Assembly (NCBI GenBank): GCA_009103225.1 | Contig: RHPI01002503.1 | Span: 625,585-689,584, forward strand | Source of the DNA: Chlorokybus atmophyticus | Lineage: Eukaryota > Plantae > Mesostigma and Chlorokybus algae | Length of the DNA: 64,000 bases | Direction of reading: 5' to 3' | Shown: one piece after another, positions 1-64,000 of the stretch | How positions within the stretch are numbered: the stretch's first letter is position 1 | Layout of the letters: each line of letters starts with the position of its first letter | Made by a program: the position numbers and the translations under genes | The notes under the pieces: model-generated | Told to the model about the DNA's origin: nothing | The model's input: the letters and a program-made list of their open reading frames with translations, nothing else | Database searches by the model: none

Positions 1-39
1 GCTTACTGTGTATCCACTTTTGAACTGCTGTCTGCACGC

Positions 40-606
40 ATGCAGGCTGGTGCCACAAGTACGTCTGAGGAAGCAATGCGAAGGGCGATGATGCAGGCGC
101 CTCCGCAGCGCAAAGCAGCGGTCAGGGCATTAAGCGCGGGCAAGAAGCAGCTTGAAGCGGTGAAACGCAAGCGCGTCGCTCAGGTCGTCGCCCACGAGCT
201 GGAAGCCGCCGGGCTGCAGCCGGCCGCAGCGGAGGCAGCAAAGGCACCATCATCATGGTCCCGCAAGAAACGGAAGCGCACCAAAGCCGTCATTGCAATG
301 GAGAAGCGCGTCGCAGCATTGTCCTCGGCAGTTGGCTTGGATAGCACCATGTCGCCAGAGAGCTGGTTGCGTCGCGAGGTTGATCGCATCAAAGGCACTG
401 TGGACGTGTTCCTTCAGGCAGTTGGCTTTTGCACAACAGACGGGCCAGACCTGCAGATCAGAGGAGGATCTTGCATTGTCAAATGCATACGCAATGCGTA
501 TGCACCAGCAGCTGCCGCAGTTGTGCCACTTGAGCCTGTGCAGGAGTCATTGGGGCTTGCTGAACAAAACCTGTCTTTGTGCGACGTGCAACAACTTGTA
601 TCTTAA
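40..606 (+). CDS. Hypothetical Ala/Lys/Arg-rich ORF (188 aa), function unknown
   Basis: Uninterrupted ORF in the supplied track; no recognisable domain; may be an exon or TE remnant. Confidence 0.25.
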   Translation: MQAGATSTSEEAMRRAMMQAPPQRKAAVRALSAGKKQLEAVKRKRVAQVVAHELEAAGLQPAAAEAAKAPSSWSRKKRKRTKAVIAMEKRVAALSSAVGLDSTMSPESWLRREVDRIKGTVDVFLQAVGFCTTDGPDLQIRGGSCIVKCIRNAYAPAAAAVVPLEPVQESLGLAEQNLSLCDVQQLVS

Positions 607-1755
607 AACTGCATGTTGGTAAGCTGGTGGATGTGCGGCTGCGCATATGCTGACTTCAAACAGCTGTGGCTGGTAATTGCAACAACTCAAGTTCAATGTG
701 CTGATTCACCACATTCCTCGTTAAGTATGCTTAGTGCGCATGGTTGTAAGGTTTTGCTGCAATCTTGGGTGCATGTGCGCATGTACAAGAGATAGTATGC
801 TGCATTGCGTTATGCGTGCGTGCACAATCCACGTGGGCTACGCTTCATGTATAAAGCTTATTAGTGGAAAGGTGTGCGTGTGCAAAGCAAAGAACACCAT
901 GAACATCATTCAACAATAAAGCACACGCAAGGCAAATCAAAGGGGCCCACAGCCGCGCTAGCTACAGTCAGACTATGCATCGGCGTGCGCTTGCTGTGCG
1001 TGGGTGCACCATCCGTGCGTGGGCTACGCTCATGCATCGGCGTGCGCCCACATGAATTGTAGTACGATCTACCACTACACTGCACCGCACTGCAATCACT
1101 GTACATGTATGCATGTAATCATTGTACATGTAGCCATTTGCAGCTATTTAGTTGCAAGTGTTCATGTATGGCAGGATAAGTTAATACGATTTGAGATGGT
1201 CGTGTGCGCAAACAGCCGGTGAATCGTCATAATACTGATGAATGACATATGTACACACAATGTGCCGTCTTGTACACAAGCAAAAAATGGCCTACACAAC
1301 GCCGACAATGCAACGTTTCATTCCCATTCCATCAATGATTATAAGCAACAAGCAACAACGATTGCAATCAAGAAGTTAATGCGCTCGCAAACCTAATTTG
1401 ATAGGTTTGCGAGCACAGTAAAATAGGTTTGCGAGCTTGATCACGCAGTAATGACATTTACATTGTTAATGTTGTTTGCGGTTGTGGTAGTTCAAGTGGC
1501 CAGTATACCGAACTTTTAAGCTTTTATGCTTGATGCTGCATGCTTTTATGCTTCTTTCTTTGATAACTCTTTCTAATTGTGTAGCAATACATGCAATGAT
1601 GTGATTGTGCCAATACGACATGCATGGCACATGCATCAGCCAAACACAATTGCAAATTGCACTGTATATGATGTCCAATTGTAAAGGCATTCTCATATGT
1701 TCAATGCAAGATAGTGCAGCATCGCAAGCTCAGCAAGTACACGCAGTCATTAACA

Positions 1756-3107
1756 CCAGCAAATCACAAACACCATAGGCCGGGGCACGTAGCTAAGCTA
1801 TGTGCGTGCAACTTTGTGCAACTATGTGCAATTTGGGGCGGGTAGGCGAGGCAGAGCAAGGCACACGGTAGCAAACAGAGAAAGGGTCCTTAACAAAAAG
1901 TCCAGCGTCAAGAGAGCAGTAGGCTTTAGGAAGTGAAGCAGGCATGCAGCAAGGCAAAGCGGAGGTGGGTGGAGATGCGGGTGCAGTGGTGTGCTATGAG
2001 CGGCTAGCAACATCAGCTCCGTAGTGTTAGGGTTGGACGCAGCAACACGGCTGCAGTTTTTCGGCACAACTGTGTAGCGCATGCATTCAGTCATCGGACA
2101 CTTCTATGAGTCAACCCATGCATGCAAGCAAGTCCGAAGCAACTGTGCACATTGTACCGCAGATGACAATGCATTAGATTTGGTACCACGCACAAGCAAT
2201 ATCGCAACCAGTATCACAACCACATGACCACTAGCTACTACACATAACTTCATGCCCATGATTATAAGCACCAACCAAGCACACAGATTGCATGTACACA
2301 CAACATGCAACAGCGTTCAATAACTGCCGGGCTATGCATACAAGCTAGCTACGTAGCTAGCTTGTATGCATGGTAGCTACAACATGCAACAACGTTTAAT
2401 AACTGCCGTGCTATGCATACAAGCTAGCTACGTAGCTAGCTTGTATGCATAGCACGGCAGTTATTAAACGCTGTTGCATGTTGTGTGTACATGCAATCTG
2501 TGTGCTTGTGGTTGGTGCTCATAATCATGGGCATGAAGTTATGTGTAGTAGCTAGTGGTCATGTGCTTGTGATACTGGTTGCGATATTGCTTGTGCGTGG
2601 TACCAAATCTAATGCATTGTCATCTGCGATACAATGTGCTTTGTTGCTTCAGACTTGCTTGCTTGCATGAGTTGACTCATAGAAGTGTCCGTTGACTGAA
2701 TGCCTGCGCTACACGGTTGTGCCGAAAAACTGCAGCCGTGTTGCTGCGTCCAACCCTAACACTACGGAGCTGGTGTTGCTAGCCGCTCATAGCACACCAC
2801 TGCACCCGCATCTCCACCCCACTCCGCTTTGCCTTGCTGGCTTCCCTTCCTAAAGCCTACTGCTCTCTTGACGCTGTACTTCTTGTTAAGGACCCTTTCT
2901 CTGTTTGCTACCGTGTGCCTTGCTCTGCATCGCCTACCCGCCCCAAATTGCACATAGTTGCACATAGTTGCACGCACATAGCTTAGCTACGTGCCCCGGC
3001 CTATGGTGTTTTTGATTTGCTGGCATAGCACGGTAGTTATTAAACGTTGCTGCATGTTGTAGCTACCATGCATACAAGCTAGCTACGTAGCTAGCTTGTA
3101 TGCATGG
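1756..3107. repeat. Foldback (long inverted repeat) with three perfect 38-bp palindromic cores
   Basis: Arm 1756-~2333 is the near-identical reverse complement of ~2451-3023. The self-complementary core ATGCATACAAGCTAGCTACGTAGCTAGCTTGTATGCAT occurs at 2334-2371, 2413-2450 and 3068-3105; a perfect palindrome spans 2393-2470. Confidence 0.9.
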
Positions 3108-3864
3108 TAAAGGTAGGTACCTATCTTTACTACAGCCCATACCCCGTTAGGTCTGCATAAAGGCAAACTCAATTACCCGCCACATTGCCAAATATGTATC
3201 CCCGCACTTGACTGTATGGATGCGGTTTTGCTATATTTATTTACCAAACACATTGTGGCACTCATGCCGACTTGGCATTGCCAACCACTGTGCGTCACAT
3301 GCCTGGCTATCAACAAATAAAGCTGCGCTATCCTGGATGCTGTCACTTATCCAGCAGTCGCTGGGAGTGTCATCAAGAGTGCGTGTAATGTTGTGGGTGG
3401 TAGGGGACGGACCAGAGGTCGCCCCTGCAGAAATTCGGTAACAGCCCCAGAGGAGCCAGATACCGGGGTTTTGGAAATAGTTTTCAACCAGCAATTGTCG
3501 CGTCTCGGTTTTACCTCATGAACTGCGACATTGCCCCAAGCGCAAAGATGCCATCCGAGTGTCACATCCCAGAATATGTACCCCGCTTTTTCGCTGTGTC
3601 TGCAGTCGAACACTGGGCCGCATACACAACGTCAGATCGTCCGATCTCACATGCTTGATGATCTTACGGCTTTGAAGAGAGAACAACAGCACGTGAGCTT
3701 GGGGTCCTTGGCGCTGGCGTTGGCAGCGGCGGTGCCAAGGTGGCTGTACGGCCTCGGAAACTCGCACAGCGGCCTAGGCCTGGGCTTCATACAGCGCGTC
3801 AGCTCTCGCTTGTGATGAAGCAACTGGGCGGGTGGCAGGCAAGGGGGGCGGGATGTAAGCAACC

Positions 3865-4287
3865 ATGAGCAAGCATGCAGCTATGAGACCAGCAGCGGGA
3901 GCAACTGAGGCGACCAAGGCAAGCCCTTGCCCAGAGTTTGATCCCTCAGTGGACATTTTCAGCCGTGCGCGGGTGCTGATGGCTGAGCGAGAGAGGTGCA
4001 AGCAGCAGGAGGCTCGGGAAAGCAAAGGAAAAGGCATTGCTATGGACGGTCCGCCGGTAGCAGCAGCCGGATACGCCAGCCCCAAGCAACAGGTAACATG
4101 CATGTGTGTGCCTGTGTGGTGTGGGGTTTTGGCTGCTTGCTGCAAGTAACTGCTAAAGTGGCCTCTTGAGGCACTTTTGCATACGACAGGCTCGCGCAGA
4201 CGTCGACAAGTCTGCAATCCTATCGCGTGCGCAGCAGTTCATGCAGACCAAGAGGTCTCTGCATGTGTACGGCACAAGCATAGCACA
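3865..4287 (+). CDS. Possible spliced hypothetical protein (at least 2 exons)
   Basis: ORF 3865-~4092 ends at CAG|GTAAC; reading resumes after ACAG| at ~4189 (ARADVDKSAILSRAQQFMQ...) and ends at CAG|GTATGT; no domain recognised. Confidence 0.25.
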
Positions 4288-5697
4288 GGTATGTGTGATA
4301 CAATCATTGATGTCGCGATCAGCTGTATATAATGCTACCCATCGTCCAACGCATGCAAGATGCCTACCAGAAGACTCACTCGCCTGTTGCCTCTGTTGTT
4401 GAAGAGTGACCCTTTCGATAAATAAGGCAAAGGGCGCATGGATTGGCTTGTTGCTTGGCGGCAACCAGGGAGACAGTGGGCGCGTTTTTGTCTACACCAC
4501 GAACGCTGTGTGATACGTAATATGTGATTCCGTGACTGCGTGCGAGTGCTTCCTTGATGGAAACAATGTTATGTTTGGTTGTGGACGCAGAGAGTAGCAG
4601 GTAGCAGGTGGACTATCAGCATAATAAGAGGGCAAAGCATGGCATTCTGTACGTCTGATTCTACGTGACACTCGCCTGGGTCCGTGCATGTGGGAAAACA
4701 AGCCACGCCTTGGGCCTTGACTCTATCGGTAGGAGTACTCGGAAGCCTCCAGTGGTGCTGACACTGTGTGTGCGAGCCACACAAATACCCAAATATTACC
4801 AGCAGCCCTTTGTTTACAGCTGGCGAAGGGACTCTCTAGTAGCCCAGCAGGCTGCTAAGTTGTTTCGCTATTGGTCCCTGTAGTCCCTGTAGTCCCCTGT
4901 AGTCCCTGCAGCTGGGAGTCTGCACCAATACAGAGGAGTTGGGAGGTTGTGTGCGTGGAGGTTGGCAGGCAGGCAGGCAGGCAGAACCCATGGGCTGCTT
5001 GTGTGATGCATGCAACTAGCTCAAGGACTGTGCCTCACATGCTCACCAAACTGTTCGATACATGGCAGCACACACGCGCTCACACCACAGGCCACAAACC
5101 CACACTATACCGACCCACTAGAGGGCGAAGCTAGGGGCCTGATGCGACTCGGTGCTTGCGCTGACAGCGGCAGACTGATGACAACAAGCTGCATGGGTGG
5201 AGGAAGTGCCACATGTTGTTCTGATTTTGCACTTGGTGGTGTTGGTTCTCATAGCTGTGCTTTCCTTGGCACGCACACAGATGTATACAAGCAGTAGTAT
5301 GCTACAGCGATCACATGGCCAGCAGGGGCTATGATTGGCCCATACTGTCACAGTGTACAAAAACGGTGTTTATACATGACAAATTCAGCAATACAAGCGC
5401 ATATGCTAATTCTTTGCTTTGCTGATTCTTTGTACTGAAAACGCACCGTGACAAACAATTGTTTTTACCACTGTTTCACGCATCAGACTAAGCCGAACAC
5501 AGTGCAGACCTTGCATGCACGCATGATGCCAGGTGCACCCCTGCACGCCACTAAGACAAGCACCATGGGACCCAATCATGCTCCGAATATGCATTCAGCG
5601 ACACAACAATGCTTACTGTTGCTTACAACGCTAAAATGCTTGAAAGCGGTCAGCGCATGCCAACGTGCAGATGCAACGGTTGACCATGACGCTCATC

Positions 5698-8600
5698 CTA
5701 CTTCTTCAGAGGTGCATGGGAAGTTTTCAACTGGGTCTGCAGTAACAACAAGGGAGCCAGACAGTCAAGACATGGAGTTACGTCCAACTAACAGTGGCAG
5801 CAGCACACATAGCTGCACGTACCGCGATGAAGTCAAATGCATCCGGCTTCTTTGGCGTAGGAGGCAGCTCGACACCCGCTCGTGCCCCCACCACACCAGG
5901 AACGCTGTCTGGTACAAGCATGTCACCCCAGAATGGCGCTTGCGGGGGACGAGGGAATGGAGGTGCATACTGGTTCCCATACATTTGGGGGTGGGTGCCT
6001 GGGTACTGCGGTGGTGCATACTGTGGCATCATGCCGGGATAAACGGGCGCTGCGTACTGCATGCCTGGGTATTGAGGATATGGCCCTTGGTGAGAAAACC
6101 CTTGCTGAGGCATCATGCCTTGATACTGCCCGGGTGGCATGCCATAGGGCATCATGTGTGGTCTTTGCTGCTGGGCTGGCATTGGGCCTGATGGAACGTG
6201 CATTGGATGCAAGGATGCAGCGGGGCCCATGCCTGCTGATGCGTTGCTGGTCGCCACTCTGCTCGAGCTCAATCCCATGAGATCAACTAGTGGGTTGTTT
6301 GCATTGCTCGAGCCGCTGGCTTGCAATAAGACTGGCCCGTCGCCTACCGACAATGAGCTGAACAAGTCTTCGACAGAATCGCCTCGGGCTGCTGATGGTG
6401 CCGCAGCTCTGTCACTCACACTCAAGCCATCAAACAAGCTGCCAGAGGTTGATGTAGGGCCTCCTGGACTGCCTAGCAGGTTAGGGGCGGATGCTGATGT
6501 TGTCGGTGCTTCTGTTACCGAAGCTCCAGGTGCAACACTGAGCCCTGTGAATAAGTCGTCTGTTTGTATTGAAGGCTCACTGACTTCAAAATCGCCATTG
6601 AAGTCCAGAAGGTCAACTTGTGGGGCTTGTACACTGGGTGCTGCAGCAGTGTCGCTGTAGTCTGAATCACCATCTTGCAGAAGTGGCAACAACTGTCGCA
6701 CACTCTATTAGTACTGGCAGTAAAACTAGAAGAACAGTATGTAGCACTAGCAGGTAAAGGTGATTATGTGCTGGCTAATGGAAGGGGGTAACATGGCAGC
6801 TTGTTCCAACAAGGCCCTGACCTTCTTGGCCTTGTCTCGCACAGAAGCATGAGGTGATTCTGTACATGCAATCAAAGCAGCTGGCGAATCTCGAATATAC
6901 AGCAGGATGTCCTGAGTGCTGTGGCTGTCCCCATGCCGAGCCACCGCTTCTACGACGCAAAGAGCGCGGAGTCGTACCTGGTGATGTCCAATCACTGAGG
7001 TGCTTGTGGTCATGCAGCAGGCAGAGTTGCATGCAGACAGACGCTGAACACACGCTGCTGCACAAGCTATGATGTGAAAAGACATTCTGGCGATCGTAGT
7101 AGACTTGTTGTTGACGGCATCATTACCTGCCAGTTACTAGATTCCAATTTGGACTGCAATTCGCTGGCAAGGGCCGCCCCATCCAAGGTGGCTGCCGTCT
7201 GCAGAAAACTTCTCAACGCTTCCTGGCTAGGCTGTGCACGCACACCGCCAGGTGCTGTGATGGTCGTCACCAACCTGGCCTCCTCAACTCCAGGCTCAAT
7301 TCCAGCAGCTACAGCTGAGGTGCTGACCCCACCATGTTGCTGCTTAGGAGAGTACTGTGGACTACCAGCGCCATACAGCTGGTCTGTTGTACTCCCTCTC
7401 ACACTGTTGTGACTTGAATCTCCTCCATTCGCTGCACCCCAGCTTGGCCACTGTCTGCTTGTGGTTGCGCCACTCCTGCATGTATAATCCTTCAAACACG
7501 ACTACACAAAGCACATATGTACCACAAGTGCTCAACTGCTCTTAAATCCTGACTCGCACCAACTGTTGAACCACATTGTCAAATATTGTATAACATCATG
7601 CAATGTTGTAGTCAAATTCCCGAAGAAATCTGACCGCAACAGTGAATCACACATGTGCCAGGACAGGTTGATGAAACTTCATCAGCATAAAAGCCTCGGC
7701 ATACCTGCTGCTAGTAGATGCTGGCCGATCATTATCAAACCGAGTGTTGCCAAAACCAATCATGCCACTCGACTTTGAGTCTGGGCCTTGGTAGCTGCTT
7801 GTATTCTTGGGACTGGCACCATATTCTGAGCTGCCAAAGCCTTGTATGCGCCCGCGTGCAACATTGCTACTCTGCGCTGTACTTTGAGCTGGCTCTGAAT
7901 CAAACATGGCCTTCACAGCTTCCTGCGCTGCCTCCCGTACGGCTTTATTCGGGGCATCTCCTCGAAGCTCATCCTGAGCACGACAACCTCAGTGACCAGG
8001 CAACCCATGCATAGCTCGACATGCACATTGCACTAACCTGTACTCCTTTGTAGTGTACCAGGGCACGAACAGCACCAGCATGTCGCTGCATTTCCCGCCT
8101 AAAAGTAGGGTCTCCCCTTTGACATACATACCTTATAACTCGTAATGCCTGCAGCAGCAAGACCCATAAATTCGTTGTTGTTGTTTTGTTGCTTGTATTG
8201 TCGCTGTTTTGGTTGATGTTGTTGTTAATGTTGATGTTGTACTCTATGTTTTAAGTTGTAATCTGTGTTCATCTTAACTGCTGGTATGGCAAGCAATATC
8301 ACAACACTCTACAACTGCTTGAAACTGGTCCAGCTTAACATGCCAATGTTAGACAGCTACCGCATAACAATAGTCGAAATGAATCACTCTATCATGCTAC
8401 ACACAAACCCGTTCTCCAACGGTTGCCAATGCCAAGTCAACAAGCTGATTGCAACAGCACAACAGCCCCCTCTGAATCGAGTCAGGCTACGTCAGCGTTC
8501 AACGCCAATCCACCGACGCACCATCTCCGACAGGCAGTCACAAACAAGCATGATCAAAAATTGCTGCAAGGTGTGGCATGCCTCGCTTCGCGCAGCTGAT

Positions 8601-8809
8601 ACCTTTTGCTTGACGAAAGGAGACTTGTTATCAATACGTTTGTTGATGTGATCCTGCAGGTCGCGGATAATCTCTAGAGAAGCGCCCCGCGTGAGCTCGC
8701 AGATCTCGTTCATCGCATACACGGGAGCGACGTCGTCATTGTTGGCTGTGGCCTGATCTACCAACCGATGGCGCTTGAACGCATCTACGGCGTCCTTAGC
8801 CGCCTGCAT
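5698..8809 (-). CDS. Tepsin / MTV1-like ENTH+VHS protein (AP-4 accessory), multi-exon
   Basis: N-terminal ENTH-like exons (VDQATANNDDVAPVYAMNEI...KSPFVKQK|ALRVIRYVC...HYKGVQ|DELRGDAPNKAVRE); second tepsin domain (TAPGGVRAQP...SKLESSNWQ|VRLRALCVVEA); DLL/DLF motifs; P/Q/Y-rich tail; C-terminal DAFDFI; canonical GT-AG introns; TAG stop at 5698-5700. Confidence 0.85.
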
Positions 8810-10372
8810 AGTGTGCCCACAGCCAGCCGCCCAAAACGGAAAAGCGTAACACGGCAAAATCTACAACCAGCACAACCACTACAGCTGTAGCAGCACTACC
8901 GGCAGAGCAGCGGTAGCGCCCTGGCAGCCGGTACTCTAACCACCCGCAGCTCACACCTCATGACCGACACATTCTCAGCTGCAGGCTAAACTTGCTTTAT
9001 TATAGTACAGCTTGATCACCAGAGCCACCGTCCTCAGCCACAGGGCTGTCGCCACCGCCACCACTAACTCCGCCACCGCCTCCCCCGCCCGTCCGCTCAA
9101 GCGAAGCTGCCAGCTGGCAGGCATGCCGCTTTCTGTGTCAGCCCAACTGTGCAAAGCAAGCACTTGCCAAGCAGCGATCCTTGTGCGGAATGACGCACAA
9201 GACGCACAAGGCGCACTGAAGATCTAACGTGGCTGCCTGACAGCTCAGGATCTCACCTGTGTGTGTGCTTGCTGGCGGTGGCGGCGGGGGGGTCGGTGTT
9301 GTTGGTGAGGCTGACTGCGGCTGGTACCAGTGTTGCCTGGTGATAGGAGGTGGCTGGAGGGAGCGCACGGTAGCGACAGCTTGAGGTGGTGCTGGTCACA
9401 GTGTCACGGGAGTTCTGCATGCACAAGAGCAACTTGTATGCCATGTCCGGCTGCACTGGTCTAAGTGTTCTAGTTGCAACTAGACCTATCAGCTTGAATC
9501 AACTGCGCTTGTAGTGACAAGTAGTTTTGATGCCTAGCGTGCTGTGGTGGGTGCTTAGTGCACTCGTCACCTTGTACAAGTACCAGCTGGACACAGCTAT
9601 CATGTCTGCACAGCTTCTGTCACTTGGCGCTGCGTGTCCAAGGGTGTCCGCCTCGCTGTTGGTCACTTGTGTCACCCAGTAGTTTTCATATGACGTCCAG
9701 CTCAAGCACGCTGCTTGCGTCGCTACTGGAAACCTTCCTAGCACTCAGTGGAGTAAGCATTGATAGCACGTGTTGTCTGTTGCAATGGTAGGCTTGCACC
9801 CTGGTGCTGTACAACATAAGGTAGTGTAAAAGGTGTTTACATCATGTTGGTAAGCTGCATACAGTGAGCCTTGTTGCTGATGCTGTCGTTGTTCGGCCTG
9901 GCAGTTGATTTAGAAGAGGCCATGGCGTCCACACTCATGGCATCAACAGTTGCCGGCCTGTGCGCAGCACCGCTTCGGTTGACACACAGCAGGCCAGTTA
10001 GAACACAGAACACTGCAGCCTGCAAACCAGCTTGCAGGTTGCAGACGCTGCGCAACCATGCGAGCAACCACACTCAGCACAGGCTACCTTCCGGCACCTT
10101 TGTTGGTGAGTTCCACCTCTTGATATGCCGTTCAAAACATCACATTGTCCCAGGCATAGACTTTTAGGCATCGTTGAAGTAGTTGAGCACTAATGTACCA
10201 GGAGCCACATTCACACAGCTAACTCTCACACATTCAGCATTCAAGCGAGGCACAAGATTGCGCTTCTCACCTACCTGCTTGTTGCGCCTGTTGCATGCGG
10301 CGCAACCAACACACCAGCATGTGCAGGCGTGTATGGTTGAGGTCTCCTGCAGAGCCTTGACGCATGCCCTTG

Positions 10373-11602
10373 ATGGCATCAAGTAACTTTACCCTAGACT
10401 CTTCAATGGAAGGCTGCGTTTGCACCCATGTGTTGACTGCTGTGCCTTCTCAGGACAAGCTCCGCTGTTAGCAAAGCAGCCTCAACAGCAAGTCCGTCGA
10501 GGATCTCCGCAAACGGTTTATGCCAAGAAGGGTGAAGATTATGTGGAAGTCCCTGATCGCCTAGTGTCGTCAGTTGCATACCTGCTTCCATTCTTTGACG
10601 GCATACGCTATGGTGAGTTGCCATGCATGCATGTAGTGCTGTCCACCTGTGTCAGTTAGCAACAGATAGCATTGCGCCAGCAGCCGTGCCTTTGTTGTGT
10701 TCACTATCATATATAGCTTCTACACCAATGTCACTACATGGCACTGCAGTGGTCAAGCCATTCACCTTACTGTGGTGTTAAATAGGTCGCTTCTTCTTTC
10801 AGCAAGTCCCTGCTGCTGAAGTGGCCCTGACACCGTTGAAACCGTTTCTTGGGTTCTACTTCACCTTCCCCTTTGCCAGCCTTATTGCCTTTCTGGCGTT
10901 GTACTACACAGGTGCGCACATGGTGCTGGCTAGGGACTGCGTTCTGATGTGCTGTGTGCTACTATTGCTTGTGCCTTGTTACTCACGGTCTTACTTTTCT
11001 GTTATGACATTGGTCCAGTTGTGCAAAATCAGCGCTACAGTCGCTATGTCCGCTTCAACACACTGCAAGCCATCTTGGTGGACATCCTTCTTTTGTAAGT
11101 TGACTTCGTGCATTGTGCAAGTTGGAAGTTGCGTCCAAGTCATTACTGGGCAGTCAGACACCTTGGCAGCAACTGCCCGCGACTGATATTCGCTTGCCTT
11201 GTGATCTACAGCTTCCCATCACTGATTGACAGCGTCTTCAAACCTACGGACGGCCTTTCACTGCAGGTGCGTGACCCTGGTTTTCCAGAATAGTCATTTT
11301 CCATGTGTGCCTGCCCCGCACCACATGTCAATTTATTATTATTGCTGTATGCCTCTGAGTTGTGTATGCACGCAGATCTACATCTCATTCTACAACACCG
11401 TCTTCTTCTTCATCTTCGCCTGCTTTTTGCTTGGAGTTTCTTCATGCCTAGCTGGCAGGGTAAGCACATCTTGCCCAGCGTATTCTGGCTTCCGCCAAGC
11501 TGTCTCACGAATGGTTATGCACAGCATCAACATGTTCTTGTGTTGCAGGTGCCCCGACTACCACTGGTTGCAGATGCAGCAGATAACCAAGTGCCATTCT
11601 AG
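10373..11602 (+). CDS. Tic20-family (TIC20-II/V, Ycf60-like) chloroplast inner-envelope protein, ~7 exons
   Basis: Spliced exons give PDRLVSSVAYLLPFFDGIRYG, FASLIAFLALY, RYVRFNTLQAILVDILL, NTVFFFIFACFLLGV and PRLPLVADAADNQVPF*, typical of the Tic20 family. Start codon is inferred. Confidence 0.88.
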
Positions 11603-13029
11603 TTTCATTGTTAAGGCTTGAAGTGCATTGCTGACTTTGCTTGGATGTGGTAGCCTACTGTGCTTGGAAAAGATTGTTTGTCAAGTTGAGCACATATGGA
11701 CCACATTTGCTAAGTTGAAACTTACTACCAAAGTGCGTTCTACACATGGCCGCAGCAACTCAGGGAGTTTGCTGTGCATGCCAAAGTCTACGGCCTTCGT
11801 ACGGCTGACGAACCCTAAGTATGCAGTGGCAAAGGCAGCTGCGACAGCAGTTATTATGATGGCGGAGGTTGGGAGCGGTGGCGGGGGGAGACTGCTGGTC
11901 ATTGTGGTCGTCAACGTGGTTCTACTCAAGGCTGACTCTACTGGCAGGTAATGCATGCTTGCAAACTGACAGGGTTGGGCAGTAGAGTAGTGAAGTAAGT
12001 AGTAGGTAGTGTGCACCTAGCCCGGTGGTCGTGATAGAGGTGAGTGTGGTAGTGGTTAACTGTCCATGCATGTGTCGTGCATGTTGCATACATCACGTGC
12101 ATATTCTGTGCACATGCAGCAGCTCAGCAGTCGACATGGCATGGATGCGTTGTTGGTGATGAATATATTTTCAGTGCCGTTGCGGTCGCGTTACTGTCTT
12201 TATGCAATCGAGTGTCCAACTGTAAGATAGTGTCTAGATGATTGGTGCTACGCAATAATGCAAGCACTAGCAAACGGCGTACAGAATATGAAAGATTGTA
12301 TTAAGCAATAGCAGCAAGCAAGTCACAGCAAGCAAACAGAATGGTCTGGCCCGGGCCCTAACCAGCTGACATTCATCACAACCATGCAAACACTTTAACA
12401 ACACAAGGCAGAAGGGTAGCAGGCAGTAGCTCAACAAAAACCATTTAAAAACGATGCTTATTAATTACAGACGTACAGTGGGTGCGGGTCATGTCCATGG
12501 CTATGCCTAAGCTCACACGTCACAGCAACAACGTCCAGCACAGGGCCACGCAACAGCGCAGCACACTAGCACGCGCATGCAACTACACGTGCCCTGCAGC
12601 ACCTGCGAGGACCGCATCCTCCTCCGCCATCGGGGGCACGGTCTGTAGCGGCGCCCATCCCGGCACCGCCGCCACAGCAGCAGGCAGGCGAAGCAGCAGC
12701 CACACCCCGCATACCTGCCAAGCAGAGCCCCCGCTTAGCAACTGCCAAGCGGGGGCAATGCAAACTGTGGCGGCGCCGCACTTGTAATCTTAAATTGGCT
12801 GCGAAGCACCTGCGAAATAGCTGCAATCGGCTTCCAAGTTTGCTGGTCATGACTGCAGGCATAACACCACCGACAAACGGACTTGAACAATACATATAAC
12901 AGCGGGCATTCTCATGCTCCCCGCATCCAAGGCACCTTGTGGACAATCTCATGATACAAGTGCTTTGCGGACAACCCATACAAACTACCAGTGCGAAACA
13001 TACGTGCACGCAGCTTGGCTAGAAGACAA

Positions 13030-13374
13030 CGGTAGCTATACCCTTGTACTGTCATGTCGTGCAGTTACCCTTTATTCCATCCCCTCGCCGCCAAGACGCA
13101 CGGCACCCTAGGTCAGAGTTTTCACGATGTCATCGACATGTGCGCTAGGAGGGCGGTGGATGCGCGTGACTTGCCCTTGCGCAGGCTATCGGGCTACTTG
13201 GCTCTGTACAGGCAGCGTGTGGCTTGCGCGCTGCAGCGCGCTCAGGGCATCACCATCCTGGAGCGTGGGGCGGCGGATCGTGGCGGCCATACCAGGCTGG
13301 GGTCCACTCCAAACGGCAGCGCCAATGTCGGAATCGGACGTCGTGCTGGCGGCTGCAGCCGTGTAGATGTGTAG
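13030..13374 (+). mobile_element. Degenerate 3' fragment of a non-LTR retrotransposon with a restriction-like endonuclease (CRE-clade-like)
   Basis: FHPLAAKTHGTLG...YRQRVACALQRAQGITI resembles the F.PLA.ET.G.LG...R..VALQR.NA..I C-terminus of RLE-type LINEs; in-frame stop upstream; no RT seen. Confidence 0.45.
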
Positions 13375-13531
13375 GCGTGCTGGCGTGCGTGTGAGTTTGC
13401 TGGTGCAGTGTGATAGGCATGGCTGACAATGCGTAGCTTTGTATAACAATGTTGCTGTACTAGTAAATTTCCCCAATTACCCAGCCATGCTCGTAACAGA
13501 ATTAGATATGGACATAAGTGCTTAATACGTG

Positions 13532-13915
13532 AATATTGGCTGGTCACCCAATATGCACGTTTAGGGTGACATGCATATTTCGTTTAGGTGACCATATTGG
13601 CTGGTTACGCGATATGCACGTTTGGGTGACCAGCCACTATGGTCAGTCAATTGTGCATATTATGTAACCGTCAATGCGCACGTTTCACATTGATGGTCAC
13701 CCAATATGAAACGTTGGGTGACCATTGATGTGGCTCAACGTCAACGTCGATGGTCACCCAATGCCGACCATCAACATTGGGTGACCATATTGGCTAGTCA
13801 CCCAACGTTGGTGACCAGCTAATATGGTCACAAACGTCGGCTGGTCACCATATTGGCTGACAAGCCAATATGTTTAGCGAATTGGCTGGTCATCGTATAT
13901 GACCAGCCAATTGGC
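13532..13915. repeat. Array of short interleaved inverted repeats built on GGTCACC/GGTGACC and ATATTGG/CCAATAT
   Basis: Repeated hairpin-forming units, e.g. GGTCACCCAA-TATGAAACG-TTGGGTGACC and GGTCACCCAATG...CATTGGGTGACC. Confidence 0.75.
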
Positions 13916-15026
13916 ATGCAAGTGGCGATATGACCACTTGCATGCCAGTCCGAGTGCGGATGAGGTGCCCTTATATCAGGAAGGCTGCAAACTGTGGTGG
14001 TTATCGCCGTGCTATCCAGCTAGGCTTACTGTCTACATATATGTTGAGCAGCATATATGGCTCTCCACCGTGCACCTGCTTTTATGTAATCTTCTTGGCC
14101 ATCTTAAATAAATGCGGTTGATAGTAAGCTCAGCGTAGTCAAGGAATGGCTTATGGTGCTTGCGAACCCACAGCATAAGGTCCCAGTCCCACTGGTTGAG
14201 CAAAGTTGTAGCTTCTTGGCGTGTCCTCTCACGCCGTACTTCTTCTAAACGTGCACCTGCCTCTATGTCCGCCTATTCTTGTGCTTGCTGTGCTTGCTTG
14301 GCCGCTGCCTCTACTTTTGCTGCGCGTTTCTGCCTTTCTGTGCATGTTGTGCTGCTGCTTTGGCTGCTTACTGCTCCTTCATAGCTATAGATATTTGAGT
14401 CTTCAGGGCTGCTGCAGGTTCTGATCCAGTTGCAACTCGTGCATCTTTGCTTTCCTGCAGTGCTTCCTTCGCTCTCCTCTTCTCTTCTCTTAGCTCAAAT
14501 TGCATGTTCCCGATGTCTTCAATTATAAGTTTAGCTGCTAACACTATTAACCACAGCAGCACACAGGGCCAACCTACTTGTACTGTTGCAAGCGTTTAGG
14601 ACTAGATATGTAGTCCTTGAAGGTGCATTTGGGCAGTCCAAGGTCTTGGGCAGCCTCTGCAGCTGTCATGCAACCCTGCTGCACAGCTTGGATAGCCTCC
14701 TTTGCAGCGGGGAACATGAGCTCTCTGTCCTTCCTCTTCATGTATGGGCCCCTCTTGTGCTAATTCTGCTGTGCCTTCTCGCATAGATGCACTTGCTTGT
14801 TGCTGATGCGTTTAGCACCAGATGTAGCAATATTTGTCACTTAAACACAAGCCAGACTGGGTGCCTCACCTAAGGCACATTGACATGCTGGCGTGCACAC
14901 CAGCACCTTTAACAAGGATGACAAAGCAGTTTGAGCCAAAACAGCACCAGATGCACAATGGCATTAGCTTACTCGAGTAGGCATAGAAACTTGTAATAAT
15001 TTGCACTTGTAACCAAGTCTTCACAA

Positions 15027-15269
15027 TGTTGGGTCTAGGAGAGTCGAGGGTCACATTGTCTCGTGCCGCTGGAGGAAAGACATGCTTGCTGAACATGCTA
15101 CTGCGGCATGATGTAGCATGTTTGGTAGTGTTAGCAAAGGCAAAAAGATAACCCAGCTCTTGTAACAGCAGGTGCTTTTTGAAGCACGTCCGCTGATGTG
15201 GAGTGGTGCGGACATGTGGAGCGAATTTCCTCCTTAGTACATGCTGTGCTACAAGACGCACAGTCAACA
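15027..15269 (-). repeat. Terminal repeat B, copy B2 (243 bp)
   Basis: TGTTG...CAACA ends; clearly homologous to 16296-16540 and 27340-~27575. Confidence 0.85.
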
Positions 15270-16293
15270 AGCTACTATTATGGGTAGTGCTGTTTACACA
15301 GTGATTTACATGAGTGGAAAATGTGTCACAATGTTAAGTGAGGTAAATGAGCAAGCAACACGTGGATGCTATGCTCTGACTAATGCCAACAAGCACACCG
15401 CAACCAAGCGCACCAAGCTCACAGCAATGACAAGCACAGTGCACACGAGCATGCACAGACTCTCACACGGTGAGGGGATTCTTAGTAACCGGGACGGCGT
15501 TTAATAATTTAATATGTTTTTAAAAGCTTCTAGCTTTCTTTCTCACATTGTCACCAACTGATCCGATGAACCCCGCTACTACTTACACAAGTCAAATCAT
15601 GACTGTTCGAAACACAAGCTAACGGTCATATCCGGGCTATTCCCACACGAAACTCCCCTTGATATTGAACATAACATGTATGTTGAGATGGACGATGACA
15701 AGCATACACATGCACAAGAGCACGCCACAACACCAGCGTCAGGAGACCATACAAGACCATCTATTGCCATCATGTCCACGGGTTTTATACCCGCCAGCTA
15801 CACATGCTTCTACTCTAAAAGCTATTGCATCTAGCACATTAAACCATAACTTGCGCTCAAAGTTGCTCCACGTAGCTAGCTTCAAGAGCTCTCCAACAAG
15901 CTATAGCACACGCCAAATAGTCAAGTAACCACTGAGATACAATCATTCTACTACAGCGCCTGGAAGTCTCTGAACTCCGGACTCGCCGACGCGCTTGGAA
16001 CCTTCTTGCGCCTGGACCTCTAGACTTGAGTTGCCTGGGACCTTCCAGCGGCTATTCCTATGCAAAGGGCAAGCTGACTGGCTGACCTAGATGTAGAATA
16101 TTCTCAACAGTGTAACTAAAATCACAGCTGAAACAGCTACGCGCGGTGCCTATGTAGGCTATGGTTATGAGTTAGTCCAAGGTCATGATTTAGCTACAGG
16201 TCAGTGACGCGCGGGGGTTGGTATGCTGATAGTCCGGGCGAGGGTCTTAATGTAAGCATGCCCGATGCAGGCTGGCATACAAGGGGCATGACA
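15270..16293 (-). repeat. Terminal repeat A, copy A2, interrupted by a solo LTR
   Basis: Homologous to the 5' termini of copy II (~36996-37592) and copy III (~47114-47705); begins TGTCATGCC on the - strand. Confidence 0.85.
15681..16109. mobile_element. Solo LTR (429 bp) of an unrelated LTR retrotransposon
   Basis: TGTTGAGA...TCTCAACA perfect 8-bp terminal inverted repeat; flanks ATGTA/GTGTA (5-bp TSD, 1 mismatch); absent from the other two A copies. Confidence 0.75.
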
Positions 16294-16295
16294 GC

Positions 16296-16540
16296 TGTGG
16301 GGTCTGTGAGGAGAGTTGAGGGTCACGCTGTCTCGGACAGCTGAAGAGAAGGACATGCTTGCTAAACACGCTGCTGCAGCATGATGCAGTATACCTTGTA
16401 GTGCTTAGCAAAAGCAACAAGATAACCTAGCTCTTGTAACAGCAGGTGCTTCATGGAGCACGTCCGCTGATGAGAGTGGTGAACATGTGGAGCGAATCAG
16501 CTTCAATATACATGCTGTGCTGTAGCACAGACAGTTAACA
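16296..16540 (-). repeat. Terminal repeat B, copy B1 (245 bp), directly after the G-tract of element I
   Basis: Follows the PHD ORF stop and a poly-G tract on the - strand; joined to A2 through CA-GC-TG at 16292-16297. Confidence 0.85.
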
Positions 16541-16865
16541 AGCCCNNNNNNNNNNCCCCCCCCCCCCCCCCCCCCCCTTGAACCTTTGGGGAGGTTTCAG
16601 CAGCTCCAAAGCTCAGTGTTTAACGCAAGTGTGAAGGGTCGTCGGCGCGGCAGTCATTACACCGGTACTCCTCCATGGGTACCGCATCCAGTGGGGGCTC
16701 CAAACAGTAGCAATGCAGGCCCTTGTTGCAGCCATCGCAGAGCATCATGAGCGAGTCGTCATTGGAGCTGCCGCAGCGCTTGCAACGCATGCTGCGGGCG
16801 GGGCGAGGGTGCTTAATGCGCCAGAACCCTGCTATGCAAGGGAGGTGACACGGCGCGCAGTTTAC

Positions 16866-17794
16866 TGTCACAGCCCATTCGACCACAAAAGACTTGGTGC
16901 TTTTATGATCGATTTGTGGTTGTATGTATAATGTACCTTCCCGTTACATCCCCCCCCCCACCCCCCCCCANNNNNNNNNNNNNNNNNNNNNNNNNNNNNN
17001 NNNNNNNNNNNNNNNNNNNNNNNNNNNNNNNNNNNNNNNNNNNNNNNNNNNNNNNNNNNNNNNNNNNNNNNNNNNNNNNNNNNNNNNNNNNNNNNNNNNN
17101 NNNNNNNNNNNNNNNNNNNNNNNNNNNNNNNNNNNNNNNNNNNNNNNNNNNNNNNNNNNNNNNNNNNNNNNNNNNNNNNNNNNNNNNNNNNNNNNNNNNN
17201 NNNNNNNNNNNNNNNNNNNNNNNNNNNNNNNNNNNNNNNNNNNNNNNNNNNNNNNNNNNNNNNNNNNNNNNNNNNNNNNNNNNNNNNNNNNNNNNNNNNN
17301 NNNNNNNNNNNNNNNNNNNNNNNNNNNNNNNNCCCCCCCCCACCCACCCACACACACACACTTACAAACCCTGACATCCTCGGCAGCTGGCTTCCATCAG
17401 CTATGAAATCATCCCAAGGGTTTGCTAGGGTCGGCCATCGGCCCCAACGGCAAGGACCGGCTAAATTGGGCCCATACTGGTCAACTCGCGCATAGCGCAC
17501 CGCTGCCGGCCCTACAGGTCGCATCGCGACAGGCAGGTTTGCGTCTTGCCGCGCCGACTGAACTGGTCAGTCCGATGCGACTGCCATTAGGCAAGTCGCG
17601 ACCTATCAATGATGGCACTTATGACCATTTACGATATTACTTGATCGAGAAACGACCACCGCGGAATTTGTGTGCGAGGCAGGAATCGAACTCGGGTCTC
17701 AAGCTCCGATACCAATGTCACAGCCCACTCGGCCACCAAAGACTTGGTGCTTTTATAGTCGATTTGTGATTATATGATGTACTGTCCCGTTACA
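16866..17794 (-). mobile_element. TRIM copy 1 (terminal-repeat retrotransposon in miniature), inserted in element I integrase
   Basis: LTRs 16866-16948 and 17716-17794 with TG...CA ends; TSD TTTAC at 16861-16865 and 17795-17799; tRNA-iMet-type PBS TGGTATCGGAGC at 17703-17714 (-); poly-G PPT beside an N gap. Confidence 0.9.
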
Positions 17795-20700
17795 TTTACC
17801 ATGTTGTTCGTTAACCTCTCGCCGCTATGGACGAGGAGGTCAAGTACCCGTGTGGGGTACACCTTGAGCACCTTTTGGATTGTGCGGCCAACGGAGGTGT
17901 TAAGTGTGTCCTTGGTGGCCTCCATGCGGTAGCCTAAGTCATCTGCTAAAAACCGGCGTTGGCGCTCCTTGCAGAAGCCACTGCGCACGCGCTCGTAGTG
18001 TAGCCTGTCGCGGTGCTGGACGGTGCGCAAGTTGTTGAAGGCCATAGGGACTGTGCGCTCAAATAATGCTGCGCGCGTAATAATGTCACGGTGCATCCAA
18101 TCGGGGTCGTCGAGGTTGTGCACCACGCGATCCACCTCCTGCTGTGCATGGAAAGAAAGCAATGGTAGTTGCCCGAACGGTAGGTACTACGGGCTGTACT
18201 CGCGCAGAGCTGCCTACTTTTATAGTCGGTATTTAAGAGGCATTCATGGGAGGTGGTCACGCCAGGTGTTCTTTACGTACTCCAGCACATACTTGCGGAG
18301 TGCCTTCCTAATGGTTTGCGGCGTGCGCTCGGCGAGACCGTCGGCTTGGGGGTGGTCACGCGGGGTACGATGATCGATGTAGCACCTGTCCAAGAGAGTG
18401 TCAAACTCCCCTCTGAACTTAGTGCCTTGGTCGGGGATGACCTCTGCGGAGCTGCCGAACCGGCTGAGGACATGATAGAGGAAGGCTTGAGCCACCCCTT
18501 TACTGCTCTTGTCGGGTAGCGGCACCAGCTCCACCCACTTGGAGAAATGCTCGAGCATTACTAGGCTATAACCGTTGCCGCGTGCCGAGGGTGCTAAGTC
18601 TCTCAAGATGTCGAGTCCCCATTGATAAAAGAGGCTGGAAATGCGTGGGTGTAATGTGGCGCTGCGCGTGTTGAAGCTGGCGAGCACCATGTCACATTGT
18701 TGAAAGTGACTTACAAACTCCTGCACCTGCTTGTACAACCCGTGCCACTTGTATTGTGCCCTCACAAGCTGATTGTGCGCTTGACACGGAAGTGTCCAAG
18801 CTCAGTGTGGAGGGCAGTGATGGTGATGCCTTCGCGTGCGGCCAGTGTCGGCACCTCGTTGTCTTCACCATGGAGGCGACGACACAGCTTGTCATCCGCT
18901 CAGCGGTAGTGCTGGGTGCGTTCGTCGATGCAGTCCTTCTCGCGCACACTTATACTAGAGGGAAGCTGACCACTTTGAAGGAAGGAGAGGGATGGCTTGT
19001 CCAGCCATACGTCCTGCCTGGTGTCAATGGGTGCCAGCTCTGTGTCCTCGACCTCGATGTCACCACCGCAAGTGGTCCCTGCGGGTGTAGTGGTTGCGGA
19101 GCCGGTTGGTTCAAAAGCAGGGATCTCTTCAGTTGTTGCTGAGGCACCGGCGTCGGTCTTACGCCCTGAGCGCAATGCGAGAACAGCAAACATGGCAGCC
19201 ATTGTCGGAGCTGATGATGCAGAGCCGAGCTCATGCTGAGCTCCAGTCGCATTGTTGGTGCTCAGGTGTGGGTTACGACTGAGTCTATTGGCGTTTTTAT
19301 TGGTGAGGCCAGCAAGTTGTCAATTTCAAAGTCATACTCCTGCAATAGCAGGGCCCAACGGGCAAGTTTCCATGTTAAATAATGGTTGGTCATCAATTAC
19401 TTAAGTGGCTGATGACCGGTGATCACCTGAAACTGTCGGCCGAGGATGAAGGACCGGAAGAAGGAGATAGCCCACACTACTGCGAGACACTCTCCCTCGC
19501 AGCTGCTGTAGTTGGCCTCGGCACTGTGGTTGCTCCGGCTGGCGTACGACACTTGCTGCTCCTTTCTGTTCTCATTGTGCTGCACCAGCACGGCTCCCAT
19601 CCCAAGCTTGCTCCAGACGGTGTGAAGGATGAAAGGCTTGGTGTCAGTCAGGGCGTTGAAGGATGGGTGCTGTGGTGAGCCTGCTTTTCAGCTTCTCGAA
19701 GGCCTGCTGTTACGGCTCCTTCCATACGAACTCCACTTCTTTCTTCAATAACTCGTTAAGGGGTCGCGCTATCTTGGTGAAGTCCTTCACGAAACGGCAA
19801 TAGTACTTGGCAAGGCCCAAGAAGGCGCATTAGAGCAGCAAGAGCCGCCAGCCTCCATTTTTGCCTGCTATATGTACACACCGTGGGGCACGATTTTGTG
19901 CCCCACGTAAGGTACTTTGTGAGTGAAAAATGTACACTTGTCGGGGTGCACAGTCATCCCCACTCCTGTAAGCCTCTTCAGCACCTCTTCGATGTGCTGT
20001 AGGTGCTCTTCGTTGCTGCGGCTGAAGATGAAGACGTCGTTGATGTAGCACCGCGCGAAGTCCAGCCCCTTCAAGGCTTGTTCATGACGCGCTGGAACTT
20101 GGTGGGGGCATTCTTCAGCCCGTACGGCATCACCTTCCACTGGTACAACTCTCGGTTGCCCCGGAAGGAGGTCTTGTGTTGTCCTCATCCTTGATGGAGA
20201 ATTGGTTGTACCCTTGGCGCATGTCGAGGATGCTAAAGACTGTGCAGTCTCCTACATTGTTAAAGATGCCCTTTATTGTGGGCATTGGGTACCTGTCTTG
20301 TTTGGTCTTGTTGATGAGGGGACGGTACTCGCCGCACATGCGCCGTTCTGTCCAGTTGCCTGCCGAATCTTTCCTTGATGGCATAACGGTCGTGGCTGCA
20401 AAGTCCGATGTGGACTCCTCAATGAGGCCTGCGTCCAGCAGCACCTTACATTTCTGTTCCACCAGATCCTCCTCTGACTTAAAGAGCCTGTGTTGCCGTC
20501 GGAACACCGGCTCGGTGTCCACCAGCTCGACGTTTATCTGGTACACTGAACATGTACCCAGCTCCTTTACGTTGAAACTGAATTGGCTCCTCCACATGAG
20601 GAGGGCCTCCAGCTTCTCTCGGGTGTCCTCCGTGGCAAGAGGGTCGGTGGCGTGGTCCTATGACGTTGCATTGGCAACCACTGAGATGTCTTCCACTGTT

Positions 20701-20854
20701 CCTGCTGCTTGCTCCTCCATATGAGCCACCTCGAGGGCTGTGTGAGCTGCCTTGGTGTCTGCAACGCAATCAGCCCACCCCCCAGCCAGGTGTGCAAGAC
20801 CCTCGAAGGACACATGGCGGTCCTGCAACGCAAAGCTCAACTCTAGCACCAAGA

Positions 20855-21780
20855 CCATGCTGTTTGGGTCCATGGCGCGATTGAGCAGCTGACATTGCTG
20901 ACTATCGGTCAGCGGGGACCATGTGACACTGTTGAGAAAGAACCTCATGGCGCGCTCACGCGCATTGGGTTCTTCCAACTTGCCTGTCGTGGTGTCGAAC
21001 ACCATGCCATCGCCTCCATTGCTGAAGGCATAGGACTCTTGGTAGGACACCAACGTGGGAAGCGCGCGGCGCGGTTGCCCAGGTTGGTTGCATCGGTAGA
21101 AATGGCTGTGATCAAGACGTGTAACAGGTTAAGCTCCAAGGTCGGGGTCGAGGATGTCATCGACCAAAAAGTTGCGGGGCCGTGTACTGCGCGTGTCCTC
21201 TGCTGTTATTGGCTCTTTTGTGGTGGCCAAATTTGTCCACTTGGCGCGGACGCGATGTGCACGGGAACCATGGCACGCTGCGTTCACCTTGAGCGCATGC
21301 CAAAGAACGGAGCACACTTGTTGGTAGGTGGAGGCGACATGAGGACGCTGGTCGTCCTTTGAGTGCACATCTCCGATGACGTACCCTAGTGGCCTGAAGA
21401 TCTGATGCTGTTGGAGGAGGTGGATGACTCTCATCAACTCTCATAACAGACCTGAGCGAGGGTTGTCAAGGCCTTGGCCTTTTCCCGCCCTGAAGTGTCC
21501 TTAGCACTCCAATGCCGAATCAACAAGTTGATGTTACCGAGGGACAGCAAGTGGTCCTCTTTGATTAGGCGGATGCCTTGAGGCTGCCTTACAATGCCGA
21601 CGAGGGCAGTTTCTGTGAATAGCGCTCGTTCAGCTGACGCAAATGGTGCTTAAGGGCTGTTTGAGCGCGCAGGTAAGGGTCGCAATGATCATACTTGGTA
21701 ACTTTGATACATGTATTGAGGACTGCGGCAAAACCACTGTCAATGCCTCTCAACAATTTCAACACCGTGATGCCCTGCTG
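20855..21780 (-). pseudogene. C5 DNA methyltransferase domain of copy I (frameshifted)
   Basis: QQGITVL..GIDSG, W(E)C*GH.RAG, AHRVRAKWTNL, EEPNARERAM.F and QCQLLNRAMD in the same order as in copy II. Confidence 0.8.
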
Positions 21781-23371
21781 CCGTCGAAAGATATGAACTC
21801 CACGACTCCGGTGGCTACCATGTGCTGGTCTTGCACCTTGCCGTGTCCCTTATGGTTATGGAAGCGCGAAGTGATTAGTGTCTAGGTCAGCAACGGGTGC
21901 GTGTCCACCTGTGCGCGCCAACGGCGGTCGGCCGGGTCTTGTAATGCCACCTTAACAGTGGCATCCTCCTGCTCCTCAGTGTAAGGAATGGGAGCGGGGT
22001 CGTGTGTGCGGCAAGGGGCTGCAGTGAAGGCAGCGACTTGTGCGGGCGCTGTCATATGTGGCTGATGCAGCTTCCCGTGTGCGCACATGACTGCATGTGG
22101 CTGTGGCAGCCACTTTGCATGGGCACGCGTGCGTGACACCAACTCGAGAGGCAGGAAGCTCTGTACCTCTCCGTCATCTTCATCCCAATGTGGTTGGAAC
22201 CACTCCTGCTCTGTCCAGCAGTCAAGGCCCATGCCCACGATGAAGTTGAAGTCCTGCCTACGCAAAAAATTGAAGGAGCCAGCTTTGGTGACCACCTATT
22301 GCCGAACGATCTCTGTGGTGTGGGTTGGATCCAGCCTTGTCAGCCGAATGCAGAAGGCCTCTTTGGTGACCCCCATCACCTTGTCACGGCTCCATGTTGC
22401 TATGTCCAATACGTATGGGCAGGGCATCGGGTTCGAGCTGGTGATGACAAGGGATCGCGCGATGAAGCGCCCGATGATGATTAGCTGTGCTCCGTTGTCC
22501 AGCATCACCCGCTTGGGTGCCAGGCCGTTGATGGTCACATGCTTGCCTTGGTTGGCTACCATGGCAGCGTTGGCGTTGATGCGTAGCCTTGGTGCGGGCT
22601 GTTGGCACCGGTGTCTCAGGTCTCTCAACCGAAGGTGCTGAGCGCATCGCAACCACACTCCTCTGCTTGCTACGTCTTGACGACCCCCTCCTTGTCATTT
22701 CCCTCTGCCAAGTTGGCCTTGTCGTGGTGGTTGGTAGACATGGGGAGGCCTTTGCGCTAGGGGTTCTAGTGCTGGCTGCGGTAGAGGTGATGGCGGATGC
22801 CGCCTTTCAGAGGATGAGATCATGCCTGCCGGCGTCCCTCATGGTTGTGGAGGAAAGCCTGGCAGTCCCGGTGTTTGCGGGCCCGCCTCGCGTTCTGCTT
22901 GCTCTGCGGCGTAGGTCCATCGGACAGCATGAGCTGCCTCCCTGACCAAAGTCCCTTCTCATGTGGCTATGGACTCTGTGTCCACATCGGTCCAATGCTG
23001 ATATTATGGCATGAGCTGCAGGTATACCGCGCGCAGTACCTGATGCTGCATGTCGTGAGTGATGGTGGGGACTCGCAAAATTCCTGCCATGTAGGCATCC
23101 CACCTGCCTTGTACCACGCCCACATCGAACACGATCATGGCGCGCGCCCGCATGGAGCGTGGGAAGTCGGTCTGCTGCGCATGTAGCTCATGAGCGATGG
23201 CGATGCGCCGGCGTTGCCATGCTGCTGCTACTCCCGGCAGCCGCAGTATTGCCTCTTGCACTCCCTTCAGAGTGTCTGACGTAGTGGTGGCAGCTTCATC
23301 GTATGCTTGCCGCATCGAGCATACGATCATCGGGCATACCATCGACCAGAGGGGGCAGTAGCGGGGCGATT

Positions 23372-23701
<330 letters not shown>

Positions 23702-26700
23702 NCCCCCCCCCCCCCCCCCCCTCAATTGTTGCGCCAACGCCCTCGCTTAGTCAGCAACAGTTGCTTGCCCTGGCTGTGCGACTGTGGTTTGCGCTGATAG
23801 CACCACGGCAAGAGCAAAGGAGGTGCCGGCGATTTCTGACGGTCCCGCGGGTTGCACTGCAGCGGCGCTTGCTGTTTCACTTGTCGGCACGCATCAACTT
23901 GCGCAGCTTAATCTTACCGATAACGATTAGCCTTTTCAAAAGTGAAAAACCGCTCTGCCACTTCATCTAGGTTTGCTCTCAACTTGCAGTCCGCACTGCG
24001 CTTACAATTTCATGGTAGTTTTTTTGCGCAATGCAAATGCAGCAGAGTGGTACCATTCAATTCATTATATATGGTTTTTCTCTCTTTTTAAACAGCAAGG
24101 TAGACTGTTGATTTACGCATTTACTATCAAATGCGGAGAGATCTTTCAATTTTAAACTAAAAAGTAAACGTTATATCGGGTGGCTGCCACTGCCACTGCC
24201 ACTGCATTCAGGGGATCCAATTTATTTGTGGTAGCATCGGCCGCACTGCGCCTAGTCTGCATCCATTCAGCAACTTAGTTTGCATACCGCATAATTAAAG
24301 GTATCAAAGATCTCCCGTTGCATTGGATGCACCCATTAGAGTCCACAAACAGAGTTGCACTGCTTTACAGGTGACTCCTCTGTGTGAGTCCACGGAGTGC
24401 CATGTCAGCGCTTAACGGCATGTTTGAGGTGGCCACCAAGAGGTCCTGCACTCGGCGATGCTAAAGTCCCAGCGTCAAGGCCTCAAAGTCAATCTGTTGC
24501 GCTGGCATTGGCTGTCGTGATTGGCCGAATGCGTCCTGCAGTCTCGCGTGAAGCGCGAAGAACAATTGTATTGCCAGCTCCAATACAGCAGGACGCCTTG
24601 AAGAGGCAAGCTCTCATTTCAGAAGCAGTGCCAACTAGAATCTCATCTTCCAATTGTTGTTGGGTGGGCTCCAGCAGTGTATGGTATTCGGGCGGTGGTA
24701 GCGGCATGATGCGATCATCTCGCGCTACATGTGCTTGTGCGTTGCCCCCTAGTCCGTACGCAACGGTAACGGGTTCAATGTTGTGTAAGACGGACACCCA
24801 AGCGCGCTCTGCTTGCAGTCCGCATCGCACTTGTTGAATGACATCAGGGTGTGGAGAAGGGGCCGCGCAAACCCCTAATGGTGCGGTGGGAGTGGCAGCA
24901 GGGGCTTACAGAGGTGCGGCAACATCAACTGCATTAACAGTTGTAGCACCTGCAGCAGTCGTGGTGACGGAGGTCGCTGCTATGAGCATTGCAGCAGTTG
25001 TGGCTGGTGCAGTGTTCGCAGCTGTAATACGTGTGGTGCCAACACCACCAGTGGGTTCGCCAGCCATGTCGACAGCAGCCTCAGTGCCGGTCATCTCTGG
25101 CGCCGATGTGGTGTTGGGTGTACCTGCACTGGCAGCACATGTGGGTGTTGTCAACGGGGTCGTCGACGGGGTCGGCCCCGTAAGGGTTGTGGCCGCCGAG
25201 CCAGCCCCACTTGTGGCTTTCGATGATGCCGCTGTTGACGATGCGCCAGCCTCTTTGCGCGCGCGTTTTGATTGGTTGAATACGCGAATGGGGGGGGGGG
25301 GGGGGGGGGGNGGGGGGGGGGTCTTTTTCGCGTTTCGGTGCCATCAAGGCTCGTCGGGCAGCGTGGCAGGTTTGGTAGTTTTGCTCGTTATCTTCTTCCA
25401 GTTGGGCCACTTGAGCCACTCGGGCCGCGATATGGTTGAGAGCTGGTGAACTGACTGATGCTTTAACAGCAGCAGCTCCAACACGAGGGCGTCCCTCGGC
25501 TCCCTTGCGATGTGGAGGGCAGTTCTTCCCTCTGTAGCCAGTCACCTTTTTACGAGCGCCGGCGCCGTTGTTGTGACCACCAACGTTGTTGTTATTGTAG
25601 CCCCCGCTGTTGTTGTTGTTGTTGTTGTTGTTGCTGCTGCTGCTGCTGCTGCAACAGCCACCAGCATTGTTGCTGTTGTTGTAGCCAATAGAGGGCCGCA
25701 GATCGGGGACTTGAGCCAACATATTGCGTCCAAGTGTCCCGTCTTGTGGCAGTAGTCGCACACAAGGTTGCGGTAATCCTCGGGGCACTCCTTTTGGTAG
25801 TGCCCATGTTGACCACACCGATGGCACAGCACTGGAGCAACAAGGGCAGCATAAGCTGACCGTTTGTCCTTGTTGCGCGTGACTGGAGCATCTCGACTGC
25901 GACCTTGTCGAGGGGGCTCAGCACTCGCGCTTGCCATGGGACGTGAGGCGCTTCGGTTGGTGTCCAACACTGCCTTCTCATACAGCGCACGCTTGTGAGT
26001 GGCTTGTGCAGTCTCGAAAGCTTCCTTAAGGGTGTAGCCGAGGGGTCTAATGTAGTTTAGTGTTGAATGCGTCGACTTACTAAAGGTGGAGTCCAACTCC
26101 ACCACGTACACCACTGCAATTACCTCCTCACTGACGGTCTTGTAATCGGTGTCCTTCAATAGTCCTTCCAGCCGCGAATACAGCCGGAAAGGGTCCTCGT
26201 TGGGCTTCCGTCGAAAGCGTCTCAACACCTTTACCTTGTTGGTGGTCTGGGGCGGGAAGGTACGCCGCAGTGCCACGTACAAGTCCTTGAGAAGAGAGTC
26301 CGACATGATAGCACCCATGGTGATGGCTGGTGCGTGCAATGCCACCGAACCAAGTTTGAAAAGGCTGCCTCCTGCCGGAGTATGCGAGCCCGGTGTTGGT
26401 GGTAACAGTGTTCATGTTTTTAAGGCTGCAGCTTGTTGTTCAGCTTGCTGAGCCTCAATGATGGCAGCGGTGCGGTTAAGGACTCTGGTCCGTCGGTCAG
26501 CCTTCTTGACCTCGACCTCTGCAGGTGTTAGAGAGGCAACAACCAGCTCAGCTTTCTTATCCTCTGCCCATTGTATAGATGCGGCTAACGCCCGTCCAGT
26601 GATTGGGGTTGGAGGGACCACTGCTGCTGAGGCAGAAGCTGCTAGGCTATACGTTGGTGCAAGTGCTATGGTGGCCAGCTCGCCAAAGCCATCAACTTCG

Positions 26701-27199
26701 TGCAGCTCAGCAATGGACTTTGACACATCGTGTGCCTCATGATCAAGGTACCGAGCCATGATATGGAATGACACCTCATCTGACCAGTCCTTGTTCTTGC
26801 TGCCGCATTTTTGAGTGGAACTTGATGATGAACTCATCAAGTGGTGTGGTGCCCGCACGTCGGAGGTTGGTTGAGCTGGAAGGCTCCATTTCTTTGTCGT
26901 CACTGTTCGAAAGAGGTGGGGAGGCTTGATGGTGAGGAGTAAAGTGGAAGGAGGTGAAGCCGGAGAAGGGGCGAGAGCTCCTGCTGCTACGGTAACTGCG
27001 TCCTTCACTTGCTCATTTGTAGGTGAGGTTGGAGGTTGGGCTCTAGCTGCTGAGGTCCCCCTCATCTATTGGTGAAAATGGGGTGGGCCTGCTTATGCAG
27101 CTGATGCGATAGTGAAAGTGTATGAAGGGTAGAGTGTTTGTGCTCTACAAGGCTATCTCAATGCTGCTAACACTCAACACACTAATGATTATGCGCACC

Positions 27200-27339
27200 G
27201 GTCGTCGGCGCTGCCACAGCGCGTGCTGCGGGCGGGGTGAGGGTGCTTGATACGCCCAAAGCCAGCTATGTAAGGGAGGTGACATGGCGCGCAGCTCACC
27301 ATGTTGTCCTTCAACCTCTTGCCGTCCTAGCCAAGAAGG
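27200..27339 (-). mobile_element. Displaced integrase C-terminal fragment of copy III (left flank of the copy II insertion)
   Basis: Sequence continues directly into 37593 onward once one AAGG is removed, rebuilding CCAAGAAGGTCC (homologous to CCAAGGAGGTCC in copy II's own integrase). Confidence 0.8.
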
Positions 27340-27654
27340 TGTCGGGTCGAGGGGAGTCGAGGGTCACGCTGTCTCGGACAGCTGCATCGACAGCCATGCT
27401 TGCTGGACATGCTGCTGCGCCACCTGTGTAACGCGCAGCAAAAACAAAAGATGACCCCAACCCTTATGGTGACAAGTGCTTTGTGCAGCTAGTCTGCTGC
27501 TGCTGGGTAGTACGGGCAGGTGGAGTCGGTGTTCGCCCTAGTGTACATGCTGTGCTGTAGCACACAAAGCCAAAAAGCCACCCCCCCGGGCTCTGGGGGA
27601 GGTTCTAGCTCCAAAGCTCAGCTGCTAGCGCAAGTGAGGAGGGCCGTTGGTACG

Positions 27655-27789
27655 GCAATCGTCGCACCAATACTCCTCCATAGGTATCGCGTCTAAAGGT
27701 GGCTCCAGGCAGTAGCAATGCAGGCCCTTGTTGCAGCCATCGCAGAGCATCATGAGTGCGTCGTTGGCGGCGCTGCCACAGCGTTCACA
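27655..27789 (-). CDS. PHD finger (C4HC3) at the integrase C-terminus
   Basis: CERCGSAANDALMMLCDGCNKGLHCYCLEPPLDAIPMEEYWCDDC; nearly identical in copy I. Confidence 0.92.
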
Positions 27790-28900
27790 GCGTGTGCTGC
27801 GCGCGGGACGAGGGTGCTGCATACGCCCGAAGCCGGCTACGCAAGGAAGGTGACATGGCGCACGATTCACCATGTTGTCCTTCAACCTCTCTCCGTTTTG
27901 ACCAAGGAGGTCCAGCACCCCTGTGGGGTACACTTTGAGTACCTTGTAGACGGTGCGACCTACGGAGGTGTCAAGTGTGTCTTTGGTGGCTGCCATGCGA
28001 TAGGCAAAGTCCCCCGCTTGGAACCGCCGTTGGCGCTCCTTGTAGAAGCCGCTGCGTACGCGCTCGTAGCGCAGCGTGTCGCGATGCTGCGCAATGCGCA
28101 GGTTGTTGAAGGCCATGGGGACGGTGCGCTCGAAAAACGCGGCGCGCGTGGTGATGTCGTGGTGCATCTAGTCAGGGTCGTCGAGGTTGTTCACAACGCG
28201 ATCCACCTCCTGCTGCGCACGGAAGGGGAGCAATGGTGGTCGCCCGAACAGCAGGTAGTACGGGCTGTACTCCCGCAGAGCCGCCTGCTTTGACAATCGA
28301 TATCCGAGGGCCACCCACGGGAGGTGGTCATCCCAAGTGTTCTTCTCGTACTCCAGCACGTACTTGCGGAGTGCCTTTTTGATGGTCTGCACTGTACGCT
28401 CGGCGAGACCGTCGGCTGGAGGGTGATCACGCGAGGTACGGCGGTGGTCGATGTAACATCTGTCCAAGAGGGTGTCAAATTCCCCTCTGAACTCAGTACC
28501 TTGGTCAGTGATGACCTCGGCACAGCTGCCAAATCGGCTGAGAACGTGAGAGAGGAAGGCTTGAGACACCCCCCTGCTGCTCTTGTCGGGTATCGGTACC
28601 AGCTCCACCCATTTGGAGAAGTGCTCGATCATGCCCAGGATGTAACGGTTGCCACTCGCTGAGGGTGCCAAGTCCCCCAAGATGTCGAGCCCGCATTGGT
28701 AAAAGAGACCGGAGATGGGGAGTGGGTGTAAGGTGGCGCTACGCGTGTTGAGGCTGGCGCGCACCATGTCACACTGCTGGCAGTGGCTGACGAACCCTTG
28801 CACCTGTTTTGTTAAACCATACCACCAATATTGTGCCCTCACTAGGCTGATTGTACGCTTGACACCGAAGTGTTCAAGCTCAGTGTGGAGGGAAGTGATG
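27790..28900 (-). CDS. Retroviral-type DDE integrase with N-terminal HHCC zinc finger
   Basis: HTELEHFG...CQQC; GLDILGD, ITDQGTEF, GLAERTVQTIKKAL; YSPYYLLFGRPP; a frameshift separates the core from the C-terminal/PHD part. Confidence 0.92.
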
Positions 28901-29346
28901 ATGCCCTCGCGCGTGACCGGTGTCGGCACTTCCTTGTCTTCGTCGTGGAAGCGGCGATACAGCTTGTCACCTGCCCATCGATAGTGACGGGTGCGTTGGT
29001 TGACTCGGTCCTTCTCTTGGGCGCTCATGCCGGAGGGAAGCTGGCCACTGAAGAAAGGAGAGTGATGGCTTGTCCTGCCATATGTCCTGCCTGGTGTCAG
29101 TGGGCGCCAGCTCTGTGTTATCGATGTCAATGTCGGCTACGTGGGCGTCTCCCAAGGGTGTGGTTGCCGCAGGGCCGGTAGGCTCAAGGGCAGGAATTTC
29201 CTCTGCCACTGCTGAGGCTGTGGTGTTGGTCTTGCGCCCTGAGCGCAACGCGACAGCAGCAAACATGGCTGCCATGGTGGGGGCTGTTGCTGCAGGGACG
29301 AGCTCATGCCGAGCTCCAGTTGCATCGTTGGTGCTGAGGTGAGGGT

Positions 29347-30610
29347 GCGACTGAGGCCATCGGCGTCTTGGTTGGTGTTGCCAGCGCGGTGGTCGATCTC
29401 GAAGTCGTACTCCTGCAACAGCACGGCCCATCGAGCAAGTTTCCCTGTCAGATGTTGGTTGGTCATCAGCCACTTGAGGGGCTGATGGTCGGTGATTAGT
29501 TGGAACTGTCGATCAAAGAGGAAAGGTCGGAAGAAGAAGATGGCCCACACTGCAGCGAGGCACTCCCCTTCGTAGCTGCTGTAGTTGGCCTCGGCGCTGT
29601 TGTTGCTTCGGCTGGCGTATGACACCACCCGCTCCTTTTTGTTCTCATCGTGCGGAACCAGCACCGCTCCCCTCCCCAGCTTGCTCCAGTCGGTGTGAAG
29701 GATGAAAGGCTTGGCGTAGTCCGGACGTTGAAGGATGGGAGCGGTGGTGAGCCTACTCTTCAGCTCCTCGAAGGCCTGCTTTTGCGGCTCCTTCCATGCG
29801 AACTCCACCTCCTTCTTCAGTAGCTCGTTGAGGGGCCTTGCGATCTTCGCGAAGTCCTTCACGAACCGGCGATAGTAGTTGGCAAATCCCAAGAAAGCGC
29901 GCAGCCGTGTGAGGTCTGTCGGGGCGGGGATAGCTGCCAGAGCCTCTACTTTTGCCTGCTGCACATACACACCGTGGGGCACAATCATGTGCCCTACGTA
30001 CGGCACCTTGTGGGTGAAGAAGGTACACTTGTCGAGGTGTACAATCATCCCCACTCCCTTGAGTCGTTCCAGCACCGCTTCGATATGCTAAAGATGCTCC
30101 TCGTTGCTGCGGCTGAAGATGAGGATGTCATCAATGTAGCACCGCGCGTAGTCCAGCCCCTTCAAGGCCTTGTCCATGACGCGTTGAAACCTGGCGGGGG
30201 CATTCTTCAGCCCGAACGGCATTACCTTCCATTAGTACAACTGTCGGTTGCCCCAGAAGGAGGTCTTGTGCTTGTCCTCGTCCTTGATGGCGATTTGGTT
30301 GTACCTTTGACGCATGTCCAGGATGCTGAAGACTGTGCAGTTTCCCACATCATTAAAGATACCCTCTGCTGTGGGCATGAGGTACCGGTCTTGCTTAGTC
30401 TTGTTGTTGAGGGGGCGGATAGTCGCCACACATGCGTCGCTCTGTCCAGTTGCCTGCTGAATCCTTCTTCAGTGGCATGACGGTTGCTGCTGCGAAGTCC
30501 GATGTGGACTCTTCAATAAGGTCTGCATCAAGCAGCGCCTTACATCTCTGTTCCACCAGGTCCTCTTCCACCTTGGAGAGCCTGTATTGCCGCCGGAACA
30601 CCGGCTCAGT
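29347..30610 (-). pseudogene. Ty3/gypsy reverse transcriptase plus RNase H (with frameshift and stops)
   Basis: [56 protein letters not shown]; RNase H FILHTDWS, EGECLAAVWA, TDHQPL, DADGLSR. Confidence 0.93.
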
Positions 30611-30939
30611 GTCCACCAGCTCGATGTCCATCTGGTACACTGAGCATGTACCCAATTCCTTCACATTGCAGCTGAATTGGCTCCATTTGAGGAGAGCCTC
30701 CAGCTTCTCTCGAGTGTCTTCTGTGGCCAACGGACCAATGGCATGGTCCCAGGAGGTTGCATTGGCAACCACGGGAATGTCCTCCACTGTCGCTGCTGCT
30801 TGCTCCTCCATGTGGACCACCTCAAGGGCTGTGTGAGCTGCCTTGGTGTCGGCTACGCGATCAGCCCACCCCCTAGCCAAGTGTTCGAGATCCTCGAAGG
30901 ACACGTGGCGGTCCTGTAATGCGAAGCTCAGCTCCAGCA

Positions 30940-31883
30940 GCCATACCATGCTGGTCTGGTCCATGGCGCGGCCAAGCAGCTGGCATTGCTGACTATCTGT
31001 CAGCGATGAACCCGTGATGCTGTTGGAAGAATCCCACGGCGCGTTCACGTTCGCGTGCGTTGGGTTCCTCCAGCTTGTTGGTGGTCGCATCAAACACCAT
31101 CCCTTGTCCACCGTTCCGGAATGCGTAGGAGCCCGGGTAGGACACCAATGTGGGGAGTGCGCGACGGGGCTGACCGGGCTGATTGCACGGGTAGAAGTGG
31201 TTGTGGTTATGACGGAGGACACGTTGTGCTTTGCGGCCGGGGTCAAGGATGTCATCGACCAGCAGGTTGCGCGGCCGAGCGCTGCGCGTGTATTCTGCGG
31301 TCATGAGTTCCTCCACGGCGGCTAGGTTTGTCCATTTGGCACGTATACGATGTGCGCGCAAGCCATGTCGTGCAGCGTTCACCTTGAGCGGGTGCCCCAG
31401 AATGGAGCAAACTTGTCGGTAGCTGGAGGCCACGTGCGGACGCTTGTCGTCCTAAAAATGCACATTTTCGATGACGTACCCCAGAGGTCTGGAGATCTGG
31501 TGGTGTAGAAGGAGGTGGATGATTCTCATTAGCTCCCAAAACAGCCCTGAGCGAGGGTGTTCGAGGCCTTGCCCCTTGCCTGCCCTGGTGTGCCCTTGGC
31601 ATTCCCACCCAGCTATTAATAGGTCGACGTTGTCGAGGGACAGTAGGTGATCTTCGGTGATCAGCCGGATGTCTTGTGGCAATGCTTTGAGGCTGCCTTG
31701 CAACGCCGTGAGGGGTAGTTGATGTGAATACCTTTCGTGCAGTTGGCGCAAGTGGTGCTTGAGGACCGTTTGCGCGTGTGGGTCTGGGTCGCAGTAATAG
31801 TATTTAACAATCTACACACCCGTGTTGAGGACCGCGGCAAGACCGCTGTCAATGCCTCCAAACAGCTCCAACACTGTGATGCC
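30940..31883 (-). pseudogene. C5 cytosine DNA methyltransferase domain (DNMT3-like) inside pol of copy II
   Basis: Motif I VLELFGGIDSG; II YYYCD; III QDIRLI; IV DLLIAGWECQGHTRAG; V PRSGLFWE; VI YVIENV; VIII AHRIRAKWTNL; IX EPNARERERAVGF; X QLLGRAMD. Three in-frame TAGs (two upstream, at least one a Gln codon in copies I/III) and one frameshift. Confidence 0.88.
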
Positions 31884-32289
31884 CTATTGCCTGCGAAAGG
31901 TGTGGAACTTCATCACTCCGGTGGCCACCATATGGTGGTCCTGCACATTGTTGTGGCTTCGGTAGTTGGGGAAGCGCATGGTGATCAGTGGATGGCTGAG
32001 CAAGACATGTGCGTCCACCTGTGCGCGCCAGCGCCGTTCAGCTGGGTCTTGCAATGCTACTTCCACGGTGGCATCCTCCTGCTCCTCGTTGTACGGGGTT
32101 GGAGAGGAGTTAACGGTTCGACACGGGGCAGTGGCATTAGCAGCGACTTGCGTCCGAGCGCCGTCGTATGTGGCCGTTGCAGCCTCCCGTGTGCGGGCGT
32201 GGCTGCGTGTGGCCACGGCAGCCACTTTGCGTTGGTCGCGCGTGCGCGAGACCAACTCGAGAGGCAGGAAACCCTGCACCTCTCCGTCA

Positions 32290-32660
32290 TCCTTATCCAA
32301 ATGTGGCCGAAACCACGCCTGCTCTGTCCAGCAGTCGAGGCCCACAGGGAAGTTGAAGTCCTGCCCAAGCAGAAAGTCGAAGGAGCTGGCAATGGTGATT
32401 ATACATTGCTGGACGATCTCGGTTGTGTGGGTGGGGTCCAGCCCTGTCAACCGAATGCAAAAGGTCTCCCTGGTGACTCCCATCACCTTATCTCGGCTAC
32501 CTGTGGCAGTGTCCAACACGTATGGGCAAGGCACCAAGTCAGAGCTGATTATGCCTAGGGACCGCGCGAGGAAGCGCCCGATGATGACAGGCTGTGCTCC
32601 GGTGTTCAACATCACTCGCTTGGGTGCCAGGCCGTTAATGGTAACGTGCTTGCCTTGATT
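32290..32660 (-). CDS. Retropepsin-type aspartic protease
   Basis: VTINGLAPKRVMLNTGAQPVII (copy I has VMLDNGA) ... FDFLLGQDF, matching the D[ST]GA and ILG.D motifs. Confidence 0.8.
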
Positions 32661-33117
32661 GGCCACCATGGCAGCATTTGCGTTGATGCGCAGCCTCTTC
32701 ATACGAGCTATCTGCACCTCTGTCTCAGTTCGCTCAGCTGGGGGTGCTGAGCGCATGGCAGCCAGAGCTCCTCTGCCTGCTTGGTCTGGAGAACCCCCTC
32801 TTTGCCCTCTCCCTCTGCCGAACCGACCTTGTCGTGGTGGTTGGTAGACACGGGGGGGGCTCGGTGCTGGAGGTTCCGGCGCTGGTTGTGGTGGCGGCGC
32901 AGGTGGATGCCGCCTCTGCGAAGATGGAATCATGCCCGCAGGTGTACCCAATGGCTGTGGAGGAAAAAAACCCCGGCGGACCCGGTGTTTGCGGGCCTGC
33001 CTCGCGTTCAGCTTGCTCTGCGGCGTACGTCCATCGGACCGCATGAGCCGCTTCTCTGACCAACGTCCCTTCCCATGTGGCCGTGGGCTCGGTGTCCATG
33101 TCGGTCCAGTGATGATA

Positions 33118-36100
33118 TTAAGGCATGGGCTGCAGATATACGGCGTAGTAGCTGTCGCCGCATGTCGTGGGTGATGGTGGGGACGCGCAAGATCCCTGTC
33201 ATGTAGGCATCCCACCTTCCTTGTACCACTCCCACATCGAGCACGGTCATGGCGCGCGCGCGTAGGGTGCGCTGGAGGTCAGTCTGCTGTGCGTGTAGCT
33301 CATGAGCAATGGCGATGCGCCGCCGTTGTCGTGCGGCTTCCACCCCTGGCAGTCGCAGCATTGCCTCTTGCACTCCCTCCAGCGTGTCCGGGGCTGTGGT
33401 GGCAGCCTCGTCGTATGCTTGTCGCAGCGAACGGACGAATGCCCCCAACCATGATGCTCGGTTGCCAAAGGCAAACAGGGGGACAGCAGGGTGATTGGCA
33501 ACGAGCCATGTCACGAGACGGGCTCGAGCGGCGTTGCCCTCTCGCATCCCCATCATCTGTCTTAATGTGTTGCCCTCAGGCCTGTGCAACATGACTGCTT
33601 GACGAATGATTGCGGTACGGAGTTGTTGCTCCCCCACCATACCAGCTCCTCCTCGTTGTGTGGTGTCCCCTTGCGGGGTGAGGTACCCTCGCCCTGCATC
33701 GCGTTGATCCTCAGGCATGTCTTCAACCAAAGGAGGCAGCAGCGGGGCGATTACCCCCCTCAATTGTTGCGCCAACGCCCTCGCTTGGTCTGCAACAGTT
33801 GCTTGTCGTGGCTGTTCGATGGCGACTGTCGTGGAGTACCCTGTGGTCAGCGCCGTGGAGGCGCTGGCAACATTTGCCGGAGCTACGGTTGGTACGATAA
33901 CGGCGTGTGCTGCTGCGTACGCATGTGGGCGCGCGTCCACTTGGGCAGCTTGGTCCACCTGATAACGATGTGCCTGTTCGAGGGCAGAGAAACACTCTTG
34001 ACGACTGCCTGGAGTGAGCCCCCGGAGAGCGGGATCAGCGCCCAGCGCGATGTCTGACATGGTGACCACGAGGTCTTGTATTTTGTGGCGCTTCAGTCCG
34101 AGTGGGTCCAGTGGCGAGGGCTCGAAGTCGATCTGTTGAGCCGGCATGGGTTGCCGCGTTTGACTGGGTGCGCCGTGCAATCGTGCGTGTAATGCCAAGA
34201 ACAATTGAATGGTCAGCTCTAATACTGCAGGTCGCCGGTAGGTGACCCCGAAGAGACGATCCCTCATCTCTGGTGCAGTGCCGGCGAGGATTTCATCCTC
34301 CAGCTGCTGTTGTGTGAGTTCCGGCAGCGTGTGGTACTCTGGAGGTGGTAGGGGCAAGATGCGATCATCGCGTGCCACGCGCGTGGTGCGTTGCCCCCCT
34401 GGTCCGTACGCAATGGTGGTGGGCTCCACGTTGCGTACAATCGACGCCCAGGCGTGTTCAGCTTGTGGTCCGCGTGGCACTTGCTGTGTGACGTTAAGCG
34501 CTGGTGGCGGTGCCGTTCGAATCTCTGGAAGTGGTGCAGTGGGTGCGGCAGCGCTACTGGAGGCGATGATGGTGGCACCTGCAGCAGTCGTCGTTACTGA
34601 GGTGGCGGCTGTGAGGGTGGCAGCAGTTGCGGCTGATGTGGTCGCTTCAATGGAGGCAGGAGTGGTGGATTCACCACCCACGAACCCAACGACCATGGTT
34701 GATGCGGCGTGGGTGCTTTCCATCACCGGGGACAGTGTGGTGTCAAGAGTGCTGACACCTGCTGTCGTGGTCGGTGTGGACGCCGACGGTGTCGTCGATG
34801 GCGTCGTTCCAGCTGTGGTTGTGGCTGCCGAGGCAGCACCACTTGTGGCGTCCGACGATGCCGCTGTTGACGACGCGCTAGCTTCCCTGCGCGCACGTCT
34901 TGATGGTTGTACGCGTGACGGCGTGGGAATGTCCCTATCCCGTTTTGGTGCCATCAGCGCCCACCTAGCAGCATAGCAGGCTTGATAGTCCTGCTCCTTG
35001 TTCTCCTCCAGCTGTGCCACGCGCGCCATCAGGGCTGTCACTTGGTCAATAGCTGGTGAATTGGCTGGTGCCTTTACAGCAGCAGCTCCAGCGCGAGAAC
35101 GTCCCTCCGATCCTTTGTGTGTTGTGGAGGGCGGTTTTTCCCTCTGTAGCCAGCTTCTTCCTTGCGGGCCCCAGCGTTGTTGTTGTTGTTGGGGTTGTGA
35201 CCACCAGCGTTGTTGCCATTGTTGCGACCACCAGCGTTGTTGCTGTTGTTGTAGCCGCCAACGTGGTTGCTGTTGTTGTAACCCCCGTTGTTGTTGTTGT
35301 TGTTGTTGTTGCCGCGGTAGCCAACAGCATTGTTGCCGTTGTTGTAGCCAATAGAGGGCCGCAGCTCAGGAAACTTAAGCCAGCATACTGTCTCCAAGTG
35401 TCCCGTCTTGTGGCAGTAGTCGCACACAAGGTTGCCGTAATCTTCGGTGCACTCCTTTTGGCAGTGGCCATGTCGACCACACCGGTGGCACAGCACTGGA
35501 GCTTCAAGGGCAGCATGAGCTGACCGTTTATCCTTGTTGTGGATGCCTTGCGGCTCTCGGCTGCGGTCTCGCCAAAGAGGCTCTGCACTTGTGCCTGCCA
35601 TAGGCCGTGAGGCACTGCGGTTGGTGTCCAGCATCGCTTTCTCATACACTGCGCGCTTATGGATGGCTTGTGCAGTCTCGAAAGCTTGAGGGTGTAGCCG
35701 AGGGGCCTGCTGTAGTTCAGCGTCAGGCGCGTTGACTCACTCAGGGTGGGATCCAACTCGGCCACATACACCACTGCTGCCGCCTCCTCGCTGACGATCT
35801 TGTAATCAGTGTCTTTAAGCAACCCTTCTAACCGTGAATACAGTCGGAGAGGGTCCTCGTTGGGCTTCCGTCGAAAACGCCTCAACTCCTCCACCTTGCT
35901 GTTGATTTGAGGTGGGAAGGTGCGCCGCAGTGCGGCGTAGAGGTCCTTCAACGGGGAGTCCGACATGGCCGCGCCCACCGTAAGCGCGGGTGCACGCAAT
36001 GCCACTGAGCCGAGGGTGAAAACACTGCCTCCCGCTGGAGCACGCGAGTTCGGTGTTGGTAGCAGGGGCGTACCCATCTCCAACGCTGCAGCTTGCTGCT

Positions 36101-36776
36101 CCTCTTGTTGCTCCCTGATGATGGCAGCGGTGCGGTTGAGTATCCTGATCCGGCGCGCGGCCTTCTTGCTTTCGATCTCTGCAGGAGTCAATGAGGCCAC
36201 TACCACCTCAACTTCTTCATTCTTTGCCTTCTCCATGGCTGCAGCGGAAGTGAGACCCGTGACTGAGGCTGGCGGGGCCGCTGCTACAGGGACAGTAACC
36301 GATGGGCTATGCAGTGACGTGGAGGATATTGTGCTAGCCAATTCGCCATAGCCATCAATCTTGTGCAACTCAGCAACGGACCACACATCATGTGCTTCGT
36401 AATCAAGGCATTGAGCGGACACATGAGACGATACCTCATCTGTCCAGTCCTTGCTTTTGAGGGCTTGCTGTCGCATCTTGGAGTAGAACTTGATGATGAA
36501 CTCGTCAAGTGAGGTGGTGCCAGGGCGTCCGGAGAAGCGTAGGGAGTTGGTTGAGCTGGAAGGCTTCATCTCCTCGTCGTCACTGTCCGACGATGGTGGA
36601 GATGCTCGTTGTCGAGGAGTGGAGTGAGAGGAGGTGAAGCCGGAGACGGTGCTTGAGCCTCTGCTGCTACGGTAATCGCTCCCCTCACTTGCGCGCTCGT
36701 AGGTAAGGTTGGAGGTCGGGCTCCAGCTGTTGAGGTTCCCTTCTTCTATTGGCGAGAAAGGGGTGGGCCTGCTCAT
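33118..36776 (-). pseudogene. ORF1: Gag (capsid-like region, two CCHC knuckles, Asn-rich tract) plus ~650-aa unknown extension
   Basis: RFSGRPGTTSLDEFIIKF; FRRKPNEDPLRLYSRL; CHRCGRHGHCQKEC and CDYCHKTGHLETVC. Comparison with copies I and III shows the frameshifts are copy-specific, implying one original ORF ending YLQ.MP*. Confidence 0.8.
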
Positions 36777-36975
36777 ACAGCTGATGCGATGGTGAAAGTG
36801 GATGAAGGGTAGAGTGTTTGTGCTCTACAATGGGATCTCCAATGCTGCTATCACCCAACACACTAGCGCTTGTGCGCGCTATGCGATGACGGTGACAACG
36901 ATGCACTGCGATGTGTACAACTATAGATTGCGATGCTGATGTGCAGCCTGCAACTACACTCACTTGAGCAAAGAG

Positions 36976-37282
36976 GGTGACACTGTAAGTCAACAAGCCA
37001 CTACTATAGGTAGCGCTGTTTACACAGTTCTTTGCATGAGTGGAAGAGAAATTACACTGTTAAGTAAGGTGAATGAGCAAGCAACACGTGGATGCTATGC
37101 CCTGACTGATGCCAACAAGCACCCCGCGACCAAGTACACCAAGCTCACAACAAGGACAAGCACAGTGCACAAGAACATGCACAGGCTGTTACACGGTGAG
37201 GGGATTCTGGGGAACCGGGACGCCGTGTTTTGTAGTTCAAGTCGCTTCACAAGCTATTAGCTTTCTCACTTACAGTGTCACC
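36976..37282. repeat. Perfect 15-bp inverted repeat in the element leader (candidate self-priming PBS)
   Basis: GGTGACACTGTAAGT at 36976-36990 and ACTTACAGTGTCACC at 37268-37282. Confidence 0.8.
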
Positions 37283-37592
37283 AGCTGATCCGGTGAACAC
37301 TGTGCCTACTTATACAAGTCAACTCATGACTGTCCAGAACATAAGCTAACGGTCATATCGAGGCTATTTCCACAGGAAATCCCCACTCGATATAGAACCC
37401 AACTTATAACTGAACTCACAACTGAACAGCTACGCGCGGTGCCTATGTAGGCTATGGTCATGAGCTACTCTAGAGACATGACCTAGCTACTGGTCAGTGA
37501 CGCGCGCGGGTCGCCATGCTGGTAAGCCGGGCGAGGGTCTCGCTGTAGGCATGCCCGATGACGACTGGCTTGCCCGGGCGATAGGCATGACA

Positions 37593-40500
37593 AAGGTCCA
37601 ATATCCTTGTGGGGTACACCTTGAGTACCTTGTGGACAGCGTGGCCAACGGAGGTGTCAAGCGTGTCTTTGGTGGCCTCTATGCGGTAGGCATAGTCCCG
37701 TGCTTGGAACAAAATTTTGCATTCCTTGTAGAAGCCACTGCGCACATGCTCGTAGCGCAGCGTGCCGCGGTGTTGCGCGATGCGCAAGTTGTTGAAGGCC
37801 ATGGGAACGGTGTGCTCGAGCAGTGCCGCGCATGTGGTGATGTCATAGTGCATTTAGTCGGGTCGTCAAGGTTGTTCACCACGCGATCCACCTCCTGGTG
37901 TGCATGGAAGGGAAGCAGCGGTGGGCGGCCGAATATCAAGTAGTACGGGCTGTATTCGCGCAGAGCCGCCTGCTTCGACATTCGGTACTTGAAAAAAATA
38001 AAAACGAAAACAATTTCCCGTGGGTGAAGGGCCATCCACGGGACGTAATCATCCTAGGTATCCTTCTCATACTCCAACACAAACTTGTGGAGTGCTTTTT
38101 TGATGATCTGCACCGTGCGCTCGGCGAGACTGTTGGCCTGAAGGTGGTCATGCGAGGTGTGATGATCAATGTAGCACCTGTCCAAGAGAGTGTCGAACTC
38201 TCCTCTGAACCCGGTGCCTTGGTTGATGACCTCAGCACAGCTGCCGAACCGGCTGAGGACGTGAGAGAGGAAGGCTTGAGATACCCCCCTACTGCTCTTG
38301 TCGGGCAGTAGCACCAGCTCCACCCACTTGGAGAAGTACTCGATCATCACAACGATGCAACGGTTGCCGCGTGCTAAGGGTGACAAGTCTCCTCAAGTGT
38401 CAAGCCCCCATCGATAGCAAAGGCCGGAGATGGGAAGAGGGTGTAATGTGGCGCTGCGCGTGTTAAGGCTGGTGCGCACCACGTCATTGTTGACAGTGAC
38501 TTACGAAATCCTGCACCTGCTTGTACAACCTATGCCACCAATATTGTGCTCGTACCAGGCTGACTGTCCGCCTGACACCAAAGTGTCCCAACTCAATGTG
38601 GAGCGCAGCAGTGATGCCCTCGCGTGCGGCTGGTGTCTGTACATCTTTGTCTTCGCCATGAAGACGACGATACAGTTTGTCATCCGCCCACCCGGAATGC
38701 TTAACGCGGTCCTTTTGGCGCGCACTCATGCCATCGGGAAGTTGGCCACTCTGAAGAAAGGACAGGGTTGGCTTGTCCAACCATATGTCTTGCCTGAAAT
38801 CGGTGGGTGGAGTGTCTTCTGCATTTGCTGCATTTGCTGACTGAAGAGCAAGCAGCTTCGCCGCGGCGGCTGTCGCAGCTGTGTTGAATTTTGCGCCCTA
38901 TGCGTAGCGCGGCGGCAGCAAACATGGCAGCTATTGTAGGGGCTGCAGCTGTAGGGCTGAGCTTATGTCGAGCTCCGGTTGCGTCGTTGATGCAGAGGTG
39001 GGGGTTACGGCTAAGCCCATCGGCGGCGTCGTTGGTGAGGCCAGCGCAATGGTCGATCTTAAAGTCGTATACCTATAGCAACAATGCGCAGCGGGCAAGT
39101 TTGCCTACTAAGTGATGGTTGGTCATCAACCACTTGAGGGGCTGATAATCAGTGATTAATTGCAACTGCCAATTGAAGAGAAAGAGCCGAAAGAAGGAGA
39201 TAGCCCACACCGCACACTTGCCCTCATAACTATCGTTGGCCTCGGCGCAGTTGTTGCTCCTGCGGGCGTACGACACCACTCGCTCCTTCTTATTCTCATC
39301 GTGCGTGTACCAGCACGGCTCCCATCTCGAAATCCGTGTAGCGTAGAGGATGAAGGGGTCGGTGTAGTTCGAGCGCTGGAGGATGGGAGCAGTGGTGAGC
39401 CTGCTCTTCAGCGCCTCAAAGGCCTGCTACTGTGGCTCTTACGAACTCTACCTCCTTCTTTAGTAGCTCATCGAGGGGCCGTGCGATCTTAGCGAAGTCC
39501 TTCACACCGTCGATAGTAATTGGCAAGGCCAAGAAAAAAAGGCGCGCAGCTGCGCGAGGTCTGTGGGGGCCGCGATCGCTGCTAAGGCCTCCACCTTTGC
39601 CTGCTGTACACACCATGTGGCACGGTCATGTGCCCTACGTACGGCACTTTGTGGGTGAAAAAGGTGCACTTATCGAAATGCACAGTCATCCCTACTCCCT
39701 TGAGTTCAGCCCAGCGCCGCCTCAATGTGCTGGAGGTGTTTTTCTTTGCTGCGGCTGAATTGAGGATATCGTCGATGCAGCACCGCGCGCGGTCCAACCC
39801 TTTCAAGGCTTTGTTTATGATGTGCTGAAACTTGACGGGGGCGTTCTTTAGCCCGAACGGCATCACCTTCCGCTAGAAAACTTGTCGGTTGCCACACATG
39901 AAAAGAGGTTTTCTGTTTGTCCTCGTTTTCAATGGCAATTTGGTTGTACGCTTGACGCATATCAAAAATGATAAAAATTGTGCAATCTCCCACATTGTCA
40001 AAGTTACCCTTTGCTGTAGGCATGGGTAACATGTCTTGCTAAGTTTTGTTGTTGAGGGGGCAATAGTCACCACACAAATGCCGTCCTGTTGCCCTGAATC
40101 CTTTTTTGGTGGCATGACAGTCGCGGCTGCAAAATCCGGTGTTGACTCCTTAATGAGGCCTGCATCGAGCAGGGCCTTGTATCTCTGCTCCACCAGGTCT
40201 TCTACCAACCAGGAGAGCCTAAATTGCCGCCGGAACACATTGGCTCCTCTACTTGTTGAGGAGAGCCTCCAACTTCTCTCGCGTCTCTCCTCCGTGGTAA
40301 GAGGGCCGATAGCGTGGTCTCATGACGTTGCGTTGGCAACCGCGGGAATGTCTTCCACTGTTACCGCTGCTTGCTCCTCCATGTGAGCTACCTCGAGGGC
40401 TGTGTGAGCTGCTTGGTGTCTAAAACGCGATCAGCTCACCCCCAAGCCAGGTGGTCGAGATCTTTGAAAGACACATGGCGATCTTGCAATGCAAAGTTGA

Positions 40501-43500
40501 GCTCTAGCACCCAGACCATGCTGTTCTGGTATATGGCGCGGCCAAGCAGCTGACACTGATGATTGTCGGTCAAGTGTGATCCTGTGATGCTATTGGGAAA
40601 AAAGCCTATGGCGCGTTCGCGTTCGTGTGCGTTGGGTTCTTTCAGCTTGCCAATGGCCTCGTCGAATACCATGCCTTTCCCGCCATTGCGGAAGGCATAA
40701 GAGCCTAGATAAGACACCAATGTGAGAAGTGCTCGGCGTGGTTGTCCCGATTGGTTGCACGGGTAGAAGTGGTTGTGATTGTGATGCGTGACATGATGGG
40801 CCTTGCGGCCAGGGTCAAAGATGACATTGACAAATATTTGGTCTCTACCGCTATGTCTGTCGCCTCCATCTTTAACGGCCTGCGCGCCAGCAAGGTGCAG
40901 CAGAAGACCAAGGCTGTGGCTCGTCGGGTCGGTTGGTCGGTCATAGCGGTCGGTCGGTCCGCGGCCGCGTGCTGTGCGTGTATTCTGCGGTTATAGCTCC
41001 TCTGTGGTGGCCAAGTTTGTCCACTTGGCGCGTACGCAATGTGCACGTGAACCGTGTCATGCTGCGTTCACCTTGAGTGGGTGCTCAAGAATGGACCACA
41101 CCTGCCGGTAGCTGGAGGCCGCATGAAGACGCTGGTCGTCTTTCGAGTGGACATTCTCGATATTATACCCAGTGGCCTGGACATTTGGTGCTGCTAGAGG
41201 AGATGTATGATTCTCATCAACTGCTAAAACAGTTCTAAGCGAGGGGTTTCATTGCCTTGGCCTTTTCCAACTCTGGCTGCTTTGACGTGCCCTTGGCACT
41301 CCCATTTAGTTATCACCAAGTCGATGTTGCCGAGGGACAGAAAATGGTCTTCGTTGATCAGTCAAATGTCTGGAGGCAATGCCTTAAATAAAGCTGCCTT
41401 AGCAATGCCGAAAGGGGCAGGTGCTGTGAATACGTTCGTGCGACTGCCGTAGGTGGTGTTTGAGGGCTGTTTGCGCGTGTGGGGCGCGGTCACAATAGTA
41501 GTATTTGGTGATCGTGACTCCTGTTTTTAGGACAGCGGGAAGACCACTGCCAATGCCTCCAATCAACTCCAACACGGTGATGCCCTGTTGCCGCCGGAAG
41601 GTGTGGAAGTCCACCACCCGGGTGGCCACCATATGTTGATCTTGCAACTTGCCCTTGCTGCTGTAACCGTGGAAGCGTGAGGTGACAAATGGCTGTGTCA
41701 GCAGAAGGTGTGCATCCACTTGTGCCCGCCAACGGCTTCACTTTCACTTCAGCCGGATCTTGAAATGCCACCTCATCGGTGGCATCCTCCTGCTTTTCAT
41801 TGTAAGGAATGGGAGCGGAGTCATTGGTGCGAAAAGGGGCTGCTGCAACGGCAGCGACTCTGTCGCGAGCGATGTCGTACGTGGCTGATGCAGCCTCTTG
41901 TGTGCGCACATGGTTATCTATGGCTACGGCAGCTAGCTTGCGTTGAACTCCCGTGTGTGGCATCAACTCGAGAGGCAGGAAAGCCTGTACCTCTCCGTCA
42001 TCCTCTTCCCAATGTGGCCGGAATCAAGCTTGCTCTGTCCAGCAGTCGAGGTCCATGCCCACAGGGAAGTTGAAGGCCTGCCTTAGCAAAAACCGAAGGA
42101 ACCGGCATTGGTGACCACACACTGCTGTGTGATCTCGATGGTGTGTTTGGGGTCCAGCTATATCAACCGAATGTAGGCCTCATTGGTGACCCCCATCACC
42201 TTGTTGCGGTTGCCCGTCGCCGTGTTCAGCACATATGAGCAGGGCATCAAGTCCAAGCTGGTGATGCCAAGGGGACACGCGAGGGAGCGCCCGATGATGC
42301 CAGGCTGTGCTCTGGTGTTCAACATCACCCGCTTAGGTGCCAAGCCATTAATCGTCACATGTTTACCAGCATTGGCGTTGATGCGCAGCCTCTTTTTGCG
42401 GGCTGCTGGCATCGGTGCCTCATGTCTCTCAGTTGAGGGTGTTGAGCGCATGGCAGCCAAAGCTCCTCTGCCTGCTGAGTCTTGAGGACTCCCCCCTTCA
42501 CCTCTTAACCTGCCAAACCTACCTTGCCGTGGTGGTAGGTAGTCGCAAGGAGGTCTTTAAGTTGGAGGTTCTGGTGCTAGCTGTGGTGGAGGGTGCCGCC
42601 TTTGCGAGGAGGGGATCATGCCTGCTGGTGTCCCCAGCGGCTGCGGCGGGAAGCCTGGTGGGCCTGATGTTTGTGGGCCTGCCTCGCGCTAGGCTTGCTC
42701 TGTAGCATAGATTCATCGGACAGCGTGGGCGGCCGCTCTGACCAATGTCCCCTCCGACGTGGCCGTGGGCTCCGTATCTATCGGTCCAAGGGAATCAGGG
42801 CATGAGCTGCAAATACACTGCGCGTAGTAATTGTCGCCGCATGCCGTGGGTGATGGTGGACACCCGAAAGATCCTTGCCATGTAGGCATCCCACCTTCCT
42901 TGTATCATTCCCACATCTAGCACCGCCATGGCGCGTGCCCGTATGATGCGTTGGAGGGTTATAGGTTCGTCTGCTGCGCGTGTAGCTCATAAGCGATGGC
43001 GATGCGCCAATGTTGTCGTGCTGTTTCTACTCGTGGCAGTCGCAGCATTGCCTCTTGCACCCATTCAGGGTGTCTGGAGCAGTGGTGGCAGCTTCATTGT
43101 ATGCTTGTCGCAACAAGCGAACGAATGCTCCCAATCATGATGCCGAAGGCAAACATGAGGACAACGGGATGATTGGCGACGAGCCACGTCGCTTATCATG
43201 CTCGGGTTGCGCTGCCCTCTCGCATCCCCATCGTCTGTCTTAATGCTCTGCCCTCGGGTCTGTGTAGCATGGCTCCTTGTCGCATGAGGGCGATACGGAG
43301 TTGTTGCTCTCCTACCATGGCTCCTCCTCTCTTTGTGGTGTCCCCTTGTGGGGTGAGGTAGCCTCGCCCTGCATCACGCTGATCATCAGACATATCCTCA
43401 ACCAAGGAAGGCAATAGCGGGGCGATTACCCCCTCAATTGTTGCGCCAACGCCCTCGCTTGGTCAGCTGCAGTTGCTTGCCCGTGCGGAGCGTCTATGGT

Positions 43501-46500
43501 TGATAATGTTAGTAGTAAAGCCAGTGCACTAGAGGGATCATCGACATCGGATGTCGAGGCTGGTTGGCCAGCATCTGCGCGAGCTGTCTCATATGCCTCT
43601 CTGCGCGCATCCACGTGTGCTGCTTAATCCCGCCGATAGTGATACGCTTATTCAAGGGCTGAGAACCGCTCTTGACGGCTTCCAAATCAAGCCCCTAAAG
43701 CGCATGGTCAGCGCCCATTGGGATGGTTGACGTGGTCACGACTAGGCTTTGCTATTGGCGGCGCTGACGTCCAAGCGGGTCCAATGGGGAAGGCTCGAAG
43801 TCAATTTGCTGCGCGGGCATTGGCTGTTGAGACCGAGTGGGCGCCTCCTGCAGCCTTGCGTGCAATGCCAAACATAAGCTGTATTGCCAATTCCAACACT
43901 GCAGGCCGCTGGAATATGATTGCGAAGAGCCGGACGTGCATGACTTGAGCCGTGCCTGCGAGTATCTCATTCTCAAGCTGGTGTTGCATGGGATTTGGAT
44001 CGGTGTGATACTCCGGTGGTGGAAACAGCAGGATGCGATCATCCCTTGCCACTCGTGTGGTGCGTTGCCCCCCTAAGCCCTATGCAATCGTGGTGGGCTC
44101 GATGTTGCGACGGACGCCAAAGCTCGGTCTGCTTGCTGCCCGCGCGGCACTTGTTGCGTACCATCAAGTGCTGGTGGAGGGGCTGCCCGCACCTCCGGCG
44201 GTACTGTAGAGGGCGCGGCAGTGTCACTGGCAGTGATGGTGATGGCACTCGCAGCTTATATGGTAATTGAGGTCGCAGCAGTTAGTATGGCAGCAGTTGT
44301 GATCGAGGCTGTGGCTTCAATAGAAGCAGGAGTGGCGTCCTCACCACCCACGGGCTCAGCGATTGCGGCTGCGGTGGTGTTTGAGCTTTCCATTACCGAG
44401 GACAACATGGTGCCAGGTGTGCCTGCACCTGCTACCGCGTGTGGTGTGGGTGCCAATGGTGTCGCCGCCGGCGTCGTCCCGGCAGTGGTTGTGGCTGCCG
44501 AGGCAGCACCACTTGTGGCTTCCGACAATGCCGCTGTTAATGATGCGCTAGCTTTTTTGCGTGCGCATCGTGTCGGTTGCACACGCAATGGCGTGGGAGT
44601 GTCCCTCTCCCGTTTTGGTGCCATCAGTGCCCAGCGGGCAGAGTAGCGGGCTTGATTGTCCTGCTCCTTTTTTTTTGTCCAATGTGCCAAACGCGCCATG
44701 AGGGCTGCCACTTGGTCGACAGCTGGTGGGTTGGCTGGTGCTTTGACAGCAGCTCCAGCACGCGAACATCCCTCAGGCTCTTTGCGCTGCGGCGGGCGGT
44801 TTCTTCCCTCTGTAACCTGGCTCATCCTTGCGAGCGCCGGCGTTGTTGTTGTCGTTGGGGTTGTAGCCATCATAATTGTTGCCGCTGTTGCCACCACCAG
44901 CGTTGTTGCTGTTGTTGTAGCCCCCGTTGTTGTGGTTGTTGTTGCCGCGGTAGCCACTAGCGTTGTTTCTGTTGTTGTAGCCAATAGAGGGCCGCAGCTC
45001 GAGAAACTTGAGCCAGCATACTGTCTCTGTGATAGTATTACAAGTGTCATGTCTTGTGGCAATATTCGCACACAAGGTTGCCTTAGTCTTCAGCGCACTC
45101 TTTTCGGTTGTGCCCAAACCAACCACACCAATAACACACCACTGCAGCAACAAGGGCAGCACGTAACGGGAAGGTACATTAATTACCACAAATCGACCAT
45201 AAAAGCATCAAGTCTTTATAGTCGAGTGGGCTGTGACATTTGTATCGGATCTTAAGACCCGGGTTCGCTTCTGCCTTGCACACGAATTCCGCGATCGTTG
45301 TTTCTCAAATAACATCGTAAATGGTCACTGTATAAGTGCCATCATTGATGGGTCGCGATTTGCATAAATGCAGTCGCGCCGAACTGACTAGTTCAGTCTG
45401 CGCGGCAGGGCGCGACCTGTGGGGCCGGCAGCGGTGCGATATGCGCGCGTTGACCGGTATGGGCCTAAATTGGCCGGTCCTTGGGCAGTGGGGCCGGTGA
45501 CCAACCCTAATCAGACCCCTGGGATAATTCCCCAACTGATGCGAGCCAGCTGCGAGGACGTCAGCGTTCTTAAGTGGGGGGGAATGTAACGGGAAGGTAC
45601 ATTAAATTACCACAAATCGACCATAGAAGCATCAAGTCTTTTATGGTCGAGTGGGATGTGACACAGCATGTGCTGACCGTGTACTTTCGTTGCGAGTGGA
45701 ACATGCCAATGGCGGTCTCGTCGAGGGGGCTCTGCACTTGTGCTTGCCATGGGCCGTGAGACGCTCCGGTTGGTGTTCAGCACCGCTTTCTCATACACCG
45801 CGCGCTTGTGAATGGCTTGTGCAGTCCAAAAGCTTCCTTGAGTGTGTAGCCAAAGGGCCGGCTGTAGTTTAGTGTCAAGTGCGTTGACTCACTCAAGGTG
45901 GAGTCCAACTTGGCCACATATACCACTGCGGCTGCCTCGTTGCTAACGACCTTGTAGTCAGTGTCTTGTACCAGCCCTTCCAGTCGCGAGTACAACCGGA
46001 AGGGGGTCCTTATTGGGCTTTCATCGGAAGCGTCTCATCTCCTCCACCTTACTATTGGTTTGAGGTGGGAAGGTACGCCGTAGTGCAGCGTAGAGGTTCT
46101 CAAGTGGAGAGTCAGACATTGCAGCACATACGGTGATGGCTGGTGCGCGCAGTGCCACTGATCCGAGGGTGACACTGCCTCCTGCTGGAGCACGTGACGC
46201 AGTGTTGGCAATGGTGATGCACCCATCTTTAATACTGCAGCTTGATGTTCCTTAATGATGGCAGCGGTCCGGTTGAGTACCCTGATATGGCGGTTGACCG
46301 TCCTGACCTCGATCTCTGCAAGGGTTGACGAGGCGACAACCATCTCGCCCTTTTCGTTCTCCACTTTCTGCATAGCTGCAGCCCAAGCAAGGCCGGTGAC
46401 TGAAGTTGGTAGTGGCAACATCCGCAGGGCTGTGTAGCAATGGTTGCTATCGTGCTGGCGAGCTCGCCATAGCCATCGACTTGGTGCAGCTCAGCAATAA

Positions 46501-47705
46501 ATTTCCACACATTATGTGCCTTAAAATCAAGATGCTGAGCCATGATCTGGAACGACACAATACCCGACTAGACCTTGCTCTTGAGGGCTTGCTGACGGAT
46601 TTTAGAGTGGATATTGATGATGAACTCATCAAGCACGGTAGTACCACCACATCCAAAGAAGCGCAGCGAGTTTATCGAGCTAAAATGCTCCATCTCATCA
46701 CCGTCACTGTCCGAGAGAGGGAAAGCTTGTTGACAAGGATTGAAGTGGAAGGAGGTGAAGCCGGAGACGGGGCGAGAGCTTTTGCTGCTACGGTATCTGC
46801 TTCCTTCGCTTGCTCACTCGTAGGTGAGGTTGGAGGTCGGGCTGCAGCTGCTGAGGTTCCCCTTGTTTACTGGAGAAAAGAGTGGGCCCGCTCATACAAC
46901 TAGTGCGATGGTGAAAGTGTGTGAAAGCAAAGTGTTTGTGCTCTACAAGGCTATCTCAACGCTGCTAACACTCAACACACTAGTGCTTGTGCGCACTATG
47001 CGATGACGGTGGTAACAATGCACTTAAGATGTATTCAACTACAAGATGCACTTCTGATGCACAGAATGCAACCACACTCATTTGAGCAAGGAGGGTGACA
47101 TTGTGGATCAGCAAGCCACTACTATAGGTAGTGCTGCGTACACAATTCTTTGCATGAGTGGAATGTATGTTACACTGTTAAGTGAGGTGAATGAGCAAGC
47201 AGCACGTTGATGCTATGCTCTGCCTGATGCCAACAAGCACACCGCAACGAAGCGCACCAAGCTCCCAGCAATGACAAGCACAGTGCACAAGAGCATGCAC
47301 ATGCTCTCACACGATGAGGATTCTTACGAACCGGGACGACGTGTTTGCGGTTGAATCACTTCACAAGCTCTAAGCTTTCTCACCTACGGTGTTACTAGCT
47401 GATCCGGTGAACATTGCGACTACTTATACAAGTCAAATCACGAATGTTCAAAACATAAGCTAACGATCTTATCTGGGCTATTTTTAAACAGATCCCCACT
47501 CGATGTAAAATATAACTTATAACTGAACTCACCATTGAACAGCTACGCGCGGTGCCTACGTAGGCTACGATCATGAGCTAGTCTGGAGTCATGACCTAGC
47601 TACTGGTTAGTGGCGCGCGCGGGTTGGTATGCTGATAGGCCGGGCGAGGGTCTTGACATAAGCATACTCGATGAAGACTGGCATGCGAGGACAATGGGCA
47701 TGACA
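37593..47705 (-). mobile_element. DNMT-carrying Ty3/gypsy-type retroelement, copy III (heavily decayed; host of copy II and TRIM 2)
   Basis: Starts TGTCATGCC at 47705; gag ATG at 46895; protease ~42160-42400; MTase ~40515-41590 (VLELIGGIGSG, KWECQGH); RT/RH/IN remnants down to 37597. Confidence 0.9.
45162..45663 (+). mobile_element. TRIM copy 2 (502 bp), inserted in copy III gag
   Basis: LTRs 45162-45238 and 45585-45663; TSD CAGCA at 45157-45161 and 45664-45668; decayed PBS TTGTATCGGATC; PPT AAGTGGGGGGGAA at 45572-45584; internal region homologous to TRIM 1. Confidence 0.92.
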
Positions 47706-50700
47706 ATACACTCACACACGCAAGTGTAAGCACGTTTTTCCAAGTGTACACACTCATATACAAGTGCTATAGAAGGACAAGCTTCACTCCTTGAATCTGA
47801 AGAGTTTTCATCCCCTTAAACGGCCTCTCACCTGAACACCCCACGTGAAGTCCCACGCGAGCAAGCACGCCAAGGCAAGGTAGACCCAAGTCTCCAATCT
47901 CATGCCTTGCCTACTGAGCATGCTTATTTAGATACCCTTAGTGCCTTATTTTAGCCACTAAGGGTGGTGGGTGTCTCCACCAATGGTGCCTCGTTCGGAC
48001 TCAAGTGTAATCTAAGGCGGCCAACCTTCTTGTGACAAGCACTCCTGCACTTGCCCTTACTAGGCTCGCACCGATCATCTTACCCCTACGTATGAGCAAC
48101 CAATGAGATGGTACCATAATCTCATGGTATTGACCATATGGTCTTGTGGCCACAGAGTGTAGATACCAGTCTTTGTGATATCGGTACTGCAGTCTACAAT
48201 ATCAGCATATTTTGTACAATATCCGCATCTGCCTCCTCTAGCACTTTTTAGACAAGTACACGTGTATTATCCACATTGTCTTCTACAATTTGGATATTCA
48301 ATACACCGATATCCGCATTCTTGTGCGTTTTATCAATGCGTGACTCTTCGAATATTCTTCAGACACAAGTCTCTATGATATCAATATTAAATGCTGTAAT
48401 ATCAACATTTGTATGTTAGGTGGTTATATTCATGTGCTGGATATAAACATATTTATCTTCTTAGATGTTTTTGTCTACATCATAGACACATCCATATATT
48501 AGACATTTGTGGCTAACTAGCCCACATTAATGTTTGTACCATGGACACCTACATATAACACAGATGTCAACATCTACAATGTAGACATTTGTGGCTAACT
48601 GTTCCACACTGATGTGTGTCTTGTAGCAGCAAGCACACATGCTTGTTGATTGTCTACCTCAGGTATGTATAAGCACTTGGAGCGTAACTACTAGCCGCGT
48701 TACAACAACCACGTGCATGCAACTAAGGCAGCATTACCGTAAGACTGCCACCTCAGCTATAAAGAGGCAGAACTTGAACCGGATCCACACCAAGACCAAC
48801 CGCAATTATCATCGACGACTCGAAAGATTCAGAAGCTTCCTGCGCGAATCAGCAAACCAAATGTGAAAAAATGAACAGTTTCAGCAATTATAGTTGTTAT
48901 AACCGCACAGCTAATACAAGTACCTACCTAGCATTCTCAACTAGACAGTTGGTAATTCAAGTCATTTGTGGGGGACGCCGTCCTACCTTTTGAGAGCCAT
49001 ACCTTTCCTTGATGCGTATGCTTCTTGCTTAAACCTCTTTGCAATAATTGTTTTTAATTTGGAAAATGCGAGTGCTATGAGAGTGTGTTGGTGTTGTGAG
49101 CACAGTGCATGTGCCCGAGAGGCTCGCTATCATATTGTAAACACTGCAACCGCCCCAATACAACCATACTATCGGCTGACCCTGTTCTCTCCACACTAGT
49201 AATATATACCGTACTGTGCATTGCATGCGTATAGTATAATAAAGTGCATGCAAAGAACGTGGAGAGTGACTTAACACCAACTCTGAGTGATCCGTTCTGT
49301 GTTCATTCACGAGATCACCATATTGTGAATGCATGCCATACATTATTGTTTTCCAATGCCGAGTTTGACACCTACCAGGACAACCATTGAGTGTCACATC
49401 TCATACATCTCACCTCACCCTAGTGCATTGGCTTTTAAGGGAGCTCGCTGTCCTGGTCAACATTCATTTTTTAAACTTGAAACACGACCAGGTCATCAAC
49501 ACACAGTGAGTTACATCTTTAGTGAGAAGGGAACTCAAGTTTCACAGATGCACACGTACGGTTATATAAATGAAAGCTGTTATATGGCTCACGCAATGTG
49601 CCAGAGCGCCAGCGCTCACTGTGCTTACTTCACCCCTGCATGGCCATGTGTACTTCCCGGCCGTCGCCATTACAAACAGGCCACCCCACATGCACAAGAC
49701 TAAAGGTGTGAATGGTAAGGCATTGTCCAACTATTGTCATCTTTATGTTTAAGCGACTCGAGACTCAGATCCCACCATGAAAATGGTTATCGAGCACCAG
49801 CTTACAAGACAGCTATATGCACGACATTTGGTATGTTATATCGCAAAAATTGCCCTTGTTGTAATCGATTATAGATCGGCTGCTGTTGTATGTGAAGTTT
49901 CATGTGTGTGCATCAGTGAGTTACAGATAGACGGATTGATCACCATAGCAGAGAGTGGCCTGCCCTTGAGCTTTGTGTTTGACTATAGAGACGGCGCTAC
50001 GGGGCGCCCCTTTGCAATAGCGCAAAATGTGAGCCACTTGTAGACGGCTTGGTTTTCACAGCAGCAAGAAGCCCGCCTGCCCGCTATGGCTAGCTATAAC
50101 GGCTACATGGCTATTGTGTTTGCTATTGCTATGTTCATCGCCCCATTTGTTATTCAGATTCGCCAATTAAATCAGCTTATATCAAGTACACAAAAGCCGC
50201 ACATAAAGTTTCAAACACGGCGATGTTGGCATCATCAATTGCAACGGGTATCAACTTGCAACCGATAGCATGCTGCGTATTGATTGATGAAGCATGCACA
50301 ACATGCGCAACCTACCATACTCCATACTATGGACTCCATTTTAGGTGCGCCTCTTCGTACCACGCCTACCGGTATATCCAAGTCGTACTCCATTCTTCAA
50401 GCGCGGCAACCAATGGACTCCTTGTTGGGGCGTGTCAATTGCGTGGTCGTTACGACGGTCTTGAGCGGGAAATTGCATCGGCCAGACAGAGGGCGAGAGG
50501 CAGCACGTCGCCGTACGCGGCCGCGGAGTTGGTGAGGCAGGATCATGGGATTTAGGGTTTTGCGTTGCGAGTTGTGATTGTACTACGCCCAGGATGAAGT
50601 GAACGCCGCTGAGGGCGGCGGCGGCGGGGGCGGCGCGGGCGGCGGGCGGCGCGGCAGCTCCGCCTGCGCAGGCAGGCCCGGGGGTGACAGGCGCCAACGG

Positions 50701-50899
50701 ACAGGCGCTACAGGGCGCCGCGCCGCCGCCCTCCCTTGTTGGCGTTGAGTGGGTTTTGCCTACAGTTACCCCTCTCCTTTTCCACTCTTTCAGTTAGGTC
50801 TAGGGTTTTTGTTGGGTGTGCCCAGGTTCACGGGGCGGTACACGCCGCCGCCGCCGGAGGCGGCGGCAGCGACAATATCACGCGGGGTCTGGATAGGAC

Positions 50900-53800
50900 A
50901 TGGATCGTCGCAACAGGTTTACCAGCGTCAACTTGAACGCATCGTATAGGCCCGCCGGCTCTCCTGCTACTTCCGGCACACGCACTAGGGTTGGCAGTGG
51001 AGGCTTGCAGGTGCTGGGACGGACCAGTCGACCAGCTGCAACAGGTAGCGGTCGGCCTCTGTCCGCCGGAGGCCGCGATGCCCCGGCTAACACTAGCACA
51101 AAGCTGGTCGTGCCAAAGCCAGTGAACTTGCCTTCCCGCAAGAGTGAACATGCAGGTATCAAGTGTGCGACATCCTAGCCAACCGTCGCCTGTTCTCGTT
51201 TTATGACGCATAGCAACCTTGTCCGTGTGGATGTGATGCCCAATGCGTAGCTGCATCGTGGTGGGGATTTAGTTTTAATAATGGGTTACGCAGTCTCATT
51301 GCTCTTGTGTCATGGCAATCAAAGGCGTATTCACCATCGTATCAGCCACCATGCATGCCTGCGTCTGCAGTGGTTGTCCAGTTGGTGGTCACTTCGCAAC
51401 CCACAGCAATAGTAGTTGACGCAGACAAGTTGGGGTGAGACGCGTGCGGCTTATCTTGCCAAGTTGTGTTCAGTTCTGATTGCATGTCAGGTTAAGAAGC
51501 ATGGAGCTGGGGCTGAACTGGTTACAGCAGTTGCAAATGTCGTGCTACTGAGCATTTGCAATCCTGTGCTTGTACATGGCAGGTTTGCTGGCATGGTGCA
51601 TATTTGCATGGGTTTGCTTTCGTGAATTTGCAGCAATGTAGCCTTTTTATAGCACTGCCGTGTTGTTGCGTGGACGTTGTCAGGCTTGTTAGCCGCTAGT
51701 GGTTGTGCCAAGCCTGTTGGTTTATCATTGGCTCTATGTATTCTTGCAGTGCGCATGCACCATTGGCAGGGCATGATGGCTGTCTCTCATGGCATGGGTC
51801 TTGCATTATATTGCAAGCTGTTACGTCTGCGTACAGGTTGAATTGGGACCATTACCTGTCACATCTACGTGTTCACACACTGCAAGTGACGCTCAATTTG
51901 TTCATGCCAGGAAACGATCCCACAGTGGCTATCGTCCCGACCGCCAGTGGCCATGCTGGTTGGAACAAAGCTGAACAGGAGGAGAAAGCTACTCACAATC
52001 AAGCTGCTTTGTCGTCAGGTTCGACTTGGGCTCGGCCTGTCAGCACCCCACCGGCTTACTCCCGCAGCCAGCGCCCTCTTTCAGCAGAAGAGTTTCCATC
52101 TTTGGGAGCACCAAGCGAGTATGCAGCTGCTCGTCAGGTTGGGCGTTCAATGATTCCAACTTGTTCCTTGAATCTTTGAAATCTCTTGTGCGGTTATGAA
52201 CATGCACACGGAGTGGTTATGTGCAGTTGGCTTTGTGTGTCTGCTCATACTATTGATGGGTACATATGCAGGAACATGTGAGACCTCCTTTGCCATTAGA
52301 TGTACCTCCCAAAAAGCCAGCACTTACAGCTGCTGAGCTCCGCTTGTCTACTGCAGCCCCGCTTATCCCTGCACGTCAGTGGGTTGATGATGAGCGAGAT
52401 ACATCGGCAGATTTCCGTGTGCGGGAGTTTGACCGAGACAGGTATCTAGGACGATCAGAGTCGGACAGGTTGGTGGATCGAGGTTATGAGCGGTATAGCT
52501 CATCAGATCGTCGTGCTTTTGACGACCGTGGGTACCATGACAACCGCGGCCCCTCCCGTGGTCCTGAGCGGGATCGGGAAGGCTCGTATGAGGACCGCAT
52601 GCAACGAGGATTCTTTGGAAGTAGAGATTTTGGTGGACCGGTGCTTCGCGCAGCTGCATATCGCGAGCAGTCTGACAGCATGCTCCTTCGCTCACACTCT
52701 CTGGGTCATGAAAGGGTTGATGGTCTTCTGTTGTCAAAGACAGCATCAGATTCCCTTTTGCGCAACATTACTGGCGACCGGTTGCCCTCAACTGAAGTTA
52801 ACCGGAAAGAAGATGCTGTGAAAGAGCGGGATCCAGTGCGGGAGGCTTATGATGCAGAGCTTGAGCGCTTGACGCTTCTCATGGAGCAGGAGCGTGAGCG
52901 AAAAGCTGAGGAAAAGCGACAAGTTGAGCAGGCTCGGATGCAGGTGGGCTTCATTGGTGCTTGCTGCTTACATCGCTGTTTGATTTTTGAGACATATGTA
53001 CCAATGTCATTCGCTACTCGCAGGCACGTGCCAACCGAGAGGCGCTTATGAAAATGCAAGCAGAGGCGGCTGCCAAAGCTGCTCAGGACTCGCTGGCCCC
53101 GCGGGTGTTGGGCATGGATGATTTGCGGCGAGTTCCTCCTCGAGCAGCTGATCTCGTTGCACGTGGCTTGCCCATGCAATTTCCACAGCTCTCCACTGCT
53201 GAAGCACTTGTAATAGGCACGCAGCCAGCAGCAGCACCATTGTCAAAGTCCGATGCTGAGGCAGAGCTACGCATTAGTGAAGAGAAAAAGCAACGTGAGG
53301 CTGAGAAAAGGGCACAAGAGGAAGCGGATCAAGCCAGGATTGCAGCTGCACAGGTGCACATCTTGGCATTTTGGCATACATCACAGTCAGGATGTTTTGC
53401 AAATCAACATGTTTGCAAGCAGGCCAAGTTGCGCGCCCTGGAGGAACGCATTGCGCAGCGTGCGGCAGAACAAAGGCGCAGAGAAGAGGTTTTGGGTACT
53501 GGACATATGAATCAAGTCGAAGTTCATGAGCATCAGGATCATGACTTAGGCACCTCCACAGTGGTGGACACACTGCCCAACGCAGGCACTGCACTCGCCG
53601 ACCAGGTATGCCGCGCTGTGCATTATTGTGCACCTATGTGTCAATACTGATTCCATTGGAGCTGCAGGCTGCAGTTACCCGCTCCTCCTCCCCAAAAGCA
53701 AGCACCTCCCATTATTGTGATATGGATACCCTGTCAACAACTTCTCGTGAAGATAAGGACAGCCAATCCTCGTCTCCCACACATGTACAAGCACGCCGCA

Positions 53801-56800
53801 CTGAAGGAAGCACTGCACGGCATGAGCGCTCCAGGTTTGCCAGCAGACCAGATAGCCGCAGCAATGCTCCATCCTGGCGTAGTCAGCATGTGGATGTGCT
53901 TGAGAGTTCTAGTCAGGCCACCGCGACAAAGGCGCTAACACAAGAGCCTCTGCGCTCAGCAGCTCACCTGCATGCCACTGCACCATCAGCTCCAGCACAT
54001 GTGGAGCACACAGTTGCTTCGCATGTGCCAGGCCTGCTAGCAGACATGGATGACGTGGACAAGCATGAGCCGGTATCGCCCCAAGAGTTGCTATCACTGC
54101 AAGGTGAATTACAAGCAGAAGCGTTAGCTGAAGCTGACGGCCACGCAGAAGCCCTGCGTCCACAGTCTGCTCAAAACTCCGTTGCCTCAGCTGTACTCAG
54201 TGCGCTTGGACAGTCTTCCATGACAAAGGCTTGGCAGACAGTGACTCAGACATCCTCATCATCATCCTCGCTTGAGTTCTCTGGAGAGCACAATCAGGCA
54301 GCCAGCCCCATGTCAGATGACCATGCTGCACTAGTGAGCAGTTCAGGAGCGGCAACCACATCTTCATTATCTAGCATCACTCAGGGTGGACAGGCATTTG
54401 CTGGCTCGCAGGCTCGTCTGCATGCTGCTGATGGGCCCACTCATGAGCCATTTGCCATGCTGCCAGATGCCCAGCAGCTATTTGGTTCTCCAGGGCAACT
54501 ATTTGGCCAGCACCAACCATTCCCAGCTCATTTGTTTGGCCCTCAGCTCGGTGGCCAGATGCAAAGTCCGTCTGCACAAACGGCGCAGCTTTCTGGGCAC
54601 CAGACTGCAGCTTCACAGCACATTCCCATGTTCAATTTTCAAGCACCCCTACAACCATCTTTGCAGCATGTGTTCTCTGCTGAGAATGATGAAAGCGAGT
54701 GGTCATTACCAACATCTCCAGCACCACAGCAGACTGCAGGTGCCATTGGTGATGTCGATGCAAGCACGCAAGCAGTTGCGATTGGAAGCAAACCAGCAGC
54801 AAGCAAGGACGGACATGGTCGTGAATCAAAGCGCTCAAGGGGTGAACGCCGTGGCTCTCGCGATGCACATGGTCAAGGGCCAGCTGGGGATCATTGTGCA
54901 GACCGCACTCTGGATGCAGTTGAGCGGAGTTCAAACCGAGGAAGGCGCAAAGACACTAGAGATGGAACTGCACGCAGTGAACGCGCTCAACCAGGGCCTC
55001 CGGCACAGCTGCAGATACAGTTAGATGTATTAGCTGGGCAACCCTCAGCCAGCACGGAACCATCACCACTGCACTCGGCTCGCTCCGACCATAAAGCACG
55101 CAGCGCTGCTCAACGCGGCCGTGGCCGCGTTTCTAGCGTGACAGCTGACGGGCTTGACGAGGTGTCTCCTGGTCCCCGAAGGGGTGATAGACGAGATCGC
55201 CGGCGCCAAGAATACCGGCCACGAGAACCGCTGCCGGAGTGGGCCGTTGCAACCGTATCGTCCGCGGGCACAGAGGTTGCATCTGGACAGGGACATGATG
55301 GTAATGACCCTTCAACAAGTGCTTCTGGACAATCAACGCAAGGTGCACAGCCTGGCGAGGTGAAGAGCTCGCTGGGCAATGCTGCAGCTGCGCAGTGGAC
55401 GAGTAATAATGTTGATGTACAGAAGAGTTCAGTGTCCAGCAAACCAGCACCCCAGGATAACGAAGCTGTACGACAGGGCAGTGTACCCGTTGACACGGTA
55501 TGAGCACGTGAGTGCAGCATGTCGAACTTGTATGACCTTCAGGTGTGGTGATGTCGTATTGCTTTGCAGGTGCGGGAGGTTGACAAAGCTGGTCCAAACG
55601 ACCGCCGAGGGAGGCAAAAGGCCGACAGGCCTGCGACTTCTGTCCCGGTGTCTAGGTCAGGCGTTGGCGCGATCAAACCCAGGTCCTTTTAGACTCGCCA
55701 TCAGCTGTTTGCCATCACCAGTTTTGTAGAGTGAGCAAGCTACTGACATGTGGTATTGAATGCACAGCTTTGGCAGCAAGGCGTTGCGCGATGCCCAAGA
55801 GAAAGAACATCTTCCTGAGGGGCTCTTTACGCCTCCCGCTGAAGCCTCAGAAGGAGAAAGCGCTGTGAGCTTGCCTGCTTGGGGTGGCACACGCCCGCAT
55901 GTACAGGTTAGTATGGTCATACGGCTCATGTTCACCTTGCCTAAGTCGTAGCGTGACGGGAGTTGGTAGCAGGTCGTTAGCCTTACTCAAATACAACTGG
56001 AGGAAGCCATGAAAGGCAAGGATGCGAGCTTGAGGCGGGGTTCAGTAATGACATTAGGTGGTGTGAACACAGACAAGCCTTCAGGCACGCCTGGTACGCA
56101 GTGCTTTGCATGTGTTTGAGTGGCAGCAGGTGTGTGAGACGCCTAGCAGCACTCATCTCATGTTTACTGCAGTGGGCTCACACCTTGGCCCTATTCGCGC
56201 TCCATTGCAAGGTTTGTCGCGCTCTACAGAGCTGAGTACTGAGCCTCAGGTCATGAAACAGCAAGGCATGTTTGGGCTCAAACGGCCAACACTGGAGCTG
56301 TATCGCCCTGCCTCTAGTGGCGCTGGCGGTATGCCAGGTCTATCCTCGCCACATGATGATGTCATTGCTTCACTGCCATCAGATGCAGATGCATTCGGTG
56401 CTGTGGCAAGTCTAACATCGACTAACAATGCTGGTATGCTGCGCGGGCATGCTGCATACCGCACCGCACTGCAGTGCACACAGTTTGTACACATCAGTCT
56501 AACTCAAGACTGCGTGCCGCATAGGTGGCCTCTCCAGCGTCACCCAGGCAGTTGAGGATAACATCACTGCCAAGCTGCCTGAGGACCTGTCATTTGGCAG
56601 TTCTCCACAGCTGGCGACAGCCAGAGGTTCTGCCCATGACAATCATGGGAGCTTACCTGAACAAGTGTTTGCAACATCTTCTATGCACATGGCTGGTGCA
56701 ATGTTCTCACAGCCCTTCCCACCGCGACCATTTCCAAGCCCAGGGTGGCCGCAAGCGCCCCCACCTGGTAGCGCCTTCTATGGTGGACTTCCATCCCAGG

Positions 56801-57791
56801 TGCAACGCACTTTGTGCTTGAGTGCCGCACTGCCAACAGCCTCTTGTGAGTCTAGCACCAAGCCTTCGAACTTGTGTTGCAGGGGTTGCAAGGGCTGCAA
56901 GGGTCTATGCTGGTATTCAATCATGCGTTTGGACCAGTCAATCACCAGTACACCAACTTCATGACTCCACCTTACATGCCAACTGGCAAGCAGCCTGATT
57001 GGAAGCATGTACCTGCTGCCCATGGCCCAATGTCTGGTGTTGGGCAAGGTAGTGCCGGCCCCATGTTGCAGCCTCAGGGCACTTCACTTCTGAATGCAAG
57101 CAGCATACAAGATAGAGCCATGTCACCACCTTTCCAGGTACGCTGCAGCCATCAATCGCTTAGTGCTGTGTCTGTGGGCTTATCAGGTCGTGCTGCTGTG
57201 TTGTTTTGCTAATGCTGAGTCCTGGCCTTACATTCCATACAGGCAAGGGGTGGCATGCAACCTCAACATTGGACTCCATCTCCAGGCCCACCTGCAGCAG
57301 CTGCACCACCAAGCCCTGACCAGTTCATTAGCATGCCCAGTGCAGCAACCCTCTCCAATTTGGGCAATGCTGCATTGGCTCCCAACCTACCAGACAACCT
57401 GGGAGTCGGAGATGGCCCAAGCGACAGCCCTGTGTATACTCAGCAGCCTCAATCCAGCAGGCCAGGTGGCCGCACCATGCGGGGTCGAGGCGCGCGTGTC
57501 ATGCGCGGTCAACAGCGTCCAATCAGTGGGCCTATGAACGGGCAGGCTACCATGGACCGAACCGGTGGCCAGCTAGCCACGCAGTCCTCTCAAGACAAAC
57601 CAGCAGGAGACTCTTCTAACAGCAGGGGTGGTCACCAAGGTGGCAGCAACCAAACATACAGACGGGTTTCCCGTGGCAGCAGTCCTGCCAGCAGCAGAGA
57701 CAGCAACAATGGAAGTGGCGAGAAAGCGGCTATGCGAATCAAGCAGGTGTATGTTGCCAAGGGAGCTGCGAGCGTCCCAGTGGCCAACTAG
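50900..57791 (+). CDS. PRRC2/BAT2-family (plant MOS1-like) large disordered protein, multi-exon
   Basis: N-terminal BAT2_N-like motif VPKPVNLPSRKSEHAG|NDPTVAIVPTASGHAGWNK; EEFPSLG; R/D/E-rich and coiled-coil segments; long low-complexity C-terminus; GT-AG introns; TAG at 57789-57791. Confidence 0.75.
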
Positions 57792-58410
57792 CATAAACTT
57801 GCATGTCAAGTGTGATTGACAGTTTTGTTGTTGGCACATGTGCGCAGCTGGTCATCCCTGAGGCCTGCTGAGAGGTGTATGGACCTTTGCAGCAAGGGGG
57901 GTGACCGTGCCAACTGTGCATGGACCCTTTCATTGAGATAGATTCCCCAATGCACTACATTGTGCACCCATCTCAGTCTACAGCTCGTGATTGCAAGTTG
58001 CTGCAGAGTGGGTTCAATCATTGTGAAGTTATGGCCCTGCGCACCAGAACCAGGGTTGTAGGTTACGAGATACCTGGTTTGCCAGCAGTGCGGATGGTTG
58101 GGATTCCCAGATATGAACTGGTGTTGTTAGATATTTCGGTGAGTGTTGTGGGTAGGGCATGCAGCAGGACTGGCGTTTCCTGCGCAGGAACAAGGGCATA
58201 CATGAACGGTGTTGACTGCATGTGGACATGATGCTGGGTCCATTGCATGTCTTGTGCATGTGCATACGTGCTACGTATTTTCTGTACAGTATGGATGGAT
58301 GCTGCAACTGAAGACTGAAGTTAACCACAATTGTATGTGCATGGTCGCGCACCGATGTTTTGGCTAGAACGAAAATTGTCTCTTGATAGGGGCGGGGGGG
58401 GAGGGGGGGG

Positions 58411-58698
58411 AAGCCAGCACTTACAGCTGCTGAGCTCCGCTTGTCTACTGCAGCCCCGCTTATCCCTGCACGTCAGTGGGTTGATGATGAGCGAGATACA
58501 TCGGCAGATTTCCGTGTGCGGGAGTTTGACCGAGACAGGTATCTAGGACGATCAGAGTCGGACAGGTTGGTGGATCGAGGTTATGAGCGGTATAGCTCAT
58601 CAGATCGTCGTGCTTTTGACGACCGTGGGTACCATGACAACCGCGGCCCCTCCCGTGGTCCTGAGCGGGATCGGGAAGGCTCGTATGAGGACCGCATG
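58411..58698 (+). repeat. Exact 288-bp duplicate of 52314-52601 (probable assembly artefact)
   Basis: Identical to a PRRC2-like exon segment; bounded by a G-run and an N. Confidence 0.7.
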
Positions 58699-61600
58699 NT
58701 AACATTGGGTCGATATAGTGTCAGAATGCACCATGCATGCGCAATGTTAAGTATCAACACTTTGATGTACGTAGTGACCACAGCATATAGGAGAGAGAGA
58801 TATAGGTCTGTAATGTACGCCGCTAGTTTATTATGCAACACTGTTGTAGTTGGGCCTCATGTAGACTCATTCACACAGAGTAGCGCAGCTGCATACTCTA
58901 GGAGCGCACCACACCATGCCAGCGATATTGCAATTTTAGCCAATCACGGTGTTGTCATCTTACAATGCATCCGCTTCGTGAGATTGTCAACGGATCGTGC
59001 TGTTTGTTTGCAATCATTATTATCATTGACAGAGTTGTGTGCGAAGGGATAACTTTACGCTCCATTTGCAAGGTGTCATAACGCTGAGCATGGCAGTTGC
59101 CATTAATTATTGGCGATTATCGCCGTCATCTCTTACAATAGTGACAAGCATCGCAAACATAGGGTGTGGCAGCGCATGACATGAGCTTCATGTCGAGTAA
59201 TAAGTATGTTGTTTAGCTAAGTTTGGCATACACATTCGTTTACGAAAGTTGTTGCATGGCAAGTTGCACCTGCGCTGAGATTACCTAACTGCACTGTGAC
59301 TTTCACATGGAACCATCTCCGTGTCGGCATCTAGCCCATCTCCCTCAGGTGACAATGCGAGTCTTAGAGCGGAGGATTTTACCCCGGAGCTGCAGTAAAA
59401 CAAGATGAGACATGACGCGGCAGAACGGCGCGGTGGCGAGCTTGTCCGCATCGCAACCATTCATGATTTCAAAGTGTTTACCTTGCAAACCGCGCATGAA
59501 AAACATTCCCTTCACGTGCCGGTACATTGCATTCTTGTACGCTGTGGCCTGCATCGCTGCGTACTCGGTTAGTATATCCGTCAATGTCAGCTCCATTTGC
59601 ATCACTGACATTTGCAAACCTTTGGCGTGGATTCAGCAATGTCACGCCAAACGTCTGCAAATGCAGCTGATGCAAAAGCAGCATCACTTGAAGGACTCGC
59701 ATCTGATCGCGTGACACTGCATGCTCAGCGTTGGTAAGCACATCATGGTATTAAGCTCGTTTCCCTCTGCACATCGACAATCAATGCAAAACTCGAAGAA
59801 CGCTTCATGTAAGTGCTCCCCACCCCAATGTGCATCATAGACATGCGATATATATAACACGTTATAGGCGCGAGGTGACGCGCACAGTCTCATTAGGCTT
59901 CAGCCCACGAAATGAATGCCGGCTTTAGTGAGTATGGATATCCAAGGCACTAGTGTGTCTTACCCTCATTACTTGACAATTCTTACCCATTCTAGACTAT
60001 TTTTAGTAAGTTGCAGGGTGCGCGACACATTTATTATAACCTCATCAAGCGCTGAAACAATATAACCATACATATATGGCCTTATTTCGTCTTGAAGCAT
60101 TTTTTACTCTTCACGGTATATGGAATCACCATAATGCCATACGCCTGACCATTGGTCCTCTTTAGTAGTCCATTACGAGAGAAGAACACTACCATAGCAG
60201 ACTGTTTGCATAATTTGTGCATAGTTGCCAGTCAGACAAAGTATGTGGGTGAAGGAGAGCGGGAGAGTGGGAGGGGGAGGGGGAGTCCGTGAGCTGCTCA
60301 TGCTGCTGGCTGAGGCAACCGGGTGGAAGACCGACCAACTAGCTGCACGTGCGTGCAGGTAAAGACTGTGAATTGCCATGCATGCACTGCCTGATGTCTA
60401 CTGCAGTAGTGGTAATTAGTGTCGTGCTGAGTGAGTAGATAGACTAACATGTAGCCCGATGGTGTTATATGTAGATACATGCGGTGCTAATTCAATATGT
60501 GACATGTGTACATCAAATGCAGGACATGCATGCGCATGCACAACGTTTAGTCCAGTCAGCACGCAGCAACACATGCAAGGTGTCGTACAAACGACATTTA
60601 GTTGACCACCGGGCTACTACTAGCACTTTAATCCTCTGCCTCTACCCCGTTGGACATGCAGCAGTCAATATGCAGTTGGTAATCACCTGCCCACATGGGC
60701 GTTGTGTGTGCTTTGCATGCGGTGTGCTTTGCATGCGCGTGATGCAGCTTACATCTTACATCTTTTGTAAACAAGCACCTTGGAGTACATACAATGTGGC
60801 GTATGTATGCTCATCCAAAGAACATGCCAGTGTAGGCAACATACAGCATGCAGGCAGTCATTGTTCTTTAATGGTTTACCACTGGGCTGACTTAATCTAG
60901 CTTCCCGACCAATGCTACCAACACCACCACTCTGTTAGACATGCATAGCACTTGCCAATCACCTGCACAACCAGCAGCTTGGCAGTGAGTCATGTTCAAC
61001 AGCGCCAGGCAGTCGGCAGCAATAGCAGACGGACTCCCCCTCCCTCCTCTCGCCAGCATCACCCTCGCCCCTCCTCTGCGCTTGCCGCAGTGTTCGGCAG
61101 CCCACTGTAACCTCAACCATAGCATGCGCTGCCGACGTCAGCAGTGCACGCTTGCAGCGGTGGCACACGGCATGACGGTTTGGTGCAGTTGGTTGGGTTG
61201 GGTGGTGGGGTTGGTGCTTTATGCTATATACCCAGATACAAGTGGTTGAAAGACTCTACCCGGTAAAGAGACTGACGACTGCAAAACCTTGGCTGGGAGA
61301 TTCAGCATGCAGTACGCAATCACAACCCATGCACCGCTTGTCAGAGTGTTGGGCCACCATCCTGCCCATTGTTGCAAGCGTCTAGCAGCTAAGACTACCT
61401 GACCTGATCACTGACAATTTGTCTAGCGACAACCCTGGTTAAGCCTAGACAACGCTCGCAAATTGCTCAATCATACTAATTGTATCCTAGACTACGCAGG
61501 GTGTACCTGCCAAAGAGTGCCCTACATGGAGAGATTGTTTGGGCACATGCATAATGGCCGGTTTGCACATTTCACGCGTTTGCTTGCATGGGTTGTCACC

Positions 61601-61784
61601 TGCCTGTACCTGGCAGCCGCAACGGACTCTTTGGTTTCCTCATGTAACGAAAACACGTTGTCCATGATGTCCCCGTGCGAGCCACCGCTCAAGCCAGAGG
61701 AGTGCACACATGCTGCAAAGACAATTCATAGAACTTCCAAGCCCTGCTGTTTACATTGTATCAGGTCACTCCCTGCACGCTTCG

Positions 61785-64000
61785 TCACAACTGCTGCTGA
61801 AGCTGCGCTTGCTGCTCCGCGGCGTAGTCCACGAGCACCTCAGGTGGATACTCCACGCAGTAGAGTGTGAGGCCCTCTGCCAAAGCACCGGGGGGAGCAA
61901 GCTGTCGGTTGCCAAGCTGCAGCAGGTTTGTAACTGCTTCAGGTTGCAACTGACCACGGCCAACCTGCGATGCGAAGTGAGTAGCCAAAGCTGTATGTCA
62001 CAGGCGGAACTATTGCCTTGAGCAGCCAGACAGTTGTACAACCGAGTAGACATGCGCTGGTGCTGTAATTTTCGCACCAGGTGTGTTGCAGGTACTGACT
62101 TGCGCAGTACTTATACAAGCTATTATATCATGAATCTAATGCCAGGGCTACATTGCAGGGCTTAGCCAGCAATTACTCACCTGTAACAACGTGCCGACCA
62201 TGTTGCGCACCATTCGGTATAAAAAGGAGCGCCCCTGTGCATGCACATGTTGGCGCACATCACGACAAAAGACTGTGGCTTATGATGCACATCAGTGGCA
62301 TGCACCGTTGTTCTCTCTGACCTGGACTTCAACGCGGATGCCATCCTCTATGTCAACAATATCGCAGCGCAGGATGTGGCGCACAGGATTGCGCCACGGT
62401 GCATTACGATCAGGATTGGTGTTGGCGAAGGTTGAAAAGTCGTGTGAGCCAACAAAGACCGAGGCTCCCGCCCTCATCGCTTCCGCATCCAACTGAGCTG
62501 CCAGGTGCAACTCAACTCACTGAACACGTCAGGCTGCACCGCCACCTGGCATGTGCACCAACATATGTGACATAGCATGCACAATCTGCATACTATGTGC
62601 CGACATAGTATGCTTGCGATGATGTTATGCAACACCTCAAACACGCAGGGATCGAATGAGAGGCATGTTGTCATGATTTCCGAGCAGCGAGAGCACAACC
62701 GTACCCTGGCACGATAATGCAAGCTGTACTTGTGCGTGAAGGGGTCAGCCACAGGGTGCGTGTGGATGTTGTAGTGATACGTCTTGCTCACTGGCGAGTA
62801 CCTACGCGTTGGTACACAACGACGGATCAACTGAATGTTGTTATGCCCTACTACATGCTCGTTGCAACACGGATCTGCATGGAGTCAATGTAAAACCTTG
62901 CGTGGAAGTCTGGATGGACGGCAACCAGGTCCCTTACACGTATGTCCAGTGGCAGCAAACCTGCATACGTGTTCCATGGTCGGATGGTCAAAACGAAGGC
63001 ATTGTTGAGAATGTGAATTGTATTGGTATAGAAAGCGAACTTACGCACCATTCAGGTTATTAAGTAGTTTCCATGTGTCCACAGGGGTGTTCGTCGAGAA
63101 GTGCACCACCTGGAATGAAGTGGCAACCAGTGGCGCTATTGGCTGTACTCGAACATCGTGCAGATACAGAAAGCTTTTTAACAAGTGTTCTTCCATATGT
63201 GTGCACCTGACCCTTGGCGTGAACGCCGCTGTCGGTGCGACCGGCTCCCATGACACGAAGCACCTCCCGGGGTTCGCGTGCCGCCGTGGTCAGTGCACGC
63301 TGCGAAGACAATGAAAACGGAGTTGAATAAGCGTACCAATGCAGTAGGTTTCGTGTTGCCAACCTGCACGCTGCTGGTGCGCACAATATATCCACAGCTA
63401 ATGTACTTGTTTGTGAATCGTCACAGATGAACATAACAGTCATCGCACAAAAGAATGCATTGCTAAGCATGCCGTGAACAGTTGCACAAGGGAAAGCGCT
63501 GTAGCGTGCCTGGCATGCAGAACATGCGCTGTGTGACGTGGCTGTTGGAAGCTTTGCATGCACCTGCACTTCGTGCATGCAACTAGCGCAGGCATGCAGC
63601 CTGCGCTATAAATTGCACAAACAACTAAGTGCGCTCAAACTGCTCTACCACGTTTCTGTTTGTAATGGCAGCTTGTCTTACCTCAAGGCAGCCCTGCACG
63701 GTGGGCTGCTTGCCCTGCAGCTGGAAGCCGTAGTATTCCGTGCCGTCATACGCCACAGTCACCCTGTACTTGTACCTAGCCCTGTAGCTGGCCGCACCCC
63801 TCTTCTCCTGCTCCAGGTTCTCCTCCCCTACACCTTCATTGTCCTCCCCTTCTACACCTTCACTATGCTTCCGCCCTTGGAGTGCAACATCTGGCCGTGC
63901 GCTGCTTCCAACTCCGCCTGCTGCTGCTGCTGCTGCTGCTTGGCCCCACGTTGCTACCTCTGCCCTCCTGCGCCGCCTCCTGGTGGTGGTCAGCCTGGTG
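61785..64000 (-). CDS. truA: tRNA pseudouridine(38-40) synthase, TruA family, multi-exon, 5' end at or beyond the window edge
   Basis: YRVTVAYDGTEYYGFQLQ; GAGRTDSGVHAKGQ; LLPLDIRV...PDFHARF; KTYHY; FVGSHDFSTF; GRSFLYRMVRNMVG; APPGALAEGLTL; stop at 61785. Confidence 0.9.

Follow-up and report, generated by a model that had tools for sequence, protein, structure and literature searches.

Retrotransposons that carry a DNA methyltransferase (DNMT) of the DNMT3 type have been in print since 2018 (PMC5890265). In Klebsormidium nitens, KnitGypsy-Dnmt3 is a Gypsy element whose Pol ORF includes an intronless, Dnmt3-related DNMT (de Mendoza et al. 2018, PMC5890265). Its repeats follow the DIRS-like order A-coding-B-A-B, the DNMT has a Ka/Ks < 0.2, and motif X is poorly conserved (PMC5890265). 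In yeast, no methylation was detected for this DNMT, which the authors regarded as inconclusive; CG methylation in yeast was obtained with DNMT3 domains of DIRS-type elements (PMC5890265). In a preprint of 2026, "streptophytes (Gypsy-DNMT3)" is treated as established (bioRxiv 10.64898/2026.05.21.726589).

The window analysed here is a 64,000-nucleotide stretch from Chlorokybus, a streptophyte (charophyte) alga. It contains three minus-strand elements of Ty3/Gypsy type (copies A, B and C; Table 1), arranged head to tail with a period of approximately 10 kb and sharing 74-80% nucleotide identity. The encoded order per element is gag, protease (PR), DNMT3-type cytosine-5 DNA methyltransferase, reverse transcriptase (RT), RNase H, DDE integrase and PHD finger. 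With high confidence, the three copies are regarded as dead members of the streptophyte-algal Gypsy-DNMT3 retrotransposon lineage, each with one Gag-Pol polyprotein, and this membership is based on common features instead of a joint tree with Klebsormidium.

KnitGypsy-Dnmt3 and the window elements have in common a DNMT3-related, unrearranged and intronless DNMT inside a Gypsy Pol ORF, a charophyte host, the A-coding-B-A-B layout with Gypsy domain content, low Ka/Ks and a weak motif X. From these defining features we infer that the window elements are of the KnitGypsy-Dnmt3 type. They differ in host (Klebsormidium versus Chlorokybus), in that the window copies are dead, and in the PHD finger, which is present in the window elements and unmentioned in the 2018 text (PMC5890265). 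The domain order of KnitGypsy-Dnmt3 is given in a figure only and is absent from the supplement (PMC5890265); the likeness described here concerns the features listed above. A literature search for 'Chlamyvir' together with PHD, a lead on PHD-bearing algal Gypsy clades, returned nothing usable. With Chlorokybus, a second or third streptophyte algal class is added to the hosts of DNMT-carrying Gypsy elements, which is of use for the study of how transposons handle host DNA methylation.

SymbioDIRS-Dnmt3 of Symbiodinium resembles the window elements in its DNMT3-type domain in Pol and its A..B-A-B repeats. However, it is a DIRS element with a tyrosine recombinase, whereas the window elements have a DDE integrase (rve) and a 4-bp target duplication. 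A DIRS identity, which would imply a tyrosine recombinase and no target-site duplication, was ruled out by Integrase_H2C2 and rve, TG..CA ends and the 4-bp duplication.

Table 1. Positions of the elements, their repeats and their coding domains in the window.
Feature	Position	Strand	Details
Copy A	16588-27198	(-)	without 5' A repeat; assembly gaps 16546-16555, 16971-17332
Copy B	27340-37592	(-)	whole element, 10,253 bp, inside copy C
Copy C, 5' part	37593-47705	(-)	A repeat, gag, PR, DNMT, RT, RNase H, integrase
Copy C, PHD-coding region resumed 3' of nested copy B	27215-27339	(-)	
Target-site duplication CCTT, 5' side of copy B	37593-37596	(-)	
Target-site duplication CCTT, 3' side of copy B	27336-27339	(-)	
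5' A repeat, copy B	36988-37592	(-)	~600 bp, starts TGTCATGCC; again at 47108-47705, 15262-16300
5' A repeat, copy C	47108-47705	(-)	
3' tail B1-A2-B2 after copy A	15027-16543	(-)	DIRS-like B-A-B end: B1 16309-16543, A2 15262-16300, B2 15027-15272
Gag-like region, copy B	33008-36776	(-)	upstream of PR; ORFs 35046-36776 and 33008-35041, both without Pfam match
Aspartic protease, copy B	32127-32699	(-)	Pfam Asp_protease_2 E 1.9e-5; tblastn to P0174 residues 644-829
DNMT3-like C5 cytosine methyltransferase pseudogene, copy B	30890-31883	(-)	PF00145, P0174 alignment, family HMM
RT and RNase H, copy B	29347-30417	(-)	RT_RNaseH E 1.1e-34; 55% identity to P0174 residues 1453-1809; two in-frame stops
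DDE integrase (H2C2 zinc finger and rve core), copy B	28168-29130	(-)	Pfam Integrase_H2C2 E 1.7e-14, rve E 3.4e-7
Integrase C-terminal extension with terminal PHD finger, copy B	27625-28167	(-)	Pfam PHD E 5.9e-9
DNMT remnant, copy A	20688-21774 (approx.)	(-)	family HMM; ENV changed, catalytic-loop Gln codon changed to stop, further stops
DNMT remnant, copy C	40490-41584 (approx.)	(-)	several frame changes and stops; ~120 bp insert in target-recognition part

Copy B was aligned by tblastn with an intact 2358-aa relative (P0174). Residues 644-2350 of this protein run colinear with 32699-27637, with frame changes of copy B near 31028 and 30418. All Gypsy domains (PR, RT, RNase H and DDE integrase) and the DNMT are colinear on one strand. 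The protease-bearing ORF spans 31884-33215 and the RNase H-bearing ORF 29137-30075; Pfam matches were absent from nine further ORFs of the window. In the gag region, CCHC-type zinc knuckles were found at 35074-35649 in a frame that differs from that of the long ORF 35046-36776, which indicates a frameshift in the gag of copy B. A sequence-only reading of this DNA had proposed a Ty3/Gypsy-type element in which a methyltransferase is paired with an integrase PHD finger. Both parts were borne out by the PR, RNase H and H2C2-rve integrase on neighbouring ORFs and by the PHD match of copy B.

In copy B, Pfam PF00145 was matched with an E-value of 3.7e-10 on a 99-aa piece (31452-31751, minus strand), and 31883-31029 is 48% identical to P0174 residues 949-1238 (tblastn). 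With a 146-aa piece (30993-31433) as query, the number of matched representative proteins was 536 at E<=1e-3 and 290 at E<=1e-10, and polyproteins of more than 2000 aa are frequent among them. At the position of the stop codon 31884-31886 on the PR/DNMT border of copy B, copies A and C read Gln; PR and DNMT thus once formed one reading frame. The DNMT domains of 28 of the matched proteins were aligned (alignment A1), and the family HMM and profile were derived from this alignment. The window remnants were scored as read-through with an X at each break. Copies B, A and C obtained 421, 292 and 272 bits and kept 39, 28 and 31 of 44 invariant or near-invariant residues, respectively. Among the invariant positions of the alignment are the catalytic Cys, E-N (motif VI), AHRxR (motif VIII), ERE..G and LG..D; copy B retains FGG (motif I), the catalytic Cys, ENV (VI), HRxR (VIII), ERERAxG and LGRxMD.

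The type of the domain was determined with the family profile and with a structural model. Against the PDB, the profile of the 28 relatives matched DNMT3A at 2.4e-24, DNMT3B/C at ~1e-22, DRM at 1e-14, M.HhaI at 6e-8 and DNMT2 at 3e-6. Profile and DNMT3A align colinearly from motif I through X. The AlphaFold model of P0174:943-1319 (mean pLDDT 90.3) gave a Foldseek top 50 against the PDB that consists of DNMT3A/B/C throughout, with a target-normalised TM of ~0.84; this structural match was computed on the nearest intact relative and not on the window copies. As single queries against the PDB, two window pieces gave a weak M.HhaI match (E 0.0015) or none, so the designation 'DNMT3-like' rests on family profile and fold. 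The domain is a DNMT3-like, unrearranged C5 methyltransferase, colinear and in frame with Pol. This is what the sequence-only reading had described: a C5 methyltransferase of DNMT3 type with motifs I to X in canonical order, lying between protease and RT in all three copies and in frame apart from copy-specific lesions. The HMM scores, the colinearity on P0174, the border Gln codon and the PF00145, profile and Foldseek matches agree with it, and its coordinates lie close to those computed here (Table 1). A secondary insertion into a single copy is not the case, as the domain is in three of three copies.

The catalytic domains of human and mouse DNMT3A/3B/3C are the best profile and structure matches of the window family and, like it, have motifs ordered I-X and a short region for target recognition. 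However, identity is ~22%, and the window domain is without PWWP or ADD and embedded in a retrotransposon polyprotein. The window family has additional loops, with 334 columns aligned against a target of 285 residues, and its motif IV reads E-C-Q in the window versus P-C-N in mammalian DNMT3. In copy B it is at ~31595-31603, where the catalytic Pro-Cys motif has Glu for Pro. Glu before the catalytic Cys occurs in 113 of 202 family members, the window copies included, and P-C-Q in 62 of 202. Motif X is divergent in the family. Plant DRM has a DNMT3-related catalytic core as well, but its motifs are circularly rearranged (VI-X before I-V), whereas those of the window and the family keep the order of DNMT3A. 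DRM was aligned only to profile positions 5-139, and this first half of the family profile corresponds to the C-terminal part of DRM. A DRM identity was ruled out by the motif order.

An intact DNMT is present in none of the three copies. The DNMT of copy B is interrupted by stops at 31884-86 (PR/DNMT border), 31812-14 and 31452-54 and by a frameshift near 31024-31028; a few further lesions lie in RT and integrase. Stops and frame changes are far more numerous in copies A and C than in copy B. An open frame with intact catalytic motifs was found in none of the three; copy B has Cys, ENV and RxR, yet is interrupted. Given stops and frameshifts in all three copies, no activity can be claimed for the window copies. 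All three decayed after the insertion of copy B into copy C. Polarised single-copy changes of C>T/G>A versus T>C/A>G numbered 249 versus 127 in copy A, 302 versus 130 in copy C and 155 versus 139 in copy B, and the near-absence of an excess in copy B fits with its being the youngest copy. The excess in copies A and C (positions 17794-23318 and 37551-43112) is mostly outside CpG. CpG observed/expected was 0.72-0.81 in the copies and 0.60-0.77 in the flanks; depletion is no stronger than in the flanks, and thus nothing specific to the copies.

In one run (X3; kind unstated, other organism label), hundreds of short contigs were 95-99% like copy B. Some of them differ from copy B by insertions or deletions of 1-2 letters at 31024, 30417, 29345 and 29048, of which the first two coincide with frame changes of copy B and the last two lie at the edges of adjoining tblastn matches. 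Since these contigs differ at the breaks of copy B, close relatives of copy B that are free of them probably exist. In runs guessed to be RNA, one 198-nt contig was placed on copy B, which neither supports nor opposes transcription.

The copies were compared by codon position. Differences between copies amount to 34-37% at third positions and 10-18% at first and second positions. For the DNMT, dN/dS of the three copy pairs was 0.11, 0.13 and 0.24; it was 0.12-0.15 for RT-RNase H and 0.15-0.27 for integrase-PHD. The third-position bias and the low dN/dS show that the copies diverged while they were active elements. During the divergence of these three sublineages the DNMT was constrained as strongly as RT, which indicates that it served the element and was not a passenger.

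In an active element, the DNMT would be translated as part of Pol and either freed by the protease or still attached to RT. It would then methylate the element's new DNA copy or the insertion site de novo, and the resulting methylation state would favour persistence of the new copy, as proposed in 2018 (PMC5890265). The PHD finger of the integrase may choose the chromatin. We put this scheme forward tentatively, at slightly below an even chance. Caution is due because KnitGypsy-Dnmt3 gave no signal in yeast, a result its authors regarded as inconclusive, and because most members including the window copies have Glu for the Pro of the catalytic motif.

The same Glu and the silence of KnitGypsy-Dnmt3 in yeast (PMC5890265), together with a motif X that is degenerate both in the family alignment and in the supplement of PMC5890265, would also fit a family domain that does not methylate DNA and acts as a structural or RNA-directed module, or as a SAM-binding decoy with another role in the particle. 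This is unlikely, since 28 distant relatives show little or no variation in the catalytic Cys, ENV, RxR and the SAM-binding FxGxG, the fold matches DNA-bound DNMT3A/B, purifying selection is strong, and DIRS-type DNMT3 domains do methylate CG in yeast (PMC5890265).

Domain order was located with probes cut from P0174 among 288 fetched proteins. More than 150 polyproteins elsewhere carry the DNMT domain. Word-based protein searches returned many polyproteins, and no Klebsormidium protein and no host DNMT3 were among the results. Two Pol layouts were found: PR-DNMT-RT-RNase H-integrase(-PHD) (type I) and RT-RNase H-DNMT-integrase-PHD (type II). An unrooted DNMT tree of 90 sequences splits exactly into type I and type II (SH-aLRT 99); the same split was obtained in an unrooted RT-RNase H tree (SH-aLRT 90) and in an unrooted DNMT tree of 202 sequences. 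The window is of type I, and so are all named Closterium proteins (several species, four strains). Named chlorophyte proteins (Monoraphidium, Haematococcus, Cymbomonas, Chlamydomonas eustigma and Chromochloris) are of type II or on the type II side. The relatives from Monoraphidium, Haematococcus, Cymbomonas and Chlamydomonas eustigma have a homologous DNMT (35-45% identity), RT, integrase and PHD in common with the window. However, their DNMT follows RNase H instead of preceding RT, and they lie across the deepest split of the DNMT and RT trees.

The sequence-only reading had further suggested an additional or independent DNMT acquisition in a chlorophyte. This part was not supported: Chlorokybus is a streptophyte, a charophyte Gypsy-DNMT3 has been in print since 2018, and the window lies inside a lineage with Closterium. 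A previously unseen capture by a chlorophyte Gypsy element is very improbable, even though Chlorokybus is not named in the searched literature on DNMT-carrying retrotransposons and DNMT identity to the nearest database relatives reaches only ~50-55%. In the trees of DNMT and of RT-RNase H alike, the window falls within one lineage that shares PR-DNMT-RT with Closterium, the idiosyncratic motifs E/P-C-Q, AHRxRxxWTN and ERERAMG are common to the family, and the A..B-A-B layout is already published for a charophyte element.

Rather than a Klebsormidium oddity, Gypsy-DNMT3 may be an old retrotransposon lineage spread over the green lineage, with PR-DNMT-RT in streptophyte algae (this genome and Closterium), RT-RNase H-DNMT-integrase in chlorophytes, a DNMT that moved within Pol once, and selection as on RT. 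We consider this about as tentative as the methylation scheme. As the trees are unrooted and most sequences are metagenomic and unnamed, the split between streptophytes and chlorophytes is to be read as a lead. If true, Chlorokybus, which is among the earliest streptophyte branches, would date the partnership of Gypsy and DNMT3 to the base of Streptophyta or earlier.

At the locus of P0174 (L001:1-16272), an 8262-bp unit is repeated head to tail with 99.9% identity, and the contig has a name with the ending '_c'. Possible explanations are a tandem array, a circular or concatemeric form and an artefact of the assembly.

Copy B begins with TGTCATGCC and ends with ..GACCCGACA, i.e. its termini are 5'-TG..CA-3', and it interrupts copy C in the PHD-coding region. 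After removal of copy B and one CCTT, copy C matches the homologous coding stretch of copy B gapless and in frame. TG..CA ends, the 4-bp CCTT duplication and the restored frame identify copy B as a nested DDE-type insertion in copy C. The element integrates via a DDE-type reaction, and from this clean nesting it is seen that integration of these permuted-repeat elements yields TG..CA ends and a 4-bp duplication in the fashion of a DDE integrase. Copy A adjoins the remnant of copy C at 27198-27215. Copies A, B and C are separate insertions. That one insertion, with a DNMT that had entered once locally, was duplicated in place with its segment would suit three head-to-tail copies on one strand with a ~10 kb period, but this is ruled out for practical purposes by third-position divergence and dN/dS of 0.1-0.3 in every domain, by the discrete insertion of copy B in copy C with its own target-site duplication, and by the polyproteins elsewhere that carry the DNMT domain.

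Regarding the repeats of these separately inserted copies, no copy is flanked by paired equal LTRs, and a canonical LTR retrotransposon was therefore ruled out. The termini are formed by repeats A and B, which differ from each other. B1 and B2 of the tail following copy A are 81% alike, and A2 is ~82% alike to the A repeats of copies B and C. Copy B ends in A..B only and is without the B-A-B tail; recombination between B1 and B2 would explain such ends. A G-run resembling a polypurine tract lies directly before the B repeat in copies A and B (16546-16590 and 27560-27585), and the motif GGCTTGTTGAC closes the A repeat and recurs just ahead of the B repeat. The G-run and GGCTTGTTGAC are possible candidates for priming or cutting signals. 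Copy A has an extra segment (16866-17795) that resembles, in inverted orientation, a segment of the gag region of copy C (45163-45663). It spans a gap of 362 N (16971-17332) between 84-bp direct repeats, and part of it may be an assembly artefact.

Two direct repeats of 288 bp, 100% identical and 6.1 kb apart, are located at 52314-52601 and 58411-58698. Between them lie ORFs that reach 631 aa and are without Pfam match, and 0.8 of the words of this stretch occur in two runs guessed to be RNA. The stretch may be a young LTR-type element or an assembly effect (single N at 58699). Also outside the elements, a 72-bp tandem duplicate (96%) is found at 2300-2450 and an inverted 83-bp copy (98%) at 3023-3105, 650 bp away.
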